Program-made: the position numbers and the translations under genes | Source: Bryobacterales bacterium | GTDB lineage: Bacteria > Acidobacteriota > Terriglobia > Bryobacterales > Bryobacteraceae | Direction: 5' to 3' | DNA: 64,000 bases | NCBI GenBank assembly: GCA_003157745.1 | Contig: PMKM01000242.1 | Span: forward strand, 67,375-131,374 | The notes under the pieces: model-generated | What the model was told of the DNA's origin: nothing | Database searches by the model: none | What the model saw: the letters and a program-made list of their open reading frames with translations, nothing else | In this document: piece by piece, positions 1 through 64,000 of the stretch | Layout: every line of letters begins with the position of its first letter | How positions within the stretch are numbered: position 1 is the first letter of the stretch

Positions 1-2472
1 GGCAACTACGACGCCGTGATCGTGTCCCACCGCTCATTCGAACTGCTGCCGGTCTCCGATGAGCACCTCAACCGCTTCGTCGATAAGCAGCTCGCCGAAC
101 TCGACACCGAGATCAGCGAAGCGAAGGACTCGCCCGGCGACAGCCGCCGCATCGTCAAGGAACTGGAGAAAGCCAAGAAGCGCCTGGCCGTCCGGCTGAA
201 GAAGCGCGCCAATACCGATGCGAAAGACAAGACGCTCACCTTCGAGGAACTGGGCGTCGATCAGCTCTTCGTGGACGAAGCCGACCTCTACAAAAACCTG
301 GGCTATGCGACGAAGATGACCCGCATCGCCGGGCTGCCGAACTCCGACAGCAATCGCGCATTCGACATGTTCCTCAAGACCCGCTATCTCCAGGAGCGCA
401 GCGGGGGGCGCGGCGTTGTGTTCGCCACCGGCACGCCAATCTCGAACACGCTGGCCGAGATGTACACTATGCTTCGCTTCCTCGCGCCGGACATGCTGGC
501 CGAACGCAAGGTGGAACACTTCGATTCCTGGGCGGCGAACTTCGCCGAGTCCGTCACCTCGCTCGAACTCGCGCCGGACGGCGCTGGCTACCGCATGCAC
601 ACGCGGTTCGCCAAGTTCATCAACCTGCCCGAACTGCTGACCGTCTTCCGCAGCGTCGGTGACGTGCAGACGGCCGACATGCTCAAACTGCCGCGCCCGG
701 AATTGGAGAACGGCAAGCCGACTATCGTGGCTGCACCCGCCAGCCACGAGTTGAAGGCGTTCATCGCGACACTTACGGAGCGCGCTGAGAAGCTGAAGAA
801 AGAGCGTGTCGATCCGTCCGTGGACAACATGCTCAAGATCACTGGTGAGGGCCGGAAAGCCGCGCTCGACATGCGCCTGGTCGATCCCTACGCCGTCCTC
901 ACTACCGAAACCAAGATCGACTTGGCGGTCTCGCGCATATTCGGCGTCTGGCAGAGCACCAAGGACAAGCGGTCCACCCAACTCGTCTTCAGCGATCTTT
1001 CGACGCCCGATCCCGAGCGGTTCAACGTCTACGACGAGATCCGCTCGAAGCTCGTCAAGGCCGGTGTTCCTGCCGGAGAGATTGCCTTCATCCATGACGC
1101 AACTACCGATGCCGCGAAGAAGTTGCTCTTCGACGCCGTAAACGCCGGCCGCGTGCGCGTGCTGATCGGTTCGACGGAGAAGATGGGTGCCGGTACGAAC
1201 GTCCAACGCCGCCTCGTAGCTCTCCATCACCTGGACGCTCCATGGCGGCCCCGCGACATCGAACAGCGCGAAGGCCGCATTCTCCGGCAGGGTAACACCA
1301 ACAGCGCCGTCCAGATCTACCGTTACGTCACGGAGGGCTCCTTCGACGCCTACATGTGGCAGACGCTCGAAACCAAGGCCCGATTCATCCACCAGGTGAT
1401 GCGGGGAGAAACCTCGGTCCGCGCCGCCGAGGATCTCGAAGGCGGCGCGCTCACCTACGCCGAGATCAAGGCCATCGCCTCCGGCAATCCGGCAGTGGTT
1501 GAGAAGATCAAGATCGACACGGAGATCCGGAAGCTCGACCAACTGCGGACGGTTCACGCCAACGAGCAGCGCCGCATCCGCTGGGAGCTTCGCGACCTCC
1601 CGCGCCAGATCACCGAGGCAAAGGAGCAACTCGCGCAGTTCGAAGCCGACATCACCCGCCGCAATGCGAACGACCCCGGCGAGTTCATCATGACCGTTGG
1701 CAAGCGCACCTTCTCTGGGAAGGGCGCTCGTGAAGACGCCGCCAACGCATTGACCGCGGCAGTTCTCTCCTGGGGTAACGACCAAGCTCTGGAACCCCGT
1801 GCCTCCTTTCGCGGCTTCGAGATTCTGAGCCGCGGCAAGGGTGCTGGTGATTCACGCGTCCCGGACATCTTCGCGCGAGGCGCCGCAACGTACTCCGCAA
1901 ATCTGAACGCAACCAACCCCGTCGGCACCATCCAGAGCATCGAACATGCTCTGCGTAATATCGACAAACTTGTTGTGGACCAGGGTGCCCGCATCGCGCG
2001 CACAGAGAAGGCGCTCGGCGATTACCAGTCCCAGGTAGATCGCCCATTCGAACACGAGGAGCGCCTTCAACAACTGCTTGCCCGCCAAGCCGAGATCAAT
2101 GCGTTATTGGATCTCGACAAGGGCGACCAGCAGGGAATACCTCAGGAAGAAGCGGCGGCCGAACGACAGACTCCCTCAGCATCGGACAGTCGCGCGCATG
2201 TAGCCAAGGTAGCAGCGGAACAAATGCGTGCCTCGGACACCGCCATTCGGGAACTGCCGATCACCGAGCGTCCCGTACCTGCGAATGGGCAAATCACTGG
2301 CAAGGTCGTCGCCTTGGATGACGCCCACATTGCCTTTGCCACAGCGCCCAATAGCTTTGTCGTCGTCCATGCTGAATCGCTGGGCAAGAATGTGCAAGTC
2401 GGCGAGAGGCTTTCTGTCCGCTTCTCCCAAGGGCGTGCGACCGTCGATGCTGGCCGCAGTCGAGGCCGCTAA
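1..2472 (+). CDS. SF2 helicase, C-terminal ~820 aa of a larger protein whose 5' end lies left of the window. It is probably the giant methylase/helicase type found on conjugative elements.
   Basis: The frame-1 ORF is open to position 1. Helicase motifs seen: FVDEADLYKN (II), ATGTPISN (III), GSTEKMGAGTNVQ (V), HLDAPWRPRDIEQREGRILRQGN (VI). The link to a conjugative-element methylase-helicase fusion is inference from context. Confidence 0.8.
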   Translation, partial: GNYDAVIVSHRSFELLPVSDEHLNRFVDKQLAELDTEISEAKDSPGDSRRIVKELEKAKKRLAVRLKKRANTDAKDKTLTFEELGVDQLFVDEADLYKNLGYATKMTRIAGLPNSDSNRAFDMFLKTRYLQERSGGRGVVFATGTPISNTLAEMYTMLRFLAPDMLAERKVEHFDSWAANFAESVTSLELAPDGAGYRMHTRFAKFINLPELLTVFRSVGDVQTADMLKLPRPELENGKPTIVAAPASHELKAFIATLTERAEKLKKERVDPSVDNMLKITGEGRKAALDMRLVDPYAVLTTETKIDLAVSRIFGVWQSTKDKRSTQLVFSDLSTPDPERFNVYDEIRSKLVKAGVPAGEIAFIHDATTDAAKKLLFDAVNAGRVRVLIGSTEKMGAGTNVQRRLVALHHLDAPWRPRDIEQREGRILRQGNTNSAVQIYRYVTEGSFDAYMWQTLETKARFIHQVMRGETSVRAAEDLEGGALTYAEIKAIASGNPAVVEKIKIDTEIRKLDQLRTVHANEQRRIRWELRDLPRQITEAKEQLAQFEADITRRNANDPGEFIMTVGKRTFSGKGAREDAANALTAAVLSWGNDQALEPRASFRGFEILSRGKGAGDSRVPDIFARGAATYSANLNATNPVGTIQSIEHALRNIDKLVVDQGARIARTEKALGDYQSQVDRPFEHEERLQQLLARQAEINALLDLDKGDQQGIPQEEAAAERQTPSASDSRAHVAKVAAEQMRASDTAIRELPITERPVPANGQITGKVVALDDAHIAFATAPNSFVVVHAESLGKNVQVGERLSVRFSQGRATVDAGRSRGR

Positions 2473-2493
2473 CCAGCGCGACCCGCGTCGGGA

Positions 2494-5400
2494 TTAGTCG
2501 GCGCGCCTGTTGACGTTCAACTCGACGAGAGGCCGACGACTCATGCGAAGAAGCACGCTTTGGAACCAACCCAGAAAGAGGCTCGCGCCCAAAAACAGGG
2601 CGAAGAGCACGACTCCCACTTGTACGGCCTCGGGTGCGGCGGCGAAGGCCTCGGCCGGGACCGTGAAGATCCGGAACGGCCGGCGTCGGGACTTCTGCGA
2701 AGACGCTGGCTGGGCGGCAGATGGCTGGCGCACTGGCTTTTGCAGAGCGCGGTCGAACCTGGCCTGGAACTCGCGAGCGGCGCTCGCCTCACCGTCTTGG
2801 CGGGCCTGCGTCGCCACGTAGCGCTGCAGGGCGCGATTGCCGCAGGTGTTGGCGGAGCAGCCGACGCCGCTCTTGAGGACGCTCTGCATATACTCGCGGA
2901 CCAGAACCTGGCGTTCAGCAGAGGTGAAACGGTAGCTGCCCTGCCGGTCGACTTCGAGGAGGCGGGCAAGCAGGTATTGCCGGGCGTGCGGGTTCTCTTT
3001 GTTGAAGAACTCCTTGAGGCCGAGGTTGTTGCGGTCCCGGACGTAGACGTCGTAGTTCTCCTGCCAGATGGAGCCGTCCACCTTCTCCGGCGTCGTCGCC
3101 TGCCAGCCGTAGATGTTTTCCATGTGGTCGGCCATCTCGCGGGCGCCTGCGTAGCCGGAGCGCTGCATCTCGCGAATCCACTTGGGATTCCATACTCGCC
3201 CTCGCAGTTCGGCGGAGAGCGTCTGGCGGAAGTCCTCCAGGCGCTCCTTGCCAGCGCGGCGCAGGTTGGCGACGTAGAGTTCCGGGGCCTTGCCGCCGTT
3301 CACGCTCTTTGTGGCCGCGTTGAGACCGCCGGCGAAGTCGAAGAAGTCGTCGTTATCGAGCACGCCATAGAGGTTTGTGGCGCGCGAGTGCACGATGGCC
3401 TGGTTGCCTTCGAGTTGCGTGGCGAGCGCGTGCGGCGCTGTTTCTCCCCAGCCCTCGGCCGTATAGGCGTGGTTGTTGTGGCGAAGATAGGCCTCGGCCA
3501 CCGCGCCCGGCTTCTGTGCGTCCTTGCTCTGCTTGGCGAGGTTGGCGACACCCCCGCCGTAGTCACCAGGCGCTGGGCCGAAGACTCGCGCCGTCGCTGA
3601 CCAGACCGCCTGTTCCTCGGTGAGGCCGTGCTTTCGTAGCTCTTCAATCGCCCGCTTTGTGTTGCGGCTGAGGACGTTGTCGCCGGCTTGCTGAACCAGG
3701 CGCGAAGCGCGGTCGAGCAGGAGTGCTTTGTCCGGAAAGCCGTCGCGGTAGATGCCAGCAATCGTGATAACGACATCCACGCGCGGGCGGCCCAGTTCGG
3801 CCTCCGGGATGAGGCGAAGGTCATCGACTACGCCCCGCGCATTCCAGCGCGGCTCCACACCCATCAGTTGCAGGGCCTGGCATTCGAGCGCACCCTGGTG
3901 ACGGATGGTCTCGCCGTACCACAGCACCATGCTGATCTTCTTCGCATCTTCGCCGGTCTGCTGGCGGACCCGTGCGAGCAGATCATCCGCCAGCTTGCGC
4001 CCGAGAGCGCACGCGGCCTTGGTCGGGATGAGCGACGGGTCGAAGTCGTGCAGGTCTCTTCCGCTCGGCAGGGACGCGGGCGAGCGGAGCGGATCGCCCG
4101 AAGGGCCGCTTGGCAGATACTCGCCACGCAGAACCTGGACGGTTGAGTCCAGTTCCCTCGCGGGCGACTCCCGCAGGTTTTCCAGCCATGCCCGTCCGGC
4201 CTCGAGTTGCGCGGTGAACTTCGGATCTGCGATCGGCATGCGACCATCCGCGAGCGCCGAGGCCCACTCCGCATAGGGCGCATCGGGCAGGCCGATACCG
4301 CTCCGCAGGAACTCGGTCAGAGCCTCGATCTGCGATTCCGCACGAGGCATGGCGCCGAACGTATGCACGCCGAGCGGAATGGCGGACGACTCGGCCTCAT
4401 CCAGGTATTCGGAAACCCTCTCGTCCCAGCCGGGCTTGTCGAGATCGATTCCCAACTGCGCGTCCAGTTTCAGGCGGCGGATCTCGGCGCGCGCTGCGGC
4501 TTCGTACTGCGCGGCCAGTTCCGGCGCCTCCGCTTTGGTCTTCGCGTATTGCTCCAGGGCTTCGCGCAATGGCCGCAATTCCTGCTGTGCGCCTCCGGGC
4601 GCAAGCAGTGGCGTCAGATGGCTGAGGATCGTTGCCGAACCTCGCCGTCGTGCGGTCATGGACTCGCCACCGCCATCGATGATGTAGACGTAGGGCAGCG
4701 GGACATCACCGAGGATGGCCTCCGCGGCATCGGTACCCGCCTGGCCGGTGTTTTTGCCCGGCAGGAACTCATGCGTCCCATGGCGTCCGATGTGAACGAT
4801 GGCGTCGGCGCGAAACTGTTCGCGCAACCAGAGATAGGCTGCCACGTAAGAATGCGGCGGCGGCAGCGTGGTGTCGTGCTGCGACTCCGCAGCCTTCGCA
4901 AAGCTCGAACGCAACGGCTGCGGACCGAGGAACACGTTTCCCAGTCGCACGCCCGGCACGACGAAGAATGGCTTGCCGTCGCGCGAGCGGATCGTCATGA
5001 GCGTGCTCTTCTCGGGCGGCCCCCAGGCGCGCTCCACGGCGCGGCGGAACTCCTCCGGCAGTTGCTTGGCCCACTGGCGGTACTGCGCCATCGAAACCAA
5101 CGTGATCTGGCCGGATTTGACCATCGACTCCAGTTCTCCTGGCGCCCACTCTTCGATATTCCGCCCCGAGCGTTGCAGCATCTGCAACAGCGCAGACTGG
5201 TCCGGAGCGTTCGCGCCGGTGCGGTAGCCCTCGGCTTCGAGGCGATGCACAATGGCGGCCAGCGTACCCGGCACGTTCAGATAGCTGGCCGAGATGTTCC
5301 CCTTGCCCGGCGGGTTGTTGTAGTAGAGGAGCGCGACGTGCTTCTCCAGGTTGGGCGTTTTGCGTAGTTGAATCCAGCGCGCGACGCGGGCCACAGCGCG

Positions 5401-6390
5401 CTCGATTCGCTCGTCGATGGGGACGCTGACGACCGTCTTCCCATCCGCGCTTCGCTCGGTTGCGGCGAAGGTGATCGGCTCGGTTGCGCCCGCTCGCTCC
5501 GGTGCGGAGACCTGCAGCGCCAGTTGATCCGTACGCACGCCGTGCGGCGACGCCAGCCATTCGGCGCGCGTCTGCTTCGTTGTCATGAGGTCAACGACGT
5601 GTACATTCAGACGCGCGAGGAACTCCGCATCATCGGGCTTCGCGAACCCGAGGTTCAGCGCGAACAGTGCGTCCACGGCTGCGCCCGACGGGCCGGTAAG
5701 CAATGGTTCGCAAAGAGTCGGTGGCCAGCCGAAGACGGCAACCGCGCCCAAGCCGTGCTTCTCCAGCGCGGCAATGAGCGCGTCGATATGCGCCATGTCA
5801 TGGTTCTTGAGGTTGGTGTGGTAGAAGAGAATGCCGACACGCGGTGCGCCCTTCGGCACCAGGTTCTGCGCGTCGTACCATCCCGTGTACGCTTCGAGAG
5901 ACGCAAACGGCGCAGGGGCGCGGGGATGGTAGATGCCGGTCACGATTTGGCGTTCGGGCGCCTCCATCGCCACGCCGGAGAGAAACGCCAGCAGCCGCGC
6001 CATGTTCTCGGCTCCGCCGTAGTTCCAATACTCGACGGCCGCTTGCAGGCGCGCGCTATCCTGCTTGAGCCCCCAGTGCCGCTCCGCGCTCTCGGGCCAG
6101 TGGCCCAGCACCTTCACGCCGCGGGCGATGAGCGGTCGCATGCGCGGCGCCAGTGCGCGCGCCTCTTCGGAGTGCATGCTGTAGGCGAAGACAACGTCGG
6201 CCTGGTCGAGGTCCGCGGGCGGTGCTGTGGCGTCGCCGTAGGAGAGGACGATCTTGTCGCGACCCCAGCGCGCTTCAAAGACCTTCAGCGCTTCCGGCAG
6301 CGTCTGGCTCAGACGCGTCAGGATCACGATGCGCACGGGGGCCGCCTGCAACGAGCAGGCGGCCAGAATCAGCAGGAGCAATCTCCGCAT
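2494..6390 (-). CDS. CobN/Mg-chelatase-family large subunit-like protein, exported, with a C-terminal membrane anchor (HmuS-like context)
   Basis: 1298 aa. CobN/ChlH-type motifs are present: HIGRHGTHEFLPGK, YVYIIDGGGES, LWYGETIRHQG. The N-terminus MRRLLLLILAACSLQAAP looks like a signal peptide, and the C-terminal VGVVLFALFLGASLFLGWF looks like a TM helix. The ATG at 6390 abuts the stop of the upstream receptor gene. Confidence 0.85.
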   Translation of the reverse strand: MRRLLLLILAACSLQAAPVRIVILTRLSQTLPEALKVFEARWGRDKIVLSYGDATAPPADLDQADVVFAYSMHSEEARALAPRMRPLIARGVKVLGHWPESAERHWGLKQDSARLQAAVEYWNYGGAENMARLLAFLSGVAMEAPERQIVTGIYHPRAPAPFASLEAYTGWYDAQNLVPKGAPRVGILFYHTNLKNHDMAHIDALIAALEKHGLGAVAVFGWPPTLCEPLLTGPSGAAVDALFALNLGFAKPDDAEFLARLNVHVVDLMTTKQTRAEWLASPHGVRTDQLALQVSAPERAGATEPITFAATERSADGKTVVSVPIDERIERAVARVARWIQLRKTPNLEKHVALLYYNNPPGKGNISASYLNVPGTLAAIVHRLEAEGYRTGANAPDQSALLQMLQRSGRNIEEWAPGELESMVKSGQITLVSMAQYRQWAKQLPEEFRRAVERAWGPPEKSTLMTIRSRDGKPFFVVPGVRLGNVFLGPQPLRSSFAKAAESQHDTTLPPPHSYVAAYLWLREQFRADAIVHIGRHGTHEFLPGKNTGQAGTDAAEAILGDVPLPYVYIIDGGGESMTARRRGSATILSHLTPLLAPGGAQQELRPLREALEQYAKTKAEAPELAAQYEAAARAEIRRLKLDAQLGIDLDKPGWDERVSEYLDEAESSAIPLGVHTFGAMPRAESQIEALTEFLRSGIGLPDAPYAEWASALADGRMPIADPKFTAQLEAGRAWLENLRESPARELDSTVQVLRGEYLPSGPSGDPLRSPASLPSGRDLHDFDPSLIPTKAACALGRKLADDLLARVRQQTGEDAKKISMVLWYGETIRHQGALECQALQLMGVEPRWNARGVVDDLRLIPEAELGRPRVDVVITIAGIYRDGFPDKALLLDRASRLVQQAGDNVLSRNTKRAIEELRKHGLTEEQAVWSATARVFGPAPGDYGGGVANLAKQSKDAQKPGAVAEAYLRHNNHAYTAEGWGETAPHALATQLEGNQAIVHSRATNLYGVLDNDDFFDFAGGLNAATKSVNGGKAPELYVANLRRAGKERLEDFRQTLSAELRGRVWNPKWIREMQRSGYAGAREMADHMENIYGWQATTPEKVDGSIWQENYDVYVRDRNNLGLKEFFNKENPHARQYLLARLLEVDRQGSYRFTSAERQVLVREYMQSVLKSGVGCSANTCGNRALQRYVATQARQDGEASAAREFQARFDRALQKPVRQPSAAQPASSQKSRRRPFRIFTVPAEAFAAAPEAVQVGVVLFALFLGASLFLGWFQSVLLRMSRRPLVELNVNRRAD

Positions 6391-8655
6391 TTAGAGGCGG
6401 ATCCTCAGCCGCACAGAAGCGAGTCTGCCGGGCGAGGGATAGTAGCTGTAGTAAACGCGATTGAGTAAGTTCTCCGCGCTGGCTTCTACCGTCAGGTGTC
6501 GCCCCACGGGAACGCTCAGGCCGGCATCGAGTGAGAAGAACGGATCATAGGCGCCATAGACGCCCTTGGTCGTATCGGTGTTTAGGTCCGCGCTGAACAT
6601 GCGCGAGACGTAGCGGCCGGTCAGTGAGCCGCTGGCCTTGTGGAAGAACGCAAATAAAGAACCGCTCGTCACGTGGGCCGGCACGAACGGGACGCGTTTG
6701 CCCACGGTGTCCGGCACCGCCGGATTCTTGGTGATCTTCGCGTCGTTCCAGGTGTAGCTGGAGACGGCATAGAGCCACGTGCGCAGCGGCACGCGGGCGC
6801 TGGCTTCCAAGCCGTTGGTGCGTCCCTCGCCCGCGTTGATGACGGGCCGGTAGTTGCCCGTCGCGTCCACGCTGTAGTCGGTCGTGCGGTAAATCAGATT
6901 CGAGGTTCTGTTTTGAAAGAACGCCGCATCGACTTCCAATCGCTTCGCCCAGCGCCGGCTCACACCAGCCTCGAAGGCCAGCAGCCGTTCCGGCTGCAGA
7001 TTGGGATTGGCGGCGTAGATGATGCCGGACGAACTCTTCCAGGTGCGGTACAGATCGTAAACCGTCGGACTGCGGAACGCGTTGCCCACGCTGCCGCGAA
7101 ACGCCAGGCCAAGCGGACCGCTCCAAAGCGCGGCGGCTTTGGCCGAACCGCTGTGGTTGGAACGGCTGTTCACGTCGGTGGCGGAAGCGCCCGTGCCGTA
7201 GCCGCCGTCGTAGGTTTTCCAGTAGTCGTAGCGCGCGCCGCCGGTCAGGCTGAGCCGTTCCGCGATGCGCCATTGGTCCTGAATGTAGGCACCTTCGTTG
7301 AACGCCTGGCCTTGAGAAGCACCGGTGACGACAGCCGAGTCCTGCCGCCGCGTCCAATTCGGTACTGTCGTTTCCTGAAGCTTGCTCTGGTCCTGCCGCA
7401 AATCCGTTCCGAACGTTATGTGGTGCCGGGAGGTCGCACGCTGCGAGTATTGCGCATTGCCGAACCACGATTCGTAGGGCCGGTCGCTGATCACGCCAGT
7501 TCCGCTCGTGATGGTCGCGCCGGTGCCGGGCGTGGAGTAGTAATTCAGCGGCGAACGTGTCCGCCCGCCGCCTACCTGCAGGATGCCGCCGTTGGCGAAC
7601 TCGTGATGGATTCGCCCGGAGAGCATCCAATAGGTCGTCTTGCCATCGCCGGGCAGGAAGAGGCTCGGCGTCACGCTGAAACGCCGCAGGCTGCCGTTCC
7701 AGTTGAACGAGGCCGTTCCGGAATCGAAGGGCGCGCCGGCGGCCGTCTGCAAGAAACTCTGGTATCCGTCGTAGCCATAGCCCGACCATTGCCGCTGGAA
7801 TTGCAGGTAGGCTACCGTGTGCCGGCCGAACGTGTAGTCGCCTCGGGCGCGCACGCTGTGCTGATTCCACCAGTTGTCTCCGGCCTGGCCCAGGATGAAT
7901 GTCCGAGTGCCGGTCGTGGTGAGCGTCGGGATCGCGCCCGTCACCGCCGTGCCGCCCGAAGCCGCAGTGCCTGCGCTGGTCACGTACTGAGACGGGAATC
8001 CGCCAGTCTGCATCCGGTCGTAAGCAAGGCTGAGGCCCAGGCGGTCGCCGAAACGGTCCGCGATGCGGCCTCCGTAGCGCGTCGTGTCCTGATTGCCAAA
8101 CTGCCCGTAGATCTCCGCCTGGCGCTTCGTCACTGGCTTGGTGAGGATGTTGACCACGCCGCCCATGGCGTTTCCACCGTACAGGGACGAGAAGCTGCCA
8201 CGCACGACTTCGACCCGCTCGACCTCCTGAATCGGGAGCGTGGTCCAGTTCACCTGGCCGGTATAGGAATCGTTCACCGGCTGCCCGTCCACCAGGACCA
8301 GAACTCGGGACTGCGCCGACCCGCGCCCGGAGAAGCCGCGCATGCCGATGCCGGCGTTGGTGTCCTGGGCGCCCTTGCCACGAAACGCCAGAATCCCCGG
8401 CGCTGTGTTGATCGCCTGGTCCAACAACTGAACCTGTCGCGCGGTGATTTCCTCGCTGGTTGCCGAGGAGACGGAGACGGGTGCTTTCTCCGTTTCTAAT
8501 TCTCCACGTGTGGCGGTTACGGTGATGCTCTGTTTCAGAACGAACGGCGACGCCTGGTCAGGCGGCGGCTTGGGCTGCGTCTTCTGCGCAGTGCCGGCTT
8601 CTGGTTCCTGTGCCAGCAAGGGAGCAACGATGAGAAGGAGTATGAGTTTGCGCAT
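6391..8655 (-). CDS. TonB-dependent outer-membrane receptor
   Basis: Signal peptide MRKLILLLIVAPLLAQEP. Plug-domain motifs: ITVTATRGE, VLVDGQPVND, RVEVVRGSFSSLYGGNAMGGVVNILTK. A long beta-barrel-type Y/G/S/T-rich body follows. The start is taken at the internal ATG (8655) rather than the ORF limit 8721. Confidence 0.9.
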   Translation of the reverse strand: MRKLILLLIVAPLLAQEPEAGTAQKTQPKPPPDQASPFVLKQSITVTATRGELETEKAPVSVSSATSEEITARQVQLLDQAINTAPGILAFRGKGAQDTNAGIGMRGFSGRGSAQSRVLVLVDGQPVNDSYTGQVNWTTLPIQEVERVEVVRGSFSSLYGGNAMGGVVNILTKPVTKRQAEIYGQFGNQDTTRYGGRIADRFGDRLGLSLAYDRMQTGGFPSQYVTSAGTAASGGTAVTGAIPTLTTTGTRTFILGQAGDNWWNQHSVRARGDYTFGRHTVAYLQFQRQWSGYGYDGYQSFLQTAAGAPFDSGTASFNWNGSLRRFSVTPSLFLPGDGKTTYWMLSGRIHHEFANGGILQVGGGRTRSPLNYYSTPGTGATITSGTGVISDRPYESWFGNAQYSQRATSRHHITFGTDLRQDQSKLQETTVPNWTRRQDSAVVTGASQGQAFNEGAYIQDQWRIAERLSLTGGARYDYWKTYDGGYGTGASATDVNSRSNHSGSAKAAALWSGPLGLAFRGSVGNAFRSPTVYDLYRTWKSSSGIIYAANPNLQPERLLAFEAGVSRRWAKRLEVDAAFFQNRTSNLIYRTTDYSVDATGNYRPVINAGEGRTNGLEASARVPLRTWLYAVSSYTWNDAKITKNPAVPDTVGKRVPFVPAHVTSGSLFAFFHKASGSLTGRYVSRMFSADLNTDTTKGVYGAYDPFFSLDAGLSVPVGRHLTVEASAENLLNRVYYSYYPSPGRLASVRLRIRL

Positions 8656-8792
8656 GGTCTCGCCGAGCTTGGCAAATCGCTCGTAAGTTGCAGCGTAGCA
8701 CCAATTGGAAAATCGTAGCAAGCAACCCTCGGGAGCCAGGACTTGTGTCCGGGCTTGCCAGCCCAGGATGTCGGCGAATGTCTATGCGGCCG

Positions 8793-10217
8793 TCATCTGC
8801 TTCGCTTCTGTTCACTGCGGGTGTGCCGGCTCAGAGGCGTCTCTGTGCGGATCTGGGCCACGGTGGATGAATACTTCCCAAGCCAGCCGGACCAGGGCCC
8901 TCCGGCCTGCGCTGGGAGGCCCGATCCCGCCGCGATGTGGTCGCGAAGACGGCTCCTGTTCTTGAGGAGTCGGTCCGCGTCGCCCATGTCGGTCGTCTCG
9001 ACAACTGGACGCCCGTCGTCGCCGAACATGCGCTGAAAGCGCACGAACGAGTTGGCTCGAAGCTTTCCCTGGCTCCGCGCGGCGGCTATCTCAGGCGTGT
9101 GATAGATGAAGTGGACCTGAGCGTCGGTCCCCTCCAGCAGCATGTATTGGCGGCCGGAATCCTCTTCGCCGTGGGTCAGCACCCGCCCTTCAATCACCGA
9201 TAGCTTCCGCGGGTTTGTGACCACCAAGGGAAGACGGTCGTCTGAAAGAAGCGCCCCGTGTGCCTGAAGGATTCGCTGACGATCCTGCGCCTGTTGCATG
9301 GCCCGGAGAACGGCGGCGAAGTCGCGACGGATTTGCCATTCGTCGCCGCTGACAGGCTCCGCCAGGCCCATCTTGTGAAGCTGAACCAGCCTGGCACGGA
9401 CGTGCTGTTCCTGCGCCTGGATTGCCGACGGGGCATTCCGGCTGATAGCGTTAACCATGATCGAAAAGGTGCCTCCAGTGGCCCCCACATCCGTGGACTG
9501 GCCTACCCTGCCGATCAGACGGTCCAGCGAAGTGAGCCGTTGTTCGGCCACCTCTCGCCTCTCGGCTTCAATCGCGTCCCGTTCGGTGCGATATCCAAGT
9601 TGCGCCGTACAAAGATCCTCCGCTGCGTTACGGATGCCCACCTTGATGTACTCGCGATCCAGGCGCAGTTCGCGACCATCGGCCTTTCCACGAAGGGCCA
9701 CATGAACATGCGGATGCTCTGTGTTGAAGTGCGCCACCGCGCACCACTCCAGTTTCCGCGAGAGTTCGGTCTCCATCCTGCGCATCGTCTCGCGTGTCAG
9801 CCGGGTCAGGTCCACGCGGTCCCCGAACTCCGGTGACAGGATCAACTTGAACACCCGCTCGTCACCCGCAGACTGCCACTCGTCGAGCCGGTCGGCAACG
9901 TCAACGGTCTCCTCTGTTGCGGTGAACCCCGGCTCCACTTCGGGCGTCCGGACTGCACTGTCACGAGATATGTACTTACCGTGCGCCCTCCACTGGCCGC
10001 CGATCCGATTCGGGGAGTAGGTCACCCGAACGGCGCAACGCTGGCGGCGCGGCCTTGGCGACCGCACGCCCCGAACCGCGCCCGCAGCAAGGCGGCGCGA
10101 CATTCGCGAGTAGTGCATCACCTTCTTGAAGGCCGACGACCACGCGGGTCCGCCGCCTCCCCGTCGAACCCTCGGCTTAGGCGGCCGAAGCCTGAACTCG
10201 CGTTCATCGCTTGCCAT
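8793..10217 (-). CDS. Conjugative relaxase (MobA/VirD2-type nuclease domain with a long C-terminal extension)
   Basis: Histidine-triad motif AHFNTEHPHVHVALRG. It overlaps the upstream RHH gene by 14 nt and lies next to the oriT-like repeat region and the traK/L-like genes. Confidence 0.85.
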   Translation of the reverse strand: MASDEREFRLRPPKPRVRRGGGGPAWSSAFKKVMHYSRMSRRLAAGAVRGVRSPRPRRQRCAVRVTYSPNRIGGQWRAHGKYISRDSAVRTPEVEPGFTATEETVDVADRLDEWQSAGDERVFKLILSPEFGDRVDLTRLTRETMRRMETELSRKLEWCAVAHFNTEHPHVHVALRGKADGRELRLDREYIKVGIRNAAEDLCTAQLGYRTERDAIEAERREVAEQRLTSLDRLIGRVGQSTDVGATGGTFSIMVNAISRNAPSAIQAQEQHVRARLVQLHKMGLAEPVSGDEWQIRRDFAAVLRAMQQAQDRQRILQAHGALLSDDRLPLVVTNPRKLSVIEGRVLTHGEEDSGRQYMLLEGTDAQVHFIYHTPEIAAARSQGKLRANSFVRFQRMFGDDGRPVVETTDMGDADRLLKNRSRLRDHIAAGSGLPAQAGGPWSGWLGKYSSTVAQIRTETPLSRHTRSEQKRSR

Positions 10218-10617
10218 GTTCGGAAAGCTCCGCGAACGCCTTGCCGGCCTCGCCGCTCAAACCGCTGCCGACGCTCTTCAGGAAGCGGTCGTACCGGAGC
10301 CGAGCGCGCGCGATGGCCTGCTGGTAGGCGTCGCCCGTCGGTTCCGGAACACAGGTCAATACGGTCTTCGCCAGCGCATCAACGAAGGCGAACAGCGCCT
10401 GTTGCCCGGTCGCCAGACGCTGGATCTCCGTCAGTGCCCGGTCAAAACTAGCCGCTATCCGATCCTCGGCGGCTGTGCTGTCTCCGCCTCTTCGGCGCAG
10501 TTCGTTCTCGATGGCCGCTCGGATAAACGCGCTGTCCGAACCAAAGCCTGCCTCGTGCGCTGCCTTGGCAATTCGCTTGTCCAGTTCGCTGCTGCACCGG
10601 ATCGTGCGTGGTCTCAT
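10204..10617 (-). CDS. Ribbon-helix-helix relaxosome accessory protein (TraJ/MobC-like)
   Basis: RHH-like segment IRCSSELDKRIAKAAHEAGFGSDSAFIRAAIENEL. The ATG at 10617 is preceded by AAGGAGG on the coding strand. It lies immediately upstream of, and overlaps, the relaxase gene. Confidence 0.7.
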   Translation of the reverse strand: MRPRTIRCSSELDKRIAKAAHEAGFGSDSAFIRAAIENELRRRGGDSTAAEDRIAASFDRALTEIQRLATGQQALFAFVDALAKTVLTCVPEPTGDAYQQAIARARLRYDRFLKSVGSGLSGEAGKAFAELSEHGKR

Positions 10618-10668
10618 GCGGGTGTGCCTCCTTATGGGAAAGGCCCCGGGGAGCGCCGATTGAGACAC

Positions 10669-10971
10669 AGAAAGTGCCCGTATTCGCGCGTCGTACTCGT
10701 CTCACGCCAGCGCATACCCGCCAAGCCACTCGCACCAAACCAGATAGGTCCGGAACCACAACCACGCGTACGCTCCCCTTTATGTTCCACTACCCATGTT
10801 TTGGGCTGGTTGGAGTGACCTGAATGTTGCAAACTGTTGCAATCTGTTGCACCCCCCGCGATCCGGCCCGTTCTCCGGCCTTTTCTGTTGCAAACGGTAA
10901 ACAAACTGTTGCAATCAGTTGCACCGCTGTCTCAAATCGCCGTTCTCCCGCCCTTTCCCTGTGAGGACGGA
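10669..10971. promoter_or_regulatory. Putative oriT plus divergent promoter region between the relaxase operon and the traK-L-M-like leader operon
   Basis: This is a 300-bp non-coding gap between divergent transfer operons, as in IncP oriT. It contains two ~70-bp direct repeat units with phased GTTGCA(A/C) motifs, and a GCGATCCGGCCC element resembling the MOBP nick core ATCCTG. Confidence 0.55.
10826..10924. repeat. Six GTTGCA(A/C) motifs in two triplets
   Basis: Read directly: first triplet at 10826, 10836 and 10846, exactly 10 bp apart; second triplet at 10887, 10908 and 10918. Each triplet is followed by CGTTCTCC(G/C)GCC(T/C)TTTC. Confidence 0.8.
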
Positions 10972-11400
10972 ATGAGCACTGACGGAAAGGGCCGACCGGC
11001 AAAGTCGCTTCCAAACCTGGGATCGCTGCCAGCCAATCCGCCGACGACAAGCACGGGGAAAGTCGCCTGGGCCTGGCCGAAGATCTCGGCGGCTCTTCAT
11101 GCGGGCTGGCGTATGCACGATGTTTGGTCGGCCCTGCGGGCGGACGGCTTCGACATCCCCTACAAGCAGTTCCGGGTCTACGTGTCGCGGCTTCGTCGGC
11201 GCTTCGCACAGGCTCCGCCCCCGCCTGTGGCCACCGGGCCAGCGCCGGAGCCGTCACCGGCAGCCCCGGACACTCCGGCGAAACCGGCGGCGCCGTCGGC
11301 CACCGACCCCTACGCCGGCATCCGAGAGCAACGAAAGTTGAAACGGCAGGGCGGGTTCGAATACGACCCGTTCTCCACAGATAAGGACCTACTGAAATGA
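10972..11400 (+). CDS. traK: TraK-family oriT-binding protein-like
   Basis: The ATG at 10972 is preceded by GAGGA. The segment WPKISAALHAGWRMHDVWSALRADGFDIPYKQFRVYVSRLRRRF resembles the conserved core of plasmid TraK-family proteins as I recall them. It is the first gene of the leader operon next to oriT. Confidence 0.55.
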   Translation: MSTDGKGRPAKSLPNLGSLPANPPTTSTGKVAWAWPKISAALHAGWRMHDVWSALRADGFDIPYKQFRVYVSRLRRRFAQAPPPPVATGPAPEPSPAAPDTPAKPAAPSATDPYAGIREQRKLKRQGGFEYDPFSTDKDLLK

Positions 11401-12164
11401 AAGGAAAGCGAATGAACACTACCGAAACAGCCAAAGACAACAGCGGCGTCCACTTCGTCCTTCAGGGCAAGGGCGGCGTCGGAAAGAGCTTCATCTCCGC
11501 CATTCTGGCCCAATACTTCCGGAGCACCGGCCGCCCGGTCTACTGCTTCGACACCGACCCGGTCAACGCCACCTTCGCCCAGTACGACGGCCTTGAAGCC
11601 GAGCACATCAACGTCCTGAAGCGCGGCGTCATCAACGAAAAGCAGTTCGACACCCTGGTGGAATTCCTCTGCACCAGGCCCGGCGTCTGCGTCGTCGATA
11701 CCGGCGCGACCACGTTCGTGCCGCTCTGGAACTACATGCTCGAAAACGAAATCGTCGGATTCCTCGCCGCCCGCAACCGCCGCCCCTTCATTCACTCGGT
11801 GGTCACCGGCGGCCAGGCCATGAGCGACACCCTCAACGGTTTCGCCAAGGTCGCGGCCACCAGCGGGGAAAAGAACATCGTCGTCTGGCTCAACGAGTAC
11901 TTCGGCGAGATCCAGGGCAAGGACGGCCGCGGCTTCGAAGAGTTGAAGGTCGCCCAGGAGCAGGCCGAGCGCGTCCTCGGCACCGTCACCATCCGCGAGC
12001 GCAACCACCACACCTTCGGCGACGACGTGAAAGAGATGCTCCAGCGCCGCCTGACCTTCGACGCGGCCATTCAGAGCGAGCAGTTCTCGCTGGTTTCCAA
12101 GCAGCGCCTAGCCATCGTCCGACGCGACCTCTTCGACCAATTGAACACCCTGGCCATCGTATAG
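11397..12164 (+). CDS. traL: ParA/MinD-like P-loop ATPase (IncP TraL-like)
   Basis: Deviant Walker A VLQGKGGVGKSF. ATGA overlap with the preceding gene. Its position after the traK-like gene matches the IncP traK-traL-traM order. Confidence 0.7.
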   Translation: MKGKRMNTTETAKDNSGVHFVLQGKGGVGKSFISAILAQYFRSTGRPVYCFDTDPVNATFAQYDGLEAEHINVLKRGVINEKQFDTLVEFLCTRPGVCVVDTGATTFVPLWNYMLENEIVGFLAARNRRPFIHSVVTGGQAMSDTLNGFAKVAATSGEKNIVVWLNEYFGEIQGKDGRGFEELKVAQEQAERVLGTVTIRERNHHTFGDDVKEMLQRRLTFDAAIQSEQFSLVSKQRLAIVRRDLFDQLNTLAIV

Positions 12165-12166
12165 CT

Positions 12167-12541
12167 ATGCCTGAGATACCCGACATCGACCGGCTCATCG
12201 CCGAAGTCGCCGCGCGCCACGGCATCCTCCTGAAAAAGGACGATGCCGCGTTCGCGCTGGTGACGCTAAATCAACTCGTTCTTGAGGCGGCACTCAGTAG
12301 ACTAATTGCGGAGACTCAGAGGGCTACTGCGGACTTTGAATGTGCCATGGATCGCGTCCAAACTAGAGCAGGAGCGGCGATGGCGAACGACGCTCGCCGC
12401 TTAGTCGCCGAGATAGCGACCGGGGCCATGGGGCACGTGAGCATAGGGCCAACTCTGACTCGAGGCGGAGCAACGTGGGGTCTAGTTGTCCCATTCGTCG
12501 CTGGCGTAGCCGCGGGCCTCATCATCTCGTTGCTGTTGTGA
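12167..12541 (+). CDS. Small protein with a C-terminal TM helix (positional TraM equivalent)
   Basis: It starts 2 nt after the traL-like stop. The C-terminal WGLVVPFVAGVAAGLIISLLL is hydrophobic. No motif was recognised; the assignment is positional only. Confidence 0.45.
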   Translation: MPEIPDIDRLIAEVAARHGILLKKDDAAFALVTLNQLVLEAALSRLIAETQRATADFECAMDRVQTRAGAAMANDARRLVAEIATGAMGHVSIGPTLTRGGATWGLVVPFVAGVAAGLIISLLL

Positions 12542-13018
12542 CACGACCATTCGGTCCAGCGCTCACCAGCACCAGGAAGCTGTTTGGGGCGGGGCCGTTC
12601 TGTGCCGATCTCTGATTACTCGGGTTGATTGGGGGCTGACCTTTGGGGAAACGGAATGGAAGTCGGGCGCTTCGTGGGCAATGCCCAAATTCACCATTGT
12701 GTGCCGGGTGGCGGATCGTCATCATTCGACCGTGGTGGCCGAGTTTCAACTGGAAGTGTCTCTTATAGGTCCACTTGCGATAGCCGTACCCGGCTGGCTG
12801 GTGCTACCGGCTGAAACACTTTGTCCGGCCCGGGGGCAGAATGGAGGAATCTGCGCGTATGGCCGTCCCGCACCACGCTTCTCGACTCGTCGTCGCGAGA
12901 TTATTGCTGACAAACCACCGAACTGCGAATGTGAACGCGGGGGCCGGCGGAACGAGTTTGACGACGCGCTCGTAGTGTGCTGTGCTCATCTTGTATTATA
13001 TGCAGGGCGAGGTAAGTC

Positions 13019-14515
13019 ATGAGATCGGTCAAATCCACGTTCTCGATTCTGTGCAGCGTGTATTGCGTCTTGTGTACGCATCCCGTACGCAGTGAGGTGA
13101 CAACGACCGTTCTTGGGAGCGTTACCGATGCGGAGTGCGGGACCGGACCAATCGCTGGCGCGATAGTCGAACTAGATGGTGCGGTGCGAGCGGTAGCCAA
13201 CAGCGAGGGGAAGTACATCCTGACGCAGCCACGCCCCACAGTGGTGCTTGGCTTGCCACCGGGGCAGCACGTGCTTATGGTGGCTGTTGAGGACTTTCGA
13301 TCCAAGGTTGTCCGCTTTTCCATGAGTAGCTTGGAGCCTGATGGGATGCCGATCCGAGTCGATATAGGGCTTTGGCGGCGGTCCGGTGCGCCTTGCGCGG
13401 CCGCTAGGCCGCATCCGACCATTGATGCGGCGGACGGAGCGGCCGGGCTCGTGGTGGACGATGACCGCGACGGCATTGACGACTATGTGGAACAGTGGCT
13501 GGGCGAGCGGTTTGCGCCGATTGTGTATCACGGCGAGAGCGAGCGGAACTTCCCAGCGAGTGTTGACTGGTTCCTGTCGAAGACGAGAATGTTTACTTAC
13601 GACGACGCTTGTGAACCCGATGAGAAGCACGAAGTTCCGGGTCCGCTAACCCAGGGAAGGCTGACTGGCCGTTCATTTCGAGCAACCTGTCAAGGGACCA
13701 GTACAATCACTTCCGACAGCACTCGAAGCCGCTGCAAACAGGCTACATTTTTTCTTTCCGACCTAGCGAAACCCGACCAGGCCGGATTGCGCAACAAGCC
13801 CGCAGAATGGGTGACCTATTTGCATGCTTACCCAAACTCGCTCGGCGGGGTTACTTTGCAGTATTGGCGCTTCTATGCGCAGGATGACGATCAGCGCCAT
13901 CTGATACATGCGCGGGTTGGGCCGTTCGAGATGGAGCTAATTCCGGGACACGGGGGCGACTGGGAAGGAGCGATGGTACATCTGAACGGGTTGCTTCTCC
14001 CGGCAAGCGTCGACCGACTTGGGCACGCAACTATAGACGCCGTGGCGGTCACCTGGGTCCAGGGCCAGCATCCGATCATCTGGTCGGAGGAGGGAGGGCA
14101 TACGAGCGATCCGAACCAACTAGACATGATTTCAAGTCGATTCATCGAACAACAGACTTGGAGCGGCGGAACAGTGACGCTACCGGACGGCTCTTCTGCT
14201 GGTTACAGCGGCGGGTTGCGAAACGTCGGCGAACGATCGCACCCGCTGGCAGGGCAGCAGTTCATTCGATATTCGGGACTGTGGGGCAGTCCCGGCGACT
14301 GGTTCGTAACTTCAGGATACTGGGGTCCAGCCTTCAACGAAACGGGATCAGTATGTGAGGACGGCGTCACACCCGCATACAAGAGCGGAGTGCCGGACTG
14401 CAGTCCGGTACCGGTGGGTTGCGGGCGAATTTTTCACACCGCGTGGTGCAAGAGCATGGACTTCACTCAAATGGACCGCGATCGGGAATGCACGGCCTCG
14501 GACCAATCGCGCTGA
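13019..14515 (+). CDS. Secreted protein with an N-terminal carboxypeptidase-regulatory-like beta domain and a C-terminal Vps62/DUF946-like domain
   Basis: Signal-like N-terminus MRSVKSTFSILCSVYCVLC. VLGSVTDAECGTGPIAGAIVELDG...NSEGKYIL is typical of CarboxypepD_reg domains. TLQYWRFYAQDD...GHGGDWEGAMVHLN resembles the Vps62-family signature (YWFFY...H.GDWEH). GAGGT RBS upstream. GC looks lower by eye. Confidence 0.55.
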   Translation: MRSVKSTFSILCSVYCVLCTHPVRSEVTTTVLGSVTDAECGTGPIAGAIVELDGAVRAVANSEGKYILTQPRPTVVLGLPPGQHVLMVAVEDFRSKVVRFSMSSLEPDGMPIRVDIGLWRRSGAPCAAARPHPTIDAADGAAGLVVDDDRDGIDDYVEQWLGERFAPIVYHGESERNFPASVDWFLSKTRMFTYDDACEPDEKHEVPGPLTQGRLTGRSFRATCQGTSTITSDSTRSRCKQATFFLSDLAKPDQAGLRNKPAEWVTYLHAYPNSLGGVTLQYWRFYAQDDDQRHLIHARVGPFEMELIPGHGGDWEGAMVHLNGLLLPASVDRLGHATIDAVAVTWVQGQHPIIWSEEGGHTSDPNQLDMISSRFIEQQTWSGGTVTLPDGSSAGYSGGLRNVGERSHPLAGQQFIRYSGLWGSPGDWFVTSGYWGPAFNETGSVCEDGVTPAYKSGVPDCSPVPVGCGRIFHTAWCKSMDFTQMDRDRECTASDQSR

Positions 14516-14729
14516 GTTGATGAGCCGAGTCCCATACCACAGCGGCGCAGATGGGTGTGGGCAGACGAGAAAGATAATCGACTCTGAAAATGGTATATAC
14601 TTTTACGGGTATGGAAGCCCCAGCTTTCATCCGTAGGTGAAGGGTGAAGCACGCTTCCCGGGCCCTTTCTAAGGTGTAGTGACTGCGTACTCCGGTGGAA
14701 CACATTCATGAGAGGAGAAGTGTAACTAG

Positions 14730-15176
14730 ATGCCGAATATTGCCCAAATACTGGCGATGCCCGCGGCACCAGGAGACTGGTGGGATGAAGAAAAGATCGC
14801 CACAATCAACGTTACCGTCTTCACCGAGGACGATGATAAGGATGATGGGGAGAACGTCACCCTTAGCGTACTCTATGGCCCATTCGTCTCGAAGGTGGAC
14901 CTGGGCACAGGCCGAATCCCGGATCAAGATACTCGTACCGTTTCGATTCCATTGACGCCTCACCCGCCGCTCTCCGCCAAGTTTTCGCTGAGAGTGTTTA
15001 AGAGTCCGAAGGGGTCGCCAACCGGATGTCAGTGGAACGCGGCGTTTGATATGAGCGGCGTGACCGAATCCGGGGCGAGCGTTAACATCTCTGGCCGCAC
15101 AAGGAAGTTCGAGATAGGTGACGGGCACTCGTACGACTTCATGGCAATCCAAGACGCCCATGCACCTAACACATAG
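14730..15176 (+). CDS. Hypothetical protein (148 aa, acidic N-terminus, beta-rich)
   Basis: The ATG is preceded by AGAGGAGAAG. Same strand and the same lower-GC patch as the preceding gene. No motif recognised. Confidence 0.4.
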   Translation: MPNIAQILAMPAAPGDWWDEEKIATINVTVFTEDDDKDDGENVTLSVLYGPFVSKVDLGTGRIPDQDTRTVSIPLTPHPPLSAKFSLRVFKSPKGSPTGCQWNAAFDMSGVTESGASVNISGRTRKFEIGDGHSYDFMAIQDAHAPNT

Positions 15177-15494
15177 TGCCGACATCACCGCGATCACCGG
15201 GGCTGGAATGCATCATGCTACGACGTGCGCGCGACGAGGACCGACACAGTGGAGGGTGGTGTAGCGCAAGTACGTCGTGAATTGGCCGGGGGCTCCTGCT
15301 CCCGGCCTAGACGTGTTCTGTGCACGGTGGGGCTGTTTTGAAATCAGTATATACTTCCTTGCTTCGACGCTTGGCGTGGTAACGCGGCGATCTTGGTTAA
15401 CAGGGATTGGCTTTTCGGAATTTCTGCCGCTTGCCCGAGGCTTTCTATGTTCGGGAACGTATTGCGGATGAGGCTGCCCACCGCTTGTGTGCCG

Positions 15495-16406
15495 TCATCG
15501 GCCAAGCGATGAGCGACTCCGGAGCAACTGGGTTGCTTTCCTCATAGTCCTCTCCAGATAGTCGACCTGACGATGCGGCGACCCCTTGTGCGATAGGTCG
15601 CGGCTCTTGAGTGCCGCTAGAACATCTGCGTCTGCTGCTCCGTGTGACAGCGCGTAGATGGCGTAGGCCAAGTCGATTCGTGTGCCATCCCCGGCATAAA
15701 CAGGATTGTGTCGGAACGAATCGATTGACTTCTTCGCTGATCGCCGTACCGAGGAAACCTGTGGCGTTCGCAGTTCGCGGGCGTTTGCAGCTCGATCAAG
15801 CTCTTCGTGGATTGCGGTGAGAAATCTGCCGGACTCCTGGTAGCGGGCTCCACTCGCCTCGATCATCCGCACGAATGGGAATCGCCCATCGGCGCCCTGA
15901 TATTTCAATTTCCGATTGGTGAACCCCGCCAGACGACCGAAGTGCCGCCAGTCGGCGGCCTTCCTGTCGCCTTCGAATCGCTCCGCCAGTGCACGCGCCG
16001 CGGCCGTACCGACGTCCTTCGGTAGTCGCTCCGGGTGCTTCAGCCAGGCCTGGTAGTTGCCCGGTGAGGTCTCGACGACGAGCGCGGGCTGATAGCCTTC
16101 ACGCTTCATCCGCTCGACTGCATCGGCCTTCAGATCGTCGATGAGGGTCAAATTGTGCTCCCCCTGCGGCCGGATGTAGATGTTCCGGCCTTGGGCATTC
16201 TGGAGCCGCAACCATGGAATCGAGCGCATGAGGCCGGCGACATCCCAGGTTCGGGGGAGCATCGGCGGACCATCGCCCTCGGCGGCGTCCATGCGAAATA
16301 GTCCGAGCTCGAAGACCTCGCCACCCATGGCTTCTACCTGGGCCCTCACGATTTGTGTGGTGATTTCCAACGATGAGCGCGCGTTTCCGGTTCGTGAATC
16401 TGGCAT
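15495..16406 (-). CDS. RepB-type (RSF1010-like) DNA primase domain protein
   Basis: GRNIYIRPQGEHNLTLIDDL...GYQPALVVETSPGNYQAWLKH matches the plasmid RepB primase catalytic-core pattern as I recall it. ATG start at 16406. Confidence 0.7.
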   Translation of the reverse strand: MPDSRTGNARSSLEITTQIVRAQVEAMGGEVFELGLFRMDAAEGDGPPMLPRTWDVAGLMRSIPWLRLQNAQGRNIYIRPQGEHNLTLIDDLKADAVERMKREGYQPALVVETSPGNYQAWLKHPERLPKDVGTAAARALAERFEGDRKAADWRHFGRLAGFTNRKLKYQGADGRFPFVRMIEASGARYQESGRFLTAIHEELDRAANARELRTPQVSSVRRSAKKSIDSFRHNPVYAGDGTRIDLAYAIYALSHGAADADVLAALKSRDLSHKGSPHRQVDYLERTMRKATQLLRSRSSLGR

Positions 16407-16520
16407 TCCGTGGGAAAGGGCGGGTAGAAAGCCATTTGAGACAGGTTATGGTACTGAAGGTACTGGTACTGTTTTGTATCATGTACCTTAGGCCGCCTTC
16501 ACGGGCTCGGCTGCTCGCTC

Positions 16521-19103
16521 ATGTCGCTCTATTCGCGCTCGTTGTTGCTGATTCTCATTGCAGCCTGCCGCCTCCTGGGCGGCGAAGCCCCCCTAGGGGC
16601 GGACGCCCTGCGTTCCGGAGAGCGGCTCGGCTATTTGCGGAACTGGAACGCCGCCCGGCCGTTCTACGCGGAAGCCGAGCGTCAGTTCGAAGCTGCTGGC
16701 GACCGCCGCAACGCTCTCTTCGCCGGTATCAGTCGCCTCCGCGGCGACCTCGATTCCCGGTCGTACCTCCAGACATCGGCGCACCTGGCCGAGCTTTTGG
16801 ATCAGCCGCTGCTGCAATCCGATCTCGCGCTCCGTCTGCGTTGCCTTGCTGTGAAGGGCGACGTAGACCTCGAACTCGACACAGATTTGGCTCGGCGGGA
16901 TTGGTCAGAGGCCAAGACCGTCGCGGAGAAGTTGAACGAGCCCGCCTGGGTGAACCGGGCGAACGCAGAGTTGGCCATCACCGGCTTCCTGGCTGGCGAC
17001 GTCAAGGGTGCCGCCATCGGCATGGCAGAAGCAATCCAGAAGGCGAAGGAACTGAACGACCAGGGATCGCTGGTCCGCTATGAGGCCCTCGTCGGGCACG
17101 GCCTAGTGCAGTGGAAGATGTACGACAAGGCGCTAAAGTTCTTCGACGATGCCCTTGCCATTGCGCAGAAGAATCCGGATATTCAGCGTCCGCTGCTGGT
17201 CTACTCGGGGAAGATCGACGCTCTGATTGCGTTGGGACGGGCGGCGGAGGCACAGAAACTCCTCGAAACGGCGTTGGACGGTGCCCGCGCGAACTCCGCA
17301 AAGGGTTATGAAGCTGAACTGCATCTGCGCGCGGCGCTGCTCAAATGGAAGCAGGGCGAGCGGCGACAAGCTATCTCCGAACTGAACGGCGCGATTCAGA
17401 TTGCGGACTCCATCGGCGCTATCCGGATTGCCGGGCAATGCTCCTTCCAACTGGCCCAGTATTTCGAGGCGTCCGGCAACCTGCCAGCCGCCAGCAGCGC
17501 AATCCGCCGTACCATCGCCACCGGCAGGAAAGCGGGCGACCGCCTCTTGCTACCGGCCGCCCTGGCGGAGGCTGGACGCATTGAGATCGCGCTCGGGAGA
17601 CTCCCCGCAGCCGACAGCTACTTCGAAGAAGCCGCCGCCATCGCGAACGGAATCATCGCCTCCGCCCCGACGATCACGTCAAAAGACCAGTTCATCGCCT
17701 CTCTCGATAACCTCTACCTCGATCACTTCCGCCTTCACGTCCGGCGGCACGATATCGCTGGGGCCTTCCGGGTTCTGGAAGAGGCGCGGGGGCGAGCCGT
17801 CGCCGACGCCCTTCGCAACGGCAGCGCGGACGCGCGTCCATTGACTGCCCGCCTGACGCCCAATGAAAAACGGGTCTCGCAGCTCCAACTGGCCCTCCTC
17901 CGAACCACGGCCAAGGCCGAGCGGCAGCGGCTGCTTTCGTCGCTCGAACGCTCCGAAGAGGAGTTGTTTCCGGCGTTGGTGTCACCTCGCGGCGGCGCAA
18001 CGCCAACCGAGCCGGTCGATATCGCCACGTTGCGGAACAACCTTCCACCCGGACACGTCCTGGTCGAATACCAGCTCGCCGAACCGTGGTCCCATTGCCT
18101 CGTCATTACGAGAGATCGTGCCTATGCAAAGCAGATTCCCGGCGCGGCGGAATTGACCCGAACCGTTGAAAAGCACCTGAAGGCCATCGAGCAGCGCGCC
18201 GATTTCGGAGAATCGGGTCGAGCGCTATTCGAGGTGCTCCTGCCAAGCGAGGCGCGCACGGCCGCCAACCTGATCGTCGTTCCCGATGGCGCGCTGTACG
18301 GGTTGCCATTCGAAACGCTTATCGACGCCGCTGGCAAGGCCTTCATCGACAAGCACACCGTCTGGTACGAGCCTTCCGCCACTGTCCAGTACCTGCTGGC
18401 ACGCCGCCATCCCCAGCCTCCTCCCACCCTGCCTTTGCTCGCGGTCGCTGCGGGTACAGACGGTTTGGGCACGCCGACCAGCCCGGTGCGGCGCAACATG
18501 TTCGACGTTCGCGGCACGTCCTTGCCAGCGCTTCCCGCAGCCAACGGCGAAGCCAGACTGGTCGGCGAGGCGATGGGGCCGCAGAGCGTGGTCATCACCG
18601 GCCGGGCGGCCACGGAGTCGGCTATCAAGAAGCAGCCGCTCGCGCGCTACCGCGTCCTTCACTTCGCAGTCCACGGGCTTGCCGCACCCGATCACCCGGA
18701 ACGGGCCGGGCTCGTCTTTTTCCCGGATGAAGCCGCCGCTGAGGACGGACTTTGGCAACTTCGCGACATCGCCCGCAGCAGGCTCTCCGCCGATCTCGTC
18801 ACGCTCTCTGCCTGCCGCGCCGGTAGCGGCAAGGTGCTCGGAACCGCCGGCACAGTGAGCCTTGTGACGGCCTTCCTGGCCGCCGGCGCGCGGTCGGTCG
18901 TCGCGAATCTGTGGGACTCCGACGACACCTTCACCAAAGCCCTAATGGGCAGTTTCTACCGCCACCTGGCCCAGAACATGCCCGCCGCCGAAGCCCTCCG
19001 GCAGGCGAAACTGGAAATGCGCGCGCGATACGGTGCAGAGGCGCCTCCTTACCTGTGGGCGGGTTTCACGCTCACCGGCATCAACGGACCGATACATCCA
19101 TGA
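16521..19103 (+). CDS. Exported TPR-repeat / CHAT-domain (caspase-fold) protease
   Basis: N-terminal signal-like MSLYSRSLLLILIAACRLLGG. About 450 aa of TPR-like helical repeats. C-terminal CHAT dyad context: VLHFAVHG (His718 codon 18672-18674) and TLSACRAG (Cys765 codon 18813-18815). Confidence 0.85.
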   Translation: MSLYSRSLLLILIAACRLLGGEAPLGADALRSGERLGYLRNWNAARPFYAEAERQFEAAGDRRNALFAGISRLRGDLDSRSYLQTSAHLAELLDQPLLQSDLALRLRCLAVKGDVDLELDTDLARRDWSEAKTVAEKLNEPAWVNRANAELAITGFLAGDVKGAAIGMAEAIQKAKELNDQGSLVRYEALVGHGLVQWKMYDKALKFFDDALAIAQKNPDIQRPLLVYSGKIDALIALGRAAEAQKLLETALDGARANSAKGYEAELHLRAALLKWKQGERRQAISELNGAIQIADSIGAIRIAGQCSFQLAQYFEASGNLPAASSAIRRTIATGRKAGDRLLLPAALAEAGRIEIALGRLPAADSYFEEAAAIANGIIASAPTITSKDQFIASLDNLYLDHFRLHVRRHDIAGAFRVLEEARGRAVADALRNGSADARPLTARLTPNEKRVSQLQLALLRTTAKAERQRLLSSLERSEEELFPALVSPRGGATPTEPVDIATLRNNLPPGHVLVEYQLAEPWSHCLVITRDRAYAKQIPGAAELTRTVEKHLKAIEQRADFGESGRALFEVLLPSEARTAANLIVVPDGALYGLPFETLIDAAGKAFIDKHTVWYEPSATVQYLLARRHPQPPPTLPLLAVAAGTDGLGTPTSPVRRNMFDVRGTSLPALPAANGEARLVGEAMGPQSVVITGRAATESAIKKQPLARYRVLHFAVHGLAAPDHPERAGLVFFPDEAAAEDGLWQLRDIARSRLSADLVTLSACRAGSGKVLGTAGTVSLVTAFLAAGARSVVANLWDSDDTFTKALMGSFYRHLAQNMPAAEALRQAKLEMRARYGAEAPPYLWAGFTLTGINGPIHP

Positions 19104-20353
19104 CCAGCGCACCTTTCAACCAAGAGATACGCGAGAAGGTCTTCTCCAAAGTTGTCGAGACCGTGGCGGAGAAGCTGTACGACCCCGCCTTGAACGGCGT
19201 CGATTGGCCCAAGATCACTGAGGAACGCAGCACGGGGATCGTGTCCAGCGAATCGACCGAACAGTTCGAGCGCCGGATGAACGAACTGATTCGCGAGTTG
19301 CGCGTAAGCCACGCTGGCTTCTTTCACGAGAGCCAGCCGCGCGCGACGGCCAAGGTCTCCATTGGTGCGACGTTCAACAACGAAAGCGACCGCTGGGTAT
19401 TCCAGGATGTCCATGCCGGTGGCCCGGCGCACGCCGCCGGGCTCGTCCCCGGCAACATCCTGCTGGCGGTTGCGGGCAAAGACGCCGCGCCGCCGGAGAT
19501 CCCGTCCTTCGCCATGGGCGAATCGGTGGCTCTCGATGTGGAACGTGCTAACGGCGCCCGCGAGCGGGTTCAGATCCTCATCCCGGTGGCCAAGAACAAG
19601 AAGCATCCAGTGGTCAGCCTCGACCCGCCAAGCTGGAAGCGGCTTGCCGACGGCATCGGATATCTGAAAATCGCGCTGTTTCCCGGCATTGTGGGAATCG
19701 ACGTGGCGCGCGACATCGACCGCGCCGTCTGCGAACTCGACTGCGAAAGGCTGGTCATCGACCTGCGCGGCAACGCCGGTGGCGGTATGGGGAGCCTTCG
19801 CGTGATGAGCTACCTCACCCCGGATCGGCTGCCTGTAGGCTACAGCGTCACCCGCAAGGATTTGGACCGTCCTGGCTTCCGTAAGGATCGCCTTCCAACC
19901 TTCGAGCGGATTCCGGATCTCAAACTGGGGCTGCTGCCTCTTATGATCCGGTTCGCGATCCGCGGGCGGTCGGTAGCCGTGTTTACCGAGGCGAAGGGCG
20001 CACAGCGCTTCCATGGTCGCGTGGCGATTCTGGTCAACGAACATACGGCCAGTTCGAGCGAGATGGTCACGGCGTTTGCATCGGAAAACGGGCTGGCCAC
20101 AGTGGTTGGCAGCCGCACCGCCGGCCGACTGCTCGGCAGCGATTCGTTCCGCGTGGGCTATGGATACCGTCTAGCGCTGCCGGTCGTGGAATACCGGACC
20201 TGGCGGGACGTCCGGCTGGAGAAAAACGGCGTGGCGCCCGACATCGAGGCACCATTTGACGCGAAAGCCCAACGCGAAGGAGTGGATACTCAGTTGGACG
20301 CGGCCATCGCGGCGGTGCAGGCTGGAGCCGCTCAGCGGATCGCGACGGGGTAA
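19100..20353 (+). CDS. S41-family (C-terminal-processing type) peptidase with a PDZ domain; no signal peptide
   Basis: The ATGA overlap with the CHAT gene stop indicates translational coupling. PDZ-like GGPAHAAGLVPGNILLAVAG. S41 motifs DLRGNAGGG and VNEHTASSSEMV (Ser codons 20051-20059). Confidence 0.8.
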   Translation: MTSAPFNQEIREKVFSKVVETVAEKLYDPALNGVDWPKITEERSTGIVSSESTEQFERRMNELIRELRVSHAGFFHESQPRATAKVSIGATFNNESDRWVFQDVHAGGPAHAAGLVPGNILLAVAGKDAAPPEIPSFAMGESVALDVERANGARERVQILIPVAKNKKHPVVSLDPPSWKRLADGIGYLKIALFPGIVGIDVARDIDRAVCELDCERLVIDLRGNAGGGMGSLRVMSYLTPDRLPVGYSVTRKDLDRPGFRKDRLPTFERIPDLKLGLLPLMIRFAIRGRSVAVFTEAKGAQRFHGRVAILVNEHTASSSEMVTAFASENGLATVVGSRTAGRLLGSDSFRVGYGYRLALPVVEYRTWRDVRLEKNGVAPDIEAPFDAKAQREGVDTQLDAAIAAVQAGAAQRIATG

Positions 20354-21018
20354 GTCCGCCAACTCCCGTCCGGGCCATGCACGCCTAGGACGTACGAACC
20401 TGCGGCGAGACGGGAAAAGTCGAAGGCGACCGAAAGGGTGGCCACGTGATCCGCGAACGCCGTGGAAGCCGTGTTCGTCATCACCGCGTGAAGCTCGCTG
20501 TCCATGACCCGAACTTCGTACTTGCCCTCGTCCGATCCCACAGGCAACGAAAGCACCAGCCGGACCGCCTTGCGATCCAGCGTGGCGGCCAATGGCTTGG
20601 ATTGCGGCGCAGCCTCGACCTCGCTGCGCGCCGGGCCGAACGGCCGAAGGTCCACGTTAATGACCGCCGCAACGGTGGTCGGAGGTGCCGGAAGCCGCGT
20701 GCCGCCGGTCCAGAACACGACGCCGCCGATTCCTGCCACCATGACAACCGACGCCAGCACCAACCGGTTCCGCCGAACCAGGCGTTTTCTGGCGGCCATC
20801 GCGACCTGCCGGAGTTCCAGAAACTCCTTGAAACAGGGGGAACAGTGGGAAACGTGCTCCCATGGCTCGTCCTGGATTGGTCTCAGCCGGGCCGCAACCT
20901 CCCGAACGACGTGCTCGCCGGGACACCCCTTACGTTCAGGATTTGGGTAGCTCTTCAGGACCGCCTGCTGTAGCAGGTCCTGGATTTCGTTCGAAAGATC
21001 CTCGGGCGTCTCGGGCAT
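20332..21018 (-). CDS. Zinc-binding anti-sigma-factor-like (ZAS, HxxxCxxC) single-pass membrane protein
   Basis: H55-VSH-C59-SP-C62 fits the ZAS motif. One TM helix (LVLASVVMVAGIGGVVFW) and a ~125-aa beta-rich extracytoplasmic tail. Its 3' end overlaps the convergent S41 gene by 22 nt. Confidence 0.6.
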   Translation of the reverse strand: MPETPEDLSNEIQDLLQQAVLKSYPNPERKGCPGEHVVREVAARLRPIQDEPWEHVSHCSPCFKEFLELRQVAMAARKRLVRRNRLVLASVVMVAGIGGVVFWTGGTRLPAPPTTVAAVINVDLRPFGPARSEVEAAPQSKPLAATLDRKAVRLVLSLPVGSDEGKYEVRVMDSELHAVMTNTASTAFADHVATLSVAFDFSRLAAGSYVLGVHGPDGSWRTYPVAIR

Positions 21019-21174
21019 CGGCTCACGCTATTATGGCATCCAGACAGCGTCGGCGGCGACGCCATATCGACCTTAGATCTCCTATGAGCACTCCGACCCG
21101 CCCGTGGGTTGGATCAGGACTCCGTCCCGGCGCAAGATGTCGTTTACTTTTCAGTCGGCCCAGGGTGTGCGAGA

Positions 21175-24100
21175 CTATGCCGACGCTTGCCGATGCCGCA
21201 ACAACTCGGCCTGGATTGCCTCTGCCTCAACCCGCAGTGCAGCAGCCTTGTCGGGTTGGCCCATCGCTTCGAAGATGATCGCTTGGTTGTGAAGGCTGTT
21301 TCGCAGCACGCTGGGCAGGGGAAGGTCGCGACAGATGGCTTCCTGCCGCTGGGCCAATCCGAGTGCTTCCTGCAATTGGCCTCGAGCATAAAGGATACCG
21401 GCTTGGTCGCCATAAGTCCGCGCCATCCCCTCGCGGTTGCCCAACTCTTCACAGATTCTCTCCTTGCGGAGCAGCAACGTCATGGCGTCATCGAGTTGCC
21501 CCGCAGTCTGGAGGATGGTGGCCTTGTTACCGCAAATCTTCTGCAACCCGTCTCTATCTCCCAAGTCCTCACAGATCTTTTCCTCAGCGTTGTAGAGAGC
21601 CATCGCCTCCCCAAGGTGCCCGCTGTCTACAAGGATCCCGGCCATTCCGCCGTAGCATCTTCCCAAAGCTGCTGGGTCACCCAGCTTTTCGCTGATCTCG
21701 CCTTGTCGCTGAAGGAGCCTCATCGCGTCCGCGAACTGGCCCAGTTCTCGTAAAATTCCAGCCTGGTTGCCGTAACTGTTGGCCAAGCCGTGAGGGTTGC
21801 CGAGTTCCTCATAGATTTTCTCCTGGCGCTGGAACAGCGTCATGGCTGCTTTCGATTGGCCCCAGTCTCTAAGGATCAGGCCCTGATTGCCGTAGCTGGC
21901 TGCCAGATTCGCTTGGTCGCCCAACTCTTCGCAGATCTTCTCTTGCCGTTGCAGTAGTTCCAGTGCCTCGGTGTATTGACCCCATTCGCGAAGGATCGTA
22001 GCCTGATTGCAGTAGCTCCCTTGGAGCCTCGCAGGGTCGCCGAGTTCCTCGCAGATTTTCTCCTGCCGCTTCAGTAGGCTCATAGCCTCCTTAAGCTGTC
22101 CCCACCGGATGAGAATGAGTGCTTGGTTGCCGTAGCTCGACATCAAGCTTCGACGGTCTCCTCGGTCGGTGCAGATTTTCTCTTCTCGACGGTGCAGTGC
22201 CATGGCTTCTTTCAGTTGGCCCCACATTTGGAGGATCAGGGCTTGGTTGCCGTAGCTCGACGCCAGGCCGTCCTGGTCGCCCAATTCCCCGCAGATCTCT
22301 TCCTGGCGATGCAGCAGTTCCATAGCCTCCTTGAGATGCTCCCCGCCCATCAGGAGCAGTATTCCAGCCCGAGTGCCGTAGCTACTCGCCAAGCCGGCGC
22401 GGTCATTCAACTCTTCGCAGATCTTCTCCCCACGCTGGAGCAGCGCCACGGCTTCTGTCAGTCGGTGGCGGTCTATGAGAATCAAAGCTTGATTAAGGTA
22501 GCTCAGTGCCAAACGCTGCCGGTCGCCCAGCTCCTCGCAGGTCTCTTCCTGGCGGTGAAGAAGGTCCATGGCCTCACTCAATTGGCCCCATGACTTTAGA
22601 ATCAAAGCCTGATTGCCATAGCTTGATGCCAGGCTAGCGCGGTCCCCTAACTCTTCGCAGATCTTTGCCCCGCGCTGGAGGAGGACCATTGCCTCCTTGA
22701 GTTGGCCCCGCGCCTTGAGGATCAGCGCCTGGTTACCGTAGCTAGACGCCAGCCCGGAACGGTCACCCAACTCCTCGTAGATCTTCTCCTGTTGGTGCAG
22801 CAACGCCATGGCTTCGCCTAACCGGTCCCAACCCAGGAGGATGCTTGCTTGGTTGCCATAGCTTGCTGCGAGTCCGGAGCGATCGCCAATCTCCTCTCGG
22901 ATCTTGTCCCCAAGCTGATGCAGTTCCATAGCATCCTTAAGACGCCCCCAGGTCTCTAAAATGAGGGCTTGGCTGCCGTAGCTCGATGCCATGCCGGCGC
23001 GGTCACCCAGCTCCTCACAGATTTGCTGTTCGCGCTGAAGGAGGTTCATTGCCTCTCGCAGCTGGCCCCAGGCCTTAAGGATTAGTGCTTGGCTGCCGTA
23101 GCTCTGCGCCAGATAAGCCCTGTCGCCTAAATCCTCCAAGATCTCTTCCTCGCGTTTGAGAAATGTTAGTGCTTCACTGAGACGTCCCCATTCTTTGAGG
23201 ATGATGGCTTGATTGCGGTAGCTAGATGCCGTGCCTACCGAATCGCCCAATTCTTTGTAGATCGCCTCTTCTCGCTGGTGCAGGGTCATCGCCTCTTGTA
23301 ATTGCCCCTGTTGCAAGAGAATGATGCCTTGAAAACCGTAGCTCCTCGCGAGAAGCTCGCGGTTGCCTGTTTCCTCGCAAATCTTCTGTTGGCGCTGGAC
23401 CAGCGTCATTGCCTCATTGAGCCGGCCCCAAACTTGAAGGACCATGGCCTGGTTGCCGTAGCTCGCGGCCACCTGTTCGCGGTGGCCTGATTTCTCGAAT
23501 ACGGCTTCGGCCACCTGCATCACCTGAATGGCATCTGCGAGGCGCCCACGACGGTGAAGCAAGCAAAAGCCATCAGATGCCAGGTGGTTGAACATTGTGA
23601 GTCGTTCGGGAGGGGGTGGTGTTCCGCATTGGGTCCACTCGATGGCCGACCGCCAGTCGGCCAAATCGTCCTCACACTCGCGCCAACGCTCCTCCCACGC
23701 CTGAAAACTCCGTTCGATCGCTTTGGCGTGGCAGTCTTGCATAGTCGAGTCCTGGCCTGCTTCCGCACGGACTAAAGAGTGTAGACGGTAACGGCCTTTC
23801 TCGCGGTCAAGCACTTCGACAAGGGAGCGCGAATATAGGTCCTGCAAGTGATCGAGCGCGGTCCTTTCATCCATTCCGGCAACTTCCGCAGCTAGACTAA
23901 GCCGAAAGCCAGACGCCGCGCAAATCGCCATCGCGTCCAGGAGTCTGCGAGAATCCGGCCCCACGCTTGTGATTGCGGTACTCAGCAGTCTGCCGACGTC
24001 TAGATCGCCATGAGCAAGTTTGTTCAGGTTTGTTTCTTTGAGCAGGCGGTCCAGGCTGAAGCGTAAGTCATTCTTTAGCAGGCCCGCGGCTACAGCTACA

Positions 24101-25323
24101 GCGATTGGGAGGTGCCCAAGCGACTCCGAGAGCCTTAGATAATCGGATTCGCGCCGCGTTACTTCCGTCGGACCGAGATGTGCCCGGAGCAAATCGAGGC
24201 ACTCTCCGGATGTGAAGACACCAAACTCCGGCGGTCGAAATCGCGTTAAGAACGGCAGACCCGATAGGCGAGTGGTGATCAGAACCGAGCAACGCCCGCC
24301 AGGTATGAGTGCTGCAAAATCGTTTGATTCGACGCTGTCCAGGACGAGAAGGTAATGTCTAGCCTTGCAACGGAGACCAAGCTCGCGTAGCTGAACGTCT
24401 ATTGGTATGCTCGTTTCGATCCCGAGTTGGGCCGACAGCCCGGATACCGCAGACGACAGCTTCAGTCCTGCGCAGTTGAGCCAGTAAACACCTTCGAAGT
24501 CAGGCTTAAAGCGGTGCGCGAATGCGACCACAAGGCTCGTCTTGCCTAAGCCAGGCATTCCAATTACCGGCACAACCGCGCCGGGCTCGGCCAGTCGTCC
24601 ACGGAGAGCTTCGAGAGCGTTTGTCCGTCCGACGAACCAGTCCGGTTCGCTCGGCGCGAAGAAGGCCGGGTCGATAAGAGCTGGTTGTTGTGGCATAAGC
24701 TCGCGAAGCTCCTTCAATACAATGCCGAGCTTGATGTAAAGGGCGGCCACGGTTTGCACGTTAAAAATGTCACGCAGCTCAGGCACGGACTTCAATTGAT
24801 CGGCGAAATAGCGGCTGATCTGCTTGAACCAGTCTTCGGAGAGCGCGCTCGTCACCGATTGTGGAGGTGGGCCGAGCTTCGCTTCGACCCACTCGCTCAC
24901 GAGCATCGTAGCGAGCGATTCGCGAAGACGGGCTACAGCCGCGGTTGCAGCCGACTCTTGGACGTCCGGTTCCACCACGAGAGACGGCTCCCAGTCGCCG
25001 AGTGGCAGCGGCGGTACGTAGAGCTTGTCCTTCAGTTTCTCTCTTTCTACGCCTAGCCATTTCAGCGCACTCTTCAGCCACTCGACCGTGTCGGCCGCAG
25101 TTAAGCTGGAGCCAGCATCGTGCCGCGGTCGGTCGAGCAGATCCTTGGTGGCGGCAAGATACGCCTCCCGCAAAGCCCGCTGAAGATGATGATTGGCCGG
25201 CTGGCCCTCGCCGCGTATCCAGTCCCGAATCTTAGGTGCGGCCTTGCACGCAACGGCGTACGTGGCATTTCCTATTGGCCCGCTGACGGCGGCGGAACCT
25301 ATGAAGAACGTGATGGGATCCAT
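21175..25323 (-). CDS. STAND NTPase: unassigned N-terminal ~220-aa domain, NB-ARC-like P-loop module, and about 19 tandem 40-aa TPR repeats
   Basis: Walker A GMPGLGKT (24541-24561). Walker B-like YLLVLDSVE. The C-terminal repeat consensus is SYGNQALILKaWGQLkEAMxLLqRQEkICEELGDRxGLA. The start is either the ATG at 25323 (MDPITFF) or the TTG at 25341. Confidence 0.85.
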   Translation of the reverse strand: MDPITFFIGSAAVSGPIGNATYAVACKAAPKIRDWIRGEGQPANHHLQRALREAYLAATKDLLDRPRHDAGSSLTAADTVEWLKSALKWLGVEREKLKDKLYVPPLPLGDWEPSLVVEPDVQESAATAAVARLRESLATMLVSEWVEAKLGPPPQSVTSALSEDWFKQISRYFADQLKSVPELRDIFNVQTVAALYIKLGIVLKELRELMPQQPALIDPAFFAPSEPDWFVGRTNALEALRGRLAEPGAVVPVIGMPGLGKTSLVVAFAHRFKPDFEGVYWLNCAGLKLSSAVSGLSAQLGIETSIPIDVQLRELGLRCKARHYLLVLDSVESNDFAALIPGGRCSVLITTRLSGLPFLTRFRPPEFGVFTSGECLDLLRAHLGPTEVTRRESDYLRLSESLGHLPIAVAVAAGLLKNDLRFSLDRLLKETNLNKLAHGDLDVGRLLSTAITSVGPDSRRLLDAMAICAASGFRLSLAAEVAGMDERTALDHLQDLYSRSLVEVLDREKGRYRLHSLVRAEAGQDSTMQDCHAKAIERSFQAWEERWRECEDDLADWRSAIEWTQCGTPPPPERLTMFNHLASDGFCLLHRRGRLADAIQVMQVAEAVFEKSGHREQVAASYGNQAMVLQVWGRLNEAMTLVQRQQKICEETGNRELLARSYGFQGIILLQQGQLQEAMTLHQREEAIYKELGDSVGTASSYRNQAIILKEWGRLSEALTFLKREEEILEDLGDRAYLAQSYGSQALILKAWGQLREAMNLLQREQQICEELGDRAGMASSYGSQALILETWGRLKDAMELHQLGDKIREEIGDRSGLAASYGNQASILLGWDRLGEAMALLHQQEKIYEELGDRSGLASSYGNQALILKARGQLKEAMVLLQRGAKICEELGDRASLASSYGNQALILKSWGQLSEAMDLLHRQEETCEELGDRQRLALSYLNQALILIDRHRLTEAVALLQRGEKICEELNDRAGLASSYGTRAGILLLMGGEHLKEAMELLHRQEEICGELGDQDGLASSYGNQALILQMWGQLKEAMALHRREEKICTDRGDRRSLMSSYGNQALILIRWGQLKEAMSLLKRQEKICEELGDPARLQGSYCNQATILREWGQYTEALELLQRQEKICEELGDQANLAASYGNQGLILRDWGQSKAAMTLFQRQEKIYEELGNPHGLANSYGNQAGILRELGQFADAMRLLQRQGEISEKLGDPAALGRCYGGMAGILVDSGHLGEAMALYNAEEKICEDLGDRDGLQKICGNKATILQTAGQLDDAMTLLLRKERICEELGNREGMARTYGDQAGILYARGQLQEALGLAQRQEAICRDLPLPSVLRNSLHNQAIIFEAMGQPDKAAALRVEAEAIQAELLRHRQASA
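21228..23505 (-). repeat. About 19 tandem 120-bp coding repeats (the TPR array of the STAND gene)
   Basis: Exact 120-bp periodicity is visible. For example, gcttggttgccgtagctcga occurs at 22121 and again at 22241, with related strings at 22861, 22981 and 23101. Confidence 0.85.
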
Positions 25324-25641
25324 GGCGATGCGATCGATCAAGTATATCTTGACTCACGCTGCCAAACAGTACTGGAATTCGACGACAGAAATTCGACCTG
25401 GTGCCGCCGGGTATGTAGCCGCAACGCGCCCTTCCGCAATGGAGCAACTACCACATGGCCCCTTTCCGCTAACATCCCAGAGAAGGCCAGTCAGTTCGAT
25501 TCCTCTAATCGAGTATTGGGAACACGGCTCCCCTCGCTCTCCGGCAGACGGTTCGTTTCGAACCTTCTCAATCACCAGCAGCTTACGCGGGTGCTAGTCC
25601 TGCGTCAGCACCACTGCGAGGAAAACTGGACTGAATAGTCG

Positions 25642-26238
25642 CTACCGCAGCTTCAGATCTTCCAACGCCTTGTTGAACCACCGCCAGAAGCGCCTCGTGA
25701 CCGCTTTTGGGTTCTGGTCAACGCGCTCCCCGATCTCTATCCATGGAATGCCATAGAGCCACATGTCAAGCGAGTCGTTGACATCTGGCACGTCGTGCTC
25801 GTCGAAGTACTCGCGCAACAGTCGGCGATACTCCTCGGCCTCCGCCTCCGTCTGAACGTCAGAGGCTGAACGCAGTTTCCGCACCAGACTGGCGAGCAGG
25901 GCTTGTTCGCGGCGCCGGGCGTTTCGCCCGCCGTCACGGAGATCTAGTGCCGCCCATTGGGCATAGGACCAAATCCGGGAACTGGGATTGCGCCCAAGTT
26001 CGTCTCCGTGGCTGCCCCAGACAGCGTGGACGGACTTCTCCGCCACCTCTGAGACACACCAGACGTCCTTGAGAACCCTCCTGGAGAGAGCGCGCAGCGG
26101 ATCGGCAATTGGGACTACAGCTTCAAGCCAACCGCGATTGATAGGCAGACCGTTACGGTCCGTGTCATTGATGCAAATCGGGATGACAAGGGCATCCCGG
26201 AGTGGGTCGTAGTCGAAAGGGATGGTGACGATAGCCAT
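25642..26238 (-). CDS. Hypothetical protein with a C-terminal sigma-70 region-4-like HTH
   Basis: ATG at 26238. The C-terminal GIPWIEIGERVDQNPKAVTRRFWRWFNKALEDL resembles region 4.2 of ECF sigma factors. The N-terminal 130 aa are unassigned and no region 2 was recognised. Confidence 0.45.
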   Translation of the reverse strand: MAIVTIPFDYDPLRDALVIPICINDTDRNGLPINRGWLEAVVPIADPLRALSRRVLKDVWCVSEVAEKSVHAVWGSHGDELGRNPSSRIWSYAQWAALDLRDGGRNARRREQALLASLVRKLRSASDVQTEAEAEEYRRLLREYFDEHDVPDVNDSLDMWLYGIPWIEIGERVDQNPKAVTRRFWRWFNKALEDLKLR

Positions 26239-26367
26239 GCTTCATTTCCAAAGCAAAGTTTTTTTGGCCGCGATTGTCTCAATTTGCGCATCGCACGCCC
26301 TTTCCTGTACGGGACGACCGAGTCCTATACGTTGATTAGCAATATACCACGGACGGCGATTAGACCA

Positions 26368-27396
26368 ATGCCCACTTTAGTAATGGTCGGGGACGAACAG
26401 AGACAGCGCTTTGAAGCGAAGCTGCGCCGGGAATTGGGCGAGACCGTACTTAACTTACTTAATGACCGACGGACCGAGGATATTCTCCTCAATCCTGATT
26501 CCGTCCTGTGGTCCAAGAGGATGGGCGAAGGCTTCGCCCCTGTCGGCAAGATCCCGCCGGCACAAGCGGTCAGTGCGATGAACACCATCGCCGCCTGGAA
26601 AGGCACGGTCATGAATCATGACCGGCCGATCCTGGAGACCGAATTGCCGCTCGATGGCAGCCGATTCGAAGGCATCATTTCGCCTGTCGTGCAGCAGCCG
26701 ATTTTCGCGATTCGTCTGCGTCCGCGTCGAATATTCACGCTCGACGAGTACGAGCTGAGTAGCATTCTCACCCACAAGGCCGACCCGCTAAACCGCCTCC
26801 GAGGTAAGGACCGCTTCCGTGAGTCGCTCGAAGGACTCACTCACGCTGAGATCATCCGCGCCGCTGTGCGGGCAAAGAAGAACATCCTGGTGGTGGGCTC
26901 GACCGGCTCCGGCAAGACCACGCTGGTGAACGCCATCCTCGACGCACAGGCGCAGATCGCGCCCAATGACCGCGTGATCTCCATTGAAGACACCACAGAG
27001 CTGCAATGCGCGGTGAAGAACTGCGTCGATCTCCGTGCGGTGGGTGCAGTCACCATGATGGACTGCCTGCGCGCCTGCATGCGTCTGAAGCCCACGCGTA
27101 TCGTGGTCGGCGAAGTCCGCGGCGCGGAAGCACACACCATGCTCAAGGCGTGGAACACTGGGCACCCTGGCGGCGCTGCAACAGTCCACGCCAACGACGC
27201 GCTCAGCGGGCTGATCCGCCTCGAAAGCCTTGTGGCCGAAGCCACCGCCGCGCCGCAACAGAGTCTCATCGCCGAAGCCATCGACCTGGTCATCTTCGTC
27301 GATGAAGAACCGGACCTGGCCGCCGGCCGCAAGGTCCGCGAGTTAGCCCTCGTCACCGGATACCGCGACGGGCGGTACGAAGTCGAGTATGTCTGA
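26368..27396 (+). CDS. trbB: P-type conjugative transfer ATPase TrbB (VirB11 family)
   Basis: Walker A GSTGSGKTT. RIVVGEVRGAEAHTMLKAWNTGHPGG is the VirB11 His-box region. First gene of the trb operon. The ATG at 26368 is preferred over the TTG at 26284. Confidence 0.9.
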   Translation: MPTLVMVGDEQRQRFEAKLRRELGETVLNLLNDRRTEDILLNPDSVLWSKRMGEGFAPVGKIPPAQAVSAMNTIAAWKGTVMNHDRPILETELPLDGSRFEGIISPVVQQPIFAIRLRPRRIFTLDEYELSSILTHKADPLNRLRGKDRFRESLEGLTHAEIIRAAVRAKKNILVVGSTGSGKTTLVNAILDAQAQIAPNDRVISIEDTTELQCAVKNCVDLRAVGAVTMMDCLRACMRLKPTRIVVGEVRGAEAHTMLKAWNTGHPGGAATVHANDALSGLIRLESLVAEATAAPQQSLIAEAIDLVIFVDEEPDLAAGRKVRELALVTGYRDGRYEVEYV

Positions 27397-27418
27397 ACCA
27401 ACCTTCAGGAGGTTATTG

Positions 27419-27757
27419 ATGCACTTCACTCAAACGATCCGCCGCGCAGGACGCGGCATCAACCATCACGCGCTCATGGCCCTGGTGCTCGGGTTCTGCG
27501 CGCAACTCCACGCTTCGTCGTCGGGCACGCTTCCGTGGGAGAAGCCGATGACGACCATAGCCACCTCGCTTACCGGCCCGGTGGCCTATGCGATCGGGCT
27601 GATCGGCATCGCGATTGCCGGCGGCACGATGCTCTGGGGTGGTGAACTCACCGAGTTCGGCCGGCGCGCCTGCATGATCGGCCTGGTCGTGTCGGTGTTG
27701 GTATTCGCCGCGCCAATGTTATCCAGCGCGTTCGGCGTCTCGGCGGCGGTGGTGTAA
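27419..27757 (+). CDS. trbC: TrbC/VirB2 pilin precursor
   Basis: The ATG at 27419 lies 6 nt after AGGAGG. It has a long leader and two hydrophobic helices (GPVAYAIGLIGIAIAGG, CMIGLVVSVLVFAAPML). Positioned after trbB. Confidence 0.85.
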   Translation: MHFTQTIRRAGRGINHHALMALVLGFCAQLHASSSGTLPWEKPMTTIATSLTGPVAYAIGLIGIAIAGGTMLWGGELTEFGRRACMIGLVVSVLVFAAPMLSSAFGVSAAVV

Positions 27758-27760
27758 GGT

Positions 27761-28081
27761 ATGGACTCCGCGAACAGGCCAAGAGAAGTTGCCATCCACC
27801 AGTCCGTCAATCGGCCGAACCTGGTCCTCGGCGGCGACCGCGAGCTCGTGCTCGTCACGATTATGGTCAGCGTCAGCCTGGGATTCAGTCTGGCCACCTG
27901 GTGGGGCATTGGCTTGAGCGTGGTGTTCTGGGTGGCAGCGATGGCGGCCTTGCAGCGCATGGGCAAGGCCGACCCGCTCCTCCGGCACGCCTACCTGCGC
28001 CACGTGGGCTACCGCAACTTCTATCCGGCGAAGAGCGGGCTGCACTCGCAGACGCTTCCCACGCCGCTCAATTGGAGGTGA
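27761..28081 (+). CDS. trbD: TrbD (VirB3 family)
   Basis: About 106 aa with a central TM hairpin; RPNLVLGGDRELV is typical of VirB3/TrbD. Positioned between trbC and trbE. Confidence 0.85.
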   Translation: MDSANRPREVAIHQSVNRPNLVLGGDRELVLVTIMVSVSLGFSLATWWGIGLSVVFWVAAMAALQRMGKADPLLRHAYLRHVGYRNFYPAKSGLHSQTLPTPLNWR

Positions 28082-28083
28082 CG

Positions 28084-30516
28084 ATGCAGATTACGGAACA
28101 TCGCAGTCGTGCCCGCGGCTTGGCCGATCTGCTGCTATACGACGCGCTGGTCGAAGACGGCATCCTGCTGCAACAGGACGGATCCTTGCTGGCCGCCTGG
28201 TCGTATCGCGGTCCCGACACGATGTCGTCCTCGGCCGCTGAGATGGCGGCACTCAGTGCGCGCCTGAACAGCGTGCTGCGTCTCGGCAGCGGTTGGATGG
28301 TGCAGTGTGATGCCATCCGGTCGCAAGCGCCCGGCTATCCCGATCCCGGCGCCTTTCCGGACCTGGTCACGCGAGTCATCGACGACGAACGTCGCCAGCA
28401 GTTCACCGCCGAAGGCTCCCACTACGAGAGCGAGTATTTCCTCAGCCTCACCTACCTGCCGCCGGTAGAGGCAGAAGAGAAGCTCAAGGGCTGGATGTTC
28501 GAGGGCAACGCGCACCATGCGGAGGCGGCCCAACTCATCCTTGACCGCTTCCGCGCCCGGCTGGAAGCCTTCGAGAACATCTTCGGTCAGATCTTCCGGG
28601 TCGAGCGGCTCCGGCTCGGCGGCGGCGACCAAGATCCGCTTCTTCGATACATTCACCGCTGCCTCACCGGCAACGACCATCCGATCCTTCTCCCGCAGAT
28701 CCCCGCCCACCTCAACGACCTGCTTGCCTCCGAAGATTTCTGCGGCGGCATCGAGCCGCGAATCGGCCGCAAGCATATCCACATGATCGCGATTGACGGC
28801 CTGCCCCGCAGCAGTTCGCCCGGCCTGCTCCGCGAGCTCGATTCCATTCCCATTGAATATCGCTGGAACACGCGCGCCCTGCTCATCGATCCCGAAGAGG
28901 CACGGGCTCTGCTCGACAACACGCGGCGGAAGTGGCGCTCGAAGATCCGCGGCTGGAAGGACCAGATCTTCCACACGCAATCCGGCCCGGTGAACATGTT
29001 CGCCCAGGAGATGGCGGCCGATGCGGAGACTGCCATGGGCGTCGCCAGCGCGGGCGATGTCCAGTTCGCAGAGTATTCTTCGAACCTCGTCCTTCTCGAT
29101 GAGGACCGCGCTCGCCTCCAGGAGAGCACGCGCCTGGTGATGAAGACCATCCAGAACCTGGGCTTTGCGTGCCGTCTGGAGACCATCAACGCGATTGAGG
29201 CCTGGCGCGGCAGTCTCCCCGGCGATGGCTACCGCAACGTGCGCCGCACGCTTCTGCACACGCTGAACCTGGCGGACCTTCTTCCAACCAGTTCCGTCTG
29301 GGCTGGCCAGCGTGAGAATCCATCGAGCCTGATGCCGAAGCACAGCGCGCCGCTACTGTACGCCGCCACGTCGGGCGCCACGCCGTTCCGCTTCAACCTC
29401 CACGTTTCGGACCTCGGCCACACGCTGGTCTGCGGCCCATCTGGTGCGGGAAAGTCGACGCTGCTCGGTTTGCTCGCTGCGCAGTGGTTCCGCTACGACC
29501 GCGCCCAGGTCTTCGCGTTCGACAAGGGCTACTCGCTTTACGTCCTCAACAAAGCGTCTGGCGGTGAGTTCTACGACCTGGCCGGACCGAAGACACACCT
29601 AGCGTTCTGCCCGCTCCGCGAACTGGACGACGATTCGGACGTCACCTGGGCGGTCGGCTGGCTAGAGGCGCTCTGCGTTCTCAACAACCTTAAGGTGACA
29701 CCGAAGCACCGCAACGCACTCACCGAGGCCGTCCTGCAACTCCGCCTCTCGCCCTCGCGCACCCTGACCGAACTCAGCGCGAACGTGCAGGACATGGAGG
29801 TCCGCGACGCCCTCCAGCACTACACGCTCGCCGGGCCGCTCGGCTCGCTGCTCGATGCTGACGAAGATCTCCTCGGTGACGGGCGATTCCTGACATTCGA
29901 AACGGAGCACCTGCTTCAACTCGACGACAAGAGCGTGCTGCCGGTGCTGCTCTACCTTTTCCGCCGTATCGAAAAGCGCCTAGATGGCTCACCCACGCTG
30001 GTGCTGCTCGACGAAGCCTGGGTCTACCTTCGTCACGGCCTGTTCCGCGAACGGATGCGCGATTGGCTCAAGACGCTGCGCCGCATGAACGGTGTCGTCG
30101 TCATGGCCACCCAGCAACTCAGCGACGTCTGCAATTCCGAAATCGCCGACGTGATCCTAGAGAACTGCCCGACGAAGATCCTGCTGCCGAACGCCGAAGC
30201 TCAGACGCCGAACTCGAAGGCATTCTATGACCGTGTCGGCCTCAATGACACCGAGTTGAGCCTGCTGCAAACGGCCGTGCCGAAGCAGCACTACTACGTT
30301 CTCTCCCCCTTGGGGCGGCGGTTGATCTCGCTCGGACTTGGCAAGGTCACGCTGTCCTTTGTCGGCGTCAACGGCACTGAAGAGCGGCGCGGCTTCGACG
30401 AAGTCGCTGCCACCTCGCCCGACTGCTGGCGTTCCGAATGGTTGCGATTCCGTGGCCTGGAGAAGTGGGCCGCGTATCTCGAAGAAATGGAGGCTTCCTC
30501 ATGCGTAAACGTCTGA
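28084..30516 (+). CDS. trbE: TrbE (VirB4 ATPase)
   Basis: Walker A GPSGAGKST and Walker B LVLLDEAW. About 810 aa from the ATG at 28084, which lies 2 nt after the trbD stop. Confidence 0.9.
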   Translation: MQITEHRSRARGLADLLLYDALVEDGILLQQDGSLLAAWSYRGPDTMSSSAAEMAALSARLNSVLRLGSGWMVQCDAIRSQAPGYPDPGAFPDLVTRVIDDERRQQFTAEGSHYESEYFLSLTYLPPVEAEEKLKGWMFEGNAHHAEAAQLILDRFRARLEAFENIFGQIFRVERLRLGGGDQDPLLRYIHRCLTGNDHPILLPQIPAHLNDLLASEDFCGGIEPRIGRKHIHMIAIDGLPRSSSPGLLRELDSIPIEYRWNTRALLIDPEEARALLDNTRRKWRSKIRGWKDQIFHTQSGPVNMFAQEMAADAETAMGVASAGDVQFAEYSSNLVLLDEDRARLQESTRLVMKTIQNLGFACRLETINAIEAWRGSLPGDGYRNVRRTLLHTLNLADLLPTSSVWAGQRENPSSLMPKHSAPLLYAATSGATPFRFNLHVSDLGHTLVCGPSGAGKSTLLGLLAAQWFRYDRAQVFAFDKGYSLYVLNKASGGEFYDLAGPKTHLAFCPLRELDDDSDVTWAVGWLEALCVLNNLKVTPKHRNALTEAVLQLRLSPSRTLTELSANVQDMEVRDALQHYTLAGPLGSLLDADEDLLGDGRFLTFETEHLLQLDDKSVLPVLLYLFRRIEKRLDGSPTLVLLDEAWVYLRHGLFRERMRDWLKTLRRMNGVVVMATQQLSDVCNSEIADVILENCPTKILLPNAEAQTPNSKAFYDRVGLNDTELSLLQTAVPKQHYYVLSPLGRRLISLGLGKVTLSFVGVNGTEERRGFDEVAATSPDCWRSEWLRFRGLEKWAAYLEEMEASSCVNV

Positions 30517-31217
30517 TTGCCGTCGCCGTGCTCGTTGGGATGGCGGGCACGCTCACGCCCGTTGCTCAGGCTGGCGCGTTCGCGACGGAGGTGACTCAAC
30601 TACTGAACCACGCTCAACTCGTCATGCAGTACATCCGGCAGGGCGAGCAACTGGTCAACGAAGTCAAGATGTACGAGAACATGCTCCGGAACACAAAGCA
30701 GCTCTCGGGGCAGACCTTTGGCGCGATTCAGTCCGACATCAGCGCCCTTGCCAACATCGTGCAAGGTGGCATGGCGCTTTCGTACTCGCTCGCGAACCTC
30801 GATGGCGAGTTTCGCGCCCGCTATCCCAACTACGGCTACTCGGCCAACACCTACTACAAGGACTACGCCAAGTGGTCGCAGACCTCGATGGACACCACGC
30901 TCGGGACGCTGCGCGCCGCTGGCTTGCAGGGACAGCAGCTTCAGAGCGAACAGACGGTGCTGGCCAGCCTGCGCACGATGTCGCAGACCTCAGACGGGCA
31001 GATGCAGGCGTTGCAAGTAGTCAGCCAGATTGCCGAACAGCAAGTCCAACAGCTCATGAAGCTGCGGGAGCTGATGATGGCCGACATGTCGAGCAAGCAG
31101 GCGTACCAGGCGACGACAATTCAACGGCAGTCGGCGAGCGAAGCGGCAACCCAGCGGTTCTTCACCTGGACGCCCGAGAAGTCGGACGGGAAGACCTACC
31201 AGTCGGGGTGGAAATGA
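30501..31217 (+). CDS. trbJ: TrbJ (VirB5 family)
   Basis: Signal peptide MRKRLIAVAVLVGMAGTLTPVAQA. Helical, Q-rich body. Positioned after trbE, which it overlaps. Confidence 0.8.
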   Translation: MRKRLIAVAVLVGMAGTLTPVAQAGAFATEVTQLLNHAQLVMQYIRQGEQLVNEVKMYENMLRNTKQLSGQTFGAIQSDISALANIVQGGMALSYSLANLDGEFRARYPNYGYSANTYYKDYAKWSQTSMDTTLGTLRAAGLQGQQLQSEQTVLASLRTMSQTSDGQMQALQVVSQIAEQQVQQLMKLRELMMADMSSKQAYQATTIQRQSASEAATQRFFTWTPEKSDGKTYQSGWK

Positions 31218-31552
31218 GGGCCATGATGCGACTTCTTCTTGCGGTGACCTTGATCGCGCTGGCGGGTTGCTCCGTTCGCGAGCGGCCCAGCGCCATCGTC
31301 CAGCGTGCGGAAGCGGCTGGCTCGGGCAGGCTGGACTCGGCGTCGTCTCTCGCGATGCAGTCCTGGCTCGAACGCCATCGGGATGTCGCGGCAGAGTTGG
31401 ATCGTATGTGCGCGCCGGTTCGCGAGAAGGCCCAGGCGGAGTGGCAAGACACGACCGAAGGCCGCGTTTGTGCCGCTTCGCGCAATGTCGTGATGACCAC
31501 GTTCAAGCGCCTCGAAGGCGATCACAAGACCTACGGCGCGGGGTGGAAATAG
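31214..31552 (+). CDS. Small lipoprotein in the trbK position (possible entry exclusion protein)
   Basis: ATGA overlap with trbJ. Lipobox LIALAGC. 112 aa, located between trbJ and trbL. Confidence 0.6.
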   Translation: MRAMMRLLLAVTLIALAGCSVRERPSAIVQRAEAAGSGRLDSASSLAMQSWLERHRDVAAELDRMCAPVREKAQAEWQDTTEGRVCAASRNVVMTTFKRLEGDHKTYGAGWK

Positions 31553-31553
31553 C

Positions 31554-32783
31554 ATGGCGAAGCGACCGTCAGTGCTCCGGGCCGGCTTCTTCTTGCTGCT
31601 GATGGCGGGTTGCGCGCTCGCGCAGACGGCCACCGCCCCGAGCCAGATCCTCGACCAATACCGTGACCAGCGCATCACCTGGTTCACGAACGTCTGGCCC
31701 TACGCCAACACGCTGTTCGGCTTGCTCGCCGTAATCGAGTTTGCCTGGAGCGCGGCCGTGATGCTGCTCGAAAAGTCGGACATGCAGTCCTGGACCGCCG
31801 CGCTGGTGCGCAAGATCATGTGGCTCGGCGCGTTCTACACGCTGTTGGTTTATGGGCGGTGGTGGGTCCCGGCCATCGTGAACAGTTTCGAGCAGATCGG
31901 CCAGACCGCCTCCGGCACTGGCCCGATGTCGCCCACCGATGTCTTCCTGCGCGGGCTGAACATTGGCGGCGCCATGATGGACGCCGCCAGTTCCTCGGCG
32001 TTCTTCACCAATACCGGCGCCTGCCTGGCGCTGGTTTTCGCCGCGGCAATCACCGTCCTCTCCTTCATCGCGATCACCATCCAGTTCATCGTGGCGATGG
32101 TTGAGAGCTATATCGTCGTGGCGGCCGGCATCATCTTCCTCGGCTTCGGCGGCTCGCGCTGGACCGCGCCCTACGTGGAGCGCTACATCGGCCTCGGCGT
32201 CTCCACCGGCGTCAAGATCATGCTGCTCTACCTGCTGATGGGCACCGGGATGAACGTGTCCCTTGGGTGGATCGATGCCGCGACGGCAATCGGCACATCC
32301 TCGAAACCTGCCATGAACGCTTTCGAGATCATGGGGGCCTCGCTCATCTTCATGATGCTCTGCTGGCAGATTCCGAAGCTGTTCGCAGCGGTTCTCGGAG
32401 GCTCTCCCGCATTGTCAGGCGGCGATCTTGCCGCGATTGGAGGGACTCTGGCAACTGGCGCGATGCTGGCTGGCACCGCAGGCCTCGGCGGTGCCGCGGT
32501 TGCTGGTGGTGCCGGAGCTGGGGCAGGAGCGAGTGCCGGTGCGGGTGGCAGCTCCGGCGCTGGGATGGCGACCGGGGCGGGCGCAAGCGTTGCTCCTCCT
32601 TCAGCGCCCTCGACGGCGACGGTCGGGGCAAGCACTTCTTCCCAGCCCGACCCGCCCAGCCGGAGTTCGGTCGCGCCAGTAATGGACGCGGCGCGAACCA
32701 TGCGGGGCATGGGCAACATGGTCCCCTCTGACGCGGCCCCGCACACGCCGCCGCCACGCATGAACATCGATCACCAGGAATAG
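31554..32783 (+). CDS. trbL: TrbL (VirB6 family) polytopic membrane protein
   Basis: Multiple TM helices and a Gly/Ala-rich C-terminal tail. Conserved position in the operon. Confidence 0.85.
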   Translation: MAKRPSVLRAGFFLLLMAGCALAQTATAPSQILDQYRDQRITWFTNVWPYANTLFGLLAVIEFAWSAAVMLLEKSDMQSWTAALVRKIMWLGAFYTLLVYGRWWVPAIVNSFEQIGQTASGTGPMSPTDVFLRGLNIGGAMMDAASSSAFFTNTGACLALVFAAAITVLSFIAITIQFIVAMVESYIVVAAGIIFLGFGGSRWTAPYVERYIGLGVSTGVKIMLLYLLMGTGMNVSLGWIDAATAIGTSSKPAMNAFEIMGASLIFMMLCWQIPKLFAAVLGGSPALSGGDLAAIGGTLATGAMLAGTAGLGGAAVAGGAGAGAGASAGAGGSSGAGMATGAGASVAPPSAPSTATVGASTSSQPDPPSRSSVAPVMDAARTMRGMGNMVPSDAAPHTPPPRMNIDHQE

Positions 32784-32794
32784 GAGAAACGGCG

Positions 32795-33460
32795 TTGAGT
32801 TCACCGGACACGAAACTATACAACCCCTACCTCGCGGCCCGCCGCGATTGGGACGAACGCTACGGCAATCTCATCTCCCGCGCGAAGAACTGGCGACTCA
32901 TGGCGCTCGTCAGCGGCGTGGTGGCGTTGGCAGCGGTCATTGGGATGGCCGTCCTTGCTACGCGCTCGCGTATCATTCCCTTCGTCGTCGCCATCGATTC
33001 ACTCGGCCGACCGGTTGCCACCGGCGTCGCCGAACAGGCATCCAGCGCGGATGATCGTCTGAAGCGGGCGACCGTTCTGAGTTGGGTTGAAGACTTGCGT
33101 ACCGTCACCACCGACGGCATCGCGCAACGGCGTTCGATTGACCGCGTCTACGCGCACATTGCGAACGGCAGCCAGGCGCAGCCGTTCGTCACCGAGTTCT
33201 ACCGGAACGATCCGCCGCAGAAACGCGCCCAGACCGAGACCACCAGCGTCGATGTGAAGTCCGTTCTGCCCACCAGTGACCGGACCGTCGAAGTCGAGTG
33301 GATCGAAACGACGCGCGACCTCTACGGGACCGTGAAGACAGAAGAGCGCTGGAAGGGATCGTTCACGATTGCCGTCAGCCCGCCCAGCGATGAGCGCTTG
33401 GCGCGCGTGAACCCGCTTGGTGTTTATGTGACGAATGCCAGTTGGACCAGAGTGCTTTAG
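32795..33460 (+). CDS. trbF: TrbF (VirB8 family)
   Basis: NPYLAARRDWDERYG is the typical TrbF N-terminus, followed by one TM helix. The TTG start is preceded by AGGAGA. Confidence 0.85.
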   Translation: MSSPDTKLYNPYLAARRDWDERYGNLISRAKNWRLMALVSGVVALAAVIGMAVLATRSRIIPFVVAIDSLGRPVATGVAEQASSADDRLKRATVLSWVEDLRTVTTDGIAQRRSIDRVYAHIANGSQAQPFVTEFYRNDPPQKRAQTETTSVDVKSVLPTSDRTVEVEWIETTRDLYGTVKTEERWKGSFTIAVSPPSDERLARVNPLGVYVTNASWTRVL

Positions 33461-33477
33461 GAACGGGAGACACAGCT

Positions 33478-34485
33478 GTGCGACATCATCGATTTATCAT
33501 CGGAACTCTTGCGCTGGCCAGCCTGGCGATGGCGCAGACGAAGCCTAAGGGCCAGTCTTCGGGCTCGGTCCTCGACAAGTACGATTTCGGCGAGCAGGTG
33601 CGCGTTCTGGAGGGTGCGCAACCCGCTACGCCAGGCCCAGCCCCTGCGAAGCGCGTCCCGATTGCCCGCGCGGCAGAGAAGCCGGTTGAGGTGAAGGCAG
33701 ACGTGCCGCTCACTCCGACTGCCGAAGAGGCCGTCCGCGTGAGCGCCCAGTGGATGACGTCAAAGAATCCGCCAGCCGCCGGCCCGGACGGAAAGGTCCT
33801 GTACTCGTATGGTGCAGGCCTTCCGACCGTCGTCTGTGCGCCGCTGCGGGTCTGCATCATCGAACTTCAGCCCGGTGAGAAGCTGATGGGCGAGCCGCAG
33901 ATCGGCGATTCAGTCCGCTGGAACCTCGCGCCGGCATCCTACGGCAAGGCCGATGACCTAACCTCAGTGATCGTGCTCAAGCCGCAGTCCTCGGGCCTCG
34001 ATACCAACCTACTCATCACAACGGACCGCCGCGCCTATTACCTGCGCTTGATCTCGAAGCCTGAAGAATACGTCGCGCGAGTGGCGTTCGCGTACCCCGA
34101 TGGTGACGACCGCAAGTGGCGTGAGCACCTGGCGCAGCAACGCGAGGAACAGAAGGTCGCCGACCGCAATAGTCAGTTGACTCCCGCGGCCATCGCCATC
34201 GGGAACCTCTGCTTCGACTACTCCCTCAAAGGCGGAGATGAGAACGTTCGCCCGTTGCGCGTCTTCGACGACGGCGCGAAAACCTACATCCAAATGCCTG
34301 CCGGTGTGCAGAACCGCGAGGCCCCCGCACTGGTGGTCGTCGGCGCGGACGGAAAGAGCGAGATGCTCAACTACCGTGTGAAAGACCAGCTCTACATCGC
34401 GGACCGCCTCTTCGATCATGCCCAGCTCATTCTCGGCACCGGCAAGAAGGCCCAGAAAGTGGAGATCACCCGTGAGCGAAAGTAA
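33478..34485 (+). CDS. trbG: TrbG (VirB9 family)
   Basis: Signal peptide (GTG start after GGGAGA). RVFDDGAKTYIQMP matches the TrbG/VirB9 C-terminal signature. Confidence 0.85.
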   Translation: MRHHRFIIGTLALASLAMAQTKPKGQSSGSVLDKYDFGEQVRVLEGAQPATPGPAPAKRVPIARAAEKPVEVKADVPLTPTAEEAVRVSAQWMTSKNPPAAGPDGKVLYSYGAGLPTVVCAPLRVCIIELQPGEKLMGEPQIGDSVRWNLAPASYGKADDLTSVIVLKPQSSGLDTNLLITTDRRAYYLRLISKPEEYVARVAFAYPDGDDRKWREHLAQQREEQKVADRNSQLTPAAIAIGNLCFDYSLKGGDENVRPLRVFDDGAKTYIQMPAGVQNREAPALVVVGADGKSEMLNYRVKDQLYIADRLFDHAQLILGTGKKAQKVEITRERK

Positions 34486-35797
34486 ACCCATCGAATCGCC
34501 TGCCGGGCTCGACGTGAACCCGAAACCGCCAAATCCGATCCGCGTGAGCAAGCGGGCGGGCGCTTTCGCTCTTGTCATCGTGATGCTCATCCTCGGCGCG
34601 TTCGCCTTCGGTGGCTATCGCCGTCAGCAGATCCAGCAGGCCAAAGCGGCGGACCTCGGGAACAAGGGCGTAGCACCTGCCACATTGGCGGGCTCGGAAG
34701 TCGCCAAAGACATTCCCTCGGGTAGCGTGCCACTCGCGAAGCCCGCCGCGTCTGACCTGGTCGCGCCCGAGGACGTGAAGGCTTCGAACAACACGACACC
34801 GCCTCCGGCCACGACGCCTGTTGTGGTTCGGCAGTACCCACCGCAACCCGCGATGCCGCAGTACGAAGCTCCGCGGACTCCGTCGCCCGAAGAGCAGGAG
34901 CACGCCGCGGCCTACTCCCGAGAGCAACAGGCTCGCATGGCTCCTACCTCAGCTCGCCAAAACAGCGTCTCCGGTTGGACGCCGGACGTGTCTGTCCCCA
35001 CAGCGCGGCCGACCGCAGAGTCAACGCCCAACCTCGCCTCGCTCGTAAACTCCATAGCAGGAGGCCAATCACAGAACGGCGGCCGGCAGCCTTCCGAGTA
35101 CGACGAACAGAACATGCAATCGCGTAAGGACGCGTTCCTCGCCAACAACCGAACCGCATCTTCCGGTGACTACTTGCGCTCGACCCGCACCGCCCCGCTT
35201 TCCCAATTCGAAATCAAAGCGGGCTGGGAAATCCCGGCCGTCCTGGAGCAGGCTATCAACTCCGATCTGCCCGGCGAGCTGAAGGCACTCGTCATGTCGA
35301 ACGTCTACGACACCGCCACCGGCCGTTATCTCCTCATCCCGCAAGGTTCGCGTCTGGTCGGCATCTACGATTCGCACGTCGGCTACGGCCAGGATGGCGT
35401 TCAGGTCGTCTGGAATCGCATCATCTACCCCGACGCCTCCACGCTCGACCTCGACGGCATGATGGGCCTCGATTCTCACGGCAACGCCGGGCTGCGGTAT
35501 CAGGTCGATCACCACTACAAGCGCCTGATCGGCTTCGCGGTGCTGACCAGCATGTTCACTGCGGCATACGAAATCTCGCAGAACCGCCGTCAATCAGTCC
35601 TGACGACTCCCAGCACCGGCCAGACCGCAAGCGCCGCTGTCGGGCAGGAGATGTCCCAACTCGGCTCGCAGATCACGCGCCGCAATCTCAACGTACAGCC
35701 GACCATCAAAATCCCAGTCGGCTACAAGTTCAACGTCCGCGTCAACCGCGACATCTTGTTCGAGGCGCCGTATGCGCCGATGAGGGCCGCCCGCTGA
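34472..35797 (+). CDS. trbI: TrbI (VirB10 family)
   Basis: The N-terminal TM helix is followed by a Pro-rich linker. The C-terminal segment VVWNRIIYPDASTLDLDGMMGLDSHGNAGL is VirB10-like. The GTG start overlaps the end of trbG. Confidence 0.85.
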   Translation: MSESKPIESPAGLDVNPKPPNPIRVSKRAGAFALVIVMLILGAFAFGGYRRQQIQQAKAADLGNKGVAPATLAGSEVAKDIPSGSVPLAKPAASDLVAPEDVKASNNTTPPPATTPVVVRQYPPQPAMPQYEAPRTPSPEEQEHAAAYSREQQARMAPTSARQNSVSGWTPDVSVPTARPTAESTPNLASLVNSIAGGQSQNGGRQPSEYDEQNMQSRKDAFLANNRTASSGDYLRSTRTAPLSQFEIKAGWEIPAVLEQAINSDLPGELKALVMSNVYDTATGRYLLIPQGSRLVGIYDSHVGYGQDGVQVVWNRIIYPDASTLDLDGMMGLDSHGNAGLRYQVDHHYKRLIGFAVLTSMFTAAYEISQNRRQSVLTTPSTGQTASAAVGQEMSQLGSQITRRNLNVQPTIKIPVGYKFNVRVNRDILFEAPYAPMRAAR

Positions 35798-35819
35798 CGG
35801 CTCGTTTTGAGGAACCCTT

Positions 35820-36026
35820 ATGACTGAACTGGCCGCACGTCGGGAGATCCTAACCCTTCATGAGGTCGCCGAGATCCTCCGCTGCTCGAAAACCCACGTA
35901 TCCAACGTGATCAACGGCAAGGTTGCCGGAGTGCCGAGGCTGACGCATCTGGCGATGGGCCGCCGCAAGCTCATCCGCCGCGCCTGGCTCGATCAATGGA
36001 TGGAAGCGAATAAATCGCAATGTTAG
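35820..36026 (+). CDS. Excisionase/AlpA-like HTH DNA-binding protein
   Basis: 68 aa. LTLHEVAEILRCSKTHVSNVI is HTH_17-type. GAGGA RBS. It lies directly upstream of the integrase gene. Confidence 0.7.
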   Translation: MTELAARREILTLHEVAEILRCSKTHVSNVINGKVAGVPRLTHLAMGRRKLIRRAWLDQWMEANKSQC

Positions 36027-36079
36027 CATCGGAACTATGCCAGTCATCGCCGCTGGAGGCGCAGGAAAGCGAGAAACAA

Positions 36080-37183
36080 ATGCGTCGAAGGCGGTTCCAG
36101 CGTGGCTCTCTGCGGCCACGGAAACGCGAAGGGAGAGTGTATTGGTACGCGCAGTGGCGGGAGCATGGCGACCCGAAGTCCAAGGAGTTGGGACTTTGCT
36201 CGACCCTCTCCCGTGCTGAGGCGGAGACGATGCTTGCCGCTATTCTCCAACCGATCAATGAGGGCATCGGCAAGCCACAGAAGCCGGTTTGGACGTTCAA
36301 AGGGTTCATCGATTCGGTGTACCTTCCAGTCTTCCGAGGCAAATGGAAGGCATCGACCGCGATGACCGAAGAGAACCGGGTTCGAGTTCACCTGGTCAAA
36401 GGCCTGGGTTCCACGCTAATGGCCAAGATAGAAAGGGAGGACCTGCAGAAGTTCTTGAACAAGAAAGCTAGGTCGATAGCGAAGGGCGGTATGGACCAGT
36501 TACGTTTCCGGTTGCGTTCGATCTTCGCGCTCGCCGTCAGCGAAGGCGTTGTGGACCGGAACCCGGCGACATCGCTCTACACTCCGCGGGACTGCAAGAA
36601 GACCGGGGAGAAGCGCATCCTCACACCGGAGCAGATTGGCACGCTCATGGGTGCTCTCGAAATGAGGGAGCGGCTCATCGTGCAGTTCGCAACCTACGAA
36701 GGGATGCGGCCAGGCGAAATCCTCGGCCTGCAGATGGGCGATGTAGATGGCAACTCGGTCTGGGTTCGCCGGCGGCTGTACAAGGGCAACATCGACGTGC
36801 CCAAAACACGCCGCTCCGAGCGCCAGGTGGCGCTATCGGACTCAACCACAGCGCTGCTGCACGAGTGGCTTGGGCTCATCGGGGACATCAGCCCGGAGAC
36901 GTGGCTGTTTCCTTCGGAGACGTTCAAGTCGCCGATCCGGCGGGACAACATCTGGCGGCGGTGTATGCTCGCGAAGCTCCGCAAGGTGAAGCTGGAGTGG
37001 GCGACGTTCCAGGTGATGCGCCGAACCTTTGCTACGAACTCGAAGAAGGCCGGCGTGGACGCTCATACGCGATCGGCGCAGATGGGCAACACCGTCGATG
37101 TCAACGAGAACGAATACGCGGTCAGCACGTTCGAAGATCGGCTGGCTGCGGTTCGCAAGGTGGAAGCCACTGTCATTCAGTGA
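36080..37183 (+). CDS. Tyrosine site-specific integrase
   Basis: The N-terminal RRRFQRGSLRPRKREGRVYWYAQW is an arm-binding type segment. The catalytic region contains GMRPGEILGL, HEWL and FQVMRRTFATN. It lies next to the tRNA fragment. Confidence 0.9.
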   Translation: MRRRRFQRGSLRPRKREGRVYWYAQWREHGDPKSKELGLCSTLSRAEAETMLAAILQPINEGIGKPQKPVWTFKGFIDSVYLPVFRGKWKASTAMTEENRVRVHLVKGLGSTLMAKIEREDLQKFLNKKARSIAKGGMDQLRFRLRSIFALAVSEGVVDRNPATSLYTPRDCKKTGEKRILTPEQIGTLMGALEMRERLIVQFATYEGMRPGEILGLQMGDVDGNSVWVRRRLYKGNIDVPKTRRSERQVALSDSTTALLHEWLGLIGDISPETWLFPSETFKSPIRRDNIWRRCMLAKLRKVKLEWATFQVMRRTFATNSKKAGVDAHTRSAQMGNTVDVNENEYAVSTFEDRLAAVRKVEATVIQ

Positions 37184-37353
37184 CAGTGCCGGGGAGCGCT
37201 CGATGTCAGAGGCTCTTCGCGACAAGGGAAACGCGAGGGATTTCGAAAGACGGTCGGAGGTCGCAGTGGGAACTCTGATCGGGGCTTGGGAAGCTTAACG
37301 CAGTAAACGCAGTAATGACTGATTTCGTGATTGGCTGTAAGTTATTGAAAAGA

Positions 37354-37399
37354 TGGAGCGGGAGACCGGATTCGAACCGGCGACGTCCAGCTTGGGAAG
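37354..37399 (-). other. 3' 46 nt of a tRNA-Gly(CCC) gene (anticodon loop through CCA) with no 5' half: the att junction of the conjugative element
   Basis: The minus strand reads CTTCCCAAGCTGGACGTCGCCGGTTCGAATCCGGTCTCCCGCTCCA. This gives the anticodon loop TTCCCAA, the 3' anticodon stem, the T arm GCCGG-TTCGAAT-CCGGT, the acceptor 3' strand and CCA. The upstream sequence has no GCGGGAG acceptor strand and no D arm. Confidence 0.75.
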
Positions 37400-37732
37400 T
37401 TGAGCGACACTTTAATATCAGTTATTTAGAGAGCGCAGGTGTTGGTTTGGAGAGTACCGAGACACCTGGAAAATCAGCGGTGAACCGCGAGCGCCCTCTT
37501 AATGGAGTGCAATTGGAGTGCACCGGCCAAAAACAGCCAGGGAACCCAGTTCACTAACAACCCCCACAGACAATTGGTAGGGTTATTCGCCCTGCGCATC
37601 CGCCGAGTTGGCTGGATGCCGCCAGAGGGCAGATTGTGTCTTCCATCACCCCCGCCCTCCTTCTTGCACTTCGTGACCGAAGACAACAATGGCCTGCGCG
37701 CCAACGCAGGCTATTTACCCTAGGGGTGAAAA

Positions 37733-39817
37733 TTGAATTCTCTCAACGGCAGTATACACCACCTCGGCCTTCAAACAAAGGACGGAAATGCAGTCGTCGC
37801 CTGTGCGCTTGACCGAGTAGATGAGAGTGTCCGGCGCGTGCAGAGTGGCCCCGGCGCGCTCGTCGGTGCGGACCTGACTGCGGCCGACTATCGCGCACTG
37901 GAGACGCGTTGGATCGATCGCGCGACCGCAGAGAGTGCGCAACTTCGGCGGGTGGATTCCTCGACCGGCGGCGAGATTGTCGGCCGGAGAAACGGCGACT
38001 ACGCCGGCATTCTCATCCCGTATTTTCATCCTGGGTCTGCGAGCGTCCGGGAGTATCGTCTCCGCCGTGACCACCCCGAGATGGAATATGACACCGCGGG
38101 ACAGCTCAAGCCGCGTCAGAAATACCTCGGCCCGCCGGGTCGTTCGAATATGTTGTACTTCGCACAGGGAACGGCCCCGTCGATGCTGCGCGACGCCGAT
38201 CTGCCAGTTGTCATCGCCGAGGGCGAGTTCAAGACGCTCGCTCTCTGGCGTCTGGCCCATCACAACACGCCAGCATCACCGAGCTTCCTGCCGATCGGCG
38301 TTTCCGGTGTGTACAACTGGCGCGGCACAATCGGCAAGACTGTTGGACCGGAAGGGAATCGCCTGGACGTCAAGGGCGCCATCCCTGACCTCGATTGGGT
38401 CACCTGGTCTGGCCGCCGGGTGATCATCGCCTACGATGCCGACGCAGTTGCCAAAGAGTCTGTTCGCATCGCTCGATCGCAGTTGGCTGCGCACCTGCGC
38501 GGGCGCGGCGGCTTTGTGGGATTTCTCGAATGGGATGTCACAAAAGGCAAGGGCATCGACGATCATCTCGCCGCTGTCGGACCGGAGACCGTGTTCGACG
38601 CGATCAACCACGTCAACTATGCCGCGAACGCTTGGAGAAAGGATTTGCTGCGTGCAAAACCGCCTATGAACAGCACTGAAGGTCGTATTTTGCCAGTCCT
38701 GGCGAACGCCATCGCCGCCTTTCGGCACGCGCCGGAATGGGGCGGCGTGCTCGCTTTCAACGAATTCGGATTCGGGACGGTTGTTCTGAAACCCGCGCCC
38801 TGGGGTGTCGTGACCAACGGCGAATGGACCGATCATGAAGACCGCCTCGCGACGGAATGGTTACAGCGACAAGGAATCCTTGTCTCCGTCGATGTGGCCG
38901 GGCAAGCCGTGCAGACTGCGGCAAGAGATCATCCATTCCATCCGGTCAGAACGTACCTGCAGAGCCTTCGATGGGACGGCGTTCGGCGAGTTGACGGTTG
39001 GCTCTCGACGTACCTAGGCGCCGACGACACAAAATACTCGCGCGCCGTGGGCTCACGCTGGCTGGTCTCCGCCGTGGCCCGCATCTTCCGGCCGGGCGCG
39101 AAGGCGGACTGTTGCCTGATTCTGGAAGGGCCGCAAGGCATTCGGAAATCGACGGCCTTGCGTACGCTTGCCGGCGAGTACTTCACCGACGAACTCGCCG
39201 ACCTTGGTAGCAAGGATGCAGCGATGCAAACGCGTGGCGTCTGGATCATTGAGCTTTCGGAGCTCGACAGCCTCAGCCATTCCGAAGTCGCCCGTATCAA
39301 GGCGTTCATGAGCCGGACGACAGATCGCTTCCGCCCGCCCTACGGAATGCGCCTGGTGGAATCGCCGCGGCAGTGCGTCTTTGCCGGCACGGTCAATCAC
39401 AGCACATACCTCCGCGATGAGACCGGCGGCCGGCGGTTCTGGCCGATCACCTGTGGCCGGATCGAGATTGAAGCTCTTGCGCGCGATCGCGACCAGTTGT
39501 GGGCGGAGGCGAAGGAGCGATTCGACTCCGGAGCCGTCTGGTGGTTGGAAACGGTGGAATTGGTCCGGATGGCCTCGGATCAGCAGATTGACAGGTACGA
39601 GGGCGACCCCTGGGAAGAAGTTATCGCACCGTGGCTGGAGCACCGGCCCAGTGCCTCGATCAGCGAGATTCTTGAAAAGTGCCTCCAGAAGGCACAGGCG
39701 CTGTGGACACAAACTGACAAGAACCGAGCCGCCCGCTGCCTTCGTGCTCTGGGGTGGGACCGATACCGCGAGCGGCACGGGCCGCACCTGGAATGGCGTT
39801 ACCGCAAGTGTGAGTGA
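37733..39817 (+). CDS. Primase-helicase-like replication protein: N-terminal Toprim-like region plus a C-terminal VirE/VapE P-loop domain
   Basis: The acidic Toprim-like segments are LPVVIAEGEFKTLAL and RRVIIAYDADAV. The VirE-type core is DCCLILEGPQGIRKSTALRTLAG...IIELSELDS...FMSRTTDRFRPPYG...CVFAGTVN...GGRRFWPI. The start is uncertain (TTG at 37733). Confidence 0.8.
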   Translation: MNSLNGSIHHLGLQTKDGNAVVACALDRVDESVRRVQSGPGALVGADLTAADYRALETRWIDRATAESAQLRRVDSSTGGEIVGRRNGDYAGILIPYFHPGSASVREYRLRRDHPEMEYDTAGQLKPRQKYLGPPGRSNMLYFAQGTAPSMLRDADLPVVIAEGEFKTLALWRLAHHNTPASPSFLPIGVSGVYNWRGTIGKTVGPEGNRLDVKGAIPDLDWVTWSGRRVIIAYDADAVAKESVRIARSQLAAHLRGRGGFVGFLEWDVTKGKGIDDHLAAVGPETVFDAINHVNYAANAWRKDLLRAKPPMNSTEGRILPVLANAIAAFRHAPEWGGVLAFNEFGFGTVVLKPAPWGVVTNGEWTDHEDRLATEWLQRQGILVSVDVAGQAVQTAARDHPFHPVRTYLQSLRWDGVRRVDGWLSTYLGADDTKYSRAVGSRWLVSAVARIFRPGAKADCCLILEGPQGIRKSTALRTLAGEYFTDELADLGSKDAAMQTRGVWIIELSELDSLSHSEVARIKAFMSRTTDRFRPPYGMRLVESPRQCVFAGTVNHSTYLRDETGGRRFWPITCGRIEIEALARDRDQLWAEAKERFDSGAVWWLETVELVRMASDQQIDRYEGDPWEEVIAPWLEHRPSASISEILEKCLQKAQALWTQTDKNRAARCLRALGWDRYRERHGPHLEWRYRKCE

Positions 39818-39819
39818 CC

Positions 39820-40050
39820 AGTGTGTTCCCGGTCCGTTCCCAGTATGTTCCCAGTCGCCGACGCTGGAAACCGCGCTGTTGTGCCGGTGTTCCCAGTGTT
39901 CCATGTTGTGAGTTAAACCCCATATATCGACCAGATGCTGGCACGACCCGTTCCTAATAGAACAACAACAGGGAACAAAGGAACACTGGGAACACTGTAT
40001 AGAATCAGAACCTTGGCGGTGGAACGCAATGGGAACTGCTCTGGGAACAG
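39820..40050. repeat. Iteron field of at least 10 GTTCCC/GGGAAC motifs, including a perfect 16-bp inverted repeat; candidate replication origin
   Basis: TGTTCCC-type motifs occur at 39824, 39835, 39846, 39888 and 39897. GGGAAC-type motifs occur at 39971, 39988, 40031 and 40043. GTGTTCCCAGTGTTCC (39887-39902) is the exact reverse complement of GGAACACTGGGAACAC (39980-39995). An AT-rich spacer separates the two arms. Confidence 0.65.
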
Positions 40051-40297
40051 GCGATGGTACGGCACTTACTTCATCGCGACGAACGTGACGCCCGGAACGG
40101 CGCAGGCCTATAACATCCAGTCGACGTTCTCCGATACCACGCCGCTGCTGTACATCCAGAACAACGACTCGAAAGCCAACCCTCAGTTGCTCGACAAGGA
40201 GATGGAGTACCTGGCAAGCAGGAGCGCAGCAGACTCGGTAGATCCGTAGGACGCGAAGGCCGGTTGATTCCCGACTTGGCGGAACCGGATGTGGTTA

Positions 40298-40804
40298 TCA
40301 CACCACCACCCTCAGCTTGATTCCGTCGTTCGGCGCGCTCACGAGGTCCTGCTTGGTGCCCAGGTACCGCTCCGTCGTCTGGACTGAAGCGTGGCCCAGG
40401 AGCAACTGGATTTGTTACAACTCGCCGCCGGCGGCGCGGCAGAGCTTCGCGGCGGTCCTTCGACAATCATGGGGGGCGATACCGGGGACGCCGGCTGCGG
40501 TGGCGTACGGCCGGAGCAGTTGCCAGACGACTTTCTCGGAAAGACGCTCGCCCACGGTCTGGTCGCCGCGATTCACGGGCCGGAATACGTATCCGGCGGT
40601 CACTTTGGCCAGGGCGCTCCAGGCGTCAATCGCCACCTTCACCCAGACCGGCATCGGCACGGAGCAGACAAGGCCGTTCAGCAGTACTTGGCGAAGCGCC
40701 AGTATCCGAATGTAGTTGCTCTTTGCATGGAGCGCCCACGCAACAACGTGGGCGCTTGGCCGACCCGAACCATTGTTCCTGGACTTCTGGTGCTCGCAAA
40801 CCAT
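40298..40804 (-). pseudogene. Tyrosine recombinase remnant: 5'-truncated, with an internal deletion and an in-frame TAA
   Basis: The catalytic C-terminus reads HDCRRTAAKLCRAAGGEL-[TAA at 40415-40417]-QIQLLLGHASVQTTERYLG, continuous in one frame. The expected N-terminal two-thirds are missing. Confidence 0.7.
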
Positions 40805-41054
40805 GCGCTCGCGAATCGAGCCGATGAAAAAGGTCGCCCGGATGTTGCGCAGGCACCGCCCGCTACTAATGAACTATTTCAAGGCAAGAAAGCAGTTTTC
40901 CAGCGGTGTGGTCGAGGGGCTGAACAACAAAGCCAAAGTGACCTTGAGAAGATCGTATGGCTTTCGTACCTTCCGCGTCCTGGAACTCGCGCTCTATCAC
41001 ACCCTTGGCAAACTACCAGAGCCGGAGCTCACCCACGAATTCTTCTTACGAGCC
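40760..41054 (+). mobile_element. ISL3-family transposase 3' fragment with its terminal inverted repeat
   Basis: WCSQTMRSRIEPMKKVARMLRRHRPLLMNYFKA...VVEGLNNKAKVTLRRSYGFRTF...LYHTLGKLPEPELTHEF is an ISL3 C-terminus. The end sequence GAATTCTTCTTACGAGCC is the reverse complement of the IR-like GGCTCGTAAGAAGAATTC. No N-terminal part is present. Confidence 0.65.
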
Positions 41055-41461
41055 TCCAGAATTGGGACTCGTACACAGCCAATGCGGACCGCCGATGGCT
41101 GCAACAACTGGTCGAGGCGTTACTCACGACTGACGGGAGCTAACGGCGCAGCGGGACGCAAGGGAGGCGGCGCCGGAAAGCCGAGAAATTGAGTGGCGAC
41201 CCGCGGCGGGGCCCACCAACGAACATGCCGCGCGGCCGAATCCACCACACAGTGCCCCGGGCGCGGCGGGCCTAGAATTGCCCCGAATGCCGCTGCGCCA
41301 CCCGCGCCCCGTGAGCACCCTGGCCCCCACCAAACCAGCAACAAGAGCTAGACTAGTCGAGACAATGGTTTCGCCATTTTGGTTCGCCAAGTTCTGTTCG
41401 ACGGGAATTACGATCCAGTGGAGACTTATTGAACGTTGATCCGCAGGCGACGCGGCCTCCC

Positions 41462-42286
41462 ATGAAAATCAGCTGCCTTACCGTCACGCAGATCAGTCGA
41501 ATCGCGATGCTGAGAAGATGCCTCTCATCCTATGCTTATCAAACTATCGACGTCTCATCGCGGGAGTTGTTGCTGCTTCATCATGACGGACCTCACGCGA
41601 CGAGTGCCTTCCAAAGGCTCGCAACAGACCTAAACATCGAGGCTAGAGTGATCGAAGTCCCTCGTGCACCCCTCGGTCGGTTACGAAATCTGAGTATTGA
41701 GCACGCTCGCGGGGAGTTATTATGCCAGTGGGATGATGATGATTTCTATCATCCAGACCGACTCTTAACTCAAAGTTCGCCTTTTGATGCCATCGGCTGT
41801 GTCGCCACCTCGCTAGATAGCCAATTCTTTTGGTTTCGGGATGCCAATGATCTCTACATTCGGCGAGGCGGCAAGGAGGGCATTCACGGGACCGTAATGT
41901 TCCGCAATGGCATAGGGCTTAAGTACGATGAGGTAATGACCAAAGGGGAAGATTCGCGATTCATGCAGGACTTGCTCAAGCACGGAAACGCAAGCGTCGT
42001 TCGTATTGACAACCGTCCTGAACTTTATGTCCGAACCTACCACGGCCTGAATACGTGGGATCTTGGTCACCACCGCAGCCACACACGACAGGCTCTCAGC
42101 GCAGACTGGCTAATTCACAATGAAACGAAGGTTCGTGATTGGATCAGAACGCTTGGATTCCCAAGGGTGAAGGTTCGCGACCCCCAGCGAATAGCGTTCA
42201 CGGTTGAACCAGAGGGAGACAACGAGAGCGCTAAGAGCGTTGAACCACTAGCAAAGTTCGACGTGCCTCCTGGACCAATATTGTGA
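41462..42286 (+). CDS. Glycosyltransferase family 2-like
   Basis: MKISCLTVT...RIAMLRRCLSSYAYQT and QWDDDDFYHPDRL (DxD region) fit the GT2 pattern. Lower-GC region. Confidence 0.7.
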   Translation: MKISCLTVTQISRIAMLRRCLSSYAYQTIDVSSRELLLLHHDGPHATSAFQRLATDLNIEARVIEVPRAPLGRLRNLSIEHARGELLCQWDDDDFYHPDRLLTQSSPFDAIGCVATSLDSQFFWFRDANDLYIRRGGKEGIHGTVMFRNGIGLKYDEVMTKGEDSRFMQDLLKHGNASVVRIDNRPELYVRTYHGLNTWDLGHHRSHTRQALSADWLIHNETKVRDWIRTLGFPRVKVRDPQRIAFTVEPEGDNESAKSVEPLAKFDVPPGPIL

Positions 42287-43077
42287 TGGATCTATGCACG
42301 CTCTGGGTTGGCGGCCCACTGAGCAATCTCGAGACCTGTTGCCTCAACTCAGCCATGCGAGCGGGTCACGTCGTCAACGTCTACACATACGACGGTGTAC
42401 CAAATCCTCCGCACGGCGCTCTCATTAGGAGTGCCCGTGATGTACTTCCCGAAAGTCGGATGATACGATTTCGGGGTAACGGCAGCTTTGCTCTGGGTTC
42501 TGATCTCTTCCGATATGAGTTGTTGAAACGACGACTTGGCTGTTGGATCGACGCCGATGTGTTCTTCTTAAAAGCCTTGGCTCTTGACAGCCAGTGTCTG
42601 TTTGGGTGGGAGGACGAACGATCAATAAACTCCGCAGTCTTGTATCTTGAGCACGATTCACAGATCCTCGCGGACCTGCTGACGTTCGCCTACTCCAACC
42701 CTATGATCCCTCCATGGTGGTCTGCCGAGGAACAGAGCAAACAGAAAGGCCTTGCTGATGAAGGCAACTCTCTTTCTATGGAACGTTTGCAATGGGGCAT
42801 CATCGGGCCCAAAGCTTTGACTCACTACGCAAGACAACATGGTCTTGCCTCTCTAGCAAAACCCATTGAAGCATTTTATCCCCTGCACTGGACCGAAGCA
42901 CGCCGCTCCTTTGACCCTGCATTCAATCTCTTCGAGCGCTTCTCCCATAATACCTGCGCGGTCCATTTGTGGAATCATCTCATTCAAGACCTCAAAGTTC
43001 TGGCGCCACCTCCCGGGTCGTTCCTATCGCATGTCTACGGTTCTAATAACATTCAGCTTGCCGGGGGCCCTCGGTGA
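42286..43077 (+). CDS. Glycosyltransferase with a DXD sugar-binding region (GT32-like)
   Basis: LWVGGPLS...SDLFRYELLKRRLGCWIDADVFFLK fits the GT32 (Gly_transf_sug) pattern. The start overlaps the stop of the preceding gene. Confidence 0.65.
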   Translation: MDLCTLWVGGPLSNLETCCLNSAMRAGHVVNVYTYDGVPNPPHGALIRSARDVLPESRMIRFRGNGSFALGSDLFRYELLKRRLGCWIDADVFFLKALALDSQCLFGWEDERSINSAVLYLEHDSQILADLLTFAYSNPMIPPWWSAEEQSKQKGLADEGNSLSMERLQWGIIGPKALTHYARQHGLASLAKPIEAFYPLHWTEARRSFDPAFNLFERFSHNTCAVHLWNHLIQDLKVLAPPPGSFLSHVYGSNNIQLAGGPR

Positions 43078-43634
43078 AGACCATTCTCGTCGGCAACGGC
43101 CCTTCCCTAGTCGGTGCCAAGCGCGGCAGTCTGATCGATTCCTTTGCGCGTATCGCGAGGTTCAACAACTTCAGGATCAACGGATTTGAAGAAGACGTCG
43201 GTCGGAGAACTGATTTGTGGCTAACCCACGAAGGCTATTTAACGGAAGAGTTAAGTTGGTCCCAATCCTTCTCCCAGCCAGAGACGTGGGTACTGGCTCC
43301 GGACCTTCCCCGAAGACGAGCGCGTATGTTGGCGTCCGCACGCGCCAGTCTACCCTGTGTACACCTCGTTTCCCTGGTTGAGGCGAGGTGCATTAGCAGT
43401 GCATGGGATGCCACTGCCGCCCCCCAGAGTCCTGATTATGTATGGCCGTCTACGGGAATCATGGCAATTCTCCTATTTAAACCGTGCGTCATAATCGGTT
43501 TCGATCACTTCATGACATCAAGCCAACACTATTGGTCCAAGACCATCAGTGTTGACACCTATCACTCACGAGAACGTGAACGCGATATAGTGGAAGCGCT
43601 AACGCAAAGCAGAGATGTCATCCGTCTTGGCTAG
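43074..43634 (+). CDS. Sialyltransferase-motif protein (GT29-like L and S motifs)
   Basis: ILVGNGPSL...GSLIDSFARIARFNNF resembles sialyl motif L. WPSTGIMAILLFKPCVIIGFDHF resembles sialyl motif S (PSTG...C..V..YGF). GTGA overlap with the preceding gene. Confidence 0.5.
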   Translation: MKTILVGNGPSLVGAKRGSLIDSFARIARFNNFRINGFEEDVGRRTDLWLTHEGYLTEELSWSQSFSQPETWVLAPDLPRRRARMLASARASLPCVHLVSLVEARCISSAWDATAAPQSPDYVWPSTGIMAILLFKPCVIIGFDHFMTSSQHYWSKTISVDTYHSRERERDIVEALTQSRDVIRLG

Positions 43635-43677
43635 CTTAGCTCGCTAAGCCAGGTCCCACCACATCATGGCTGTTGCC

Positions 43678-44688
43678 TCACGACTCCCCAAGCCAGTAGC
43701 GCACGCCCAATTGTCCACATCGAGTGACCTTGGCATTGTCCTCCTTTGGAGTGTTCGGATGACATAAGACGAGCTCATCGGGATCGAAAGGCACCCAAGC
43801 ATGTCTCCAAAACGTGTTGTGTGGGAGAGCGAACAGGAACAACCTGTGCCGGCCCGTGCGTCCGAGTATTGGGATAGTTGCCGCGAGTTTAAAGAACTCC
43901 TTCGCCTGCTCTCGGGCGAAGTCACCCTCGCTGCTTTCGTCGTAGCCAGCCGGAAGCATCCAGCATGTACCACAATCGAGGAGCGCAAGGTTGAGCGCTA
44001 CCTGGTCGGACTGTACTGTTCGATGGATCCGGATGCAATCATCAATCAGAGCAATTGACCTCCTGCTTGAACGGAAGAAGGCAAACCCGCTGCACGCCGC
44101 AAAACTCCAGCGCCTGGCAATGGCCGCAGGATAATAGAAGACTCTTTGAAAAGCGACATCGGCGCCGGGCGTTATGCTGGCCCTCGGATCTTGCAACCAT
44201 GTCGCGTCGGCATCTGAGAGAAATACGTCCACCCCCATACGGAGGATGGCGGAGACCACCGGAAATTTCAGAGCGGTCATTGCAAGACCCCGCCGTGTAA
44301 ACCCAACCTGGCTCAGGTAGCGACTTTGCGCTGAGCCCTCGGGAATGCGTGCCAGAATGCATGACACTCCGACGGCCGACAATCGCGCTTCAGTCTCACT
44401 ATCTCCAGCAACAACAATATAGTTATTCCAACCGATCCGATGCATTGCCGTGACCCAATTCAAGCCTATTTGCAAATACTCTCTCGACACATAGGTAACC
44501 GCAATTGTGCCGCCGTGAACGCGGCGCATTACGAGAGTAGCGAGTTGGTCCGTGTCAACAACGGAGTCTAAGTCATAGAGAGGTGTCTTCTCAAGTTCGA
44601 AGCCATCGTCCCAACCCGCCCCGAGCATAACACGCTCGCGGAGGGCTTTTATGTCAGTATTGCTGCGGTTGCGTCGAAACGCTCTCAT
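43678..44688 (-). CDS. Nucleotide-diphospho-sugar transferase family protein
   Basis: IAVTYVSREYLQIGLNWV...NYIVVAGDSE...DVFLSDADATWLQDP fits the Nucleotid_trans-type GT-A pattern. Confidence 0.55.
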   Translation of the reverse strand: MRAFRRNRSNTDIKALRERVMLGAGWDDGFELEKTPLYDLDSVVDTDQLATLVMRRVHGGTIAVTYVSREYLQIGLNWVTAMHRIGWNNYIVVAGDSETEARLSAVGVSCILARIPEGSAQSRYLSQVGFTRRGLAMTALKFPVVSAILRMGVDVFLSDADATWLQDPRASITPGADVAFQRVFYYPAAIARRWSFAACSGFAFFRSSRRSIALIDDCIRIHRTVQSDQVALNLALLDCGTCWMLPAGYDESSEGDFAREQAKEFFKLAATIPILGRTGRHRLFLFALPHNTFWRHAWVPFDPDELVLCHPNTPKEDNAKVTRCGQLGVRYWLGES

Positions 44689-44726
44689 TGTTCATGCCTA
44701 CTCTCGGGCGGGTTCGAGTGGGTAGC

Positions 44727-45503
44727 TTAGCACCATTCTGTAATGTCCTGGCCAAGGAGTGTGAACAAAGACTCATTAACGGGTCGATATAGGACGGAGA
44801 GCAGCTCCCGAGCCTCAACCGAGATCACTGGACCAGGCCTGCCAACGAAATGTTCGTCGAAGGGCCCGTCGAACGGCGGCAGACCCAAAAAGTCAAACAT
44901 CTTATTGTATTCAACCACCTTGTTCGCAATGATCCGCTCCGCGATGCCGACGTATACCTGGGGTTTTGGAAACAGGCGGTACAGGTGGGTCAACTGCTCA
45001 TAGTAGAATCCTTTGAGCAAGTAACCCTCGCGCCAACATGTAAAGGCGCTGTCTGCGAGGCTATAAAAGCGGTTGCGATATTCGGAGTCGTTGAGGTCGC
45101 GTAGCTCCTGTTCAATGGCCGTTTCGAAGGGACGTGTTTCATCCCGCTTTGAAAGAGTTGCCATCTTCCATTGAGAGAATGCTCGTCGCACCGGGCAACG
45201 TAGGAGGACAATCAGGCGCGCATCTGGAACCGTGCTGTAAATCCGCGAATGACATATTAGACGATGGAACAGTTCCGCTGTCTTCTCTCCTTGCACATGC
45301 GAGGTAAAAGGAAAGTGACTGAAATACCACGCGGCTCCTCGATCCCAGTGCTGATTGAAGAATTCAATTTCTCGTTGCCCATATTCGGTGGTTCCAGTAA
45401 AGACTCGAATGTTTGGGTGGCGGTCCAGGTTGTGTGCGGCGGAGGTGGTTCCGCATTTCTGCGCGCCTATGATCAGAAAGTCCAGCATGTTACGGTGCCC
45501 CAT
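44727..45503 (-). CDS. Sulfotransferase
   Basis: The 5'-PSB loop FLIIGAQKCGTTS and the downstream LIVLLRCPVRRAFS (3'-PB region) are typical of PAPS-dependent sulfotransferases. Confidence 0.75.
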   Translation of the reverse strand: MGHRNMLDFLIIGAQKCGTTSAAHNLDRHPNIRVFTGTTEYGQREIEFFNQHWDRGAAWYFSHFPFTSHVQGEKTAELFHRLICHSRIYSTVPDARLIVLLRCPVRRAFSQWKMATLSKRDETRPFETAIEQELRDLNDSEYRNRFYSLADSAFTCWREGYLLKGFYYEQLTHLYRLFPKPQVYVGIAERIIANKVVEYNKMFDFLGLPPFDGPFDEHFVGRPGPVISVEARELLSVLYRPVNESLFTLLGQDITEWC

Positions 45504-45536
45504 TCGGCCAGGACCAGCAACCGCGGTGTCTATGCC

Positions 45537-46370
45537 TCATGGTGCATACCGACGGAACTCTTCCAAGAAGAGCCCCGAGTAAGTGTGGTGCCACGGCTTT
45601 TCTTCCGAAGAGAAATGTACAAGTGAAGGAGCCGCGAGCGCCCGTCGGTAGTCCTCTGCCGACAAAATGCTGTCGTCCCACTGCCTGAAGCTAGAAAAGT
45701 GGCTGGTCATGACGTTCCAGTGCGCCGGCAGCGGCGCCCACTGATTGCGGAGGATCACGTTCAGACCGTCTTGATCCCACCACAGTACGTCGTCCCGATA
45801 CGCTCGAAGATAATCAAGCGTTTTGCGGGACACCTCAGCCTTGCGCCATTTATCAAGATCTATCACCATTACACCTGCGTTGAATGTTGGTAGATCGCCA
45901 GAGAGTCCCAGTTTGGCATAAGATGGAATTCCCCGGGGAGCGGCAAACGTAGCCGACAGCCTTGACGCATGGCGGACCGCGCCGACGAGGCGGTCTCCGA
46001 GATCGACGTCCCAAAGGCCGGTGATTGGGGCGAGCACGATGGTGTCCGCATCGAGGTAGATTACCTTACTAATGTCTGGCAATACCGATTCCAGCAGGAG
46101 CCGATAGTAGGTCGTCAGAGAAATATGATGGCTCACTTTTAGGTCGGCCACAGAGCTTTGCGCAACTAGGAGCTGTGTCACATTCAGCGGCGCCCCGGCA
46201 CACGCTCGGTGTACTATGTTAAGCGTGTCGTTCGTCAATCCATTCGATAGTATGAACACATCTACGCGTACACCATCGGACAAACTCCCGGCCAAAGAGC
46301 GCAGCATAGCAGCCAGAGCCATCGCGTAGTTGTCGTCGGCTGCCGTAGCTATGGCCACTTTAGAAGTCAT
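45537..46370 (-). CDS. Glycosyltransferase family 8
   Basis: VAIATAADDNYAMALAAMLRSL, YLDADTIVL (DxD), FNAGVMVIDL, and WDQDGLN. The start at 46370 forms an ATGA overlap with the upstream gene. Confidence 0.8.
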   Translation of the reverse strand: MTSKVAIATAADDNYAMALAAMLRSLAGSLSDGVRVDVFILSNGLTNDTLNIVHRACAGAPLNVTQLLVAQSSVADLKVSHHISLTTYYRLLLESVLPDISKVIYLDADTIVLAPITGLWDVDLGDRLVGAVRHASRLSATFAAPRGIPSYAKLGLSGDLPTFNAGVMVIDLDKWRKAEVSRKTLDYLRAYRDDVLWWDQDGLNVILRNQWAPLPAHWNVMTSHFSSFRQWDDSILSAEDYRRALAAPSLVHFSSEEKPWHHTYSGLFLEEFRRYAP

Positions 46371-47161
46371 GACTGTGTTGTCTCGTTCTCCACAAAATAG
46401 TCTTTCGCCTGATCCGGCGTTGAGATTGTGTCGCCGTTGACGGCCATCGCGAACTCCAAGTGGTGTTTTAGTTTCACATGTAGCCCAGTAACGATTGAGG
46501 GCCATTTGCGAATTCTAGTGGCTAAGACATTGAACTTTCTTGGAAGAAAATCGATCTGGACCCCGCAATCATCCAGTGCCGCGAGCAGTGCAGGCTGCTC
46601 AAAATACTCCTCGTGATGACCGATCGTTGAACAATACAGCGCAAGTGCCCTATCGAGCCACCGTCGGTGACTCTGCCGGTTCAGAATTAGCAGGCCACTA
46701 TTGAGCCAGTTAGAACAGGATCGAGTAACGTTGGTAAAGGCGATGATCTTCGCACAATAATCTGCGCGCTGAACACCCTGTTCCTGACACGAGAAGGCAG
46801 ATCCTGGACGGCCTATAAACTCTGGGGACGAAAAGTCATAGTCCTGCTTGGGATAGTGGATGTCCAGCGTGAAGTCCCGACAGGCTACTAGATTGCTTCT
46901 CCCGGCGAAGACTGATGGGCGCCATGAGTTCAGGCATATCCAGTCGGCGTCAAAATAGAGAACATCGGAATGGTCGAAATAGTCAAAGAGCGCGAGCCGG
47001 AGTGCAGCAGGGTGTCTAAGTCCGCTTCGAGAGAAGTGAGTGTGATCGAGAACGTGGCACTTGAGGCCAGTGTGCTCCTCAACGCAGGTCGCTGCTAGAG
47101 TTGCTAGCTTAGCGTAGGGATAGCCGACACCGATAGTTACGCCGATCATGGGACCCGTCAT
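46367..47161 (-). CDS. Putative GT-A fold glycosyltransferase (distant GT8-like)
   Basis: VLYFDADWICL (DxD), NSGLLILNR, and EQPALLAAL are in GT8-like order. ATGA overlaps on both sides. Confidence 0.5.
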   Translation of the reverse strand: MTGPMIGVTIGVGYPYAKLATLAATCVEEHTGLKCHVLDHTHFSRSGLRHPAALRLALFDYFDHSDVLYFDADWICLNSWRPSVFAGRSNLVACRDFTLDIHYPKQDYDFSSPEFIGRPGSAFSCQEQGVQRADYCAKIIAFTNVTRSCSNWLNSGLLILNRQSHRRWLDRALALYCSTIGHHEEYFEQPALLAALDDCGVQIDFLPRKFNVLATRIRKWPSIVTGLHVKLKHHLEFAMAVNGDTISTPDQAKDYFVENETTQS

Positions 47162-47796
47162 AACAGCGAGATATGATTCCGTTGTGCCAGATATTGAAAG
47201 AAGATCCGTTCAGAAGGCCATGGATGGCCGTGCCAGCCTGTCCAGGAGAACCCGACGGCTGTCTTCTGATACGCCGAATAACATGCTGAGGAGAGGACGT
47301 ACTTGGTGATTAGGTAACCGTTACTTGGCAGTACGCAGTGATGGGGCCATGTCTCTGGCAGCAAATCATCGCAGTGACGCGGGTCAAAGGTCAGAATGTC
47401 GGGCTCAGTAAAGTCTTTGAGAACGGAAGACATGAAGGCCGTAATGGCGGCAAGTCGCTCGGTATAGTCGGGTATGCGGTGTCGGGACGCAATTATTGCT
47501 GGGACGGCAGGAATTGGAAACCATATGCGTGTATTCCCCTGTTCCAACTCAGTGATCGTCGGCAAGGGACTCTCCGACAGGAGTTTGTGGTCTGAGGCGA
47601 AGTGATGCAGCAGCCAAGGATGGCTCGCGATTACCCACACGTCCATACGTGAGCCTGTTCGTGCTCCGAGGTTATTTAGGTGGTTGAATCTGATTACGAG
47701 TGAGGTAGAATCGACGAGACGATCATAGTTTACGGCAACGGGTGCATTCCCTACGATGGCCAACGAGAGTGGTAGTGTCGAAAGCGATTCCGCCAT
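47158..47796 (-). CDS. Second sialyltransferase-motif protein (paralogue-like of 43074-43634)
   Basis: From the internal ATG: LAIVGNAPVAVNYDRLVDSTSLVIRFNHL (motif L-like) and VLPSNGYLITKYVL (motif S-like). First gene of a five-gene overlapping minus-strand operon. Confidence 0.45.
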   Translation of the reverse strand: MAESLSTLPLSLAIVGNAPVAVNYDRLVDSTSLVIRFNHLNNLGARTGSRMDVWVIASHPWLLHHFASDHKLLSESPLPTITELEQGNTRIWFPIPAVPAIIASRHRIPDYTERLAAITAFMSSVLKDFTEPDILTFDPRHCDDLLPETWPHHCVLPSNGYLITKYVLSSACYSAYQKTAVGFSWTGWHGHPWPSERIFFQYLAQRNHISLL

Positions 47797-48683
47797 TGGG
47801 CCCGTTTCTTCAAAATGAAATGCACATCGACTAGCCGCACGCCAGTGTTGGTTTCCGCCAACGATGGCCATACAGAAAGGCCGGCGAAGCCCATCCGCCG
47901 CAGTGCACCGTCGGCTTGCGAGCTTCTGACACTGTAACACGGGACCGAATCCGGTAGAAGCCGCTTGCGGAAGGCAGTGGGGATGCGAAACCACCCATCC
48001 CGCCGTTCCGCCCTGCCAATGTGAAGCGCGCCTGAGTAGCGCAGCAATCCACCAGGGTGCTCAGGCACTCGCAGGTGTATTAATCTGCTGGAGGGCCGCT
48101 CTGATCGCCGGCGGCGGGCAGGTCGTAGAGGTTCGAAACGCGTCCACGACGGGGAGCCACCATTTCGTTTTCCTAAATTCCAGCCTTGTTTCAGTTGACG
48201 GCATAGCTTTGCGCGAGGCCGCGCATATCCCTCACATTCTTTGACCTCTACGACTTCCGGGCCGCTCTCGGTTTCAATGCTGTCCGACCGGAGGTGTGCT
48301 CGAAATGCCGCTGTATCGCCTTGGGACCCCGCCTTTCGCCTGCGAATTCTCTGTCTTCTCCTGTTGACGGGTCGCTCATGTTGACGGGTGTCCAGGCCGG
48401 GGTCTGCCCTGAACACGATTCGAACTGCACGGTTGACGGCCCCATTTCGAACTCGTGGTTGACAGCCTTGTCAAGGCCGCCGCCGGACGAAGAGTGGACG
48501 TTTTTCGGCTCTGCGGCTGGACCGCGCTGCGGCGGCCTTGACTGGCCAATCGGCTTTGGAGTGGAACGCGGTGCTGTTGGTGCGGCGCAAGAGGAAGCGC
48601 CGCCGCTGGTGCGCTCGTTCCAATAGAATGGGGTTTCCGCTCTGGGATGCGTTTTGCTCGTATGGAGCGGAATAGGACTGCCA

Positions 48684-49128
48684 TTGAGAATCTATCTCGA
48701 CGCCTGCTGCCTGAACCGTTTGACCGACGATCAGAGCCAAGCCCGAATTCGACAGGAAGCGGAGGCGGTTGAGAGAATCCTTCGCTTGGTACGGACGGGG
48801 CAGGCGACGTGTGTCAGTAGCACGGCCGTCGAGATCGAGATAAGCCGTAATCCAGACGAGAACCGGCGCCATGACGTTACCGCGCTGCTGGCTTTCGCAA
48901 TCGAGGTTGTTGCCGCAACGGGGCACTGCTGCCGAACGCGGCGCACACCTTACGAAGCTCGGATTCGGCGCGTTTGATGCTTTGCACTTGGCGTGCGCGG
49001 AACTCGGGCGTGCCGACGTGTTTCTGACGACCGACGATGACTTGCTTCGACGGGCGGGCCAGTTCGAGAACGAACTTCGCGTTCGCGTCCAAAACCCGGT
49101 ATCCTGGCATCAGGAGACAGGGCGATGA
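48684..49128 (+). pseudogene. PIN-domain toxin gene interrupted by a +1 frameshift in a G4 run
   Basis: RIYLDACCLNRLTDD (first PIN acidic residue) reads in frame 3 up to ...[20 protein letters not shown]...[13 protein letters not shown] continues in frame 1. The frames meet at GGGG (48920-48923), and removing one G restores a ~147-aa ORF. Confidence 0.65.
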
Positions 49129-49340
49129 CACCTCTCGACACGATGAGCGACGAAGCCTTCGAGCGGCGCGCATTGGCCGTCCCCCAGCGTGAACTTGGCC
49201 TGGATGGCCTTGCACGATTTCTCCGCCTCTATCGGTCTGGCTCCGGCGACTACACGCGCGACCGTCACCGCTGGCTCGAAGGAGCCACACTGCAAGAGAT
49301 CGTCGCCGAAGTCGAAGGGCGCGACAAGCCGGCTGCCTAG
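49125..49340 (+). CDS. Small (71 aa) partner protein, translationally coupled to the PIN gene
   Basis: ATGA overlap with the PIN stop. [21 protein letters not shown] resembles small proteins I recall seeing beside PIN genes. Function unverified. Confidence 0.45.
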
Positions 49341-49793
49341 CGGTATTCAAGTCTCACCTGTCCCGAAACGCTTCATGTTGGATTGCCGCAGTTGTTGAGT
49401 GCTCGCGTGCCGCCGAAGCCGCTGCGGGTGGAGCGACGAGCCGCTGCGGACACTGGACGATGGTTTCGGCACCTCCGAAGCAGCTTTCGATGAGATCCTT
49501 GAGGTGCGCGGCAATTACCGACATAGCGATGATCGGTACGACGCCACGGGTGCGGCAACGTGCCTGTGGTTGCCAATGGCTGGTAACGCCAATTGATCGG
49601 GGCTGACGCGAGCTGGCGGATCGGATACTCTCCCAGCCACTTCAAGCGCTAGCATCAACACTCTGGGTTCCACTTTTGGGGAACGCTTCCAGAACACGAT
49701 TTCGACGGGGACCGAGTTTTTGCGGGCGACAGGGAGTGCTCCCGCCCCGATCACGCCTCTACGCGCCTGGCTCGTTGCCGCTGGACGTGCCCC

Positions 49794-50177
49794 CTAGAAG
49801 GGCGGCACGTCCATGGGCTCCGCCTCCTGCGGAACGGCTTCGGTCTGCTGCTTGGCGCGGTCGAGCTTGAGGATCGACTTGGTCCGGATCTCGACGATGC
49901 GATGCTTTGCGCCGTCCTTCTCGTACTCGCGGCTTCGCAACTCGCCTTCCACCTGAAGGTGCGCGCCCTTCTTGATGTCTGCCGCGAAGGCCGCGAACTT
50001 GGCGCCCCAGACGATGCAGCGGTGCCACTCGGTGCGCGACTGCCATTCGCCAGCGCGATCCTTCCAGGAATCCTTGGTCGCCAGCGAGAGGACCGTGTAA
50101 GGAATCTCATTCTTCGTAACTCGCTTCTCCGCGTTTTTGCCGAGAAAGCCGATGAGAGTGACTCTGTTTTGGAACAT
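49794..50177 (-). CDS. ssb: Single-stranded DNA-binding protein
   Basis: MFQNRVTLIGFLGKNAE...TEWHRCIVWG...GAHLQVEGELRSREYE is an OB-fold SSB pattern. The tail ends in MDVPPF. GGAGA RBS before the ATG at 50177. Confidence 0.85.
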   Translation of the reverse strand: MFQNRVTLIGFLGKNAEKRVTKNEIPYTVLSLATKDSWKDRAGEWQSRTEWHRCIVWGAKFAAFAADIKKGAHLQVEGELRSREYEKDGAKHRIVEIRTKSILKLDRAKQQTEAVPQEAEPMDVPPF

Positions 50178-50862
50178 GGTGTTTCTCCGTTTCTGCCCCG
50201 TTCGCTCGGGGCACACATCCCGGAGGGCGCGAGTGCGCGCTGCTCCCAAGGCAAGGGCTGCATTTCTTGGAAGGGGACCCAAACTCGCTTTGGGGAAGGA
50301 GTCCGGAAAAAGCAGAAGCCCGCAGTCCGCCGGGCGCAGCTACAGCGCCGAAGCGGTGCCTGAGCGAAAAGGGGTGAACGGGAAACACCCCCCGGAACAG
50401 AGTCTCAATGGCCGATCACGCGGGACGCCCGAGAAGCAGGCGTGACGACCGTTTCCTGAGGAACACTCGCCGGTCAATTCCTGGACGGGGTGCGGGGAGC
50501 GCGCAGTTGCCGGAAAACTGCGGAATGGGCTGGGGCCTACTCGCGGAACGTGCGGCGGTTACGAGGTGGCGCGTCATTTGGAAGGCGTGGAGCCGCGAGA
50601 CTGGATGAGGACGCGCCCCTACCGCTGCCGTCGTCACAGGTGAGTGTCGCTGTTTGGTCAGGGCGAACCGCTAGCCTCCAGAATTGGAACTCCGCGGCAG
50701 CAACCCGCCTATCGAAACGCTGACTGAGGGCGATTTCGCCCAGGAGCCGATACGCGTCGGCGGTTTCGGCAACGTACTAAGCGCCGTCCGTGAAGAGCAC
50801 CTTGCGGTTGATGGCGTGCCGGTGCCATCCATCTATCTGATTGAAAACGCAATTTATTATTG

Positions 50863-50889
50863 TTGCAGGGTGTCGGTTTTTGGTATACT
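50863..50889 (+). promoter_or_regulatory. Possible sigma-70-type promoter of the abiE operon
   Basis: TTGCAG (50863-50868), 15-nt spacer, TGgTATACT extended -10 (50881-50889), about 30 nt upstream of the abiEi ATG. Host promoter rules are unknown. Confidence 0.3.
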
Positions 50890-50920
50890 ATGAATGTCGG
50901 GTTTTTGCAAGGGCAGGACC

Positions 50921-51337
50921 ATGCGTCAACAGAGGACATTGCGCGAAAGGATCGAGGAGCGGATCGCACGGAAGCGGCGCGACGACGTGTTCCTTCCCCG
51001 TGAATTCCGGGATCTCGGCGGCGAGGATCAGGTGCTGCGGGTGCTGCGGGGTCTGGTCCGTGAAAGGCGCCTGGTGCGGCTCGGCTACGGCGTCTATGGC
51101 CGTGCCATCGTTTCGCGTCTCACGGGAGAGCCTCTCCTTTACAGCCCGAACGGGTTTCTCGGCGCTGCACGACAAGCCCTCACCAAGCTTGGCGTGAGCT
51201 GGGAACCGACCGAAGCGGAGCGGGCCTATAACGAAGGCCGCTCAACCCAGGTGCCGGTGAATCCGGTCGTGCGGGTGCGGGGACGCTTCTCGCGGCAGCT
51301 CCGTGACGGCACACTGGAGCTGGTGCTTGAGCGATAA
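50921..51337 (+). CDS. abiEi: AbiEi-family antitoxin/transcriptional regulator (type IV TA)
   Basis: The N-terminal wHTH-like segment is VFLPREFRDLGGEDQVLRVLRGLVRERRLVRLGYGVYGR. It overlaps the downstream AbiEii gene. Confidence 0.7.
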   Translation: MRQQRTLRERIEERIARKRRDDVFLPREFRDLGGEDQVLRVLRGLVRERRLVRLGYGVYGRAIVSRLTGEPLLYSPNGFLGAARQALTKLGVSWEPTEAERAYNEGRSTQVPVNPVVRVRGRFSRQLRDGTLELVLER

Positions 51338-52247
51338 ACCTTCACTTCAGGATCTGCTCGAAGTCCAAAGGCACTTTGGGCTGCCGAGCCCGGCGCTGGT
51401 CGAAAAGGACTGGTACGTCGTCAAAGCACTCGGCGCCATCATCGCCGCCGACACGGCGCCGTTCCGGCTGGTGTTCGGCGGGGGCACGGCTCTAAGCCGC
51501 GCGCATCGCCTGATCCGGAGGATGTCGGAGGACATCGATCTCAAGATCGTATCGGCGAGCCCGGCGACACGCCCGGCGCTCCGTCGTCTCCGTGACACGC
51601 TTACCGATGCCCTCCACGAGGCCGGGTTTCAGTTTGACCCGGAAAATCCCGAGCATCGGGAATCCGGCAATGCGAGCCGCTACACCCTCTACCGTCTGCC
51701 CTATGCCTCGATTGCGGCCGGGCAGGGGATCTTGCGGCCGGAGATTCAGATCGAGACAGCCGTCTGGCCGCTGCGCCTTCCACCGGTCGAGCGGCCGGTG
51801 ATATCTTTTGTGGCGGAGGCCTTCAACCGTCCGCCGGAGGTTCCGGCGATCTGCTGCGTGGCGCTCACTGAAACCGTCGCGGAGAAATTCGTGGCGCTCA
51901 CGAGACGGGCAGGGGCCGAGATCGCGGAAGCGGGCGGACCGCGTGATTCAACGCTTGTGCGCCATATATACGATCTGCACGTCATCCGCGCGCATTACGT
52001 TGCTGCCGAGGTCGCGGCACTCGCGCGAACCATCATGCTGGCTGACGCCAAAGCCTACGGCCATCAGTTCCCCGCCTACCGCGACGACCCGGTAGCCGAG
52101 ACAGTACGAGCGGTCGAAGGTCTCAGGAAAGACCCGGACTTCGCTGATCGCTACACCGCGTTCCGTCGGGACATGGTCTACGGTGAGAGCCCGGAATTCG
52201 AGACGGCGATGGCCACGATCACGGCCCTGGCGGGCCGGCTGAGATGA
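51303..52247 (+). CDS. abiEii: AbiEii/AbiGii-family nucleotidyltransferase toxin (DUF1814)
   Basis: EKDWYVVKAL...LVFGGGTALSRAH..IRRMSEDIDLKIV is the DUF1814 NTase signature. The start is uncertain (GTG 51303 or TTG 51327). Confidence 0.8.
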   Translation: MTAHWSWCLSDKPSLQDLLEVQRHFGLPSPALVEKDWYVVKALGAIIAADTAPFRLVFGGGTALSRAHRLIRRMSEDIDLKIVSASPATRPALRRLRDTLTDALHEAGFQFDPENPEHRESGNASRYTLYRLPYASIAAGQGILRPEIQIETAVWPLRLPPVERPVISFVAEAFNRPPEVPAICCVALTETVAEKFVALTRRAGAEIAEAGGPRDSTLVRHIYDLHVIRAHYVAAEVAALARTIMLADAKAYGHQFPAYRDDPVAETVRAVEGLRKDPDFADRYTAFRRDMVYGESPEFETAMATITALAGRLR

Positions 52248-52498
52248 GCGCGGCGGTAAGGTTAACAAATCGCAGGTCATTTGCGGCCGGGCCGCTGTGT
52301 TCTATGATAGTGCTCGAACACGACAATGAAATGGTGGCAAAACCAATCGTGACACACCGGCGTTGCAAGAGTGTATTATTGTCCTCCCTGAACGGCGCAC
52401 TTGCAGAGTTTCCTGAAACGGTCCGCGCTTGCACGTCGCTACAAAGCGCAGTCGCCGGCGTAGGAAAATGGGTCAGAAGCGTTATTAGTTGAAGGGTA

Positions 52499-53836
52499 AT
52501 GCAGGTGATGCTGCCATTCTTGACCGCATACGATCAGGTAGGAGGAAGTTCGGGCAGCATCGACCCGCTCGGGGCGCTTCAGACTTACGGTACACTCGCG
52601 GACTTGCTACTGCCGGGAGTGACTACCATCACCACGCGTTCACGCTATCTTTCCATGGTGTGCGCTGCGCTCGCCAATGCCGAAAAGTGGAGACCTTTTC
52701 TTCCGGGCGCTTCGGGTCTTGCTCAGCGACGAAAATCGGTAGAGCCCTTTGAACGGTTATGGGCACTAGCCTGCGTCGCGGCTCGAACATCTGGTCACGA
52801 AGGCGCGGCCGAGGGTCTGCGGGGCATCACCTACGCCGAGAAAAGCTATCAGAGCTTTGCGAGCAGTGGCAAGAAAGTGAACTGCGACTTTCCGTTGCTG
52901 AAATACCAATCTCGTACTGGTGCGGTCGGCACTTATTGGACCGCATTGGTCGGGGGACAGCTCGTACACGCCGATTCGGGATCGTTGGCCGACGAAGGGC
53001 ATGAACTAGCGAAATGCTTCCCTGAATTACCTCTGGAGAGCAAAGACAGAGGGAGGTTCGCCGATCCAGAAAGTGCCCATCGTGTCTCGCTCTCGCTAGA
53101 GGATCTGGCCGCTTGGGGTGAGAAGTGCCACTTGCAGGCAGCGGGGGGCAAGGAACGTGAGCGGCTGGGAGAAGCGCTGACAGCCGATGATCGCCGCGAA
53201 TGCGTAAGCCACGCGCTCTTAAGGATGGTAGGTGATATCCCGGATGTCTGGGAAACCGGTGATCTGAAGCGCCTGCGTAAGATTCTGGCAACCGTGCCAC
53301 GTGCCGTCGAGCGTGGTCTTCCCGTCGTGATCGACGCCATCGTGGTGACAGAACAATTCCACGAAGCGGTCTTGGCAGCGTTCGACACACTTCTGTGGTG
53401 GGGGACTCAGAATTCAGCCAAGCCCATCGCGGATCTGGTCACCGACCACGATTTCAAGAAGGCCGCCGACCGCTGCCGGGAGACGGCCACCAACCTGAGG
53501 AAATTTCGCGAGGAGTGCGAAAAGCTCGATGTGCGCAATTCGATCGAGGCTCTGGCCGGATTCTGCTTACAGGTGGACCACAGCCGGTCCGAGCGCGAAC
53601 TTGTGGATACGCTGCTGGATCGCCATCATCGTGTTCAATCGGGCAAATTGGACGGGGGAATGCCGAAGCAGGACTGGATCGGGTGTGACAGTACCATGCT
53701 ATTGCGACCGTCGCCCCGTTTCCAACGAAATGAGCGGCCAAGCCGCGCCGCGGGCATGTCACTAACGCACCCGTATCGGGTGGAGCCGTTTGTAGACATG
53801 CTCCGCGAGAACGGGGTGATCCCTGAAAGTAGCTGA
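52499..53836 (+). CDS. Hypothetical protein (445 aa), first gene of a three-gene operon with the PLD and SNF2 genes
   Basis: ATG after GAAGGG. A conserved-looking N-terminus reads IDPLGALQTYGTLADLLLPGVTTITTRSRYLSM. No catalytic motif was recognised. It ends 20 nt before the PLD gene. Confidence 0.7.
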   Translation: MQVMLPFLTAYDQVGGSSGSIDPLGALQTYGTLADLLLPGVTTITTRSRYLSMVCAALANAEKWRPFLPGASGLAQRRKSVEPFERLWALACVAARTSGHEGAAEGLRGITYAEKSYQSFASSGKKVNCDFPLLKYQSRTGAVGTYWTALVGGQLVHADSGSLADEGHELAKCFPELPLESKDRGRFADPESAHRVSLSLEDLAAWGEKCHLQAAGGKERERLGEALTADDRRECVSHALLRMVGDIPDVWETGDLKRLRKILATVPRAVERGLPVVIDAIVVTEQFHEAVLAAFDTLLWWGTQNSAKPIADLVTDHDFKKAADRCRETATNLRKFREECEKLDVRNSIEALAGFCLQVDHSRSERELVDTLLDRHHRVQSGKLDGGMPKQDWIGCDSTMLLRPSPRFQRNERPSRAAGMSLTHPYRVEPFVDMLRENGVIPESS

Positions 53837-53856
53837 AGAGAAGTACTGGATAATGC

Positions 53857-56022
53857 ATGGAACGAAGCTGCCGCCTCCTCGACCATTACTTGCCACCGGG
53901 CGAGGGGTTCGTCCTCGAATCACTCGTTGCGACAACGTACCAGGTCGATTTCGAGTTCTTTGAAGAAGAACTCTTGGCCACTGCGCTTGGTGTTCGGTCA
54001 CCCGTGTGTCGGCTGAAGGCGTTTCGGTCGGAATTAGAGCGAAAGCTTCAAAAGACAGAAGTGTCTGTCCTGTATGACCTTGGAGGCTGTAACCGGCTGG
54101 CTCGTCTATCCCCTCGGATCGACGCCGTCCCTGTGGTTTCCCGCAAGTTGCACTCCAAAATCTCGCTACTGATGTGGATTCGTGAAGACCGTACCGGTGA
54201 CGCGGCACCGGATCGACGAATGCGGCTGATCGTCGGATCGGCCAATCTGACTCGACATGGGTTCCGCCAAAACTATGAGTGCGTCGTGTCCGTGGACTAT
54301 GGCGGACGAATTTCGCCGCCCCGTAACCTTCTGACGACAGCTATCCAATTCGTTCAGCAGATGGGCGCCGAGTCAAACGCTCCACAACTTTCTCGCCAGC
54401 TTGCCACGCTTGCCGTCCAGGCCGCTCTTCTTCCGCAAGGAACCGTCGGGCCTGACGATGCGGTTGCGCTGGTCGCCGCAGACGAAGTCGTTCCGGCCAT
54501 CCGCAACTTGTGGGCTGCGGTGTCGCACGAAACTCCGGAGACGGTGATGGTTGTTTCACCGTTCTGGACCGAAGGCAGTACGGCCCCCGAAGCGCTGTTT
54601 CGCTTGTTTCAACAGCTTGGTACGCCGGCCAATTTGGAGCTGGTTTGTTGCGGCCAGAGGTCGGCGGACGGCCAGTCCTGGCTCCCGGTATTCGACAGCA
54701 GTCTAGCGGTGGATCTAAAGAAGCGGGTCAGCAGCCGACTTTTTTTGCGACCAGCACTACCGGACGCCAGCGTCCAGCATTCGGTGGCCGCGACCAATGA
54801 CATTGGTGACGAACTGGAGGAGAAGGAATTCGCCGCTCGGCTCGGAACCGCAAACGGCAATAATACGGAAGTCCAGCGCTCACTGCACGCGAAGATGCTT
54901 ATCGTGGATGGCAGGGCCGGAAGCATTCTTTACGCGGGGTCGTCGAATTGCACGCGCCGAGGCCTCGGGCTCGGCGGGCCTTCGAACTTTGAAGCAGGAT
55001 TCGTTTACCGCCTCACGCCACGTCAAAGGAAGCAGGTTTCTGATTTGTTGGCATTTGCTGGCCCCGCAACCGAAGTTCACGCCGACGTTGCACCATTAAC
55101 TGTTAAACCTCCCTCCGACGAAGAGACGACGTTCGTTCCGAGGTTTCTATCGGAGGTCGTTGCCTCGGGAACGGTGATCAGAGTCCACTTTCGAGAAACG
55201 GTTCCGACGGATCTCGTCTTACTGATGCCAATCCCCGCGCGGATGGATGAGGCCGGATACTGGCTCGTTTACCGAGCAGATGCACACGGCCAGCCTTCGG
55301 CTGAAGATGTTTCGGTAAATCTCGCGGCGTGCGAAAGATGCGATGAACACCTAAATGCACTTCCGGCCGACCCTTCTGGCCAGGAGATTCTGCCACATGT
55401 TTTTGTTGAGGTTCGTTGGGAGGGTCACGCGGCAGATTTTCCTGTTCGTTTTGACGACAAGACCCGTCTGCCTCTTCTTCTTGTCGGACGTAAACCCACC
55501 GAAGGAGAACTGATTGAATATTTCTTGTACGGCACCGAGCCTGACGCATGGCAGGAAGGAAGCGGTTCACCTGGAGAGGATTCCAAGAGACCGACGACCG
55601 ATGCGCCCATTGATACGAGGCGCATCTTGGCGTACTTCATTCGCCGGTTTGTGCAGGCGATCCCAGGCATTGAAGCTGAAATTCGACGTGCTGGCTACTC
55701 GCGCGCGTCGCTCGACGCAGCATTACGTGGTCCCACGAGCCCACTGGAGCTAGCGGAACGTGCCTATGCGAGTCTTGCGCGGGCCGCAACACCAGACCAG
55801 CCGGCAAAGACCCCGACGGCTGTCGGGTTCCAGTTGGTGGAGATACTCGCAGCGCTGCTCCGGTGCCGTTCTCTTGTCACCGAGTTTGAGTTATTGGACT
55901 GTTTCGAGCCTGTGATTGCGAGTTGCAGGAAGATGTTGGACACCTTGGCATCGGAGCAGCCAACACTACAGCAGGAGGGGTTTCGCTTTTACCAGCAACG
56001 AATCCTGGGAGACGCGAAATGA
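53857..56022 (+). CDS. Phospholipase-D-superfamily (double HKD) protein with a ~350-aa unassigned C-terminal region
   Basis: The first HKD motif is LHSKISLLMW...LIVGSANLTRHG (His codon 54151-54153). The second is LHAKMLIVDG...LYAGSSNCTRRG (His codon 54886-54888). Confidence 0.85.
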   Translation: MERSCRLLDHYLPPGEGFVLESLVATTYQVDFEFFEEELLATALGVRSPVCRLKAFRSELERKLQKTEVSVLYDLGGCNRLARLSPRIDAVPVVSRKLHSKISLLMWIREDRTGDAAPDRRMRLIVGSANLTRHGFRQNYECVVSVDYGGRISPPRNLLTTAIQFVQQMGAESNAPQLSRQLATLAVQAALLPQGTVGPDDAVALVAADEVVPAIRNLWAAVSHETPETVMVVSPFWTEGSTAPEALFRLFQQLGTPANLELVCCGQRSADGQSWLPVFDSSLAVDLKKRVSSRLFLRPALPDASVQHSVAATNDIGDELEEKEFAARLGTANGNNTEVQRSLHAKMLIVDGRAGSILYAGSSNCTRRGLGLGGPSNFEAGFVYRLTPRQRKQVSDLLAFAGPATEVHADVAPLTVKPPSDEETTFVPRFLSEVVASGTVIRVHFRETVPTDLVLLMPIPARMDEAGYWLVYRADAHGQPSAEDVSVNLAACERCDEHLNALPADPSGQEILPHVFVEVRWEGHAADFPVRFDDKTRLPLLLVGRKPTEGELIEYFLYGTEPDAWQEGSGSPGEDSKRPTTDAPIDTRRILAYFIRRFVQAIPGIEAEIRRAGYSRASLDAALRGPTSPLELAERAYASLARAATPDQPAKTPTAVGFQLVEILAALLRCRSLVTEFELLDCFEPVIASCRKMLDTLASEQPTLQQEGFRFYQQRILGDAK

Positions 56023-59000
56023 GGATCTCCCCGGAAATCGATCTCGGCCGTTCGCTACGCCAGGTGTTTGGCAACAAGGTGGATTTCACTGCCCAAATCG
56101 AGAATGACTGCGCGCGGCAGTCGGAGACGACAAGCGCTATCCTTCGCCGGTTCGTCGGCGCCAAGGAGTCTGAACGACGCGAGTTGGTGGTCTTGGCCGA
56201 CGAAGTGGGTCTGGGCAAGACCTACGTGGCGTTGGCGGTTGCCGTCTCTATACTGGACGCCATTCGGCGGGGAGAAACGCCGGATGGACTTCCTTCGAAC
56301 AAGCCGGTCGTACTTGTTTTGACTCCGACGAACGATGCCTTGTTCAACAAGTGGATGCGGGAGGCGGAAGCCTTCAAGAAGGATTGCGCCAGAACCGACG
56401 GGGGCTTGGAGTGGCTTCAAATTCGTAGCCCGATCGACAACCGCAGCAAATCCGGCAACGTGATAGACGTTTCTGCGCAAATACGTGATGCCAGTCGCAG
56501 TCACCCAATACTGCTCATTGCCAAACAAGGTGCTCTTGGCGCAGCCCTGCATGAGCGCGACTTGTGGCGCCGCCGCGGCCTAGCGGCCCTATTCGGTCAA
56601 TTTCGTACCTCAATTGAAACTCGTCGATATTGGTGCCGGAAGGGTCGTGTATTCGATAACTTTGGTATCCCTGAACTGAACGAATTGCTTGATCTTCGCA
56701 GTTCGGGGCATTTGTGGGAGGATTCGTTTTCCCCTGACTTGCAGCGAGCCTTTTCTCGCGCACTCCAGGTCAACTCTAACCTCGCCGGTCGCGCGGAGCA
56801 GGCACTGAGCGGCGCCGATGAAGAGAGCCTCTCGGGTGTCCTCGATGACTTGGCCCGTCACGCACTCGTGACTGATTGGCCATTATTCCCGCTAGTTATC
56901 ATCGACGAAATCCATGGACTAAAGAATCAGTACGTCCAGTCCAGACAGCATATTCAGAGACTGTTAACCGGGAGACTCTGCCGTTTGCTTGGCTTGTCAG
57001 CCACACCGTTCCAACTTCGACATGACGAACTCCTAAGCGTATTGAAGCTTCGATCCACCCTGGCGTTACCCAGCGAGCGGTCCGACGTTCTTGACCAAGC
57101 CGAGGCGACTCTCGGCGCCGCCATGAGCGCGGCGCGTGAGTCCGGTGAGATATTCCGTAGAAGATGGATAGGCCTCCGATGTTCCGATCAAGAAGTCGTC
57201 TCCGAAACGTGGAATGCCGTTATGAAAGCAGAGCGATCCGAGCGGCAGACGCGCGCTGCCCAAATCCGTCCGCCACGGGTTGCTCATGCCATCGCTGCGG
57301 CTCTGGATCTCGAACAACGTAATTCTGATCTGCGACGGCATCTGCGGCCCTTCGTTATCCGCCATCAGCATCTTCGCGGCTATCGTGAACACTTCGTTGG
57401 CAATCAAGCGGCACTAGCCGGCAACCATGGAAGCCGGAGCTTTAGCTGGTCTCCCGGAATGGAAGTGTCTGGCAACGATGAACTCGCGCAATATCTTATG
57501 ATGCGGGCCGTCGGACTGGCGAAGGAGGAGCGAGGGTTGCCCGGCCTCGGGGCCGAGCTAACGGGCAGTTACAGGCACCTAGTCGAGACGGCGGCCGTGT
57601 GGAAGAAGCTGGCGCAAGCCAGTAATCCACTGCTTCGAGAGTATCGAAAGATTCTCGAGGAAATGATCGGAAAACGGACGGAATCTCACGATCCTGACGA
57701 CGCACATCGCAAAGTCCAAACGACGGTGCATCGCGCCCTGGAATTCTTCAAGCGAGGTCAGAAGTCGTTGGTGTTTTGCGTCTACACAAAGACGGCCGAG
57801 GCCGTTCGGGACCAGCTTCAGAAGGCGATCGACAATTACCTCGCCGAGATCCGTGATGAGGTTTTTGGGGATGCTGCCGCATTCGACAATTTTCGGCGCC
57901 GTTTCTTTAATCGGCGCGAGGCCCTTTTCTCTCTGATTCAAGACCACCCGCTGCTCGGCGAGCTTCGCGGAGGCCGCGTCGGTGTCCGCTCGCAGGTCGC
58001 CTTGACGGTCGATCATCTCCGGCAGATTGGGGCGTTGATGGTGGACAAAGGGGAGTATGCCTATTCCGACAAGGCCGACCGCCGCCTCCTCATCGCGGCG
58101 ACGGAGCATGTCGCCGTGAAATCGTGGCGAGGTGACCCCGAGGGATTGAGATGGTTACGGGAAGAAGTCCTGCGAAATTGTCCAGAACTTGAAGACAGGA
58201 TGGCCGATCCGCGCTGGTTGGAAGCACGGGAACCGTTGTCAAGAAGTGAACGGGCAGGGCGCGCCAGGCGATTTTCAGATCCCGAGGCGAGCAAAGATTC
58301 CGCAGATCCATTGGAAGCCGAGGAAACCGACGCTCGTGCGGAGACGGGCCGGACCGAAGGCTCGGCAAAGAATGCTGTCGAATCTTGGGTGCGACGACTT
58401 CGTGAGGACGCGATTGGGGAGATCGTCGCTCCGTATTTTCGTCAGGGACTAATCGATGCCTCCGGGAGCCATCAGCCGCTCCTGGTTACGCATCATCAGG
58501 GGGCATTGGCAGAGTTTGATCTGGAGACGCGCGCGGTTGCGGGACAAGTGTTTCGCCGTATTCTCATGGCCGAGGAGTTTCTCCTGCGCTACCTGGCCGA
58601 TGTCGAAAAGGTGCAGACGGAGCGGTGGGCTGGCTACCTGTCGGACCGATACGTCAAGCCTCTCAAGGGCCATCTGGAATCGTTGCGTGATCGCGTTCAT
58701 GCCTATCTGGAGACTCTCGTTCGTGCGAAGAAGAACAACGCTTTGCTGGACGGATACCACAACGGGGCTGAAAACCGCAACGTTGTCCAGCTCGTAAGAG
58801 GTGATACTCAAAACCGAGACCGCTATTTTCTGGGGTTCAACACGCCGTACCGACCGGAGATTCTTGTTTCGACTTCGGTTGGGCAGGAAGGGATCGACCT
58901 GCACCGCGAGTGTCGACACATTATCCATCATGACCTATGTTGGAATCCTGCAACGATTGAGCAACGTACAGGACGGGTTGATCGGATTGGTAGCAAGGTT

Positions 59001-59333
59001 GAGCGTGAGCGCATGGGAGTGCCAGATGGGGAAGGACCAACACTTGAAGTAGCGATTCCCTACTTAGCGGCGACGTACGATGAACGAATGTTCGAGGAAC
59101 TCTATCGACGTGCGCAGCTATTTGAGGCGACGCTTGGAGGAGAAATGCGGGTGGAAGGTCGCATCGACCCGGAGCAGGCCGCTTCCGAACATCGGCAAAG
59201 GGAAATACTGGGAATCGGAACTGAGGACGAGGATATTGGCGAGGAAAACAGCGAAGCGGGGGTTGTCGATCTCCCGGCAGACATGATTGAGCAGCTTCGG
59301 GTTGATCTTTCGGTGTGGAAGGTGCCTGAATGA
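56019..59333 (+). CDS. SNF2-family helicase (1104 aa) with large insertions between the core motifs
   Basis: ATGA overlap with the PLD gene. The core motifs are: I, LADEVGLGKT (56208-56222 region); II, VIIDEIHGLKN (56904-56915); III, LGLSATPFQL; IV, LVFCVYTKT; V, VSTSVGQEGIDL; VI, QRTGRVDRIGS. Confidence 0.85.
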   Translation: MRISPEIDLGRSLRQVFGNKVDFTAQIENDCARQSETTSAILRRFVGAKESERRELVVLADEVGLGKTYVALAVAVSILDAIRRGETPDGLPSNKPVVLVLTPTNDALFNKWMREAEAFKKDCARTDGGLEWLQIRSPIDNRSKSGNVIDVSAQIRDASRSHPILLIAKQGALGAALHERDLWRRRGLAALFGQFRTSIETRRYWCRKGRVFDNFGIPELNELLDLRSSGHLWEDSFSPDLQRAFSRALQVNSNLAGRAEQALSGADEESLSGVLDDLARHALVTDWPLFPLVIIDEIHGLKNQYVQSRQHIQRLLTGRLCRLLGLSATPFQLRHDELLSVLKLRSTLALPSERSDVLDQAEATLGAAMSAARESGEIFRRRWIGLRCSDQEVVSETWNAVMKAERSERQTRAAQIRPPRVAHAIAAALDLEQRNSDLRRHLRPFVIRHQHLRGYREHFVGNQAALAGNHGSRSFSWSPGMEVSGNDELAQYLMMRAVGLAKEERGLPGLGAELTGSYRHLVETAAVWKKLAQASNPLLREYRKILEEMIGKRTESHDPDDAHRKVQTTVHRALEFFKRGQKSLVFCVYTKTAEAVRDQLQKAIDNYLAEIRDEVFGDAAAFDNFRRRFFNRREALFSLIQDHPLLGELRGGRVGVRSQVALTVDHLRQIGALMVDKGEYAYSDKADRRLLIAATEHVAVKSWRGDPEGLRWLREEVLRNCPELEDRMADPRWLEAREPLSRSERAGRARRFSDPEASKDSADPLEAEETDARAETGRTEGSAKNAVESWVRRLREDAIGEIVAPYFRQGLIDASGSHQPLLVTHHQGALAEFDLETRAVAGQVFRRILMAEEFLLRYLADVEKVQTERWAGYLSDRYVKPLKGHLESLRDRVHAYLETLVRAKKNNALLDGYHNGAENRNVVQLVRGDTQNRDRYFLGFNTPYRPEILVSTSVGQEGIDLHRECRHIIHHDLCWNPATIEQRTGRVDRIGSKVERERMGVPDGEGPTLEVAIPYLAATYDERMFEELYRRAQLFEATLGGEMRVEGRIDPEQAASEHRQREILGIGTEDEDIGEENSEAGVVDLPADMIEQLRVDLSVWKVPE

Positions 59334-59427
59334 GCCGGACATTGTCGACTGCCAGCCGGATTTGGGCGGGACATAGTGCAGACCACGAGCCTGGAGCCAG
59401 AGCCCTTACCCCCCTGAACCACTTCCT

Positions 59428-62400
59428 TCATGCGGGGGCGGGCATGCTGCCAACGGTCGCAGAGTTCGATGCCGTTGCTGCGCTGATCTCACGCCACTCG
59501 CGGAGCAGGGGAAAATAGAGTCCGGCACGTATGGGACGCTGTTCCCACTGGGCGAAGAGCCGCCGGTACCGTTCGAGTTGCTCACGGTAGCGCTCGCGCT
59601 CGTTGTCCAAAAACGCGTCGAGTCCGGCGCCTTCGTGGGAGCTCGTCTTGTAGTCGATGATCCAGCGCACGCCGTCCGGATCAACGAAGGTACGGTCGAT
59701 GCGGACGCTGACGGTTTCGCCGTCGAGCACGCCGCAGACGGGCAGTTCGCACGCAGCTTCGTGCACAGCGCCGCCGCCGAGGACCCACCTGCCGCGCTCT
59801 TCCGCGAGTGCCGAGGCCAGGGCCTCGCAGACGCGATTGGCGGCGCCCGCCACGGCGGCCTCAGGCACGCCCAGCGCCGACAATGCCGCGCCGTAGGCCG
59901 GCTTCATGGATTCGACGCGCGCGGCATTCCAACTTTCCAGCCCATCCTCGGCGATGCGCCGCATCATCTGGTGGACTACGGTGCCAGTGTGTCGCAGCGT
60001 GTCGCCCACCCAGCGGAAACTGACGGGCTCGAATGCGTCGGCTTCCCCGGTAGCGTCTCCTGCCGTCGCCACGGCCGCAGGCGGCGCAGGGCGCTGCCAA
60101 GCAAGGGTCAGCCGCTCGATCGTCTTCGGAACTCTCGCCGCAACTTCCACGTCCCCGTCGGCGGGAAATTCCAGGGCGGCCGCGACAGCAGCGAAGTCGG
60201 GCTCGGCCGCGGTCCACATCCGTCGCAGAAGCGACGCGGCATCGGGCGGCTTCGCGGTGACAATCCCATCGCTTATCTTGCATGTGGTGTGGCCCAGCAG
60301 GTGCAACTCGCTGCGCGCCCGGGTGGCCGCCACGTAAAGCATCCGGCCGGCTTCGAACTCCGCTTTGCGGGTGTCGATTCGCTTGAGGTAGTTGTAGGTG
60401 GCGTCCTCACCGGCGCCGGTGGCGGGAAGTGGGGCGAGCAGCAGATCCGGGTCGGCGCCTAAATGGGGACGCTCCTGCCACAGCATCAGCCGCGAGTCCT
60501 CATTACGCGGCTTCCGTCCCAGGCCAGGCAGGATGACGACTTCGAACTCCAGGCCCTTGGCCTGGTGCATGGTCATCACCTGCAGCGACTCGTCGGCGTC
60601 CGCATCGGGATGGGCGTAGAGTCTCTTGATTCCCTGCTCCAATTCGTCAACGTCGATCGCGCCGCCGCGATCAAGGCGTTCCAACAGGTCCAGGAAGGTC
60701 CCTGCGTCGGCGACGGCGCTAACGCCGGCCGCGCACGCCGGACCGCCGAGCCCGAGCCATGCTCCTTCCACCCATTGCCGCAGCGAAGCGCACCGGTGGG
60801 CGAAGGCGGAGTCGAGCACAGCGCGCACGCGCAGCAGATGATCGCGATCATCCGGATCGAGCGTCCGCACCAGGGACTCGTCGTGCACCAAGTCCCACAC
60901 CGCTGCGCCGCGCTTGCCGCCAGCGAGCTTGTGCAGCCCCGCGAGCGTGAGGCCGCACCACGGCGCGCGCAGAATGCCCAGCCACGCGACGCGGTCGGCG
61001 GGATGCAGCAAAGCGCGGGTCAGCGCCATCAGGTCCTGGATTAGCGGAACGCCAGAGAGCTCGTCGATTTCCACCGCACGGAATCGCAATCCCGCCCTGC
61101 CGAGCGCGCGCAGGATAGCGCGGAGATGGGTGCGGGCGCGGACCAGGATCGCCACCGCCTTGGCACCGCGGCCCTGCGCCGCGCGGACCAACTCGACCAC
61201 ATCCGCCGCCTCCCGCGCGTCGTCGCGCCCGACATAGGCATGAAGCGCGACAGCCGGGTTCAGCTTCAGGCCGCACACCGGGTCGGAGCGGCGGAACGGG
61301 ATGGCGCCAGTGGCGATGTCCTCGCCCACCGGCAGCACATCGGGAAACGTGGCGTTGACCCAGGTGACGATGCCTTCGTCGGAGCGGAAATTCGCGGACA
61401 GGCGCAATGGCTCCAGCGTGACGTCGCCGATGCCTTCATGGCAGGCCTTCAGAAATAGGCCCACCATCGCTTCGCGGAAGCGGTAGATGGACTGCATCGG
61501 GTCCCCGACGGCGAATACCGTGCGGCCGTCGCCTGGCTCCCACCCGGCTGTTAGCCGTTCGAGCAGCGTGTGCTGGCTCACCGAGGTGTCCTGGAACTCG
61601 TCCACGAGCAGGTGCCGGATCTGGTAGTCGAGCCTGAGGGCAAGCTCGGTCGGGTCGCCGTCTTCGCCGAGCGCACGCAGTGCGGCGAGAGAAACTTCGG
61701 CGTAATCGGCCACACCCACGCGACGGAACTCCACCTGCAACTCCGCCACTGCCACCGGCAGCACCTGGAGCAGCGCCTCTAACGCGCGCCACTGCGGTTC
61801 ATCGTAGCGGGCCGAGGGCAGGACCCGCAGTTCGGCTAATGCGAGGCGGAACTTTTCCTCCGCGGCCAAGTCGGCCAGCAGCACCACGCAACGATCCTTC
61901 ATCGGCTTGTTGGCCGGCGTAAAGCCCTGGTTCTTGTTGACTGTCCTGCGCCACTCATCTTTGCCGGTGAGCAGCATGTCCGCGATGGCGAGCCACGCGT
62001 CTATGCCGCCGTCGTCCGGAAGCGCGCCGATGCCCGCGCAAGCCGTGCCCGCATTGGCTCCGCCGAAAGCTGCTATCGAGACGATCTCGCCCATCAACGC
62101 CGGTGGCGTGGCCGCGCGTGCGAAAGCGACTCCATCGCGAATGGCGCGGTCGAGAGCGGCCTCCAACTGTGCACGCAGCGCCGCGGGATCTGGCGTTCCT
62201 ATCACGTGGCGCAGCCACTGGTCGCGCCGCTTCAGCATTTCGGCGATGAGTTTTCGCAGCGTCTGGAAATCGTTGTCGAGGTGCATCAGCAGCGCTTCCA
62301 CAGGTGCGCTCCACCGGTCTCCCTCCAGCAGTTCGATGGTGTGGCGCGCGGCCTCGGCGTAGAGGTCGCTCGCGTCCTCGACGATTTCCGGCGGCGCGCC

Positions 62401-62808
62401 GAGCCGCGACACCCACGGCATCTGCCGCGTGATGGACGTCGCGAGCGAGTCGATCGTGCGCACGCGCAGACGGGATGGGTTGCGGAACAGATCCCAGCCG
62501 AACGCTTTGTCGCGGTCGAGCACGGCCCGCGCCAGTTCCCATGTCAAGGCCGCATGATCCGCTTCCGGCCGCGGCCCGACTCCGTCGAGCAGGGCTTTCA
62601 GCATGCGCCGGTGCATCTCGCCGGCGGCTTTGCGCGTGAACGTGATCGCCACCACACTCTCGGGTTGCTCGACGCGTGCCAGCAGTGTGAGGTAGCGTTG
62701 GATCAGCAGTTCGGTCTTGCCGGATCCGGCCGGAGCCTGCACAATGAAGGAACGCTCCGGATCGAGCGCGCGTTTTCTCTGATCGGCATCCGGAATTGTG
62801 GCGGTCAT
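59428..62808 (-). CDS. addA: AddA-type helicase-nuclease (UvrD-like helicase plus a C-terminal PD-(D/E)XK nuclease)
   Basis: QAPAGSGKTELL (Walker A), LLVDEFQDTS, VMTMHQAKGLEF, YVAATRARS and the C-terminal nuclease motif IIDYKTS. The ATG at 62808 forms an ATGA overlap with the addB stop. Confidence 0.85.
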   Translation of the reverse strand: MTATIPDADQRKRALDPERSFIVQAPAGSGKTELLIQRYLTLLARVEQPESVVAITFTRKAAGEMHRRMLKALLDGVGPRPEADHAALTWELARAVLDRDKAFGWDLFRNPSRLRVRTIDSLATSITRQMPWVSRLGAPPEIVEDASDLYAEAARHTIELLEGDRWSAPVEALLMHLDNDFQTLRKLIAEMLKRRDQWLRHVIGTPDPAALRAQLEAALDRAIRDGVAFARAATPPALMGEIVSIAAFGGANAGTACAGIGALPDDGGIDAWLAIADMLLTGKDEWRRTVNKNQGFTPANKPMKDRCVVLLADLAAEEKFRLALAELRVLPSARYDEPQWRALEALLQVLPVAVAELQVEFRRVGVADYAEVSLAALRALGEDGDPTELALRLDYQIRHLLVDEFQDTSVSQHTLLERLTAGWEPGDGRTVFAVGDPMQSIYRFREAMVGLFLKACHEGIGDVTLEPLRLSANFRSDEGIVTWVNATFPDVLPVGEDIATGAIPFRRSDPVCGLKLNPAVALHAYVGRDDAREAADVVELVRAAQGRGAKAVAILVRARTHLRAILRALGRAGLRFRAVEIDELSGVPLIQDLMALTRALLHPADRVAWLGILRAPWCGLTLAGLHKLAGGKRGAAVWDLVHDESLVRTLDPDDRDHLLRVRAVLDSAFAHRCASLRQWVEGAWLGLGGPACAAGVSAVADAGTFLDLLERLDRGGAIDVDELEQGIKRLYAHPDADADESLQVMTMHQAKGLEFEVVILPGLGRKPRNEDSRLMLWQERPHLGADPDLLLAPLPATGAGEDATYNYLKRIDTRKAEFEAGRMLYVAATRARSELHLLGHTTCKISDGIVTAKPPDAASLLRRMWTAAEPDFAAVAAALEFPADGDVEVAARVPKTIERLTLAWQRPAPPAAVATAGDATGEADAFEPVSFRWVGDTLRHTGTVVHQMMRRIAEDGLESWNAARVESMKPAYGAALSALGVPEAAVAGAANRVCEALASALAEERGRWVLGGGAVHEAACELPVCGVLDGETVSVRIDRTFVDPDGVRWIIDYKTSSHEGAGLDAFLDNERERYREQLERYRRLFAQWEQRPIRAGLYFPLLREWREISAATASNSATVGSMPAPA

Positions 62809-64000
62809 TCGGCCCCCTCTTCGTCCTGTTCCTCGTCGCCCGTGGCGCGGCAAAGCACCGGCAGGTGGCAGTAGGTGCAACTCTGGTTCGGATCCTTGGG
62901 ATCGGGCTCGGCGTGCCCGGCGCGGAAATCGCTCGCGAGTTTTTCGAGCACCGTATTCCAGGCCTCCACCTGCGCGGCAAGGTCGGTGGCCTTCGCCCCC
63001 GAGATCGCATCCCCGGTATCCACCCAACCGAGGAACCGCGACTCGCCGGTCCGCAACTGAGCGAACAGAACGCCGGCGAGCGTTCCAGGATAGGTGGCGC
63101 AGTAGAGCGGCAGTTGCGGCTCTTTGGGACGCGCGGAATCCCAATCGCCGATGGTTGCCTTGCCGGTCTTGTAATCGATGATGATGTCGCGGCCATCGGG
63201 CAGCCGGTCGATGCGGTCGATCTTAACCTTGCACGGGATGCCGCCGAGTTCGACCAAGCGCTCGCCTTCCTGTTCCACCAGTTCGAACGGCGGGCGCTGC
63301 CTTTCGATCTCTAGCCATTCGGCGATCACGTTCTCCAGCCGCCGTCGCTCCAAGGCGGCAAAGCGCGACGGCAGCGCGGCGCCACGTTTGGCCTCCAGGG
63401 CAGCGACCGATTCCGCTACTGCCGTACGGATGACGTCCGGGATATCGGTGCGTTCACAGAGCGCCGCCTGCGACTTCACTTCGCGCCACACCCGCTCCAG
63501 CACACCGTGGACGAGCGTCCCGCGCTCCCGCGGCGCCAAGCCCGATTCCGGCTTCTCCATGGCTTCGACGTCGAGGCGCAGTTCGGCGAAGGCGCGGAAG
63601 GGGCACGCGGCCTGGTACTTGAAAACGTTGGCGCCACCGCGCTGGCGGGCGCCTTCGGGCAGCGGCGGAGCGGTTTCGTCCACTAACCGCTCGACCTCGC
63701 GAGACCGCTGCACCACGCTGGTGTAATCCTCGCCCTGCCACAACGCGAGGTCGGCGGCCGTAGCTTTCGATACGCGTAAAATCAGCGGGCTGGGGGCGAG
63801 GTCCCGCTCGCCGTCGCGGACGGGGTAGCTGAGCACGATATCTGCCGCGCTGGCGAGAAGGCGGTCGGTGATCAACATCGCAAAGGTAAGTTCGCGCTCC
63901 GGCGAGCAGCGCGGCAAACCGGCGGCGCGCTGCAGCCCCAGCGGCAGAAACGGGTTCGGTTTCGGCGCCCCCGGCCAAGCTTCGTCGTGCAGGCCGGACA
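62805..64000 (-). CDS. addB: AddB-type nuclease subunit, C-terminal part (5' end beyond the right window edge)
   Basis: The frame is open to position 64000 (checked codon by codon). The nuclease motif is IIIDYKTGK and the Cys cluster is CTYCHLPVLC. It lies directly upstream of addA. Confidence 0.75.
   Translation of the reverse strand, partial: SGLHDEAWPGAPKPNPFLPLGLQRAAGLPRCSPERELTFAMLITDRLLASAADIVLSYPVRDGERDLAPSPLILRVSKATAADLALWQGEDYTSVVQRSREVERLVDETAPPLPEGARQRGGANVFKYQAACPFRAFAELRLDVEAMEKPESGLAPRERGTLVHGVLERVWREVKSQAALCERTDIPDVIRTAVAESVAALEAKRGAALPSRFAALERRRLENVIAEWLEIERQRPPFELVEQEGERLVELGGIPCKVKIDRIDRLPDGRDIIIDYKTGKATIGDWDSARPKEPQLPLYCATYPGTLAGVLFAQLRTGESRFLGWVDTGDAISGAKATDLAAQVEAWNTVLEKLASDFRAGHAEPDPKDPNQSCTYCHLPVLCRATGDEEQDEEGAE

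What the first reader, a model, noticed from the sequence alone, without database searches (positions are those of the whole stretch)
16521..20353. Signal-peptide TPR-CHAT protease translationally coupled to a leaderless PDZ-S41 peptidase, convergent on a ZAS-type membrane protein
**Seen in the sequence**
- The CHAT gene (His718/Cys765 dyad context intact) ends in an ATGA overlap with an S41 peptidase gene.
- The CHAT protein has a Sec-type N-terminus. The S41 protein starts directly with its mature-looking helical domain (REKVFSKVVETVAEKLYDPALNGVDW) and has no signal peptide.
- Where CtpA/Prc-type enzymes have the G-K-G catalytic-lysine context, this protein reads TAGRLLG. The Ser-rich motif (ASSSE) is present.
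- The 3' end overlaps by 22 nt the convergent gene for a ZAS anti-sigma-like protein whose C-terminal domain would be periplasmic.

**Established knowledge**
- S41 proteases (Prc/CtpB) perform site-1 cleavage of anti-sigma or signalling proteins.
- CHAT caspase-like proteases act as effectors in conflict systems, for example Csx29 in type III-E CRISPR and CHAT partners of STAND NTPases.

**Inference**
- The two proteases may form one envelope proteolytic cascade acting on the neighbouring ZAS protein, or act as the effector arm of the adjacent STAND NTPase.
- The compartment mismatch suggests either co-export or a cytoplasmic S41.
Basis: partly seen in the sequence, partly recalled or inferred. 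Interest (0 to 1): 0.65.

Follow-up and report, generated by a model that had tools for sequence, protein, structure and literature searches.

The report
Sigma/anti-sigma module with two dedicated proteases
The caspase-like protease and the S41 peptidase belong to a conserved, apparently undescribed four-gene signalling module, mostly in Acidobacteriota, that also includes a zinc-motif membrane anti-sigma-like protein and a divergent ECF-type sigma factor, and its two proteases are predicted to sit on opposite sides of the inner membrane.

Summary
Every sequence observation checks out:
- TPR-CHAT protein with His718/Cys765.
- ATGA overlap with a leaderless PDZ-S41 gene.
- Arg at the CtpA/Prc catalytic-Lys position.
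- A 22-nt convergent overlap with a membrane protein carrying HxxxCxxC.

The pairing is not unique to this genome.
- In 80 genome loci with an S41 homolog, a TPR-CHAT gene lies directly upstream in 69 of 72 testable cases. The stop/start gaps are mostly -17 to +15 nt.
- A homolog of the ZAS-like protein lies within 10 kb in 62 of 80 loci. A ~165-235 aa gene sits just upstream of it in nearly every locus where that flank could be read.
- As a family, those upstream genes match ECF sigma structures (E 3.6e-9).
- CHAT homologs carry signal peptides or membrane anchors. S41 homologs never do.

Best reading: a sigma/anti-sigma switch in which a periplasmic CHAT acts as site-1 protease, and a cytoplasmic S41, probably using Ser-His-Glu, removes the released anti-sigma fragment.

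The STAND NTPase is variable cargo, not a partner. The module lies inside an integrative conjugative element.

The closest precedent is M. xanthus DdvA, where ZAS and TPR-CHAT are fused. I rate this a new variant of a known kind. The mechanism is inferred, not shown.

The parts
16521..19103 (+). Gene for the TPR-CHAT caspase-like protease (860 aa), predicted to be exported. Residues 1-16 form a signal peptide with lipobox IAAC (Cys16 at 16566-16568). Catalytic His718 is at 18672-18674 and Cys765 at 18813-18815.
   Evidence: Pfam CHAT E 1.3e-58 plus TPR hits. Dyad positions, conserved in 96% of 54 homologs. N-terminal signal peptides or anchors occur in homologs. The lipobox is conserved in sister ICEs.
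19100..20353 (+). Gene for the leaderless PDZ-S41 peptidase (417 aa), translationally coupled to CHAT through the ATGA at 19100-19103. Ser318 is at 20051-20053. Arg343, at the CtpA/Prc Lys position, is at 20126-20128. The candidate base His71 is at 19310-19312 and the candidate acid Glu374 at 20219-20221.
   Evidence: Pfam Peptidase_S41 E 1.1e-25. CtpB alignment. Conservation: S318 49/50, H71 50/50, E374 50/50, R343 49/50. AF2 model pLDDT 86.6, with Foldseek hits to D1P, CtpA, CtpB and CPAF. Short gaps to CHAT are conserved.
20332..21018 (-). Gene for a single-pass membrane anti-sigma-like protein (228 aa). It has a cytoplasmic three-helix domain with a CHCC motif (C32 at 20923-20925, H55 at 20854-20856, C59 at 20842-20844, C62 at 20833-20835). 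The TM segment is about 20701-20769. A disordered linker leads to a periplasmic Ig-like beta-sandwich (residues ~118-228). Invariant D123-L124-R125 and R131 lie at 20626-20652.
   Evidence: Translation and hydropathy. Motif and periplasmic residues conserved in 61 homologs and 30 homologs. AF2 model and Foldseek. Homologs accompany CHAT-S41 in 62 of 80 loci.
25642..26238 (-). Gene for a divergent ECF-type sigma-like protein (198 aa), the presumed partner of the anti-sigma-like protein. It is divergent from virB11.
   Evidence: 34% identical to the L001 ORF that directly precedes the ZAS homolog. hhalign of the ICE-type against the chromosomal sigma-like family gives probability 96.4%, E 1.1e-9. 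The family profile hits ECF sigma structures across sigma2 and sigma4, E 3.6e-9, and reaches bona fide ECF sigmas. No Pfam hit for this protein itself.
21175..25341 (-). Gene for a STAND NTPase (NB-ARC plus TPR, 1388 aa) sitting between the sigma-like and anti-sigma-like genes. It is variable cargo, not a conserved member of the module.
   Evidence: Pfam NB-ARC and TPR. No homolog in the 80 related loci. The same slot holds unrelated genes in L081, L083 and L085 and is empty in L001.

Best explanation
The locus encodes a four-gene regulated-proteolysis switch for an alternative sigma factor.

1. The divergent ECF-type sigma (25642-26238) is held at the membrane by the CHCC zinc-motif anti-sigma-like protein (20332-21018).
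2. The exported TPR-CHAT protease, a predicted lipoprotein here, acts in the periplasm as the dedicated site-1 protease and/or sensor. It is proposed to cut the anti-sigma's linker or Ig-like domain. The invariant DLR...R stretch next to a disordered loop is a candidate site.
3. A housekeeping site-2 protease then cuts within the membrane.
4. The leaderless S41 peptidase uses its PDZ domain to bind the new hydrophobic C-terminus of the released cytoplasmic anti-sigma fragment. It degrades that fragment and frees sigma. This is the role ClpXP plays for RseA.

S41 probably uses a tricorn/CPAF-like Ser318-His71-Glu374 triad rather than the Ser/Lys dyad of CtpA/Prc.

**Shown:** domain identities, conserved four-gene synteny, conserved catalytic residues, and the conserved exported versus leaderless asymmetry.

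**Inferred:** who cleaves what, the triad, the involvement of a site-2 protease, the signal, and the regulon.
For: - **Synteny.** CHAT is directly upstream of S41 in 69 of 72 loci, with gaps mostly -17 to +15 nt and many ATGA overlaps. A ZAS-like homolog is in 62 of 80 loci, 19 of them immediately convergent on S41. A 165-235 aa ORF lies upstream of the ZAS homolog in nearly every locus where that flank could be read.
- **Sigma identity.** The family profile matches ECF sigma structures over sigma2 and sigma4, E 3.6e-9. Members are named sigma-70/sigma24 by NCBI and JGI, and the profile reaches canonical ECF sigmas. The window ORF links to the family by hhalign at 96.4%.
- **Anti-sigma features.** C32/H55/C59/C62 are conserved. 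A Lys/Arg cluster precedes the TM segment. A three-helix N-domain and a beta-sandwich C-domain are predicted.
- **Active proteases.** The CHAT dyad is 96% conserved. S41 has Ser318 49/50, His71 50/50 and Glu374 50/50.
- **Lys is not used.** The Lys position is variable (R/E/Q/N) in wider relatives, while Ser, His and Glu persist. The tricorn alignment 304-406 to 951-1055 puts Ser318 on Ser965 and Glu374 near Glu1023.
- **Topology.** CHAT homologs have signal peptides or anchors. S41 homologs start within 2-15 residues of the profile start.
- **Precedents.** DdvA is a ZAS anti-sigma with a periplasmic TPR-CHAT, proposed to self-cleave ahead of RseP (PMC11506125). Prc acts on anti-sigma factors (PMC10392083).
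Against: - No biochemical evidence links any of the four proteins.
- The anti-sigma-like family does not hit Pfam zf-HC2 or any solved anti-sigma by sequence.
- The window's sigma-like protein has no direct Pfam sigma hit.
- The N-terminal helical domain carrying His71 could not be aligned to tricorn or CPAF by sequence. Foldseek ranks CtpA/D1P-type enzymes first. The triad is therefore unproven.
- Localisation rests on hydropathy and motif inspection, not a trained predictor.
- In 18 of 80 loci no ZAS homolog was detected. In 32 loci it is separated from S41 by unrelated genes.
- In this window, sigma and anti-sigma are split by a 4.2-kb STAND gene.
- No shared promoter motif was found.
Confidence: 0.45

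Rival explanations
1. The same four-gene sigma/anti-sigma module, but S41 is a negative regulator. It degrades the free sigma factor, or trims its conserved N-terminal extension, to reset the response. CHAT alone handles anti-sigma destruction.
For: S41 is cytoplasmic like sigma. The sigma-like family carries an unusual conserved N-terminal motif ahead of sigma2. Translational coupling to CHAT would give proportional production of activator and resetter.
Against: S41/PDZ proteases typically recognise C-termini (established knowledge of Tsp/Prc and CtpB), and the sigma C-termini are not conserved. No direct evidence either way.
Confidence: 0.15
2. CHAT and S41 are targets (the regulon) of the sigma factor rather than its regulators. 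They would be a stress-induced pair of quality-control proteases, one per compartment. The ZAS-like protein would be inactivated by some other route, for example a redox or zinc switch typical of ZAS proteins.
For: ECF regulons commonly include neighbouring genes, and regulators cannot be told from targets by synteny alone (PMC7826278). The CHCC motif could be a thiol switch (DdvA discussion).
Against: The tight 69-of-72 pairing, the specialised divergent families for all four proteins and the absence of other conserved neighbours fit a dedicated signalling unit better than general quality control. TPR-CHAT fused to a ZAS anti-sigma in DdvA argues for a regulatory role.
Confidence: 0.2
3. One reading: CHAT-S41 is the proteolytic effector arm of the adjacent STAND (NB-ARC/TPR) NTPase in a conflict or defence system carried by the mobile element.
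For: The STAND gene is adjacent, on a conjugative element. CHAT effectors are known partners of STAND and CRISPR systems (established knowledge; PMC10028731 listed).
Against: No STAND homolog in any of 80 related loci. The slot holds unrelated genes in sister ICEs and is empty in L001. No PADLOC defence model matches CHAT, S41, ZAS or sigma. An exported CHAT could not be activated by a cytoplasmic STAND.
Confidence: 0.04
4. S41 is co-exported with CHAT and both act in the periplasm on the C-terminal tail of the ZAS-like protein, as a Prc-like C-terminal processing step.
For: The ZAS C-terminus is conserved (W220, P224, R228). Prc/CtpA act on anti-sigma factors in the periplasm (PMC10392083). 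The genes are translationally coupled.
Against: No signal peptide in any of the 80 S41 homologs or in wider full-length relatives. The window's CHAT leader has a single Arg and is Sec/lipoprotein-like, not Tat-like. Loss of the catalytic Lys and the tricorn-like features point to a cytoplasmic type.
Confidence: 0.08

Closest known systems
DdvA/DdvS of Myxococcus xanthus (ZAS anti-sigma with periplasmic TPR-CHAT, plus ECF sigma)
   Same: ECF-type sigma. Single-pass anti-sigma with a cytoplasmic CHCC zinc-motif three-helix domain. A periplasmic TPR-CHAT with a His-Cys dyad is associated with it and proposed to act as the site-1 protease before intramembrane cleavage (PMC11506125).
   Different: In DdvA the TPR-CHAT is fused to the anti-sigma. 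Here it is a separate exported protein, and the anti-sigma carries only a ~110-aa Ig-like domain. No dedicated S41 partner was noted for DdvA in the passages read; the paper's 14 'S41' text matches were not inspected. There is no detectable sequence similarity to solved structures beyond the repeats. The phylum and sigma family also differ.
Canonical RIP of RseA (DegS, RseP, then ClpXP) and Prc-dependent cell-surface signalling
   Same: Stepwise destruction of a membrane anti-sigma: a periplasmic site-1 cut, an intramembrane cut, then cytoplasmic removal of the remnant. PDZ-containing proteases take part. S41 (Prc) is known to act on anti-sigmas (PMC10392083).
   Different: Site 1 would be a caspase-like Cys protease rather than a DegS or Prc Ser protease. 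The S41 is on the cytoplasmic side and is encoded in the module rather than being a housekeeping protease.
Tricorn protease core and CPAF (S41 enzymes with Ser-His-Glu)
   Same: S41 fold with an inserted PDZ. The Ser318 and Glu374 spacing matches tricorn Ser965 and Glu1023. Weak Tricorn_C1 hit. No catalytic Lys. Foldseek TM 0.58-0.61 to CPAF. Tricorn is cytoplasmic.
   Different: No beta-propeller domains. It is only 417 aa. The position of His71 relative to tricorn His746 could not be confirmed by alignment.
CRISPR-linked protease/anti-sigma switches (Csx29-Csx30-RpoE craspase; CalpL-CalpT-CalpS)
   Same: A dedicated protease, TPR-CHAT in craspase, cleaves an anti-sigma-like protein to release an ECF-type sigma (PMC10028731, listed; the CalpL system is from my own knowledge).
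   Different: Those systems are fully cytoplasmic and are triggered by RNA or cyclic nucleotides. No CRISPR or SAVED components are here. The NCBIfam Csx29 hit is far below cut-off (15.6 vs 300 bits).
ECF54 group (Actinobacteria) with CHAT, subtilase and carboxypeptidase genes nearby
   Same: An ECF sigma whose conserved neighbourhood includes a CHAT-domain protein and other proteases, proposed to regulate it by proteolysis (PMC8999054).
   Different: ECF54 has no anti-sigma factor and no S41. It is in a different phylum.

Membership tests
CHAT / clan CD caspase-like peptidase | CHAT domain profile match | tested here: met
   PF12770 E 1.3e-58, 199 bits against a cut-off of 24, residues 564-853.
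CHAT / clan CD caspase-like peptidase | His-Cys catalytic dyad in H-G and S-A-C contexts | tested here: met
   H718-G719 and S763-A764-C765. Each is conserved in 96% of 54 homologs.
S41 peptidase (general) | S41 catalytic domain with an inserted PDZ and the nucleophile Ser | tested here: met
   PF03572 E 1.1e-25. Ser318 aligns to the CtpB catalytic Ser and is conserved 49/50. The AF2 model matches the D1P, CtpA and CtpB folds. The PDZ is below the Pfam cut-off but aligns to the CtpB PDZ.
CtpA/Prc/CtpB-type S41A (Ser/Lys dyad) | Catalytic Lys about 25 residues after the Ser (the GKG context) | tested here: not met
   Arg343 at that position. R in 49/50 close relatives. R/E/Q/N and others, with K only 1/38, in wider relatives. 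NCBIfam CtpA/B/C/Prc scores are far below cut-offs.
CtpA/Prc/CtpB-type S41A (Ser/Lys dyad) | Export to the periplasm or lumen (signal peptide) | tested here: not met
   No hydrophobic N-terminal segment in the window protein or in 80 homologs. Wider relatives start at the profile start. This is a heuristic; no SignalP was available.
Tricorn/CPAF-type S41 (Ser-His-Glu) | Catalytic His from the N-terminal helical domain and an acid about 56-59 residues after the Ser | tested here: inconclusive
   H71 50/50 and E374 50/50, then 31/38 and 36/38 (+2 Asp) in wider relatives. Coordinates are consistent with tricorn S965 and E1023.
ZAS (zinc-binding anti-sigma) factors | HxxxCxxC motif plus an upstream Cys/His ligand in an N-terminal helical domain | tested here: met
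   C32, H55-x3-C59-x2-C62. Conserved at 93-95% in 61 homologs. Three helices are predicted.
ZAS (zinc-binding anti-sigma) factors | Profile membership (Pfam zf-HC2) or similarity to solved anti-sigma domains | tested here: not met
   No Pfam hit in the window protein or in 9 diverse homologs at E<=1. No PDB sequence hit.
ZAS (zinc-binding anti-sigma) factors | Encoded next to its cognate ECF sigma; binds sigma and zinc | tested here: inconclusive
   A sigma-like ORF lies directly upstream of the ZAS homolog in nearly every related locus where that flank could be read. In the window the pair is separated by the STAND gene. Binding is not testable with these tools.
ECF (group 4) sigma factors | Sigma2 and sigma4 domains | tested here: inconclusive
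   The family profile hits ECF sigma structures across both domains, E 3.6e-9, and reaches canonical ECF sigmas. The window protein joins the family by hhalign at 96.4%. It has no Pfam hit itself, and relatives give only weak Sigma70_r4_2 hits.
DdvA-like anti-sigma | ZAS domain, TM helix and periplasmic TPR-CHAT in one polypeptide | tested here: not met
   Separate genes on opposite strands here and in all 80 loci.
STAND-CHAT conflict system | Conserved linkage of the CHAT effector with a STAND NTPase | tested here: not met
   No STAND homolog in the 80 loci. The slot is variable in sister ICEs. No PADLOC hits.

The most novel reading that the evidence does not exclude
A previously undescribed signalling architecture in which an ECF-type sigma factor is controlled by two module-encoded proteases placed on opposite sides of the membrane. 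A secreted caspase-like TPR-CHAT replaces DegS/Prc as site-1 protease. A cytoplasmic, Lys-less, tricorn-like S41 'tail-specific' protease replaces ClpXP in clearing the anti-sigma stub. In a lineage of acidobacterial conjugative elements the sigma and anti-sigma genes bracket a swap-in cargo slot (STAND NTPase, HNH/trypsin genes and others). The element may therefore use an envelope signal to switch on variable cargo or transfer genes.
Probability: 0.3. Interest if true: 0.75.

Novelty: new variant of a known kind. Interest (0 to 1): 0.6.

Why it matters
- It would be the first case of a free-standing periplasmic TPR-CHAT serving a sigma/anti-sigma pair. The only studied relative, DdvA, is a fusion whose trigger and self-cleavage remain unproven. 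A split system is easier to reconstitute because protease and substrate can be purified separately.
- It would assign a function to a bacterial cytoplasmic S41 peptidase that lacks the Ser/Lys dyad. That enzyme class is otherwise known from the archaeal tricorn and chlamydial CPAF.
- Three of the four protein families have no Pfam model or usable annotation. They occur in many, often multi-copy, modules in Acidobacteriota, a dominant and poorly understood soil phylum.
- The copy on conjugative elements, bracketing variable cargo, hints at envelope-sensing control of mobile-element genes.

Tried and rejected
- **Aligning the S41 N-terminal helical domain to tricorn or CPAF, to place His71.** Profiles of residues 1-100 (A2) and 1-112 from wider relatives (A9) found nothing meaningful in the PDB. 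Foldseek confirms the S41 fold but does not separate Lys-type from His-type enzymes.
- **Linking the ZAS-like protein to known anti-sigma domains.** Neither the PDB profile search nor Pfam on ten diverse members gave a hit.
- **CHAT against the PDB by sequence.** Only TPR/PPR repeat matches; no DdvA, Csx29 or separase.
- **A conserved extra partner among genes lying between S41 and the ZAS homolog.** The 77 ORFs do not form a conserved family: the largest cluster has 4 members. The Pfam content is heterogeneous: MacB/FtsX, beta-propeller, helicase, OMP and a second CHAT.
- **Defence-system models (PADLOC).** Only generic TPR hits.
- **A shared promoter motif upstream of sigma and CHAT genes.** The enriched k-mers are unconvincing and confounded by relatedness. 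The sigma-70 promoter and terminator scan is at chance level.
- **Plasmid database search with S41.** No match.
- **Literature.** No paper in the library combines CHAT domain with Peptidase_S41. ECF54 has CHAT in its neighbourhood but no anti-sigma.

Full report
**1. What is in the window**

The region holds two plus-strand genes.
- A TPR-CHAT protein at 16521-19103 (860 aa). Pfam CHAT E 1.3e-58, with TPR_12 and TPR_MalT hits.
- A PDZ-S41 peptidase at 19100-20353 (417 aa). Pfam Peptidase_S41 E 1.1e-25, with sub-threshold PDZ_6 and Tricorn_C1 hits.

The two genes overlap in ATGA at 19100-19103.

Three genes lie on the minus strand, convergent on these.
- A 228-aa protein at 20332-21018, overlapping the S41 3' end by 22 nt.
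- A 1388-aa NB-ARC/TPR STAND NTPase at 21175-25341.
- A 198-aa ORF at 25642-26238 with no Pfam hit.

The surroundings are those of an integrative conjugative element.
- On one side: relaxase 8793-10217, ParA, a TraM-like protein and RepB primase 15495-16406.
- On the other: VirB11 26284-27396, VirB4, VirB6, VirB8, VirB9, VirB10 and an integrase at 36020-37183.

**2.

- The CHAT N-terminus MSLYSRSLLLILIAAC is hydrophobic. It ends in a lipobox-like [IV]AAC that is conserved in three sister elements.
- S41 has no hydrophobic N-terminal segment.
- Against CtpB, Ser318 aligns with the catalytic Ser and Arg343 with the catalytic Lys.
- The 228-aa protein has C32 and H55-x3-C59-x2-C62, a Lys/Arg cluster, and then one TM segment.

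**3. The pairing is conserved, and it is a four-gene module**

S41 has more than 2,400 database relatives, and the 120 best-scoring listed share 50-93% identity with it. A profile search of 1.84 billion cluster representatives gives 409 at E<=1e-30. The full-length ones are 400-433 aa and match from residue 2-15, which leaves no room for a leader.

I fetched 80 genome loci with 10-kb flanks. They are mostly Acidobacteriota: Terriglobia, Bryobacterales and Vicinamibacterales. Single loci come from Chthoniobacteraceae, Phycisphaerae, Dormibacteraeota and Binatia. tblastn across these loci shows the following.
- A TPR-CHAT gene ends directly upstream of S41 in 69 of the 72 loci with enough upstream sequence.
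- Stop/start distances are mostly -17 to +15 nt, and many are ATGA overlaps.
- A homolog of the 228-aa protein is present in 62 of 80 loci. In 19 it is immediately convergent on S41 (gaps 3-99 nt). In 32 it is convergent but further away. In 9 it is upstream on the same strand.
- A 165-235 aa ORF sits directly upstream of that homolog in nearly every locus where that flank could be read.

These upstream ORFs form a very divergent family.
- Their profile matches ECF sigma-factor structures across sigma2 and sigma4, E 3.6e-9.
- Some members are annotated as sigma-70 or sigma24 family proteins.
- The profile reaches canonical ECF sigmas carrying the full set of Pfam sigma domains.

The window's 198-aa ORF is 34% identical to the L001 member. 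Together with its ICE-borne relatives, it aligns to the chromosomal family by hhalign at 96.4% probability, E 1.1e-9, over 170 columns.

The unit is therefore sigma, anti-sigma-like protein, TPR-CHAT and S41.

**4. Catalytic competence and topology**

*CHAT.* The dyad is conserved in 96% of 54 homologs.

*S41.*
- In 50 close relatives: Ser318 49/50, His71 50/50, Glu374 50/50, Arg343 49/50 with one Lys.
- In 38 wider relatives (33-49% identity), the 'Lys' position is R, E, Q, N, K (once) or other residues, so it is not catalytic. Ser persists in 35/38, His71 in 31/38 and Glu374 in 36/38, plus 2 Asp.
- The tricorn alignment (query 304-406 to 951-1055 of 1N6D) puts Ser318 on Ser965 and Glu374 at about 1021-1023.
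- A Ser-His-Glu triad of the tricorn/CPAF kind is thus the best guess.
- I could not align the N-terminal domain to those enzymes. Foldseek on a good model (pLDDT 86.6) confirms only the S41 fold: D1P, CtpA and CtpB lead by E-value, and TM is 0.58-0.64 for 4GHN and CPAF.

*Topology.*
- Most complete CHAT homologs begin with a textbook Sec signal peptide, for example MKAVRIQVLAVYAVAFVLGHSAFG|QQ. One clade has an N-terminal anchor instead. S41 never has either.
- The anti-sigma-like protein is predicted as three short helices carrying the CHCC residues, then a long helix running into the TM segment. Disordered stretches follow at 101-111 and 131-139. The model ends in an Ig-like beta-sandwich at 118-228 (pLDDT about 85-89).
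- Invariant D123-L124-R125 and R131 flank the second disordered loop.

**5. What the STAND gene is**

No STAND homolog occurs in the 80 loci. Sister conjugative elements share the same backbone. The slot between the anti-sigma and sigma genes differs between them.
- L083: a 1519-aa protein with no Pfam hit.
- L081: HNH_5, a trypsin-like protein and unknowns.
- L085: three small opposite-strand ORFs.
- L001: nothing.

PADLOC finds no defence model for any module protein. The STAND NTPase is therefore variable cargo, not the partner of CHAT-S41.

In chromosomal loci, the genes lying between S41 and the anti-sigma homolog are likewise heterogeneous.

**6. Mechanism proposed**

By analogy with regulated intramembrane proteolysis of anti-sigma factors, and with DdvA, I propose four steps. 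DdvA is a ZAS anti-sigma whose periplasmic TPR-CHAT is proposed to self-cleave before RseP acts (PMC11506125).
1. The exported CHAT makes the site-1 cut in the anti-sigma's periplasmic linker or domain.
2. A housekeeping site-2 protease cuts in the membrane.
3. The cytoplasmic S41 recognises the new hydrophobic C-terminus through its PDZ domain.
4. S41 degrades the stub and releases sigma.

Only the parts list, the synteny, the conserved residues and the predicted topology are shown. The substrate assignments are inference. Confidence that the four genes form one sigma-regulatory unit is about 0.75. Confidence in the full mechanism is about 0.3-0.45.

The rival readings are: S41 as a sigma-turnover protease, the proteases as regulon targets, co-export of S41, and a STAND effector arm. 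They are listed with their tests.

**7. Comparison and novelty**

- It works like DdvA/DdvS, but split into separate proteins and with an added S41.
- It works like DegS-RseP-ClpXP, but with different, dedicated proteases.
- It is not a CtpA/Prc-type S41, because the Lys and the export features both fail. It is not a craspase or a STAND system.
- ECF54 has CHAT genes nearby but no anti-sigma (PMC8999054; PMC7826278).
- No paper in the library combines a CHAT domain with Peptidase_S41.

I classify it as a new variant of a known kind, of moderate to high interest to people working on ECF signalling and bacterial caspase-like proteases.

Noticed in passing
window 8793-37183: The module sits inside an integrative conjugative element: relaxase, ParA, TraM-like protein and RepB primase on one side; VirB11/B4/B6/B8/B9/B10 and a tyrosine integrase (36020-37183) on the other. 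CobN and a TonB-dependent receptor (2494-8721) flank it on the left. No tRNA gene is present in the window.
   Followed up: partly
window 21175-25341; L081 12134-17184; L083 10705-15264; L085 5266-7593: In sister conjugative elements the interval between the anti-sigma-like and sigma-like genes is a swap-in cargo slot. It holds a STAND NTPase here, a 1519-aa unknown protein, an HNH_5 plus trypsin-like set, or three small ORFs. It is empty in L001.
   Followed up: partly
window 25642-26238 and sigma-like ORFs of L001-L076 (alignment A4): The divergent sigma-like family carries a conserved N-terminal motif, roughly (W/L)I..D..G.P(I/L/V), ahead of the sigma2 region. Its function is unknown.
   Followed up: no
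window 37733-59333: To the right of the integrase lie a VapE-like primase/helicase (37733-39817), glycosyltransferases (43678-46505), an AbiEii toxin-like nucleotidyltransferase (51303-52247), and a PLD-like protein (53857-56022) followed by a large helicase (55923-59333). This could be a second mobile or defence island.
   Followed up: no
L084 8001-9283: A ZAS-like homolog converges, again with a 22-nt overlap, on a truncated 195-aa S41 gene with no CHAT gene. Ku genes follow. This looks like a decayed copy of the module.
   Followed up: no
L001 11278-14105 and 15973-17190: In Acidobacteriaceae KBS 96 the module is also ICE-borne (VirB4, VirB9, integrase). It is followed by a reverse-transcriptase-domain gene plus a 604-aa unknown protein, possibly a retron or DRT-like defence cargo.
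   Followed up: no
L059 405-6321; several genomes with 2-3 loci (for example CAVSTI01, CAWIRB01, JAKEER01, CAWFRI01): The modules are multi-copy in some Acidobacteriota genomes. One locus has two tandem TPR-CHAT paralogs. This suggests paralogous expansion of the kind seen in other ECF systems.
   Followed up: no
representatives P0232-P0286: A wider clade of leaderless ~400-430 aa S41 proteins (33-49% identity) also lacks the catalytic Lys but keeps Ser, His and Glu. One subclade replaces S-H71 with H-P, N-P, F-P or Q-P. Whether these are also linked to CHAT genes could not be checked with the tools allowed.
   Followed up: partly

What the first reader, a model, noticed from the sequence alone, without database searches (positions are those of the whole stretch)
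20332..26238. NLR-like module carried as ICE cargo: sigma4-HTH protein, NB-ARC/TPR STAND NTPase with an unassigned N-terminal domain, and a ZAS-type membrane protein
**Seen in the sequence**
- Three same-strand genes lie in order: 26238-25642, 25323-21175 and 21018-20332.
- The central protein has an NB-ARC-type P-loop (GMPGLGKT at 24541-24561) and about 19 near-identical 40-aa TPR units.
- Its first ~220 aa (about 24669-25323) match nothing I recognise. They begin with a Gly/Ala-rich hydrophobic helix, PITFFIGSAAVSGPIGNATYAVAC.
- Downstream lies a protein with an exact HxxxCxxC zinc anti-sigma motif, one TM helix and a periplasmic tail, but no ECF sigma gene sits next to it.
- Upstream lies a protein whose only recognisable part is a sigma region-4-like HTH.

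**Established knowledge**
- Bacterial STAND/NLR proteins (Avs, bNACHT, NB-ARC-TPR families) are phage-sensing or conflict systems built as an N-terminal effector, an NTPase and a repeat sensor.
- N-terminal hydrophobic helices are typical of HeLo/Bell-type membrane-disrupting effectors.

**Inference**
- This may be an NLR with a new effector domain, possibly membrane-targeting, wired to an anti-sigma-like membrane partner.
- It rides on a conjugative element directly upstream of the trb operon.
Basis: partly seen in the sequence, partly recalled or inferred. Interest (0 to 1): 0.75.

Follow-up and report, generated by a model that had tools for sequence, protein, structure and literature searches.

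The report
Single-gene NLR-like cargo on an ICE
One large NLR-like gene, whose first residues match a cell-death motif known from anti-phage NLRs, has been dropped as cargo between two backbone genes of a conjugative element, so the proposed three-gene module does not exist.

Summary
All three genes exist as described. The central 1382-aa protein is a real NB-ARC/TPR STAND NTPase with a complete motif set and 18 regular 40-aa repeats.

The "module" is not one. In 30 of 39 related Acidobacteriota elements, homologues of the 198-aa and 228-aa genes are directly adjacent (48-161 bp apart). They are element backbone, next to trbB on one side and the S41 protease and CHAT-TPR genes on the other.

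The STAND gene (cargo segment about 21066-25641) sits in a variable slot between them. Sister elements carry a PD-T4-7 homologue, Ivy/Band_7 genes, an NHL propeller or an IS630 transposon there. Close STAND relatives elsewhere lack these neighbours.

The N-terminal ~215 aa form a real, unannotated all-helical domain family:
- It has 58 clusters, always at the protein N-terminus.
- It is fused to NB-ARC, NACHT, AAA_16 and nSTAND NTPases.
- The next-closest NTPase relatives carry TIR in its place.

The protein begins MDPIT. This matches the published MDPIT/MEPIS motif of bNACHT11, Avs2 and Bell/HeLo-type domains.

Best reading: a single-gene abortive-infection NLR with a membrane-perturbing N-terminal domain. 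It is a new variant of a known kind.

The parts
21175..25323 (-). STAND/NLR-like gene (1382 aa): N-terminal helical domain, NB-ARC NTPase and TPR array. The ATG at 25323 is taken as the start, not the TTG at 25341.
   Evidence: The ORF is listed and the Pfam hits. Homologues P0001 and P0071 begin MDPIS at the same position. Gene calls in metagenomes give 1382 aa.
25279..25323 (-). MDPIT/MEPIS-type N-terminal motif and Gly/Ala-rich leader helix (residues 1-15, MDPITFFIGSAAVSG).
   Evidence: The family consensus is M-[DE]-P-[IL]-[ST], with 28 of 55 strict and 46 of 55 loose matches. The motif is described in bioRxiv 10.1101/2024.11.07.622273 and 10.1101/2024.12.17.629029.
24679..25323 (-). N-terminal all-helical domain (residues 1-~215). 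It belongs to an unannotated family that is always N-terminal.
   Evidence: HMMER found 58 cluster representatives. The AF2 model has pLDDT 81.7 and pTM 0.74. There is no Pfam match and no PDB or BFVD fold match.
23704..24654 (-). NB-ARC-type NTPase module with winged-helix region (residues ~224-540). It carries Walker A at 255, Walker B at 325, TTR at 347, GxP at 403 and MHD-like RLHSLVR at 513.
   Evidence: The closest solved sequences are the plant NRC3 and NRC1 NB-ARC domains.
24538..24561 (-). P-loop GMPGLGKT.
   Evidence: Located.
21298..23487 (-). TPR sensor array of 18 regular 40-aa units (residues 613-1342). The framework is invariant, and repeat positions 4, 8, 18, 19, 24 and 28 are hypervariable.
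   Evidence: Pfam TPR_12 scores E = 1.5e-52.
21066..25641 (.). Cargo segment that is absent from sister elements. It holds the STAND gene and its two intergenic spacers.
   Evidence: blastn similarity to L016, L018 and L022 stops at window 21040-21065 on one side. On the other side it stops within or at the end of the 198-aa gene. GC content is about 0.58, against 0.61-0.64 in the adjacent backbone bins.
25642..26238 (-). 198-aa backbone gene, divergent from trbB, with a weak C-terminal HTH. It is not a STAND partner.
   Evidence: It has 34 homologues.
20332..21018 (-). 228-aa backbone gene with a C..HxxxCxxC motif, one TM segment and an Ig-like C-terminal domain. In most relatives it is the adjacent partner of the 198-aa gene. 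It is not a STAND partner.
16521..20353 (+). Backbone CHAT-TPR protease (16521-19103) and S41 peptidase (19100-20353), convergent with the 228-aa gene.
   Evidence: The Pfam hits are. The pair is conserved with the 228-aa gene in related elements.
26368..35797 (+). trbB to trbI conjugation operon, followed by a tyrosine integrase at 36020-37183.

Best explanation
The 1382-aa protein is a self-contained, single-gene NLR-like conflict system. It was acquired as cargo in a variable slot of an Acidobacteriota integrative conjugative element.

**Shown**
- It has an intact NB-ARC NTPase and an 18-unit TPR array with position-specific hypervariability.
- It has an independent ~215-aa all-helical N-terminal domain that begins with the MDPIT/MEPIS motif.
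- The flanking 198-aa and 228-aa genes are element backbone and do not travel with the STAND.

**Inferred mechanism**
1. The TPR array binds a protein from an invading phage or other mobile element.
2. Binding releases autoinhibition, and the NB-ARC module oligomerises when it binds NTP.
3. Oligomerisation clusters the N-terminal domains.
4. The MDPIT leader helix is freed from its helical sheath and perturbs the inner membrane.
5. The cell dies or arrests (abortive infection), as reported for bNACHT11 (plasmolysis) and Bab/Bell.
For: **Architecture**
- Pfam NB-ARC and TPR_12 both match.
- Walker A, Walker B, TTR, GxP and MHD-like motifs are all present.
- The closest solved NTPases by sequence are the plant CC-NLRs NRC3 and NRC1.

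**N-terminal domain is a separate module**
- 58 representatives match at E<=1e-3, always at residues 1-~230.
- Fusion partners among 43 members are AAA_16 (17), NPHP3_N (12), NB-ARC (9), NACHT (5), nSTAND1 and nSTAND5.
- It also occurs in short non-STAND proteins.
- In L060 it is a separate gene directly downstream of a P-loop/TPR protein and an MmeI-like restriction-modification gene.

**Effector position**
- NTPase relatives at 53-60% identity share the domain.
- Those at 30-41% identity carry TIR_2 or TIR instead.

**Motif**
- The window protein begins MDPIT.
- The family consensus is M-[DE]-P-[IL]-[ST] followed by a Gly/Ala-rich hydrophobic stretch.
- In bNACHT11, D2A and P3A abolish defence, and activation causes plasmolysis (10.1101/2024.12.17.629029).
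- The MEPIS region is shared by Bab, Bell, Hell, Avs2 and bNACHT02/11/23 (10.1101/2024.11.07.622273).

**Fold**
- AF2 predicts an all-alpha bundle. The core is confident and the first ~40 residues are low-confidence.

**Cargo status**
- The flanking genes are adjacent in 30 of 39 related loci.
- The slot holds other cargo in sister elements, including a PD-T4-7 homologue at E = 6e-39.
- DNA homology breakpoints bracket only the STAND gene.
- STAND relatives in other contexts lack these neighbours.
Against: - No experiment bears on this protein.
- It matches no NTPase model of a PADLOC defence family.
- The N-terminal domain has no profile match to HeLo, Helo_like_N, SesA or Rx_N, and no significant fold match in the PDB (best E = 0.3) or BFVD.
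- Its own leader is only moderately hydrophobic (best 19-residue Kyte-Doolittle mean 1.07).
- The motif is five residues long, and I compared it with published consensus strings, not with an alignment.
- The trigger is unknown.
- Cargo in the same slot is heterogeneous and not all defence-like.
- One population variant carries a premature stop, so the gene may be dispensable.
Confidence: 0.6

Rival explanations
1. The HTH protein, the STAND and the anti-sigma-like membrane protein form a three-gene module in which the STAND signals through the membrane partner.
For: The three genes share a strand and have short spacers. The 228-aa protein has an invariant HxxxCxxC motif and a TM segment.
Against: - The two flanking genes are directly adjacent in 30 of 39 related elements that have no STAND.
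- They are retained with unrelated cargo in L016-L018, L022, L044 and L046.
- Close STAND relatives (L057, L058) lack them.
- Homology breakpoints isolate the STAND as a single inserted gene.
Confidence: 0.03
2. The N-terminal domain is an adaptor (EAD- or Death-like) that recruits a separately encoded effector by homotypic interaction. It would not be the executioner itself.
For: - It has no enzymatic signature and carries strongly conserved surface-like motifs (NHDLQRAVR.AYL.AT and DWF.L.C.FFA.ELK).
- A few family members are fused to VMAP-C or TRADD-N, which occur in adaptor-rich systems.
- Stand-alone versions exist.
Against: - The 64-kb window holds only one copy of the domain.
- L060 also holds only one copy, and its NTPase partner lacks the domain, so no homotypic pair is seen.
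- The extreme N-terminal MDPIT motif is itself required for killing in bNACHT11.
Confidence: 0.15
3. The STAND is a MalT/AfsR-like signal-transducing regulator, for example of element transfer or a host pathway. It would not be a cell-death or defence protein.
For: NCBIfam gives sub-threshold similarity to AfsR and FxSxx_TPR across the NTPase and TPR regions. More distant NTPase relatives include SARP/BTAD and XRE-HTH fusions.
Against: - No DNA-binding domain is detected, and the N-terminal domain is an unmatched helical bundle with no HTH hit.
- The gene is absent from sister elements with 91-95% identical TrbB, so backbone function does not need it.
- The nearest relatives carry TIR.
Confidence: 0.05
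4. It is an NLR-like cell-death or self/non-self recognition system that acts against competing conjugative elements or in kin discrimination. Its mechanism is as in the best explanation, but its trigger is not a phage.
For: It is carried on a conjugative element. Regular repeats with hypervariable positions resemble fungal and bacterial NLRs linked to allorecognition.
Against: No direct evidence favours it. The one recognisable anti-phage gene in the equivalent slot (PD-T4-7) and the restriction-modification neighbour in L060 lean towards phage defence.
Confidence: 0.12

Closest known systems
bNACHT11 and other clade-14 bNACHT proteins (bacterial NLR-related anti-phage proteins)
   Same: - Both have the tripartite layout of N-terminal effector, STAND NTPase and C-terminal sensor.
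- The extreme N-terminus reads MDPIT, identical to the published bNACHT11 consensus.
- The proposed logic is the same: oligomerisation clusters the N-termini and the cell dies.
   Different: - The NTPase here is NB-ARC/AP-ATPase-type, not NACHT.
- The sensor is a TPR array, not SNaCT.
- The motif heads a structured ~215-aa helical domain rather than a ~45-aa extension.
- No PADLOC defence-family NTPase model matches.
Bell/Babybell, HeLo, HeLL, MLKL 4HB and plant CC domains (membrane-targeting helical executioner domains)
   Same: - It is an all-alpha bundle.
- It has an acidic residue at position 2-3 followed by a hydrophobic, Gly-rich helix 1.
- It occurs both fused to NB-ARC/TPR or NACHT NLRs and as a separate protein next to an NTPase.
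   Different: - It is about twice the length of Bell (~100 aa) and has more helices.
- It has no profile or fold match to these families.
- No amyloid signalling motif is evident.
- It comes from Acidobacteriota rather than the filamentous lineages stressed for Bell.
TIR-NB-ARC-TPR bacterial STANDs
   Same: They are the next-closest NTPase and TPR relatives, at 30-41% identity with the same 40-aa repeat type.
   Different: They carry a TIR (NADase-type) effector where this protein has the MDPIT helical domain.
NACHT N-terminal helical domains (Pfam NNH2, NNH3)
   Same: These are uncharacterised helical N-terminal domains of bacterial NLRs. One family member gives a weak NNH2 hit (E = 5e-4, 20 bits) over the NHDL..AYLQAT helix.
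   Different: - The hit is below Pfam's threshold.
- It covers 49 residues and is not collinear with the profile.
- 32 of 33 members, including the window protein, give no hit.
Cargo or defence hotspots of integrative conjugative elements
   Same: A fixed intergenic position between conserved backbone genes holds different cargo in related elements. That cargo includes a PD-T4-7 homologue.
   Different: - This hotspot splits a conserved two-gene pair (198-aa and 228-aa genes).
- The cargo is heterogeneous (Ivy/Band_7, NHL propeller, IS630-BlaR1).
- The insertion mechanism was not identified.

Membership tests
STAND NTPase, NB-ARC/AP-ATPase type | The Pfam NB-ARC profile scores above its gathering threshold. 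| tested here: met
   It scores 32.3 bits against a cut-off of 23.5 at residues 235-418. Close relatives carry PF00931.
STAND NTPase, NB-ARC/AP-ATPase type | Walker A, Walker B, RNBS-B (TTR), GxP and MHD-like motifs occur in the expected order. | tested here: met
   GMPGLGKT at 255, LLVLDSV at 325, VLITTR at 347, GHLPIA at 403 and RLHSLVR at 513.
NLR-like tripartite architecture | A C-terminal superstructure-forming repeat sensor is present. | tested here: met
   There are 18 regular 40-aa TPR units, and TPR_12 scores E = 1.5e-52.
NLR-like tripartite architecture | The N-terminal domain is independent and swappable among scaffolds. | tested here: met
   The domain is fused to NB-ARC, NACHT/NPHP3_N, AAA_16, nSTAND1 and nSTAND5, and also occurs alone. 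TIR occupies the slot in the next-closest NTPase relatives.
MDPIT/MEPIS-motif executioner domains (Bell, Bab, HeLo, HeLL; bNACHT11, Avs2) | An M-[DE]-P-[IL]-[ST] motif lies at the extreme N-terminus. | tested here: met
   The window protein begins MDPIT. In the family, 28 of 55 match strictly and 46 of 55 loosely, and 49 of 55 have D/E at positions 2-4.
MDPIT/MEPIS-motif executioner domains (Bell, Bab, HeLo, HeLL; bNACHT11, Avs2) | Helix 1 is hydrophobic or pore-lining and is cupped by a helical bundle. | tested here: inconclusive
   The AF2 model is all-alpha, but residues 1-40 have pLDDT of 46-63. The best 19-residue hydropathy is 1.07 in the window protein, against a family mean of 1.47, and 18 of 55 members reach 1.6.
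MDPIT/MEPIS-motif executioner domains (Bell, Bab, HeLo, HeLL; bNACHT11, Avs2) | Profile or fold similarity to HeLo, Helo_like_N, SesA, Rx_N or the MLKL N-terminal domain. | tested here: not met
   33 members give no such Pfam hit at E<=1. Foldseek against the PDB gives a best E of 0.3 with TM about 0.2. The cited preprint notes that similarity in this superfamily can be limited to the N-terminal motif.
MDPIT/MEPIS-motif executioner domains (Bell, Bab, HeLo, HeLL; bNACHT11, Avs2) | Activation causes membrane perturbation or cell death. | not testable with these tools
   This needs expression and microscopy.
Known anti-phage STAND families (Avs, bNACHT and others in PADLOC) | A family HMM matches the NTPase or the whole protein. 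| tested here: not met
   Only a generic TPR model and spurious short hits were returned.
Zinc-binding anti-sigma factor (ZAS), for the 228-aa protein | An HxxxCxxC motif with an upstream Cys or His ligand. | tested here: met
   C32 is nearly invariant, and H55, C59 and C62 are invariant in 14 homologues.
Zinc-binding anti-sigma factor (ZAS), for the 228-aa protein | A match to the Pfam zf-HC2 or anti-sigma profile. | tested here: not met
   No such hit appears in any of 14 homologues at E<=1. Only weak Ig-like hits appear in the C-terminal part.
Zinc-binding anti-sigma factor (ZAS), for the 228-aa protein | A cognate ECF sigma factor is encoded next to it. | tested here: inconclusive
   No sigma gene is adjacent in the window. 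In 30 of 39 relatives the adjacent upstream gene is the 198-aa homologue. That family gives only weak Myb hits (4 of 27) and Sigma70_ECF hits (1 of 27, E = 0.001).
EAD or Death-like adaptor domains | A second copy of the same domain sits on a neighbouring effector protein. | tested here: not met
   An HMM of the domain finds only the STAND gene in the window. It finds a single copy in each of L059 and L060.
MalT/AfsR-type STAND transcription regulators | A DNA-binding domain (LuxR-HTH, SARP/BTAD or XRE) is present. | tested here: not met
   None was detected. The similarity to AfsR is confined to the NTPase and TPR regions, at 126 bits against a cut-off of 1430.

The most novel reading that the evidence does not exclude
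The ~215-aa N-terminal domain defines a previously unannotated family of MDPIT/MEPIS-type executioner domains. Its conserved helical sheath carries the motifs NHDLQRAVR.AYL.AT and DWF.L.C.FFA.ELK. The family is spread across at least five STAND NTPase clades and also occurs in split two-gene systems. It would bridge the minimal 45-aa motif of bNACHT11 and the compact Bell/HeLo bundles. It would also offer a structured model for how the motif is held inactive and then released.
Probability: 0.4. Interest if true: 0.65.

Novelty: new variant of a known kind. Interest (0 to 1): 0.45.

Why it matters
- **The motif's mechanism is open.** How MDPIT/MEPIS N-termini kill cells is unresolved; the bNACHT11 authors say it is unclear how membranes are perturbed. 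A family in which the same motif heads a confidently predicted, conserved helical domain, on NB-ARC, NACHT and other scaffolds, gives new constructs and conserved residues to test.
- **The element has a cargo slot.** The work identifies a cargo slot in a family of Acidobacteriota conjugative elements. It also identifies a conserved backbone pair (an HTH protein and a Zn-motif membrane protein) beside S41 and CHAT proteases, which may regulate the element.
- **A caution on method.** Same-strand neighbours of a STAND gene on a mobile element should not be read as partners without checking synteny.

Tried and rejected
- **Single-sequence AF2** of residues 1-382 gave pLDDT 34 and was unusable. It was replaced by an alignment-based model.
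- **The word-index homologue search** with the N-terminal domain found only two near-identical fragments. The exhaustive HMMER search was needed.
- **TRF** found no DNA tandem repeat in the TPR region.
- **Fold and profile searches** gave nothing significant: Foldseek against the PDB and BFVD, and profile hmmsearch against PDB sequences.
- **The NNH2 hit** turned out to be one marginal, non-collinear hit in one member. I treated it as inconclusive.
- **PDB hits of the 198-aa profile** to designed armadillo repeats are summed weak repeats. I judged them spurious.
- **A 228-aa and a 198-aa gene near STAND relative L058** looked like synteny, but they are unrelated proteins of coincidental size.
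- **The promoter and terminator scan** around the gene was no better than shuffles.
- **A phmmer search** with the 63-residue N-terminus against the PDB gave only chance hits.
- **tblastn** of the domain against the plasmid and phage collections found no match.
- **The search for related loci** with the domain alignment failed because no stretch was conserved enough.
- **A HEPN-like Rx4-6H reading** of the conserved NHDLQR motif was considered and dropped. The order and spacing do not fit, and there was no fold support.


Full report
**1. Observation check**

The three same-strand ORFs exist at the stated coordinates: 198 aa at 25642-26238, 1382 aa at 21175-25323 and 228 aa at 20332-21018, all on the minus strand.

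The central protein:
- Scores above Pfam's threshold for NB-ARC (32.3 bits against 23.5, residues 235-418) and very strongly for TPR_12.
- Carries GMPGLGKT at residue 255, which is 24538-24561 in the window.
- Also carries Walker B LLVLDSV (325), TTR (347), GHLPIA (403) and an MHD-like RLHSLVR (513).
- Is closest, among solved sequences, to the NB-ARC domains of the plant CC-NLRs NRC3 and NRC1.

The TPR array:
- Has 18 regular 40-aa units plus degenerate caps.
- Averages 51% pairwise identity (range 20-78%), so "near-identical" is overstated. No DNA-level tandem repeat is detected.
- Concentrates its variability at repeat positions 4, 8, 18, 19, 24 and 28, on an invariant framework.

Residues 1-~220 match nothing in Pfam, NCBIfam or PADLOC.

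**2. The flanking genes are backbone, not partners**

The exact element recurs nearly unchanged in many metagenomes, with 0-6 SNPs across the STAND gene. Those copies say nothing about conserved linkage, so I used divergent relatives instead.

- The 198-aa protein has 34 homologues down to 36% identity.
- A scan of one genome per species found 35 loci. All are Acidobacteriota (Bryobacterales or Terriglobia).
- tblastn mapping compared 39 loci that hold both genes. The set includes a few overlapping fetches of the same contig.
  - In 30 loci the 198-aa and 228-aa homologues are directly adjacent on one strand, 48-161 bp apart. They usually lie divergent from trbB, and the S41 peptidase, CHAT-TPR and RepB-primase genes are often nearby.
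  - In seven loci, as in the window, 4-6.3 kb of unrelated cargo separates them.

| Locus | Cargo between the two backbone genes |
|---|---|
| L015-L017 | Ivy-domain, Band_7 and zinc-ribbon genes |
| L018 | PD-T4-7 homologue (E = 6e-39), trypsin-like protease, HNH |
| L022 | NHL propeller |
| L044 | Two IS630-type transposases around a BlaR1-like peptidase |
| L046 | 4.1-kb insert; the one ORF tested has no Pfam match |
| Window | The STAND gene alone |

- DNA similarity to sister elements stops at window 21040-21065 on one side. On the other side it stops within or at the end of the 198-aa gene. The breakpoints therefore bracket just the STAND gene.
- The cargo region also has lower GC (0.58 against about 0.61-0.64 in the adjacent backbone bins).
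- Close STAND relatives with the same N-terminal domain (53-59% NTPase identity; L057, L058) have no 198-aa, 228-aa or Trb neighbours.

**3. What the flanks are**

- **228-aa family.** C32 is nearly invariant, and H55-x3-C59-x2-C62 is invariant. It has one hydrophobic segment and a C-terminal part with weak Ig-like hits. No member hits Pfam zf-HC2.
- **198-aa family.** It has a strongly conserved N-terminal region. The C-terminal ~50 residues give weak Myb, ECF-sigma or HTH hits in a minority of members.
- **Inference.** Their adjacency in most relatives suggests that they work together. I suggest an HTH regulator paired with a membrane Zn-motif antagonist, possibly controlled by the neighbouring S41 and CHAT proteases. 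This is inference only.

**4. The N-terminal domain**

An exhaustive HMMER search of 1.84 billion cluster representatives found 58 proteins at E<=1e-3 and 14 at E<=1e-10. The match is always at residues 1-~230.

Among 43 members scanned, the downstream partners were:

| Partner | Members |
|---|---|
| AAA_16 | 17 |
| NPHP3_N | 12 |
| NB-ARC | 9 |
| NACHT | 5 |
| nSTAND1 | 2 |
| VMAP-C | 2 |
| nSTAND5 | 1 |
| TRADD-N | 1 |

- Others are short proteins in which the domain is followed by coiled coils, further helical regions or a TM segment.
- In L060, a stand-alone 400-aa version lies directly downstream of a TM/P-loop/TPR protein and an MmeI-like restriction-modification gene.
- NTPase relatives at 53-60% identity share the domain. 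The next tier (30-41%) carries TIR_2 or TIR there.

So the domain is an independent module in the effector position.

With a 33-sequence alignment, AF2 gives a confident all-alpha model (pLDDT 81.7, pTM 0.74). The core helices are well defined, but residues 1-40 are low-confidence. Foldseek finds nothing significant in the PDB or BFVD. Profile and Pfam searches give only one marginal NNH2 hit in one member.

**5. The motif link**

- The protein begins MDPITFFIGSAAVSG.
- Across the family, 49 of 55 members have D or E at positions 2-4, followed by a hydrophobic, Gly/Ala-rich stretch.
- The registered consensus is M-[DE]-P-[IL]-[ST]. It matches 28 of 55 strictly and 46 of 55 loosely, and several members read MEPIS or MDPIS exactly.

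Two preprints describe this motif:
- **10.1101/2024.11.07.622273** defines a ~15-residue "MEPIS" N-terminal region. It is shared by Bab, Bell and Hell domains and by the anti-phage NLRs Avs2 and bNACHT02/11/23. The paper shows membrane alterations on Bab/Agp activation, and loss of T4 defence when the region is mutated in Avs2.
- **10.1101/2024.12.17.629029** reports that the N-terminal effector of bNACHT11 has the consensus "MDPIT". D2A and P3A abolish defence. Activator-induced heptamerisation triggers plasmolysis-type cell death.

An earlier preprint notes the acidic residue at position 2-3 plus a hydrophobic helix as common to Bell, HeLo, MLKL and plant CC domains (10.1101/2020.01.06.895854).

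The caveats are that the motif is short, that I compared consensus strings rather than alignments, and that the rest of the domain has no detectable similarity to those families.

**6. Mechanism proposed**

The steps below are inferred, apart from the architecture:
1. The TPR array binds a foreign protein.
2. The NB-ARC module oligomerises when it binds NTP.
3. The N-terminal domains cluster.
4. The MDPIT helix is released from its sheath and disturbs the inner membrane.
5. The result is abortive infection.

Rivals:

| Rival | Confidence | Main objection |
|---|---|---|
| Adaptor domain recruiting a separate effector | 0.15 | No second copy of the domain nearby |
| NLR directed at non-phage triggers | 0.12 | No direct evidence; slot and neighbour context lean towards phage defence |
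| MalT/AfsR-like regulator | 0.05 | No DNA-binding domain; the gene is dispensable to the backbone |

**7. Novelty and score**

- The architecture (Bell/HeLo-like domain, NB-ARC, TPR, all in one protein) and the motif are both known.
- The ~215-aa helical family that carries the motif is unannotated and is spread over several STAND clades.
- The cargo slot in this element family has not been described, as far as my literature searches and reading showed.
- I rate it a new variant of a known kind, with interest 0.45.

Noticed in passing
window 20332-21018 and 25642-26238; loci L020-L052: The 198-aa HTH-like and 228-aa Zn-motif membrane genes are a conserved adjacent pair in 30 of 39 related elements. 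They usually lie divergent from trbB, often with S41-peptidase and CHAT-TPR protease genes nearby. This may be a regulator/antagonist pair under proteolytic control that governs the element.
   Followed up: partly
L018:10727-15777 (sister element; TrbB 95% identical): The same slot holds a PD-T4-7 homologue (E = 6e-39), a trypsin-like protease with weak defence-model hits, an HNH_5 protein and two unknowns. The position behaves as a cargo or defence hotspot.
   Followed up: partly
window 25642-26238 compared with L016-L018: Between sister elements the 198-aa protein is only 55-59% identical, while the divergently transcribed TrbB is 91-95% identical. This points to rapid divergence or exchange of this regulator-like gene.
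   Followed up: no
L007:5696-9844 and L011 (JGI 3300021182): One population variant of the STAND gene has a nonsense change (AAG to TAG at codon 1249) that removes the last three or so TPR units. Otherwise it differs from another metagenome copy (L006) by only six further substitutions, and from the window copy by two.
   Followed up: yes
L001:1491-2450 (protein P0001, 319 aa): This is a 77%-identical remnant of the STAND (N-terminal domain plus half the NTPase). It is truncated where an unrelated opposite-strand 433/448-aa gene overlaps it, and it recurs in several metagenomes. It is probably a decayed copy.
   Followed up: partly
L060:363-8072: A stand-alone N-terminal-domain protein (400 aa) sits directly downstream of a 1191-aa protein with a TM segment, a P-loop (GLSGVGKT) and TPRs, and of an MmeI-like restriction-modification gene. 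This looks like a split, two-gene version of the system in a defence-like context.
   Followed up: partly
window 16521-20353: A CHAT-TPR protease (860 aa) and an S41 C-terminal-processing-type peptidase overlap by 4 bp. They are conserved backbone of this element family. Their role in a conjugative element is unexplained.
   Followed up: no
window 37733-39817 and 42000-48000: A VapE-like/DUF3854 primase-helicase gene follows directly after the element's integrase. A lower-GC block (0.53-0.54) lies at 42-48 kb. Together they may mark a second mobile element or island.
   Followed up: no
window 2494-8721: CobN-type chelatase and TonB-dependent receptor genes lie directly beside the relaxase at 8793-10217. 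Whether they are chromosomal flank or cargo was not determined.
   Followed up: no

What the first reader, a model, noticed from the sequence alone, without database searches (positions are those of the whole stretch)
37733..40050. Primase-helicase (Toprim + VirE) followed by a GTTCCC iteron field with a perfect 16-bp inverted repeat: P4-like satellite replicon
**Seen in the sequence**
- Immediately after the stop of the 694-aa Toprim/VirE gene (39817) there are at least 10 copies of (T)GTTCCC or its complement within 230 bp.
- They are arranged as a direct-repeat cluster (39824-39902) and an inverted cluster (39971-40048).
- These surround an AT-richer core (39905-39970) that includes ccccatatatcgacc.
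- GTGTTCCCAGTGTTCC (39887-39902) and GGAACACTGGGAACAC (39980-39995) are exact reverse complements.

**Established knowledge**
- In satellite phage P4, the alpha primase-helicase binds the octamer iterons TGTTCACC in ori and crr. That motif is strikingly close to the TGTTCCC motif here.
- Many primase-helicase islands carry their ori just downstream of the rep gene.

**Inference**
- This is the origin of a small integrated replicon (a satellite or mobilisable island).
- Its integrase has since decayed (40298-40804).
Basis: partly seen in the sequence, partly recalled or inferred. Interest (0 to 1): 0.6.

Follow-up and report, generated by a model that had tools for sequence, protein, structure and literature searches.

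The report
Island replication origin beside its helicase
The short repeats just after this primase-helicase gene are very probably the replication origin that the enzyme's own tail recognises, a design already proven in staphylococcal pathogenicity islands, here found on an integrated island of a soil Acidobacterium rather than on a P4-like phage satellite.

Summary
There are eight exact GTTCCC hexamers (13 GTTCC pentamers), four sets in mirror order, around a 44%-GC core. It is the densest such cluster in the 5.8-Mb genome. The only comparable cluster lies after an 81%-identical paralogue 93 kb away.

The same layout follows the stop codon in 32 of 38 related loci (Acidobacteriota). Only the iterons are conserved; the spacers are not. 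More distant homologues keep the layout with different repeats, and so does a 4.3-kb Gluconobacter plasmid.

The protein is a DnaG-like Toprim primase, a VapE-type SF3 helicase homologous to SaPI1 Rep (PDB 7PDS, E 1e-47), and a predicted winged-helix tail. SaPI origins have this same architecture.

So "iteron origin read by the adjacent primase-helicase" is supported. "P4-like satellite" is not:
- There is no second crr-like site and there are no satellite or phage genes.
- The helicase is Rep/VapE-type.

The module is the left end of a tRNA-Gly(CCC) island that lies in tandem with a T4SS conjugative element. The decayed integrase at 40298-40700 is unrelated to the integrases of this island family.

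Verdict: a new member of a known kind, of modest interest. Nothing was tested experimentally.

The parts
37355..37401 (-). 3' half of tRNA-Gly(CCC), from the anticodon loop to CCA. It is the att core shared by tandem elements: the right end of the T4SS ICE and the left end of the primase island.
   Evidence: Read directly from the sequence. ARAGORN finds no whole tRNA. The same fragment recurs at C133:38395-38453 and on C128. It lies 220-400 nt upstream of the primase gene in 9 relatives. Complete tRNA-Gly(CCC) genes sit at the far end of the islands in G064 and G062.
37402..37530 (.). Conserved arm next to the att core, with two tandem TGGAGTGCA repeats (37503-37511 and 37514-37522). These are probably arm-type recombinase sites at the left end of the island.
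   Evidence: Nearly identical in the window and in L020, L022, L025, L026 and L039. L029, L024 and L037 carry CGAGGTA repeats at the same place.
37655..37732 (+). Conserved leader of the primase gene, with a GC-rich hairpin or palindrome (37692-37711) just before the AGGGGTGA ribosome-binding site and the TTG start.
   Evidence: Alignment A4. The hairpin was flagged.
37733..39817 (+). Primase-helicase-initiator, 694 aa.
- DnaG-like Toprim primase, about aa 60-300: E163-G-E165 and D235-x-D237.
- VapE-type SF3 helicase, about aa 320-620: Walker A G466-K472-S473.
- Winged-helix C-terminal domain, aa 626-692.
   Evidence: - Pfam.
- PDB 7PDS by sequence, E 1.4e-47.
- Fold matches to 7PDS (E 4e-19) and to DnaG RNA-polymerase domains 2AU3 and 5W35.
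- CTD model with pLDDT about 90 over the winged helix.
- dN/dS 0.086 against the paralogue.
- Invariant residues from alignment A2.
39823..39856 (+). Outer left iteron set: three direct copies of (T)GTTCCC(A/G)GT at 11-nt spacing, starting 7 nt after the stop codon.
   Evidence: Conserved in position in relatives.
39887..39906 (+). Inner left iteron set: two abutting direct copies (TGTTCCCAGTGTTCCATGT), 9-nt spacing.
39907..39967 (.). AT-richer core (44% GC) with CATATAT at 39921-39927. This is the presumed melting and priming zone.
   Evidence: GC profile. The core is free of iterons in all relatives, with a weakly conserved TAT element.
39968..39995 (-). Inner right iteron set: three abutting inverted copies (ACAGGGAACAAAGGAACACTGGGAACAC).
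   Evidence: This is the most conserved block in relatives: GGAACA..GGGAACA.TGGGAAC.
40021..40049 (-). Outer right iteron set: three inverted copies at 10-12-nt spacing.
40298..40700 (-). Remnant of an unrelated tyrosine recombinase (catalytic C-terminus with an in-frame TAA). It is not part of the replicon.
   Evidence: Translation. PF00589 hit with 1 stop. No significant similarity to the island integrases and none in relatives' loci.
40716..41192 (+). 5'-truncated ISL3 transposase fragment. It marks a rearranged right flank.
   Evidence: Pfam DDE_Tnp_ISL3, E 5e-19, matching only profile positions 169-238.
35820..37183 (+). Excisionase-like HTH_17 gene (35820-36026) and an intact tyrosine integrase (36020-37183). 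These are the right-end module of the neighbouring T4SS ICE, not of the primase island.
   Evidence: Pfam and PHROGs. The T4SS-xis-int block is duplicated at 89% identity on C128 up to 37401, without the primase.

Best explanation
**What it is.** The segment 37733-40050 is a self-contained replicon module of the SaPI Rep/ori type. One gene encodes a fused DnaG-like primase, a VapE-family SF3 helicase and a C-terminal winged helix. Its cognate origin starts 7 nt after the stop codon.

**Proposed mechanism (inferred by homology, not shown here).**
1. The winged-helix tails of the protein bind the roughly 10-nt iterons tGTTCCcaGt.
2. The iterons form two outer sets (about one helical turn apart) and two inner abutting sets, in opposite orientation on either side of a roughly 60-nt AT-richer core.
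3. Two hexamers self-load, one on each side, and melt the core.
4. The Toprim domain primes, and host polymerase extends bidirectionally.

**Where it sits.** The module is at the left end of an integrative island, immediately after the displaced tRNA-Gly(CCC) half-site. In intact relatives such islands run frag - primase - ori - variable cargo - excisionase-like gene - integrase - tRNA-Gly(CCC). In this genome the island lies in tandem with a 66-kb T4SS conjugative element. Its own right end is not recognisable.

The replicon looks intact: the gene is under purifying selection and all iteron sets are present. The island around it is probably a degraded, non-excising remnant.
For: **Shown in this genome**
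- The array is unique in the genome, apart from the one after the paralogue.
- The paralogue is 81% identical in protein, with dS 1.29 and dN/dS 0.086. Despite that divergence the two arrays align iteron for iteron while the spacers have diverged.

**Shown in relatives**
- 32 of 38 loci from other Acidobacteriota have the same four-set layout anchored at the stop codon.
- In a 21-sequence alignment only the iterons are conserved, plus a weak TAT in the core.
- More distant homologues keep the layout with other repeats: GGTCCCAGT, GGTTCACGT, GTGTTCCAGTC, GTTCCCAAC, CTGACG, ATGACGC.
- These repeat variants coincide with changes in helix 3 and the wing of the C-terminal domain.
- Neighbouring genes are not conserved. 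The gene-plus-array pair is therefore the conserved unit.

**Protein homology and fold**
- The helicase part is homologous to SaPI1 Rep. PDB 7PDS matches at E 1.4e-47 by sequence and E 4e-19 by fold, over nearly the whole Rep chain.
- The N-terminal part matches DnaG RNA-polymerase domains.
- The C-terminal domain model has winged-helix topology with pLDDT about 90. All its fold matches are winged helices, including the Rep1 C-terminal domain.

**Published description of the SaPI origin (PMC9371898)**
- The winged helix of Rep binds 5-6-nt iterons.
- There are 6-12 iterons immediately downstream of the rep ORF.
- The centre is AT-rich.
- At least 2 iterons lie on each side, pointing in opposite directions.
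- The helicase self-loads.

**An autonomous plasmid with the same design**
- The 4.3-kb plasmid pGO128 has a VapE protein as its only replication-like gene. GTGCT iterons run from its stop codon around an AT-rich centre.

**Context**
- Complete islands ending in xis-int-tRNA-Gly(CCC) are seen in G064 and G062.
Against: - There is no experimental evidence of binding, melting or replication for this family.
- The covariation between iterons and the C-terminal domain is confounded by overall divergence.
- The full-length model is mediocre (pLDDT 64). The matches of the isolated C-terminal domain are individually weak (E above 0.05).
- The core is only moderately AT-rich (44% GC).
- One 54%-identical homologue (L003) shows no obvious array within 390 nt.
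- The island here lacks a cognate integrase and a right-hand att site. The origin may never fire as an extrachromosomal replicon in this strain.
- The join of the two G062 contigs is assumed, not shown.
Confidence: 0.82

Rival explanations
1. P4-like phage satellite replicon. An alpha-like primase-helicase binds TGTTCACC-like iterons, and the island is a decayed satellite that depended on a helper phage.
For: - The general logic is the same: a fused primase-helicase-initiator with a C-terminal DNA-binding domain and short iterons.
- The primase domain is Toprim/DnaG-like, as in P4 alpha.
- VapE-type helicases are common in phages: 757 phage records match at under 60% identity.
Against: - The helicase is VapE/SaPI-Rep type, not D5/P4 type.
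- There is no second crr-like iteron cluster in the island.
- No phage record covers 80% or more of the protein.
- No psu, sid, delta, cos or terminase-like genes lie in the 20 kb to the right. That stretch holds glycosyltransferases, AbiEii, a PLD-SNF2 defence cassette and unknowns with no PHROG hit.
- Relatives carry variable non-phage cargo, and one carries VirB4.
- The iteron sequence varies freely among homologues, so its likeness to the P4 octamer carries no weight.
Confidence: 0.05
2. The repeats are not an origin but another protein-binding array. They could be a centromere-like partition site, an autoregulatory operator or terminator for the primase gene, or an oriT for conjugative mobilisation by the neighbouring ICE.
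For: - Iterated short repeats in mirror symmetry also occur in par sites and operators.
- The array can fold into a long cruciform (z = -5.3).
- The island lies in tandem with a T4SS ICE that has a relaxase.
Against: - There are no ParA/ParB or relaxase genes next to the array, either here or in relatives. Only the primase-helicase is linked to it.
- oriT sites usually have one inverted repeat next to nic, not about 10 iterons in four sets around an AT-rich core.
- The same layout is the experimentally defined origin for the homologous SaPI Rep.
- The same layout occurs on a 4.3-kb non-mobilisable plasmid whose only replication-like gene is the VapE homologue.
Confidence: 0.08
3. The module is an evolutionary relic. 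It is an origin by descent but inactive here, because the island has lost its recombination module and the gene is silent or on its way to decay.
For: - A decayed recombinase and a truncated ISL3 copy abut the array.
- No cognate xis-int-tRNA end lies on the contig.
- Several relatives' genes carry stops or frameshifts.
Against: - The gene is intact in both copies, with dN/dS 0.086.
- All four iteron sets are complete, and the upstream leader is conserved.
- Some frameshifts in relatives may be long-read assembly errors.
Confidence: 0.35

Closest known systems
SaPI (Staphylococcus aureus pathogenicity island) Pri-Rep-ori replicon: Rep1 of SaPI1 (PDB 7PDS) and fused PriRep5 of SaPI5 (PMC9371898)
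   Same: - The SF3 VapE-type helicase-initiator is homologous (E 1.4e-47).
- The primase is fused to the helicase, as in SaPI5.
- The C-terminal domain is a winged helix.
- There are 6-12 short iterons immediately after the stop codon.
- Two groups of iterons in opposite orientation flank an AT-rich centre.
- The module is carried by an integrated mobile island.
   Different: - The host is a soil Acidobacterium (Bryobacterales/Solibacteraceae-like metagenome-assembled genome).
- The primase domain is a DUF3854 Toprim/DnaG-like domain.
- The iterons are about 10 nt and arranged in four sets (3+2 | 3+3) in a high-GC background, with only a 44%-GC core.
- The carrier is not a phage satellite. It has no packaging or interference genes, integrates at tRNA-Gly(CCC) and lies in tandem with a T4SS ICE.
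Satellite phage P4 alpha protein with ori1 and crr (from my own knowledge: Ziegelin and Lanka reviews; origin-binding domain structure 1KA8)
   Same: - One polypeptide combines a Toprim-type primase, an SF3 helicase and a C-terminal winged-helix origin binder.
- The iterons are short, in direct and inverted orientation.
- The element integrates at a tRNA gene.
   Different: - P4 needs two separate cis sites, ori1 and crr, 4.5 kb apart. Here there is one array directly after the gene.
- The helicase family differs (VapE, not D5/P4 type).
- No zinc-ribbon motif is evident in the N-terminus.
- There are no satellite genes.
- No sequence match to P4 alpha structures was found at E of 1 or below.
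Small VapE-encoding plasmids, for example Gluconobacter oxydans pGO128 (NC_003374.1)
   Same: - The VapE helicase with its C-terminal domain is 35% identical over aa 310-679.
- An iteron array runs from the stop codon around an AT-rich centre.
   Different: - The plasmid is autonomous, not integrated.
- It has no fused Toprim primase.
- Its iterons are different (GTGCTR).
Iteron origins after phage primase-helicase genes reported earlier in this scan (for example e1-1959099, e1-382087)
   Same: The gene-then-array design is the same, and the closest solved relative is the same (7PDS).
   Different: Those are phages or prophages. This one sits on a non-phage tRNA-Gly island of Acidobacteriota.

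Membership tests
SaPI-type Rep/ori replicon (self-loading SF3 helicase-initiator with 3' iteron origin) | Rep is a VapE-like SF3 helicase homologous to SaPI Rep | tested here: met
   PF05272 at E 1e-80. 7PDS at E 1.4e-47 by sequence and E 4e-19 by fold. The Walker A motif GxxGxxKS is invariant.
SaPI-type Rep/ori replicon (self-loading SF3 helicase-initiator with 3' iteron origin) | C-terminal winged-helix domain that reads the iterons | tested here: inconclusive
   - The predicted topology is H-b-H-H-b-b with pLDDT about 90.
- All fold matches are winged helices, including the Rep1 C-terminal domain, but with E above 0.05.
- Iteron variants track changes in helix 3 and the wing.
- Binding itself was not tested.
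SaPI-type Rep/ori replicon (self-loading SF3 helicase-initiator with 3' iteron origin) | 6-12 short iterons immediately downstream of the rep ORF | tested here: met
   11-13 copies start 7 nt after the stop codon. The same holds in 32 of 38 relatives.
SaPI-type Rep/ori replicon (self-loading SF3 helicase-initiator with 3' iteron origin) | AT-rich centre with at least 2 iterons on each side in opposite orientation | tested here: met
   There are 5 direct and 6 inverted copies around a 44%-GC core, against a 61% background.
SaPI-type Rep/ori replicon (self-loading SF3 helicase-initiator with 3' iteron origin) | Specific origin binding, ATP-independent melting and autonomous replication | not testable with these tools
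   This needs EMSA, footprinting and a replication assay.
PICI / SaPI phage satellite (the element, not the replicon) | Packaging and helper-interference genes (terS, cpm/ppi-like) and a master repressor next to int | tested here: not met
   No such Pfam or PHROG hits lie between 40 and 59 kb. The cargo in relatives is variable and not phage-like.
P4-like satellite / P4 alpha replicon | Bipartite cis elements (ori1 plus a distant crr) with the same iterons | tested here: not met
   There is only one cluster in the island. The only other cluster in the genome follows the paralogous gene 93 kb away.
P4-like satellite / P4 alpha replicon | Satellite genes psu, sid, delta, epsilon and a cos site | tested here: not met
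   No hits in Pfam or PHROGs scans of the neighbouring ORFs. A cos site was not searched for.
P4-like satellite / P4 alpha replicon | Alpha-type protein: zinc ribbon, Toprim primase, D5/P4-type SF3 helicase and winged helix | tested here: not met
   - The Toprim and winged-helix parts are present.
- The helicase is VapE-type.
- No Cys-rich zinc motif is seen in aa 1-60.
- No P4 alpha chain matched at E of 1 or below.
tRNA-integrating genomic island (integrative element) | Bounded by a tRNA gene and a direct repeat of its 3' part, with a tyrosine integrase at the tRNA end | tested here: inconclusive
   - The left boundary is met: the tRNA-Gly(CCC) 3' half is at 37355-37401.
- Relatives show the full structure, frag-primase-ori...xis-int-tRNA.
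- In this window no right-hand tRNA or cognate integrase was found.

The most novel reading that the evidence does not exclude
The primase-ori module defines a family of acidobacterial islands that act as hitchhikers of conjugative elements.
- They are replicative integrative islands whose only conserved gene is the initiator.
- They carry hypervariable, often defence-like, cargo.
- They target the same tRNA-Gly(CCC) half-site as T4SS ICEs.
- They accumulate in tandem with those ICEs: int-att-primase junctions occur in the window, L022 and L024.

On this reading they would be excised, amplified from their own origin and moved by the neighbouring ICE, much as SaPIs exploit phages. A further possibility is that an origin stranded next to att can fire in place and amplify the adjacent ICE or cargo.
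Probability: 0.2. Interest if true: 0.55.

Novelty: new member of a known kind. Interest (0 to 1): 0.35.

Why it matters
**Annotation.** The result gives a concrete annotation for a widespread but unnamed DUF3854-VapE gene in soil Acidobacteriota. It is a replication initiator whose origin can be read off the sequence right after its stop codon.

**A possible tool.** Genetic tools for Acidobacteria are scarce. A compact 2.4-kb gene-plus-origin cassette with a predictable specificity code is a candidate minimal replicon for shuttle vectors in this hard-to-manipulate phylum.

**Reach of the design.** The SaPI Rep/ori design extends beyond Firmicutes and phage satellites, to non-phage integrative islands in a distant phylum.

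**A hotspot.** tRNA-Gly(CCC) emerges as a hotspot where ICEs and replicative islands stack in tandem.

Conceptually this is an expected extension of a known mechanism.

Tried and rejected
Read depth, circular junctions and transcription could not be examined.
- **Literature.** Searches for DUF3854 with VapE, for acidobacterial ICEs, and for P4 ori/crr found nothing usable. Statements about P4 rest on my own knowledge.
- **A frame error, corrected.** A first comparison of the decayed integrase used an out-of-frame translation. It was repeated in frame. The conclusion is that the remnant is unrelated to the island integrases.
- **Right end of the island.** I looked for it and did not find it.
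  - There is no tRNA in the window or contig.
  - There is nothing tRNA-like in the 95-nt gap before addA at 59334-59427.
- **One composite element?** I asked whether ICE-1 and the primase belong together.
  - ICE-1 is duplicated on C128 without the primase.
  - ICE-1 has its own RepB-type primase, relaxase and ParA.
  - They are therefore separate modules.
- **One cognate integrase clade?** The tRNA-Gly integrases fall into at least five clades at 29-45% identity. None is consistently linked to the primase.
- **Promoters.** Sigma-70 promoter scans found nothing. This is not informative for Acidobacteria.
- **Loci files.** They were read with the other tools instead.
Full report
**1. The observation**

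The stop codon of the 694-aa ORF 37733-39817 is followed by a dense repeat field.
- Exact GTTCCC occurs four times on the + strand (39825, 39836, 39847, 39889). It occurs four times on the - strand (39971, 39988, 40031, 40043).
- The rest of the 64-kb window has 21 copies. The window total is not above shuffled expectation, so the signal is in the clustering, not the composition.
- With the pentamer core the array has 13 copies.
- The arms 39887-39902 and 39980-39995 are perfect 16-nt reverse complements.
- In the whole 5.8-Mb, 255-contig genome the hexamer occurs 0.55 times per kb. Eight per 250 bp is the single maximum.
- The core 39903-39970 is 44% GC, against 61% for the window.
- As single-stranded DNA the whole field folds into one long hairpin (z = -5.3). 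This follows from its mirror symmetry.

The phrase 'at least 10 copies of (T)GTTCCC' is slightly generous for the exact hexamer.

**2. A second copy in the same genome**

The next-densest cluster in the genome is at C133:13641-13870.
- It lies directly after a second 694-aa gene on the opposite strand, 93 kb from the first.
- The two proteins are 81% identical, with no gaps.
- Between the two genes dS is 1.29 and dN/dS is 0.086. Neutral sites are close to saturation.
- Even so, the two downstream regions align iteron for iteron while the spacers and the core have diverged.

**3. Relatives**

The gene was sought in related genomes and in one genome per species of GTDB.
- About 50 loci were found. 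Nearly all are from Acidobacteriota metagenome-assembled genomes (Bryobacterales, Solibacteraceae, Terriglobia, Acidoferrales).
- In 32 of the 38 loci, the 300 nt after the stop codon show the same four-part layout:
  - 3-4 direct copies about 11 nt apart
  - a spacer of about 30 nt
  - 2 abutting direct copies
  - a core of 55-70 nt without repeats
  - 3 abutting inverted copies
  - a spacer of about 35 nt
  - 2-3 inverted copies
- Two further loci keep only the left half before a disruption.
- Two loci with no array have truncated or interrupted genes.
- In a 21-sequence alignment only the iterons are conserved, plus a weak TAT in the core. The iteron consensus is tGTTCCcaGt.
- More distant homologues keep the layout with other repeats:
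  - GTTCC/TACGT (L032, L034, L035, L040)
  - GTGTTCCAGTC (L007, L014)
  - GTTCCCAAC (L008)
  - GGTCCCAGT (L004)
  - GGT(T/G)CACGT (L006)
  - CTGACG and ATGACGC in two alphaproteobacterial loci
- One 54%-identical homologue (L003) shows no obvious array.
- Flanking genes are not conserved among loci, so the gene plus its array is the conserved unit.

**4. The protein**

- Pfam gives DUF3854 (Toprim-like, aa 152-285) and VapE-like (aa 409-618).
- The Toprim acidic residues (E163, E165, D235, D237) and the Walker A residues (G466, K472, S473) are conserved across the family.
- The only solved structure found by sequence is SaPI1 Rep bound to DNA (7PDS, E 1.4e-47).
- An AlphaFold model (pLDDT 64) matches 7PDS over nearly the whole Rep chain (E 4e-19). 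Its N-terminal part matches DnaG RNA-polymerase domains (2AU3 at E 9e-6, and 5W35).
- The last 70 residues, modelled separately, form helix-strand-helix-helix-hairpin with pLDDT about 90.
- All fold matches of that tail are winged helices, including the Rep1 C-terminal domain. Their E-values are weak, as expected for a 70-residue domain.
- Each iteron variant listed in section 3 comes with substitutions in helix 3 and in the wing.

**5. Comparison with what is known**

PMC9371898 summarises the SaPI origin as follows.
- Rep is a self-loading SF3 helicase.
- Its C-terminal winged helix recognises penta- or hexanucleotide iterons.
- Six to twelve iterons lie immediately downstream of the rep ORF.
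- The centre is AT-rich.
- At least two iterons lie on each side, pointing in opposite directions.
- Primase and Rep are fused in SaPI5.

Every sequence-level feature is met here.

A 4.3-kb Gluconobacter plasmid, pGO128, adds support. Its only replication-like gene is a VapE homologue, and it has the same design with GTGCT iterons. This type of unit can therefore sustain an autonomous replicon.

Earlier notes of this scan report the same design after primase-helicase genes in more than 40 other genomes, mostly phages. I reached 7PDS independently.

**6. Why not P4**

- P4 alpha shares the general logic. From my own knowledge, P4 needs two cis sites (ori1 and crr) and belongs to a different SF3 branch.
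- Here there is one array, a VapE-type helicase, no zinc-ribbon motif and no match to P4 alpha chains.
- No phage record covers 80% of the protein.
- The 20 kb to the right encodes:
  - glycosyltransferases and a sulfotransferase
  - an AbiEii toxin
  - a PLD-SNF2 cassette
  - unknowns without PHROG hits
- The likeness of TGTTCCC to TGTTCACC is a coincidence of a variable code.

**7. Context**

*The att site and the neighbouring ICE.*
- Window 37355-37401 is the 3' half of tRNA-Gly(CCC) on the minus strand, with no 5' half.
- To its left lie an HTH_17 excisionase-like gene, an intact tyrosine integrase (36020-37183) and a trb/virB T4SS operon (26284-35797).
- Further left lie a RepB-type primase, ParA and a MobA/VirD2-like relaxase.
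- The same half-tRNA recurs at C133:38395-38453, so this 66-kb ICE is bounded by direct repeats.
- Its T4SS-xis-int end is duplicated at 89% identity on contig C128 up to 37401, without the primase.
- The primase module therefore begins a second element, in tandem.

*Relatives.*
- Nine relatives have the same half-tRNA 220-400 nt upstream of the primase. It is followed by a conserved 125-nt arm with two TGGAGTGCA repeats.
- In G064 the order is fragment - primase - ori - ... - HTH_17 - integrase - complete tRNA-Gly(CCC). G062 shows the same order if its two contigs are adjacent.
- Cargo is variable. No ICE-1-type conjugation genes lie within 18-38 kb of the origin in these two. L027 has a VirB4.

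*The right flank in this window.*
- No right-hand tRNA or cognate integrase was found.
- The decayed recombinase at 40298-40700 is on the opposite strand. It is unrelated to the five clades of tRNA-Gly integrases.
- It abuts a truncated ISL3 transposase.

**8. Mechanism proposed**

*Inferred by homology.*
1. Winged-helix tails bind the iterons.
2. Two hexamers assemble on the inner sets flanking the core.
3. The core melts.
4. The Toprim domain primes, and replication proceeds bidirectionally.
5. In an intact island this would follow excision.

*Shown here.*
- the anatomy
- its conservation
- homology to a characterised initiator
- purifying selection on the gene

*Not shown.*
- binding, melting or replication
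- whether this copy is active

**9. Verdict**

The P4-satellite label and the assignment of the decayed integrase are not. This is a clear new member of the SaPI Rep/ori kind, in a new phylum and in a non-phage carrier. Interest is modest.

Noticed in passing
window 37692-37711, and alignment A4 (L020, L022, L024-L026, L029, L037, L039): A GC-rich hairpin or palindrome (GGCCTGCG-n6-CGCAGGC) lies just upstream of the ribosome-binding site of the primase gene. It is conserved in all nine loci, with apparently compensating C-G/T-A changes at two stem positions. It could be an operator or an RNA switch controlling initiator expression.
   Followed up: partly
window 37402-37530: A 125-nt block right of the att core is about 95% identical in six genomes whose primase genes are only about 77% identical. 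It contains two tandem TGGAGTGCA repeats. Three other loci carry CGAGGTA repeats at the same position. These are probably arm-type recombinase sites that come in at least two specificities.
   Followed up: partly
G000 C128:5768-10187 versus window 33000-37401: A second copy of the VirB8-VirB10-excisionase-integrase-att end of the ICE sits on another contig at 89% identity. A different sequence follows the att half-site. The genome therefore holds at least two related T4SS ICEs using tRNA-Gly(CCC).
   Followed up: partly
G000 C133:36961-38453 (outside the window): A third integrase (44% identical to the ICE integrase) is followed by the same tRNA-Gly(CCC) half-site. At least three elements are stacked in tandem on this contig. 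No complete tRNA-Gly(CCC) gene was found in the assembly (41 tRNAs found).
   Followed up: partly
L001 about 9300-9560 (C133 about 13300-13560): In the paralogous copy, an SSB-like ORF converges on the primase gene. It ends at a strong GC hairpin next to the outer right iterons (read by eye; two N bases lie inside it).
   Followed up: no
L008 (G002:C151) 1440-1540: In this relative the primase-helicase reading frame runs about 20 codons further, through the first iterons. Coding sequence and origin overlap there.
   Followed up: no
window 59334-59427 and the GC profile: GC rises from about 57% to 63-68% at about 59.4 kb, where addA/addB-like genes begin. This is the likely right limit of the mobile DNA, but no att-like repeat is present.
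   Followed up: partly
L032, L034, L035, L040, L007, L008, L016, L049, L051 origin cores: Many relatives have an alternating purine-pyrimidine tract (GCGCGCACGCGTATA-like) in the origin core. The window has a plain CATATAT instead. The tract may be a conserved unwinding or Z-DNA-prone element.
   Followed up: no
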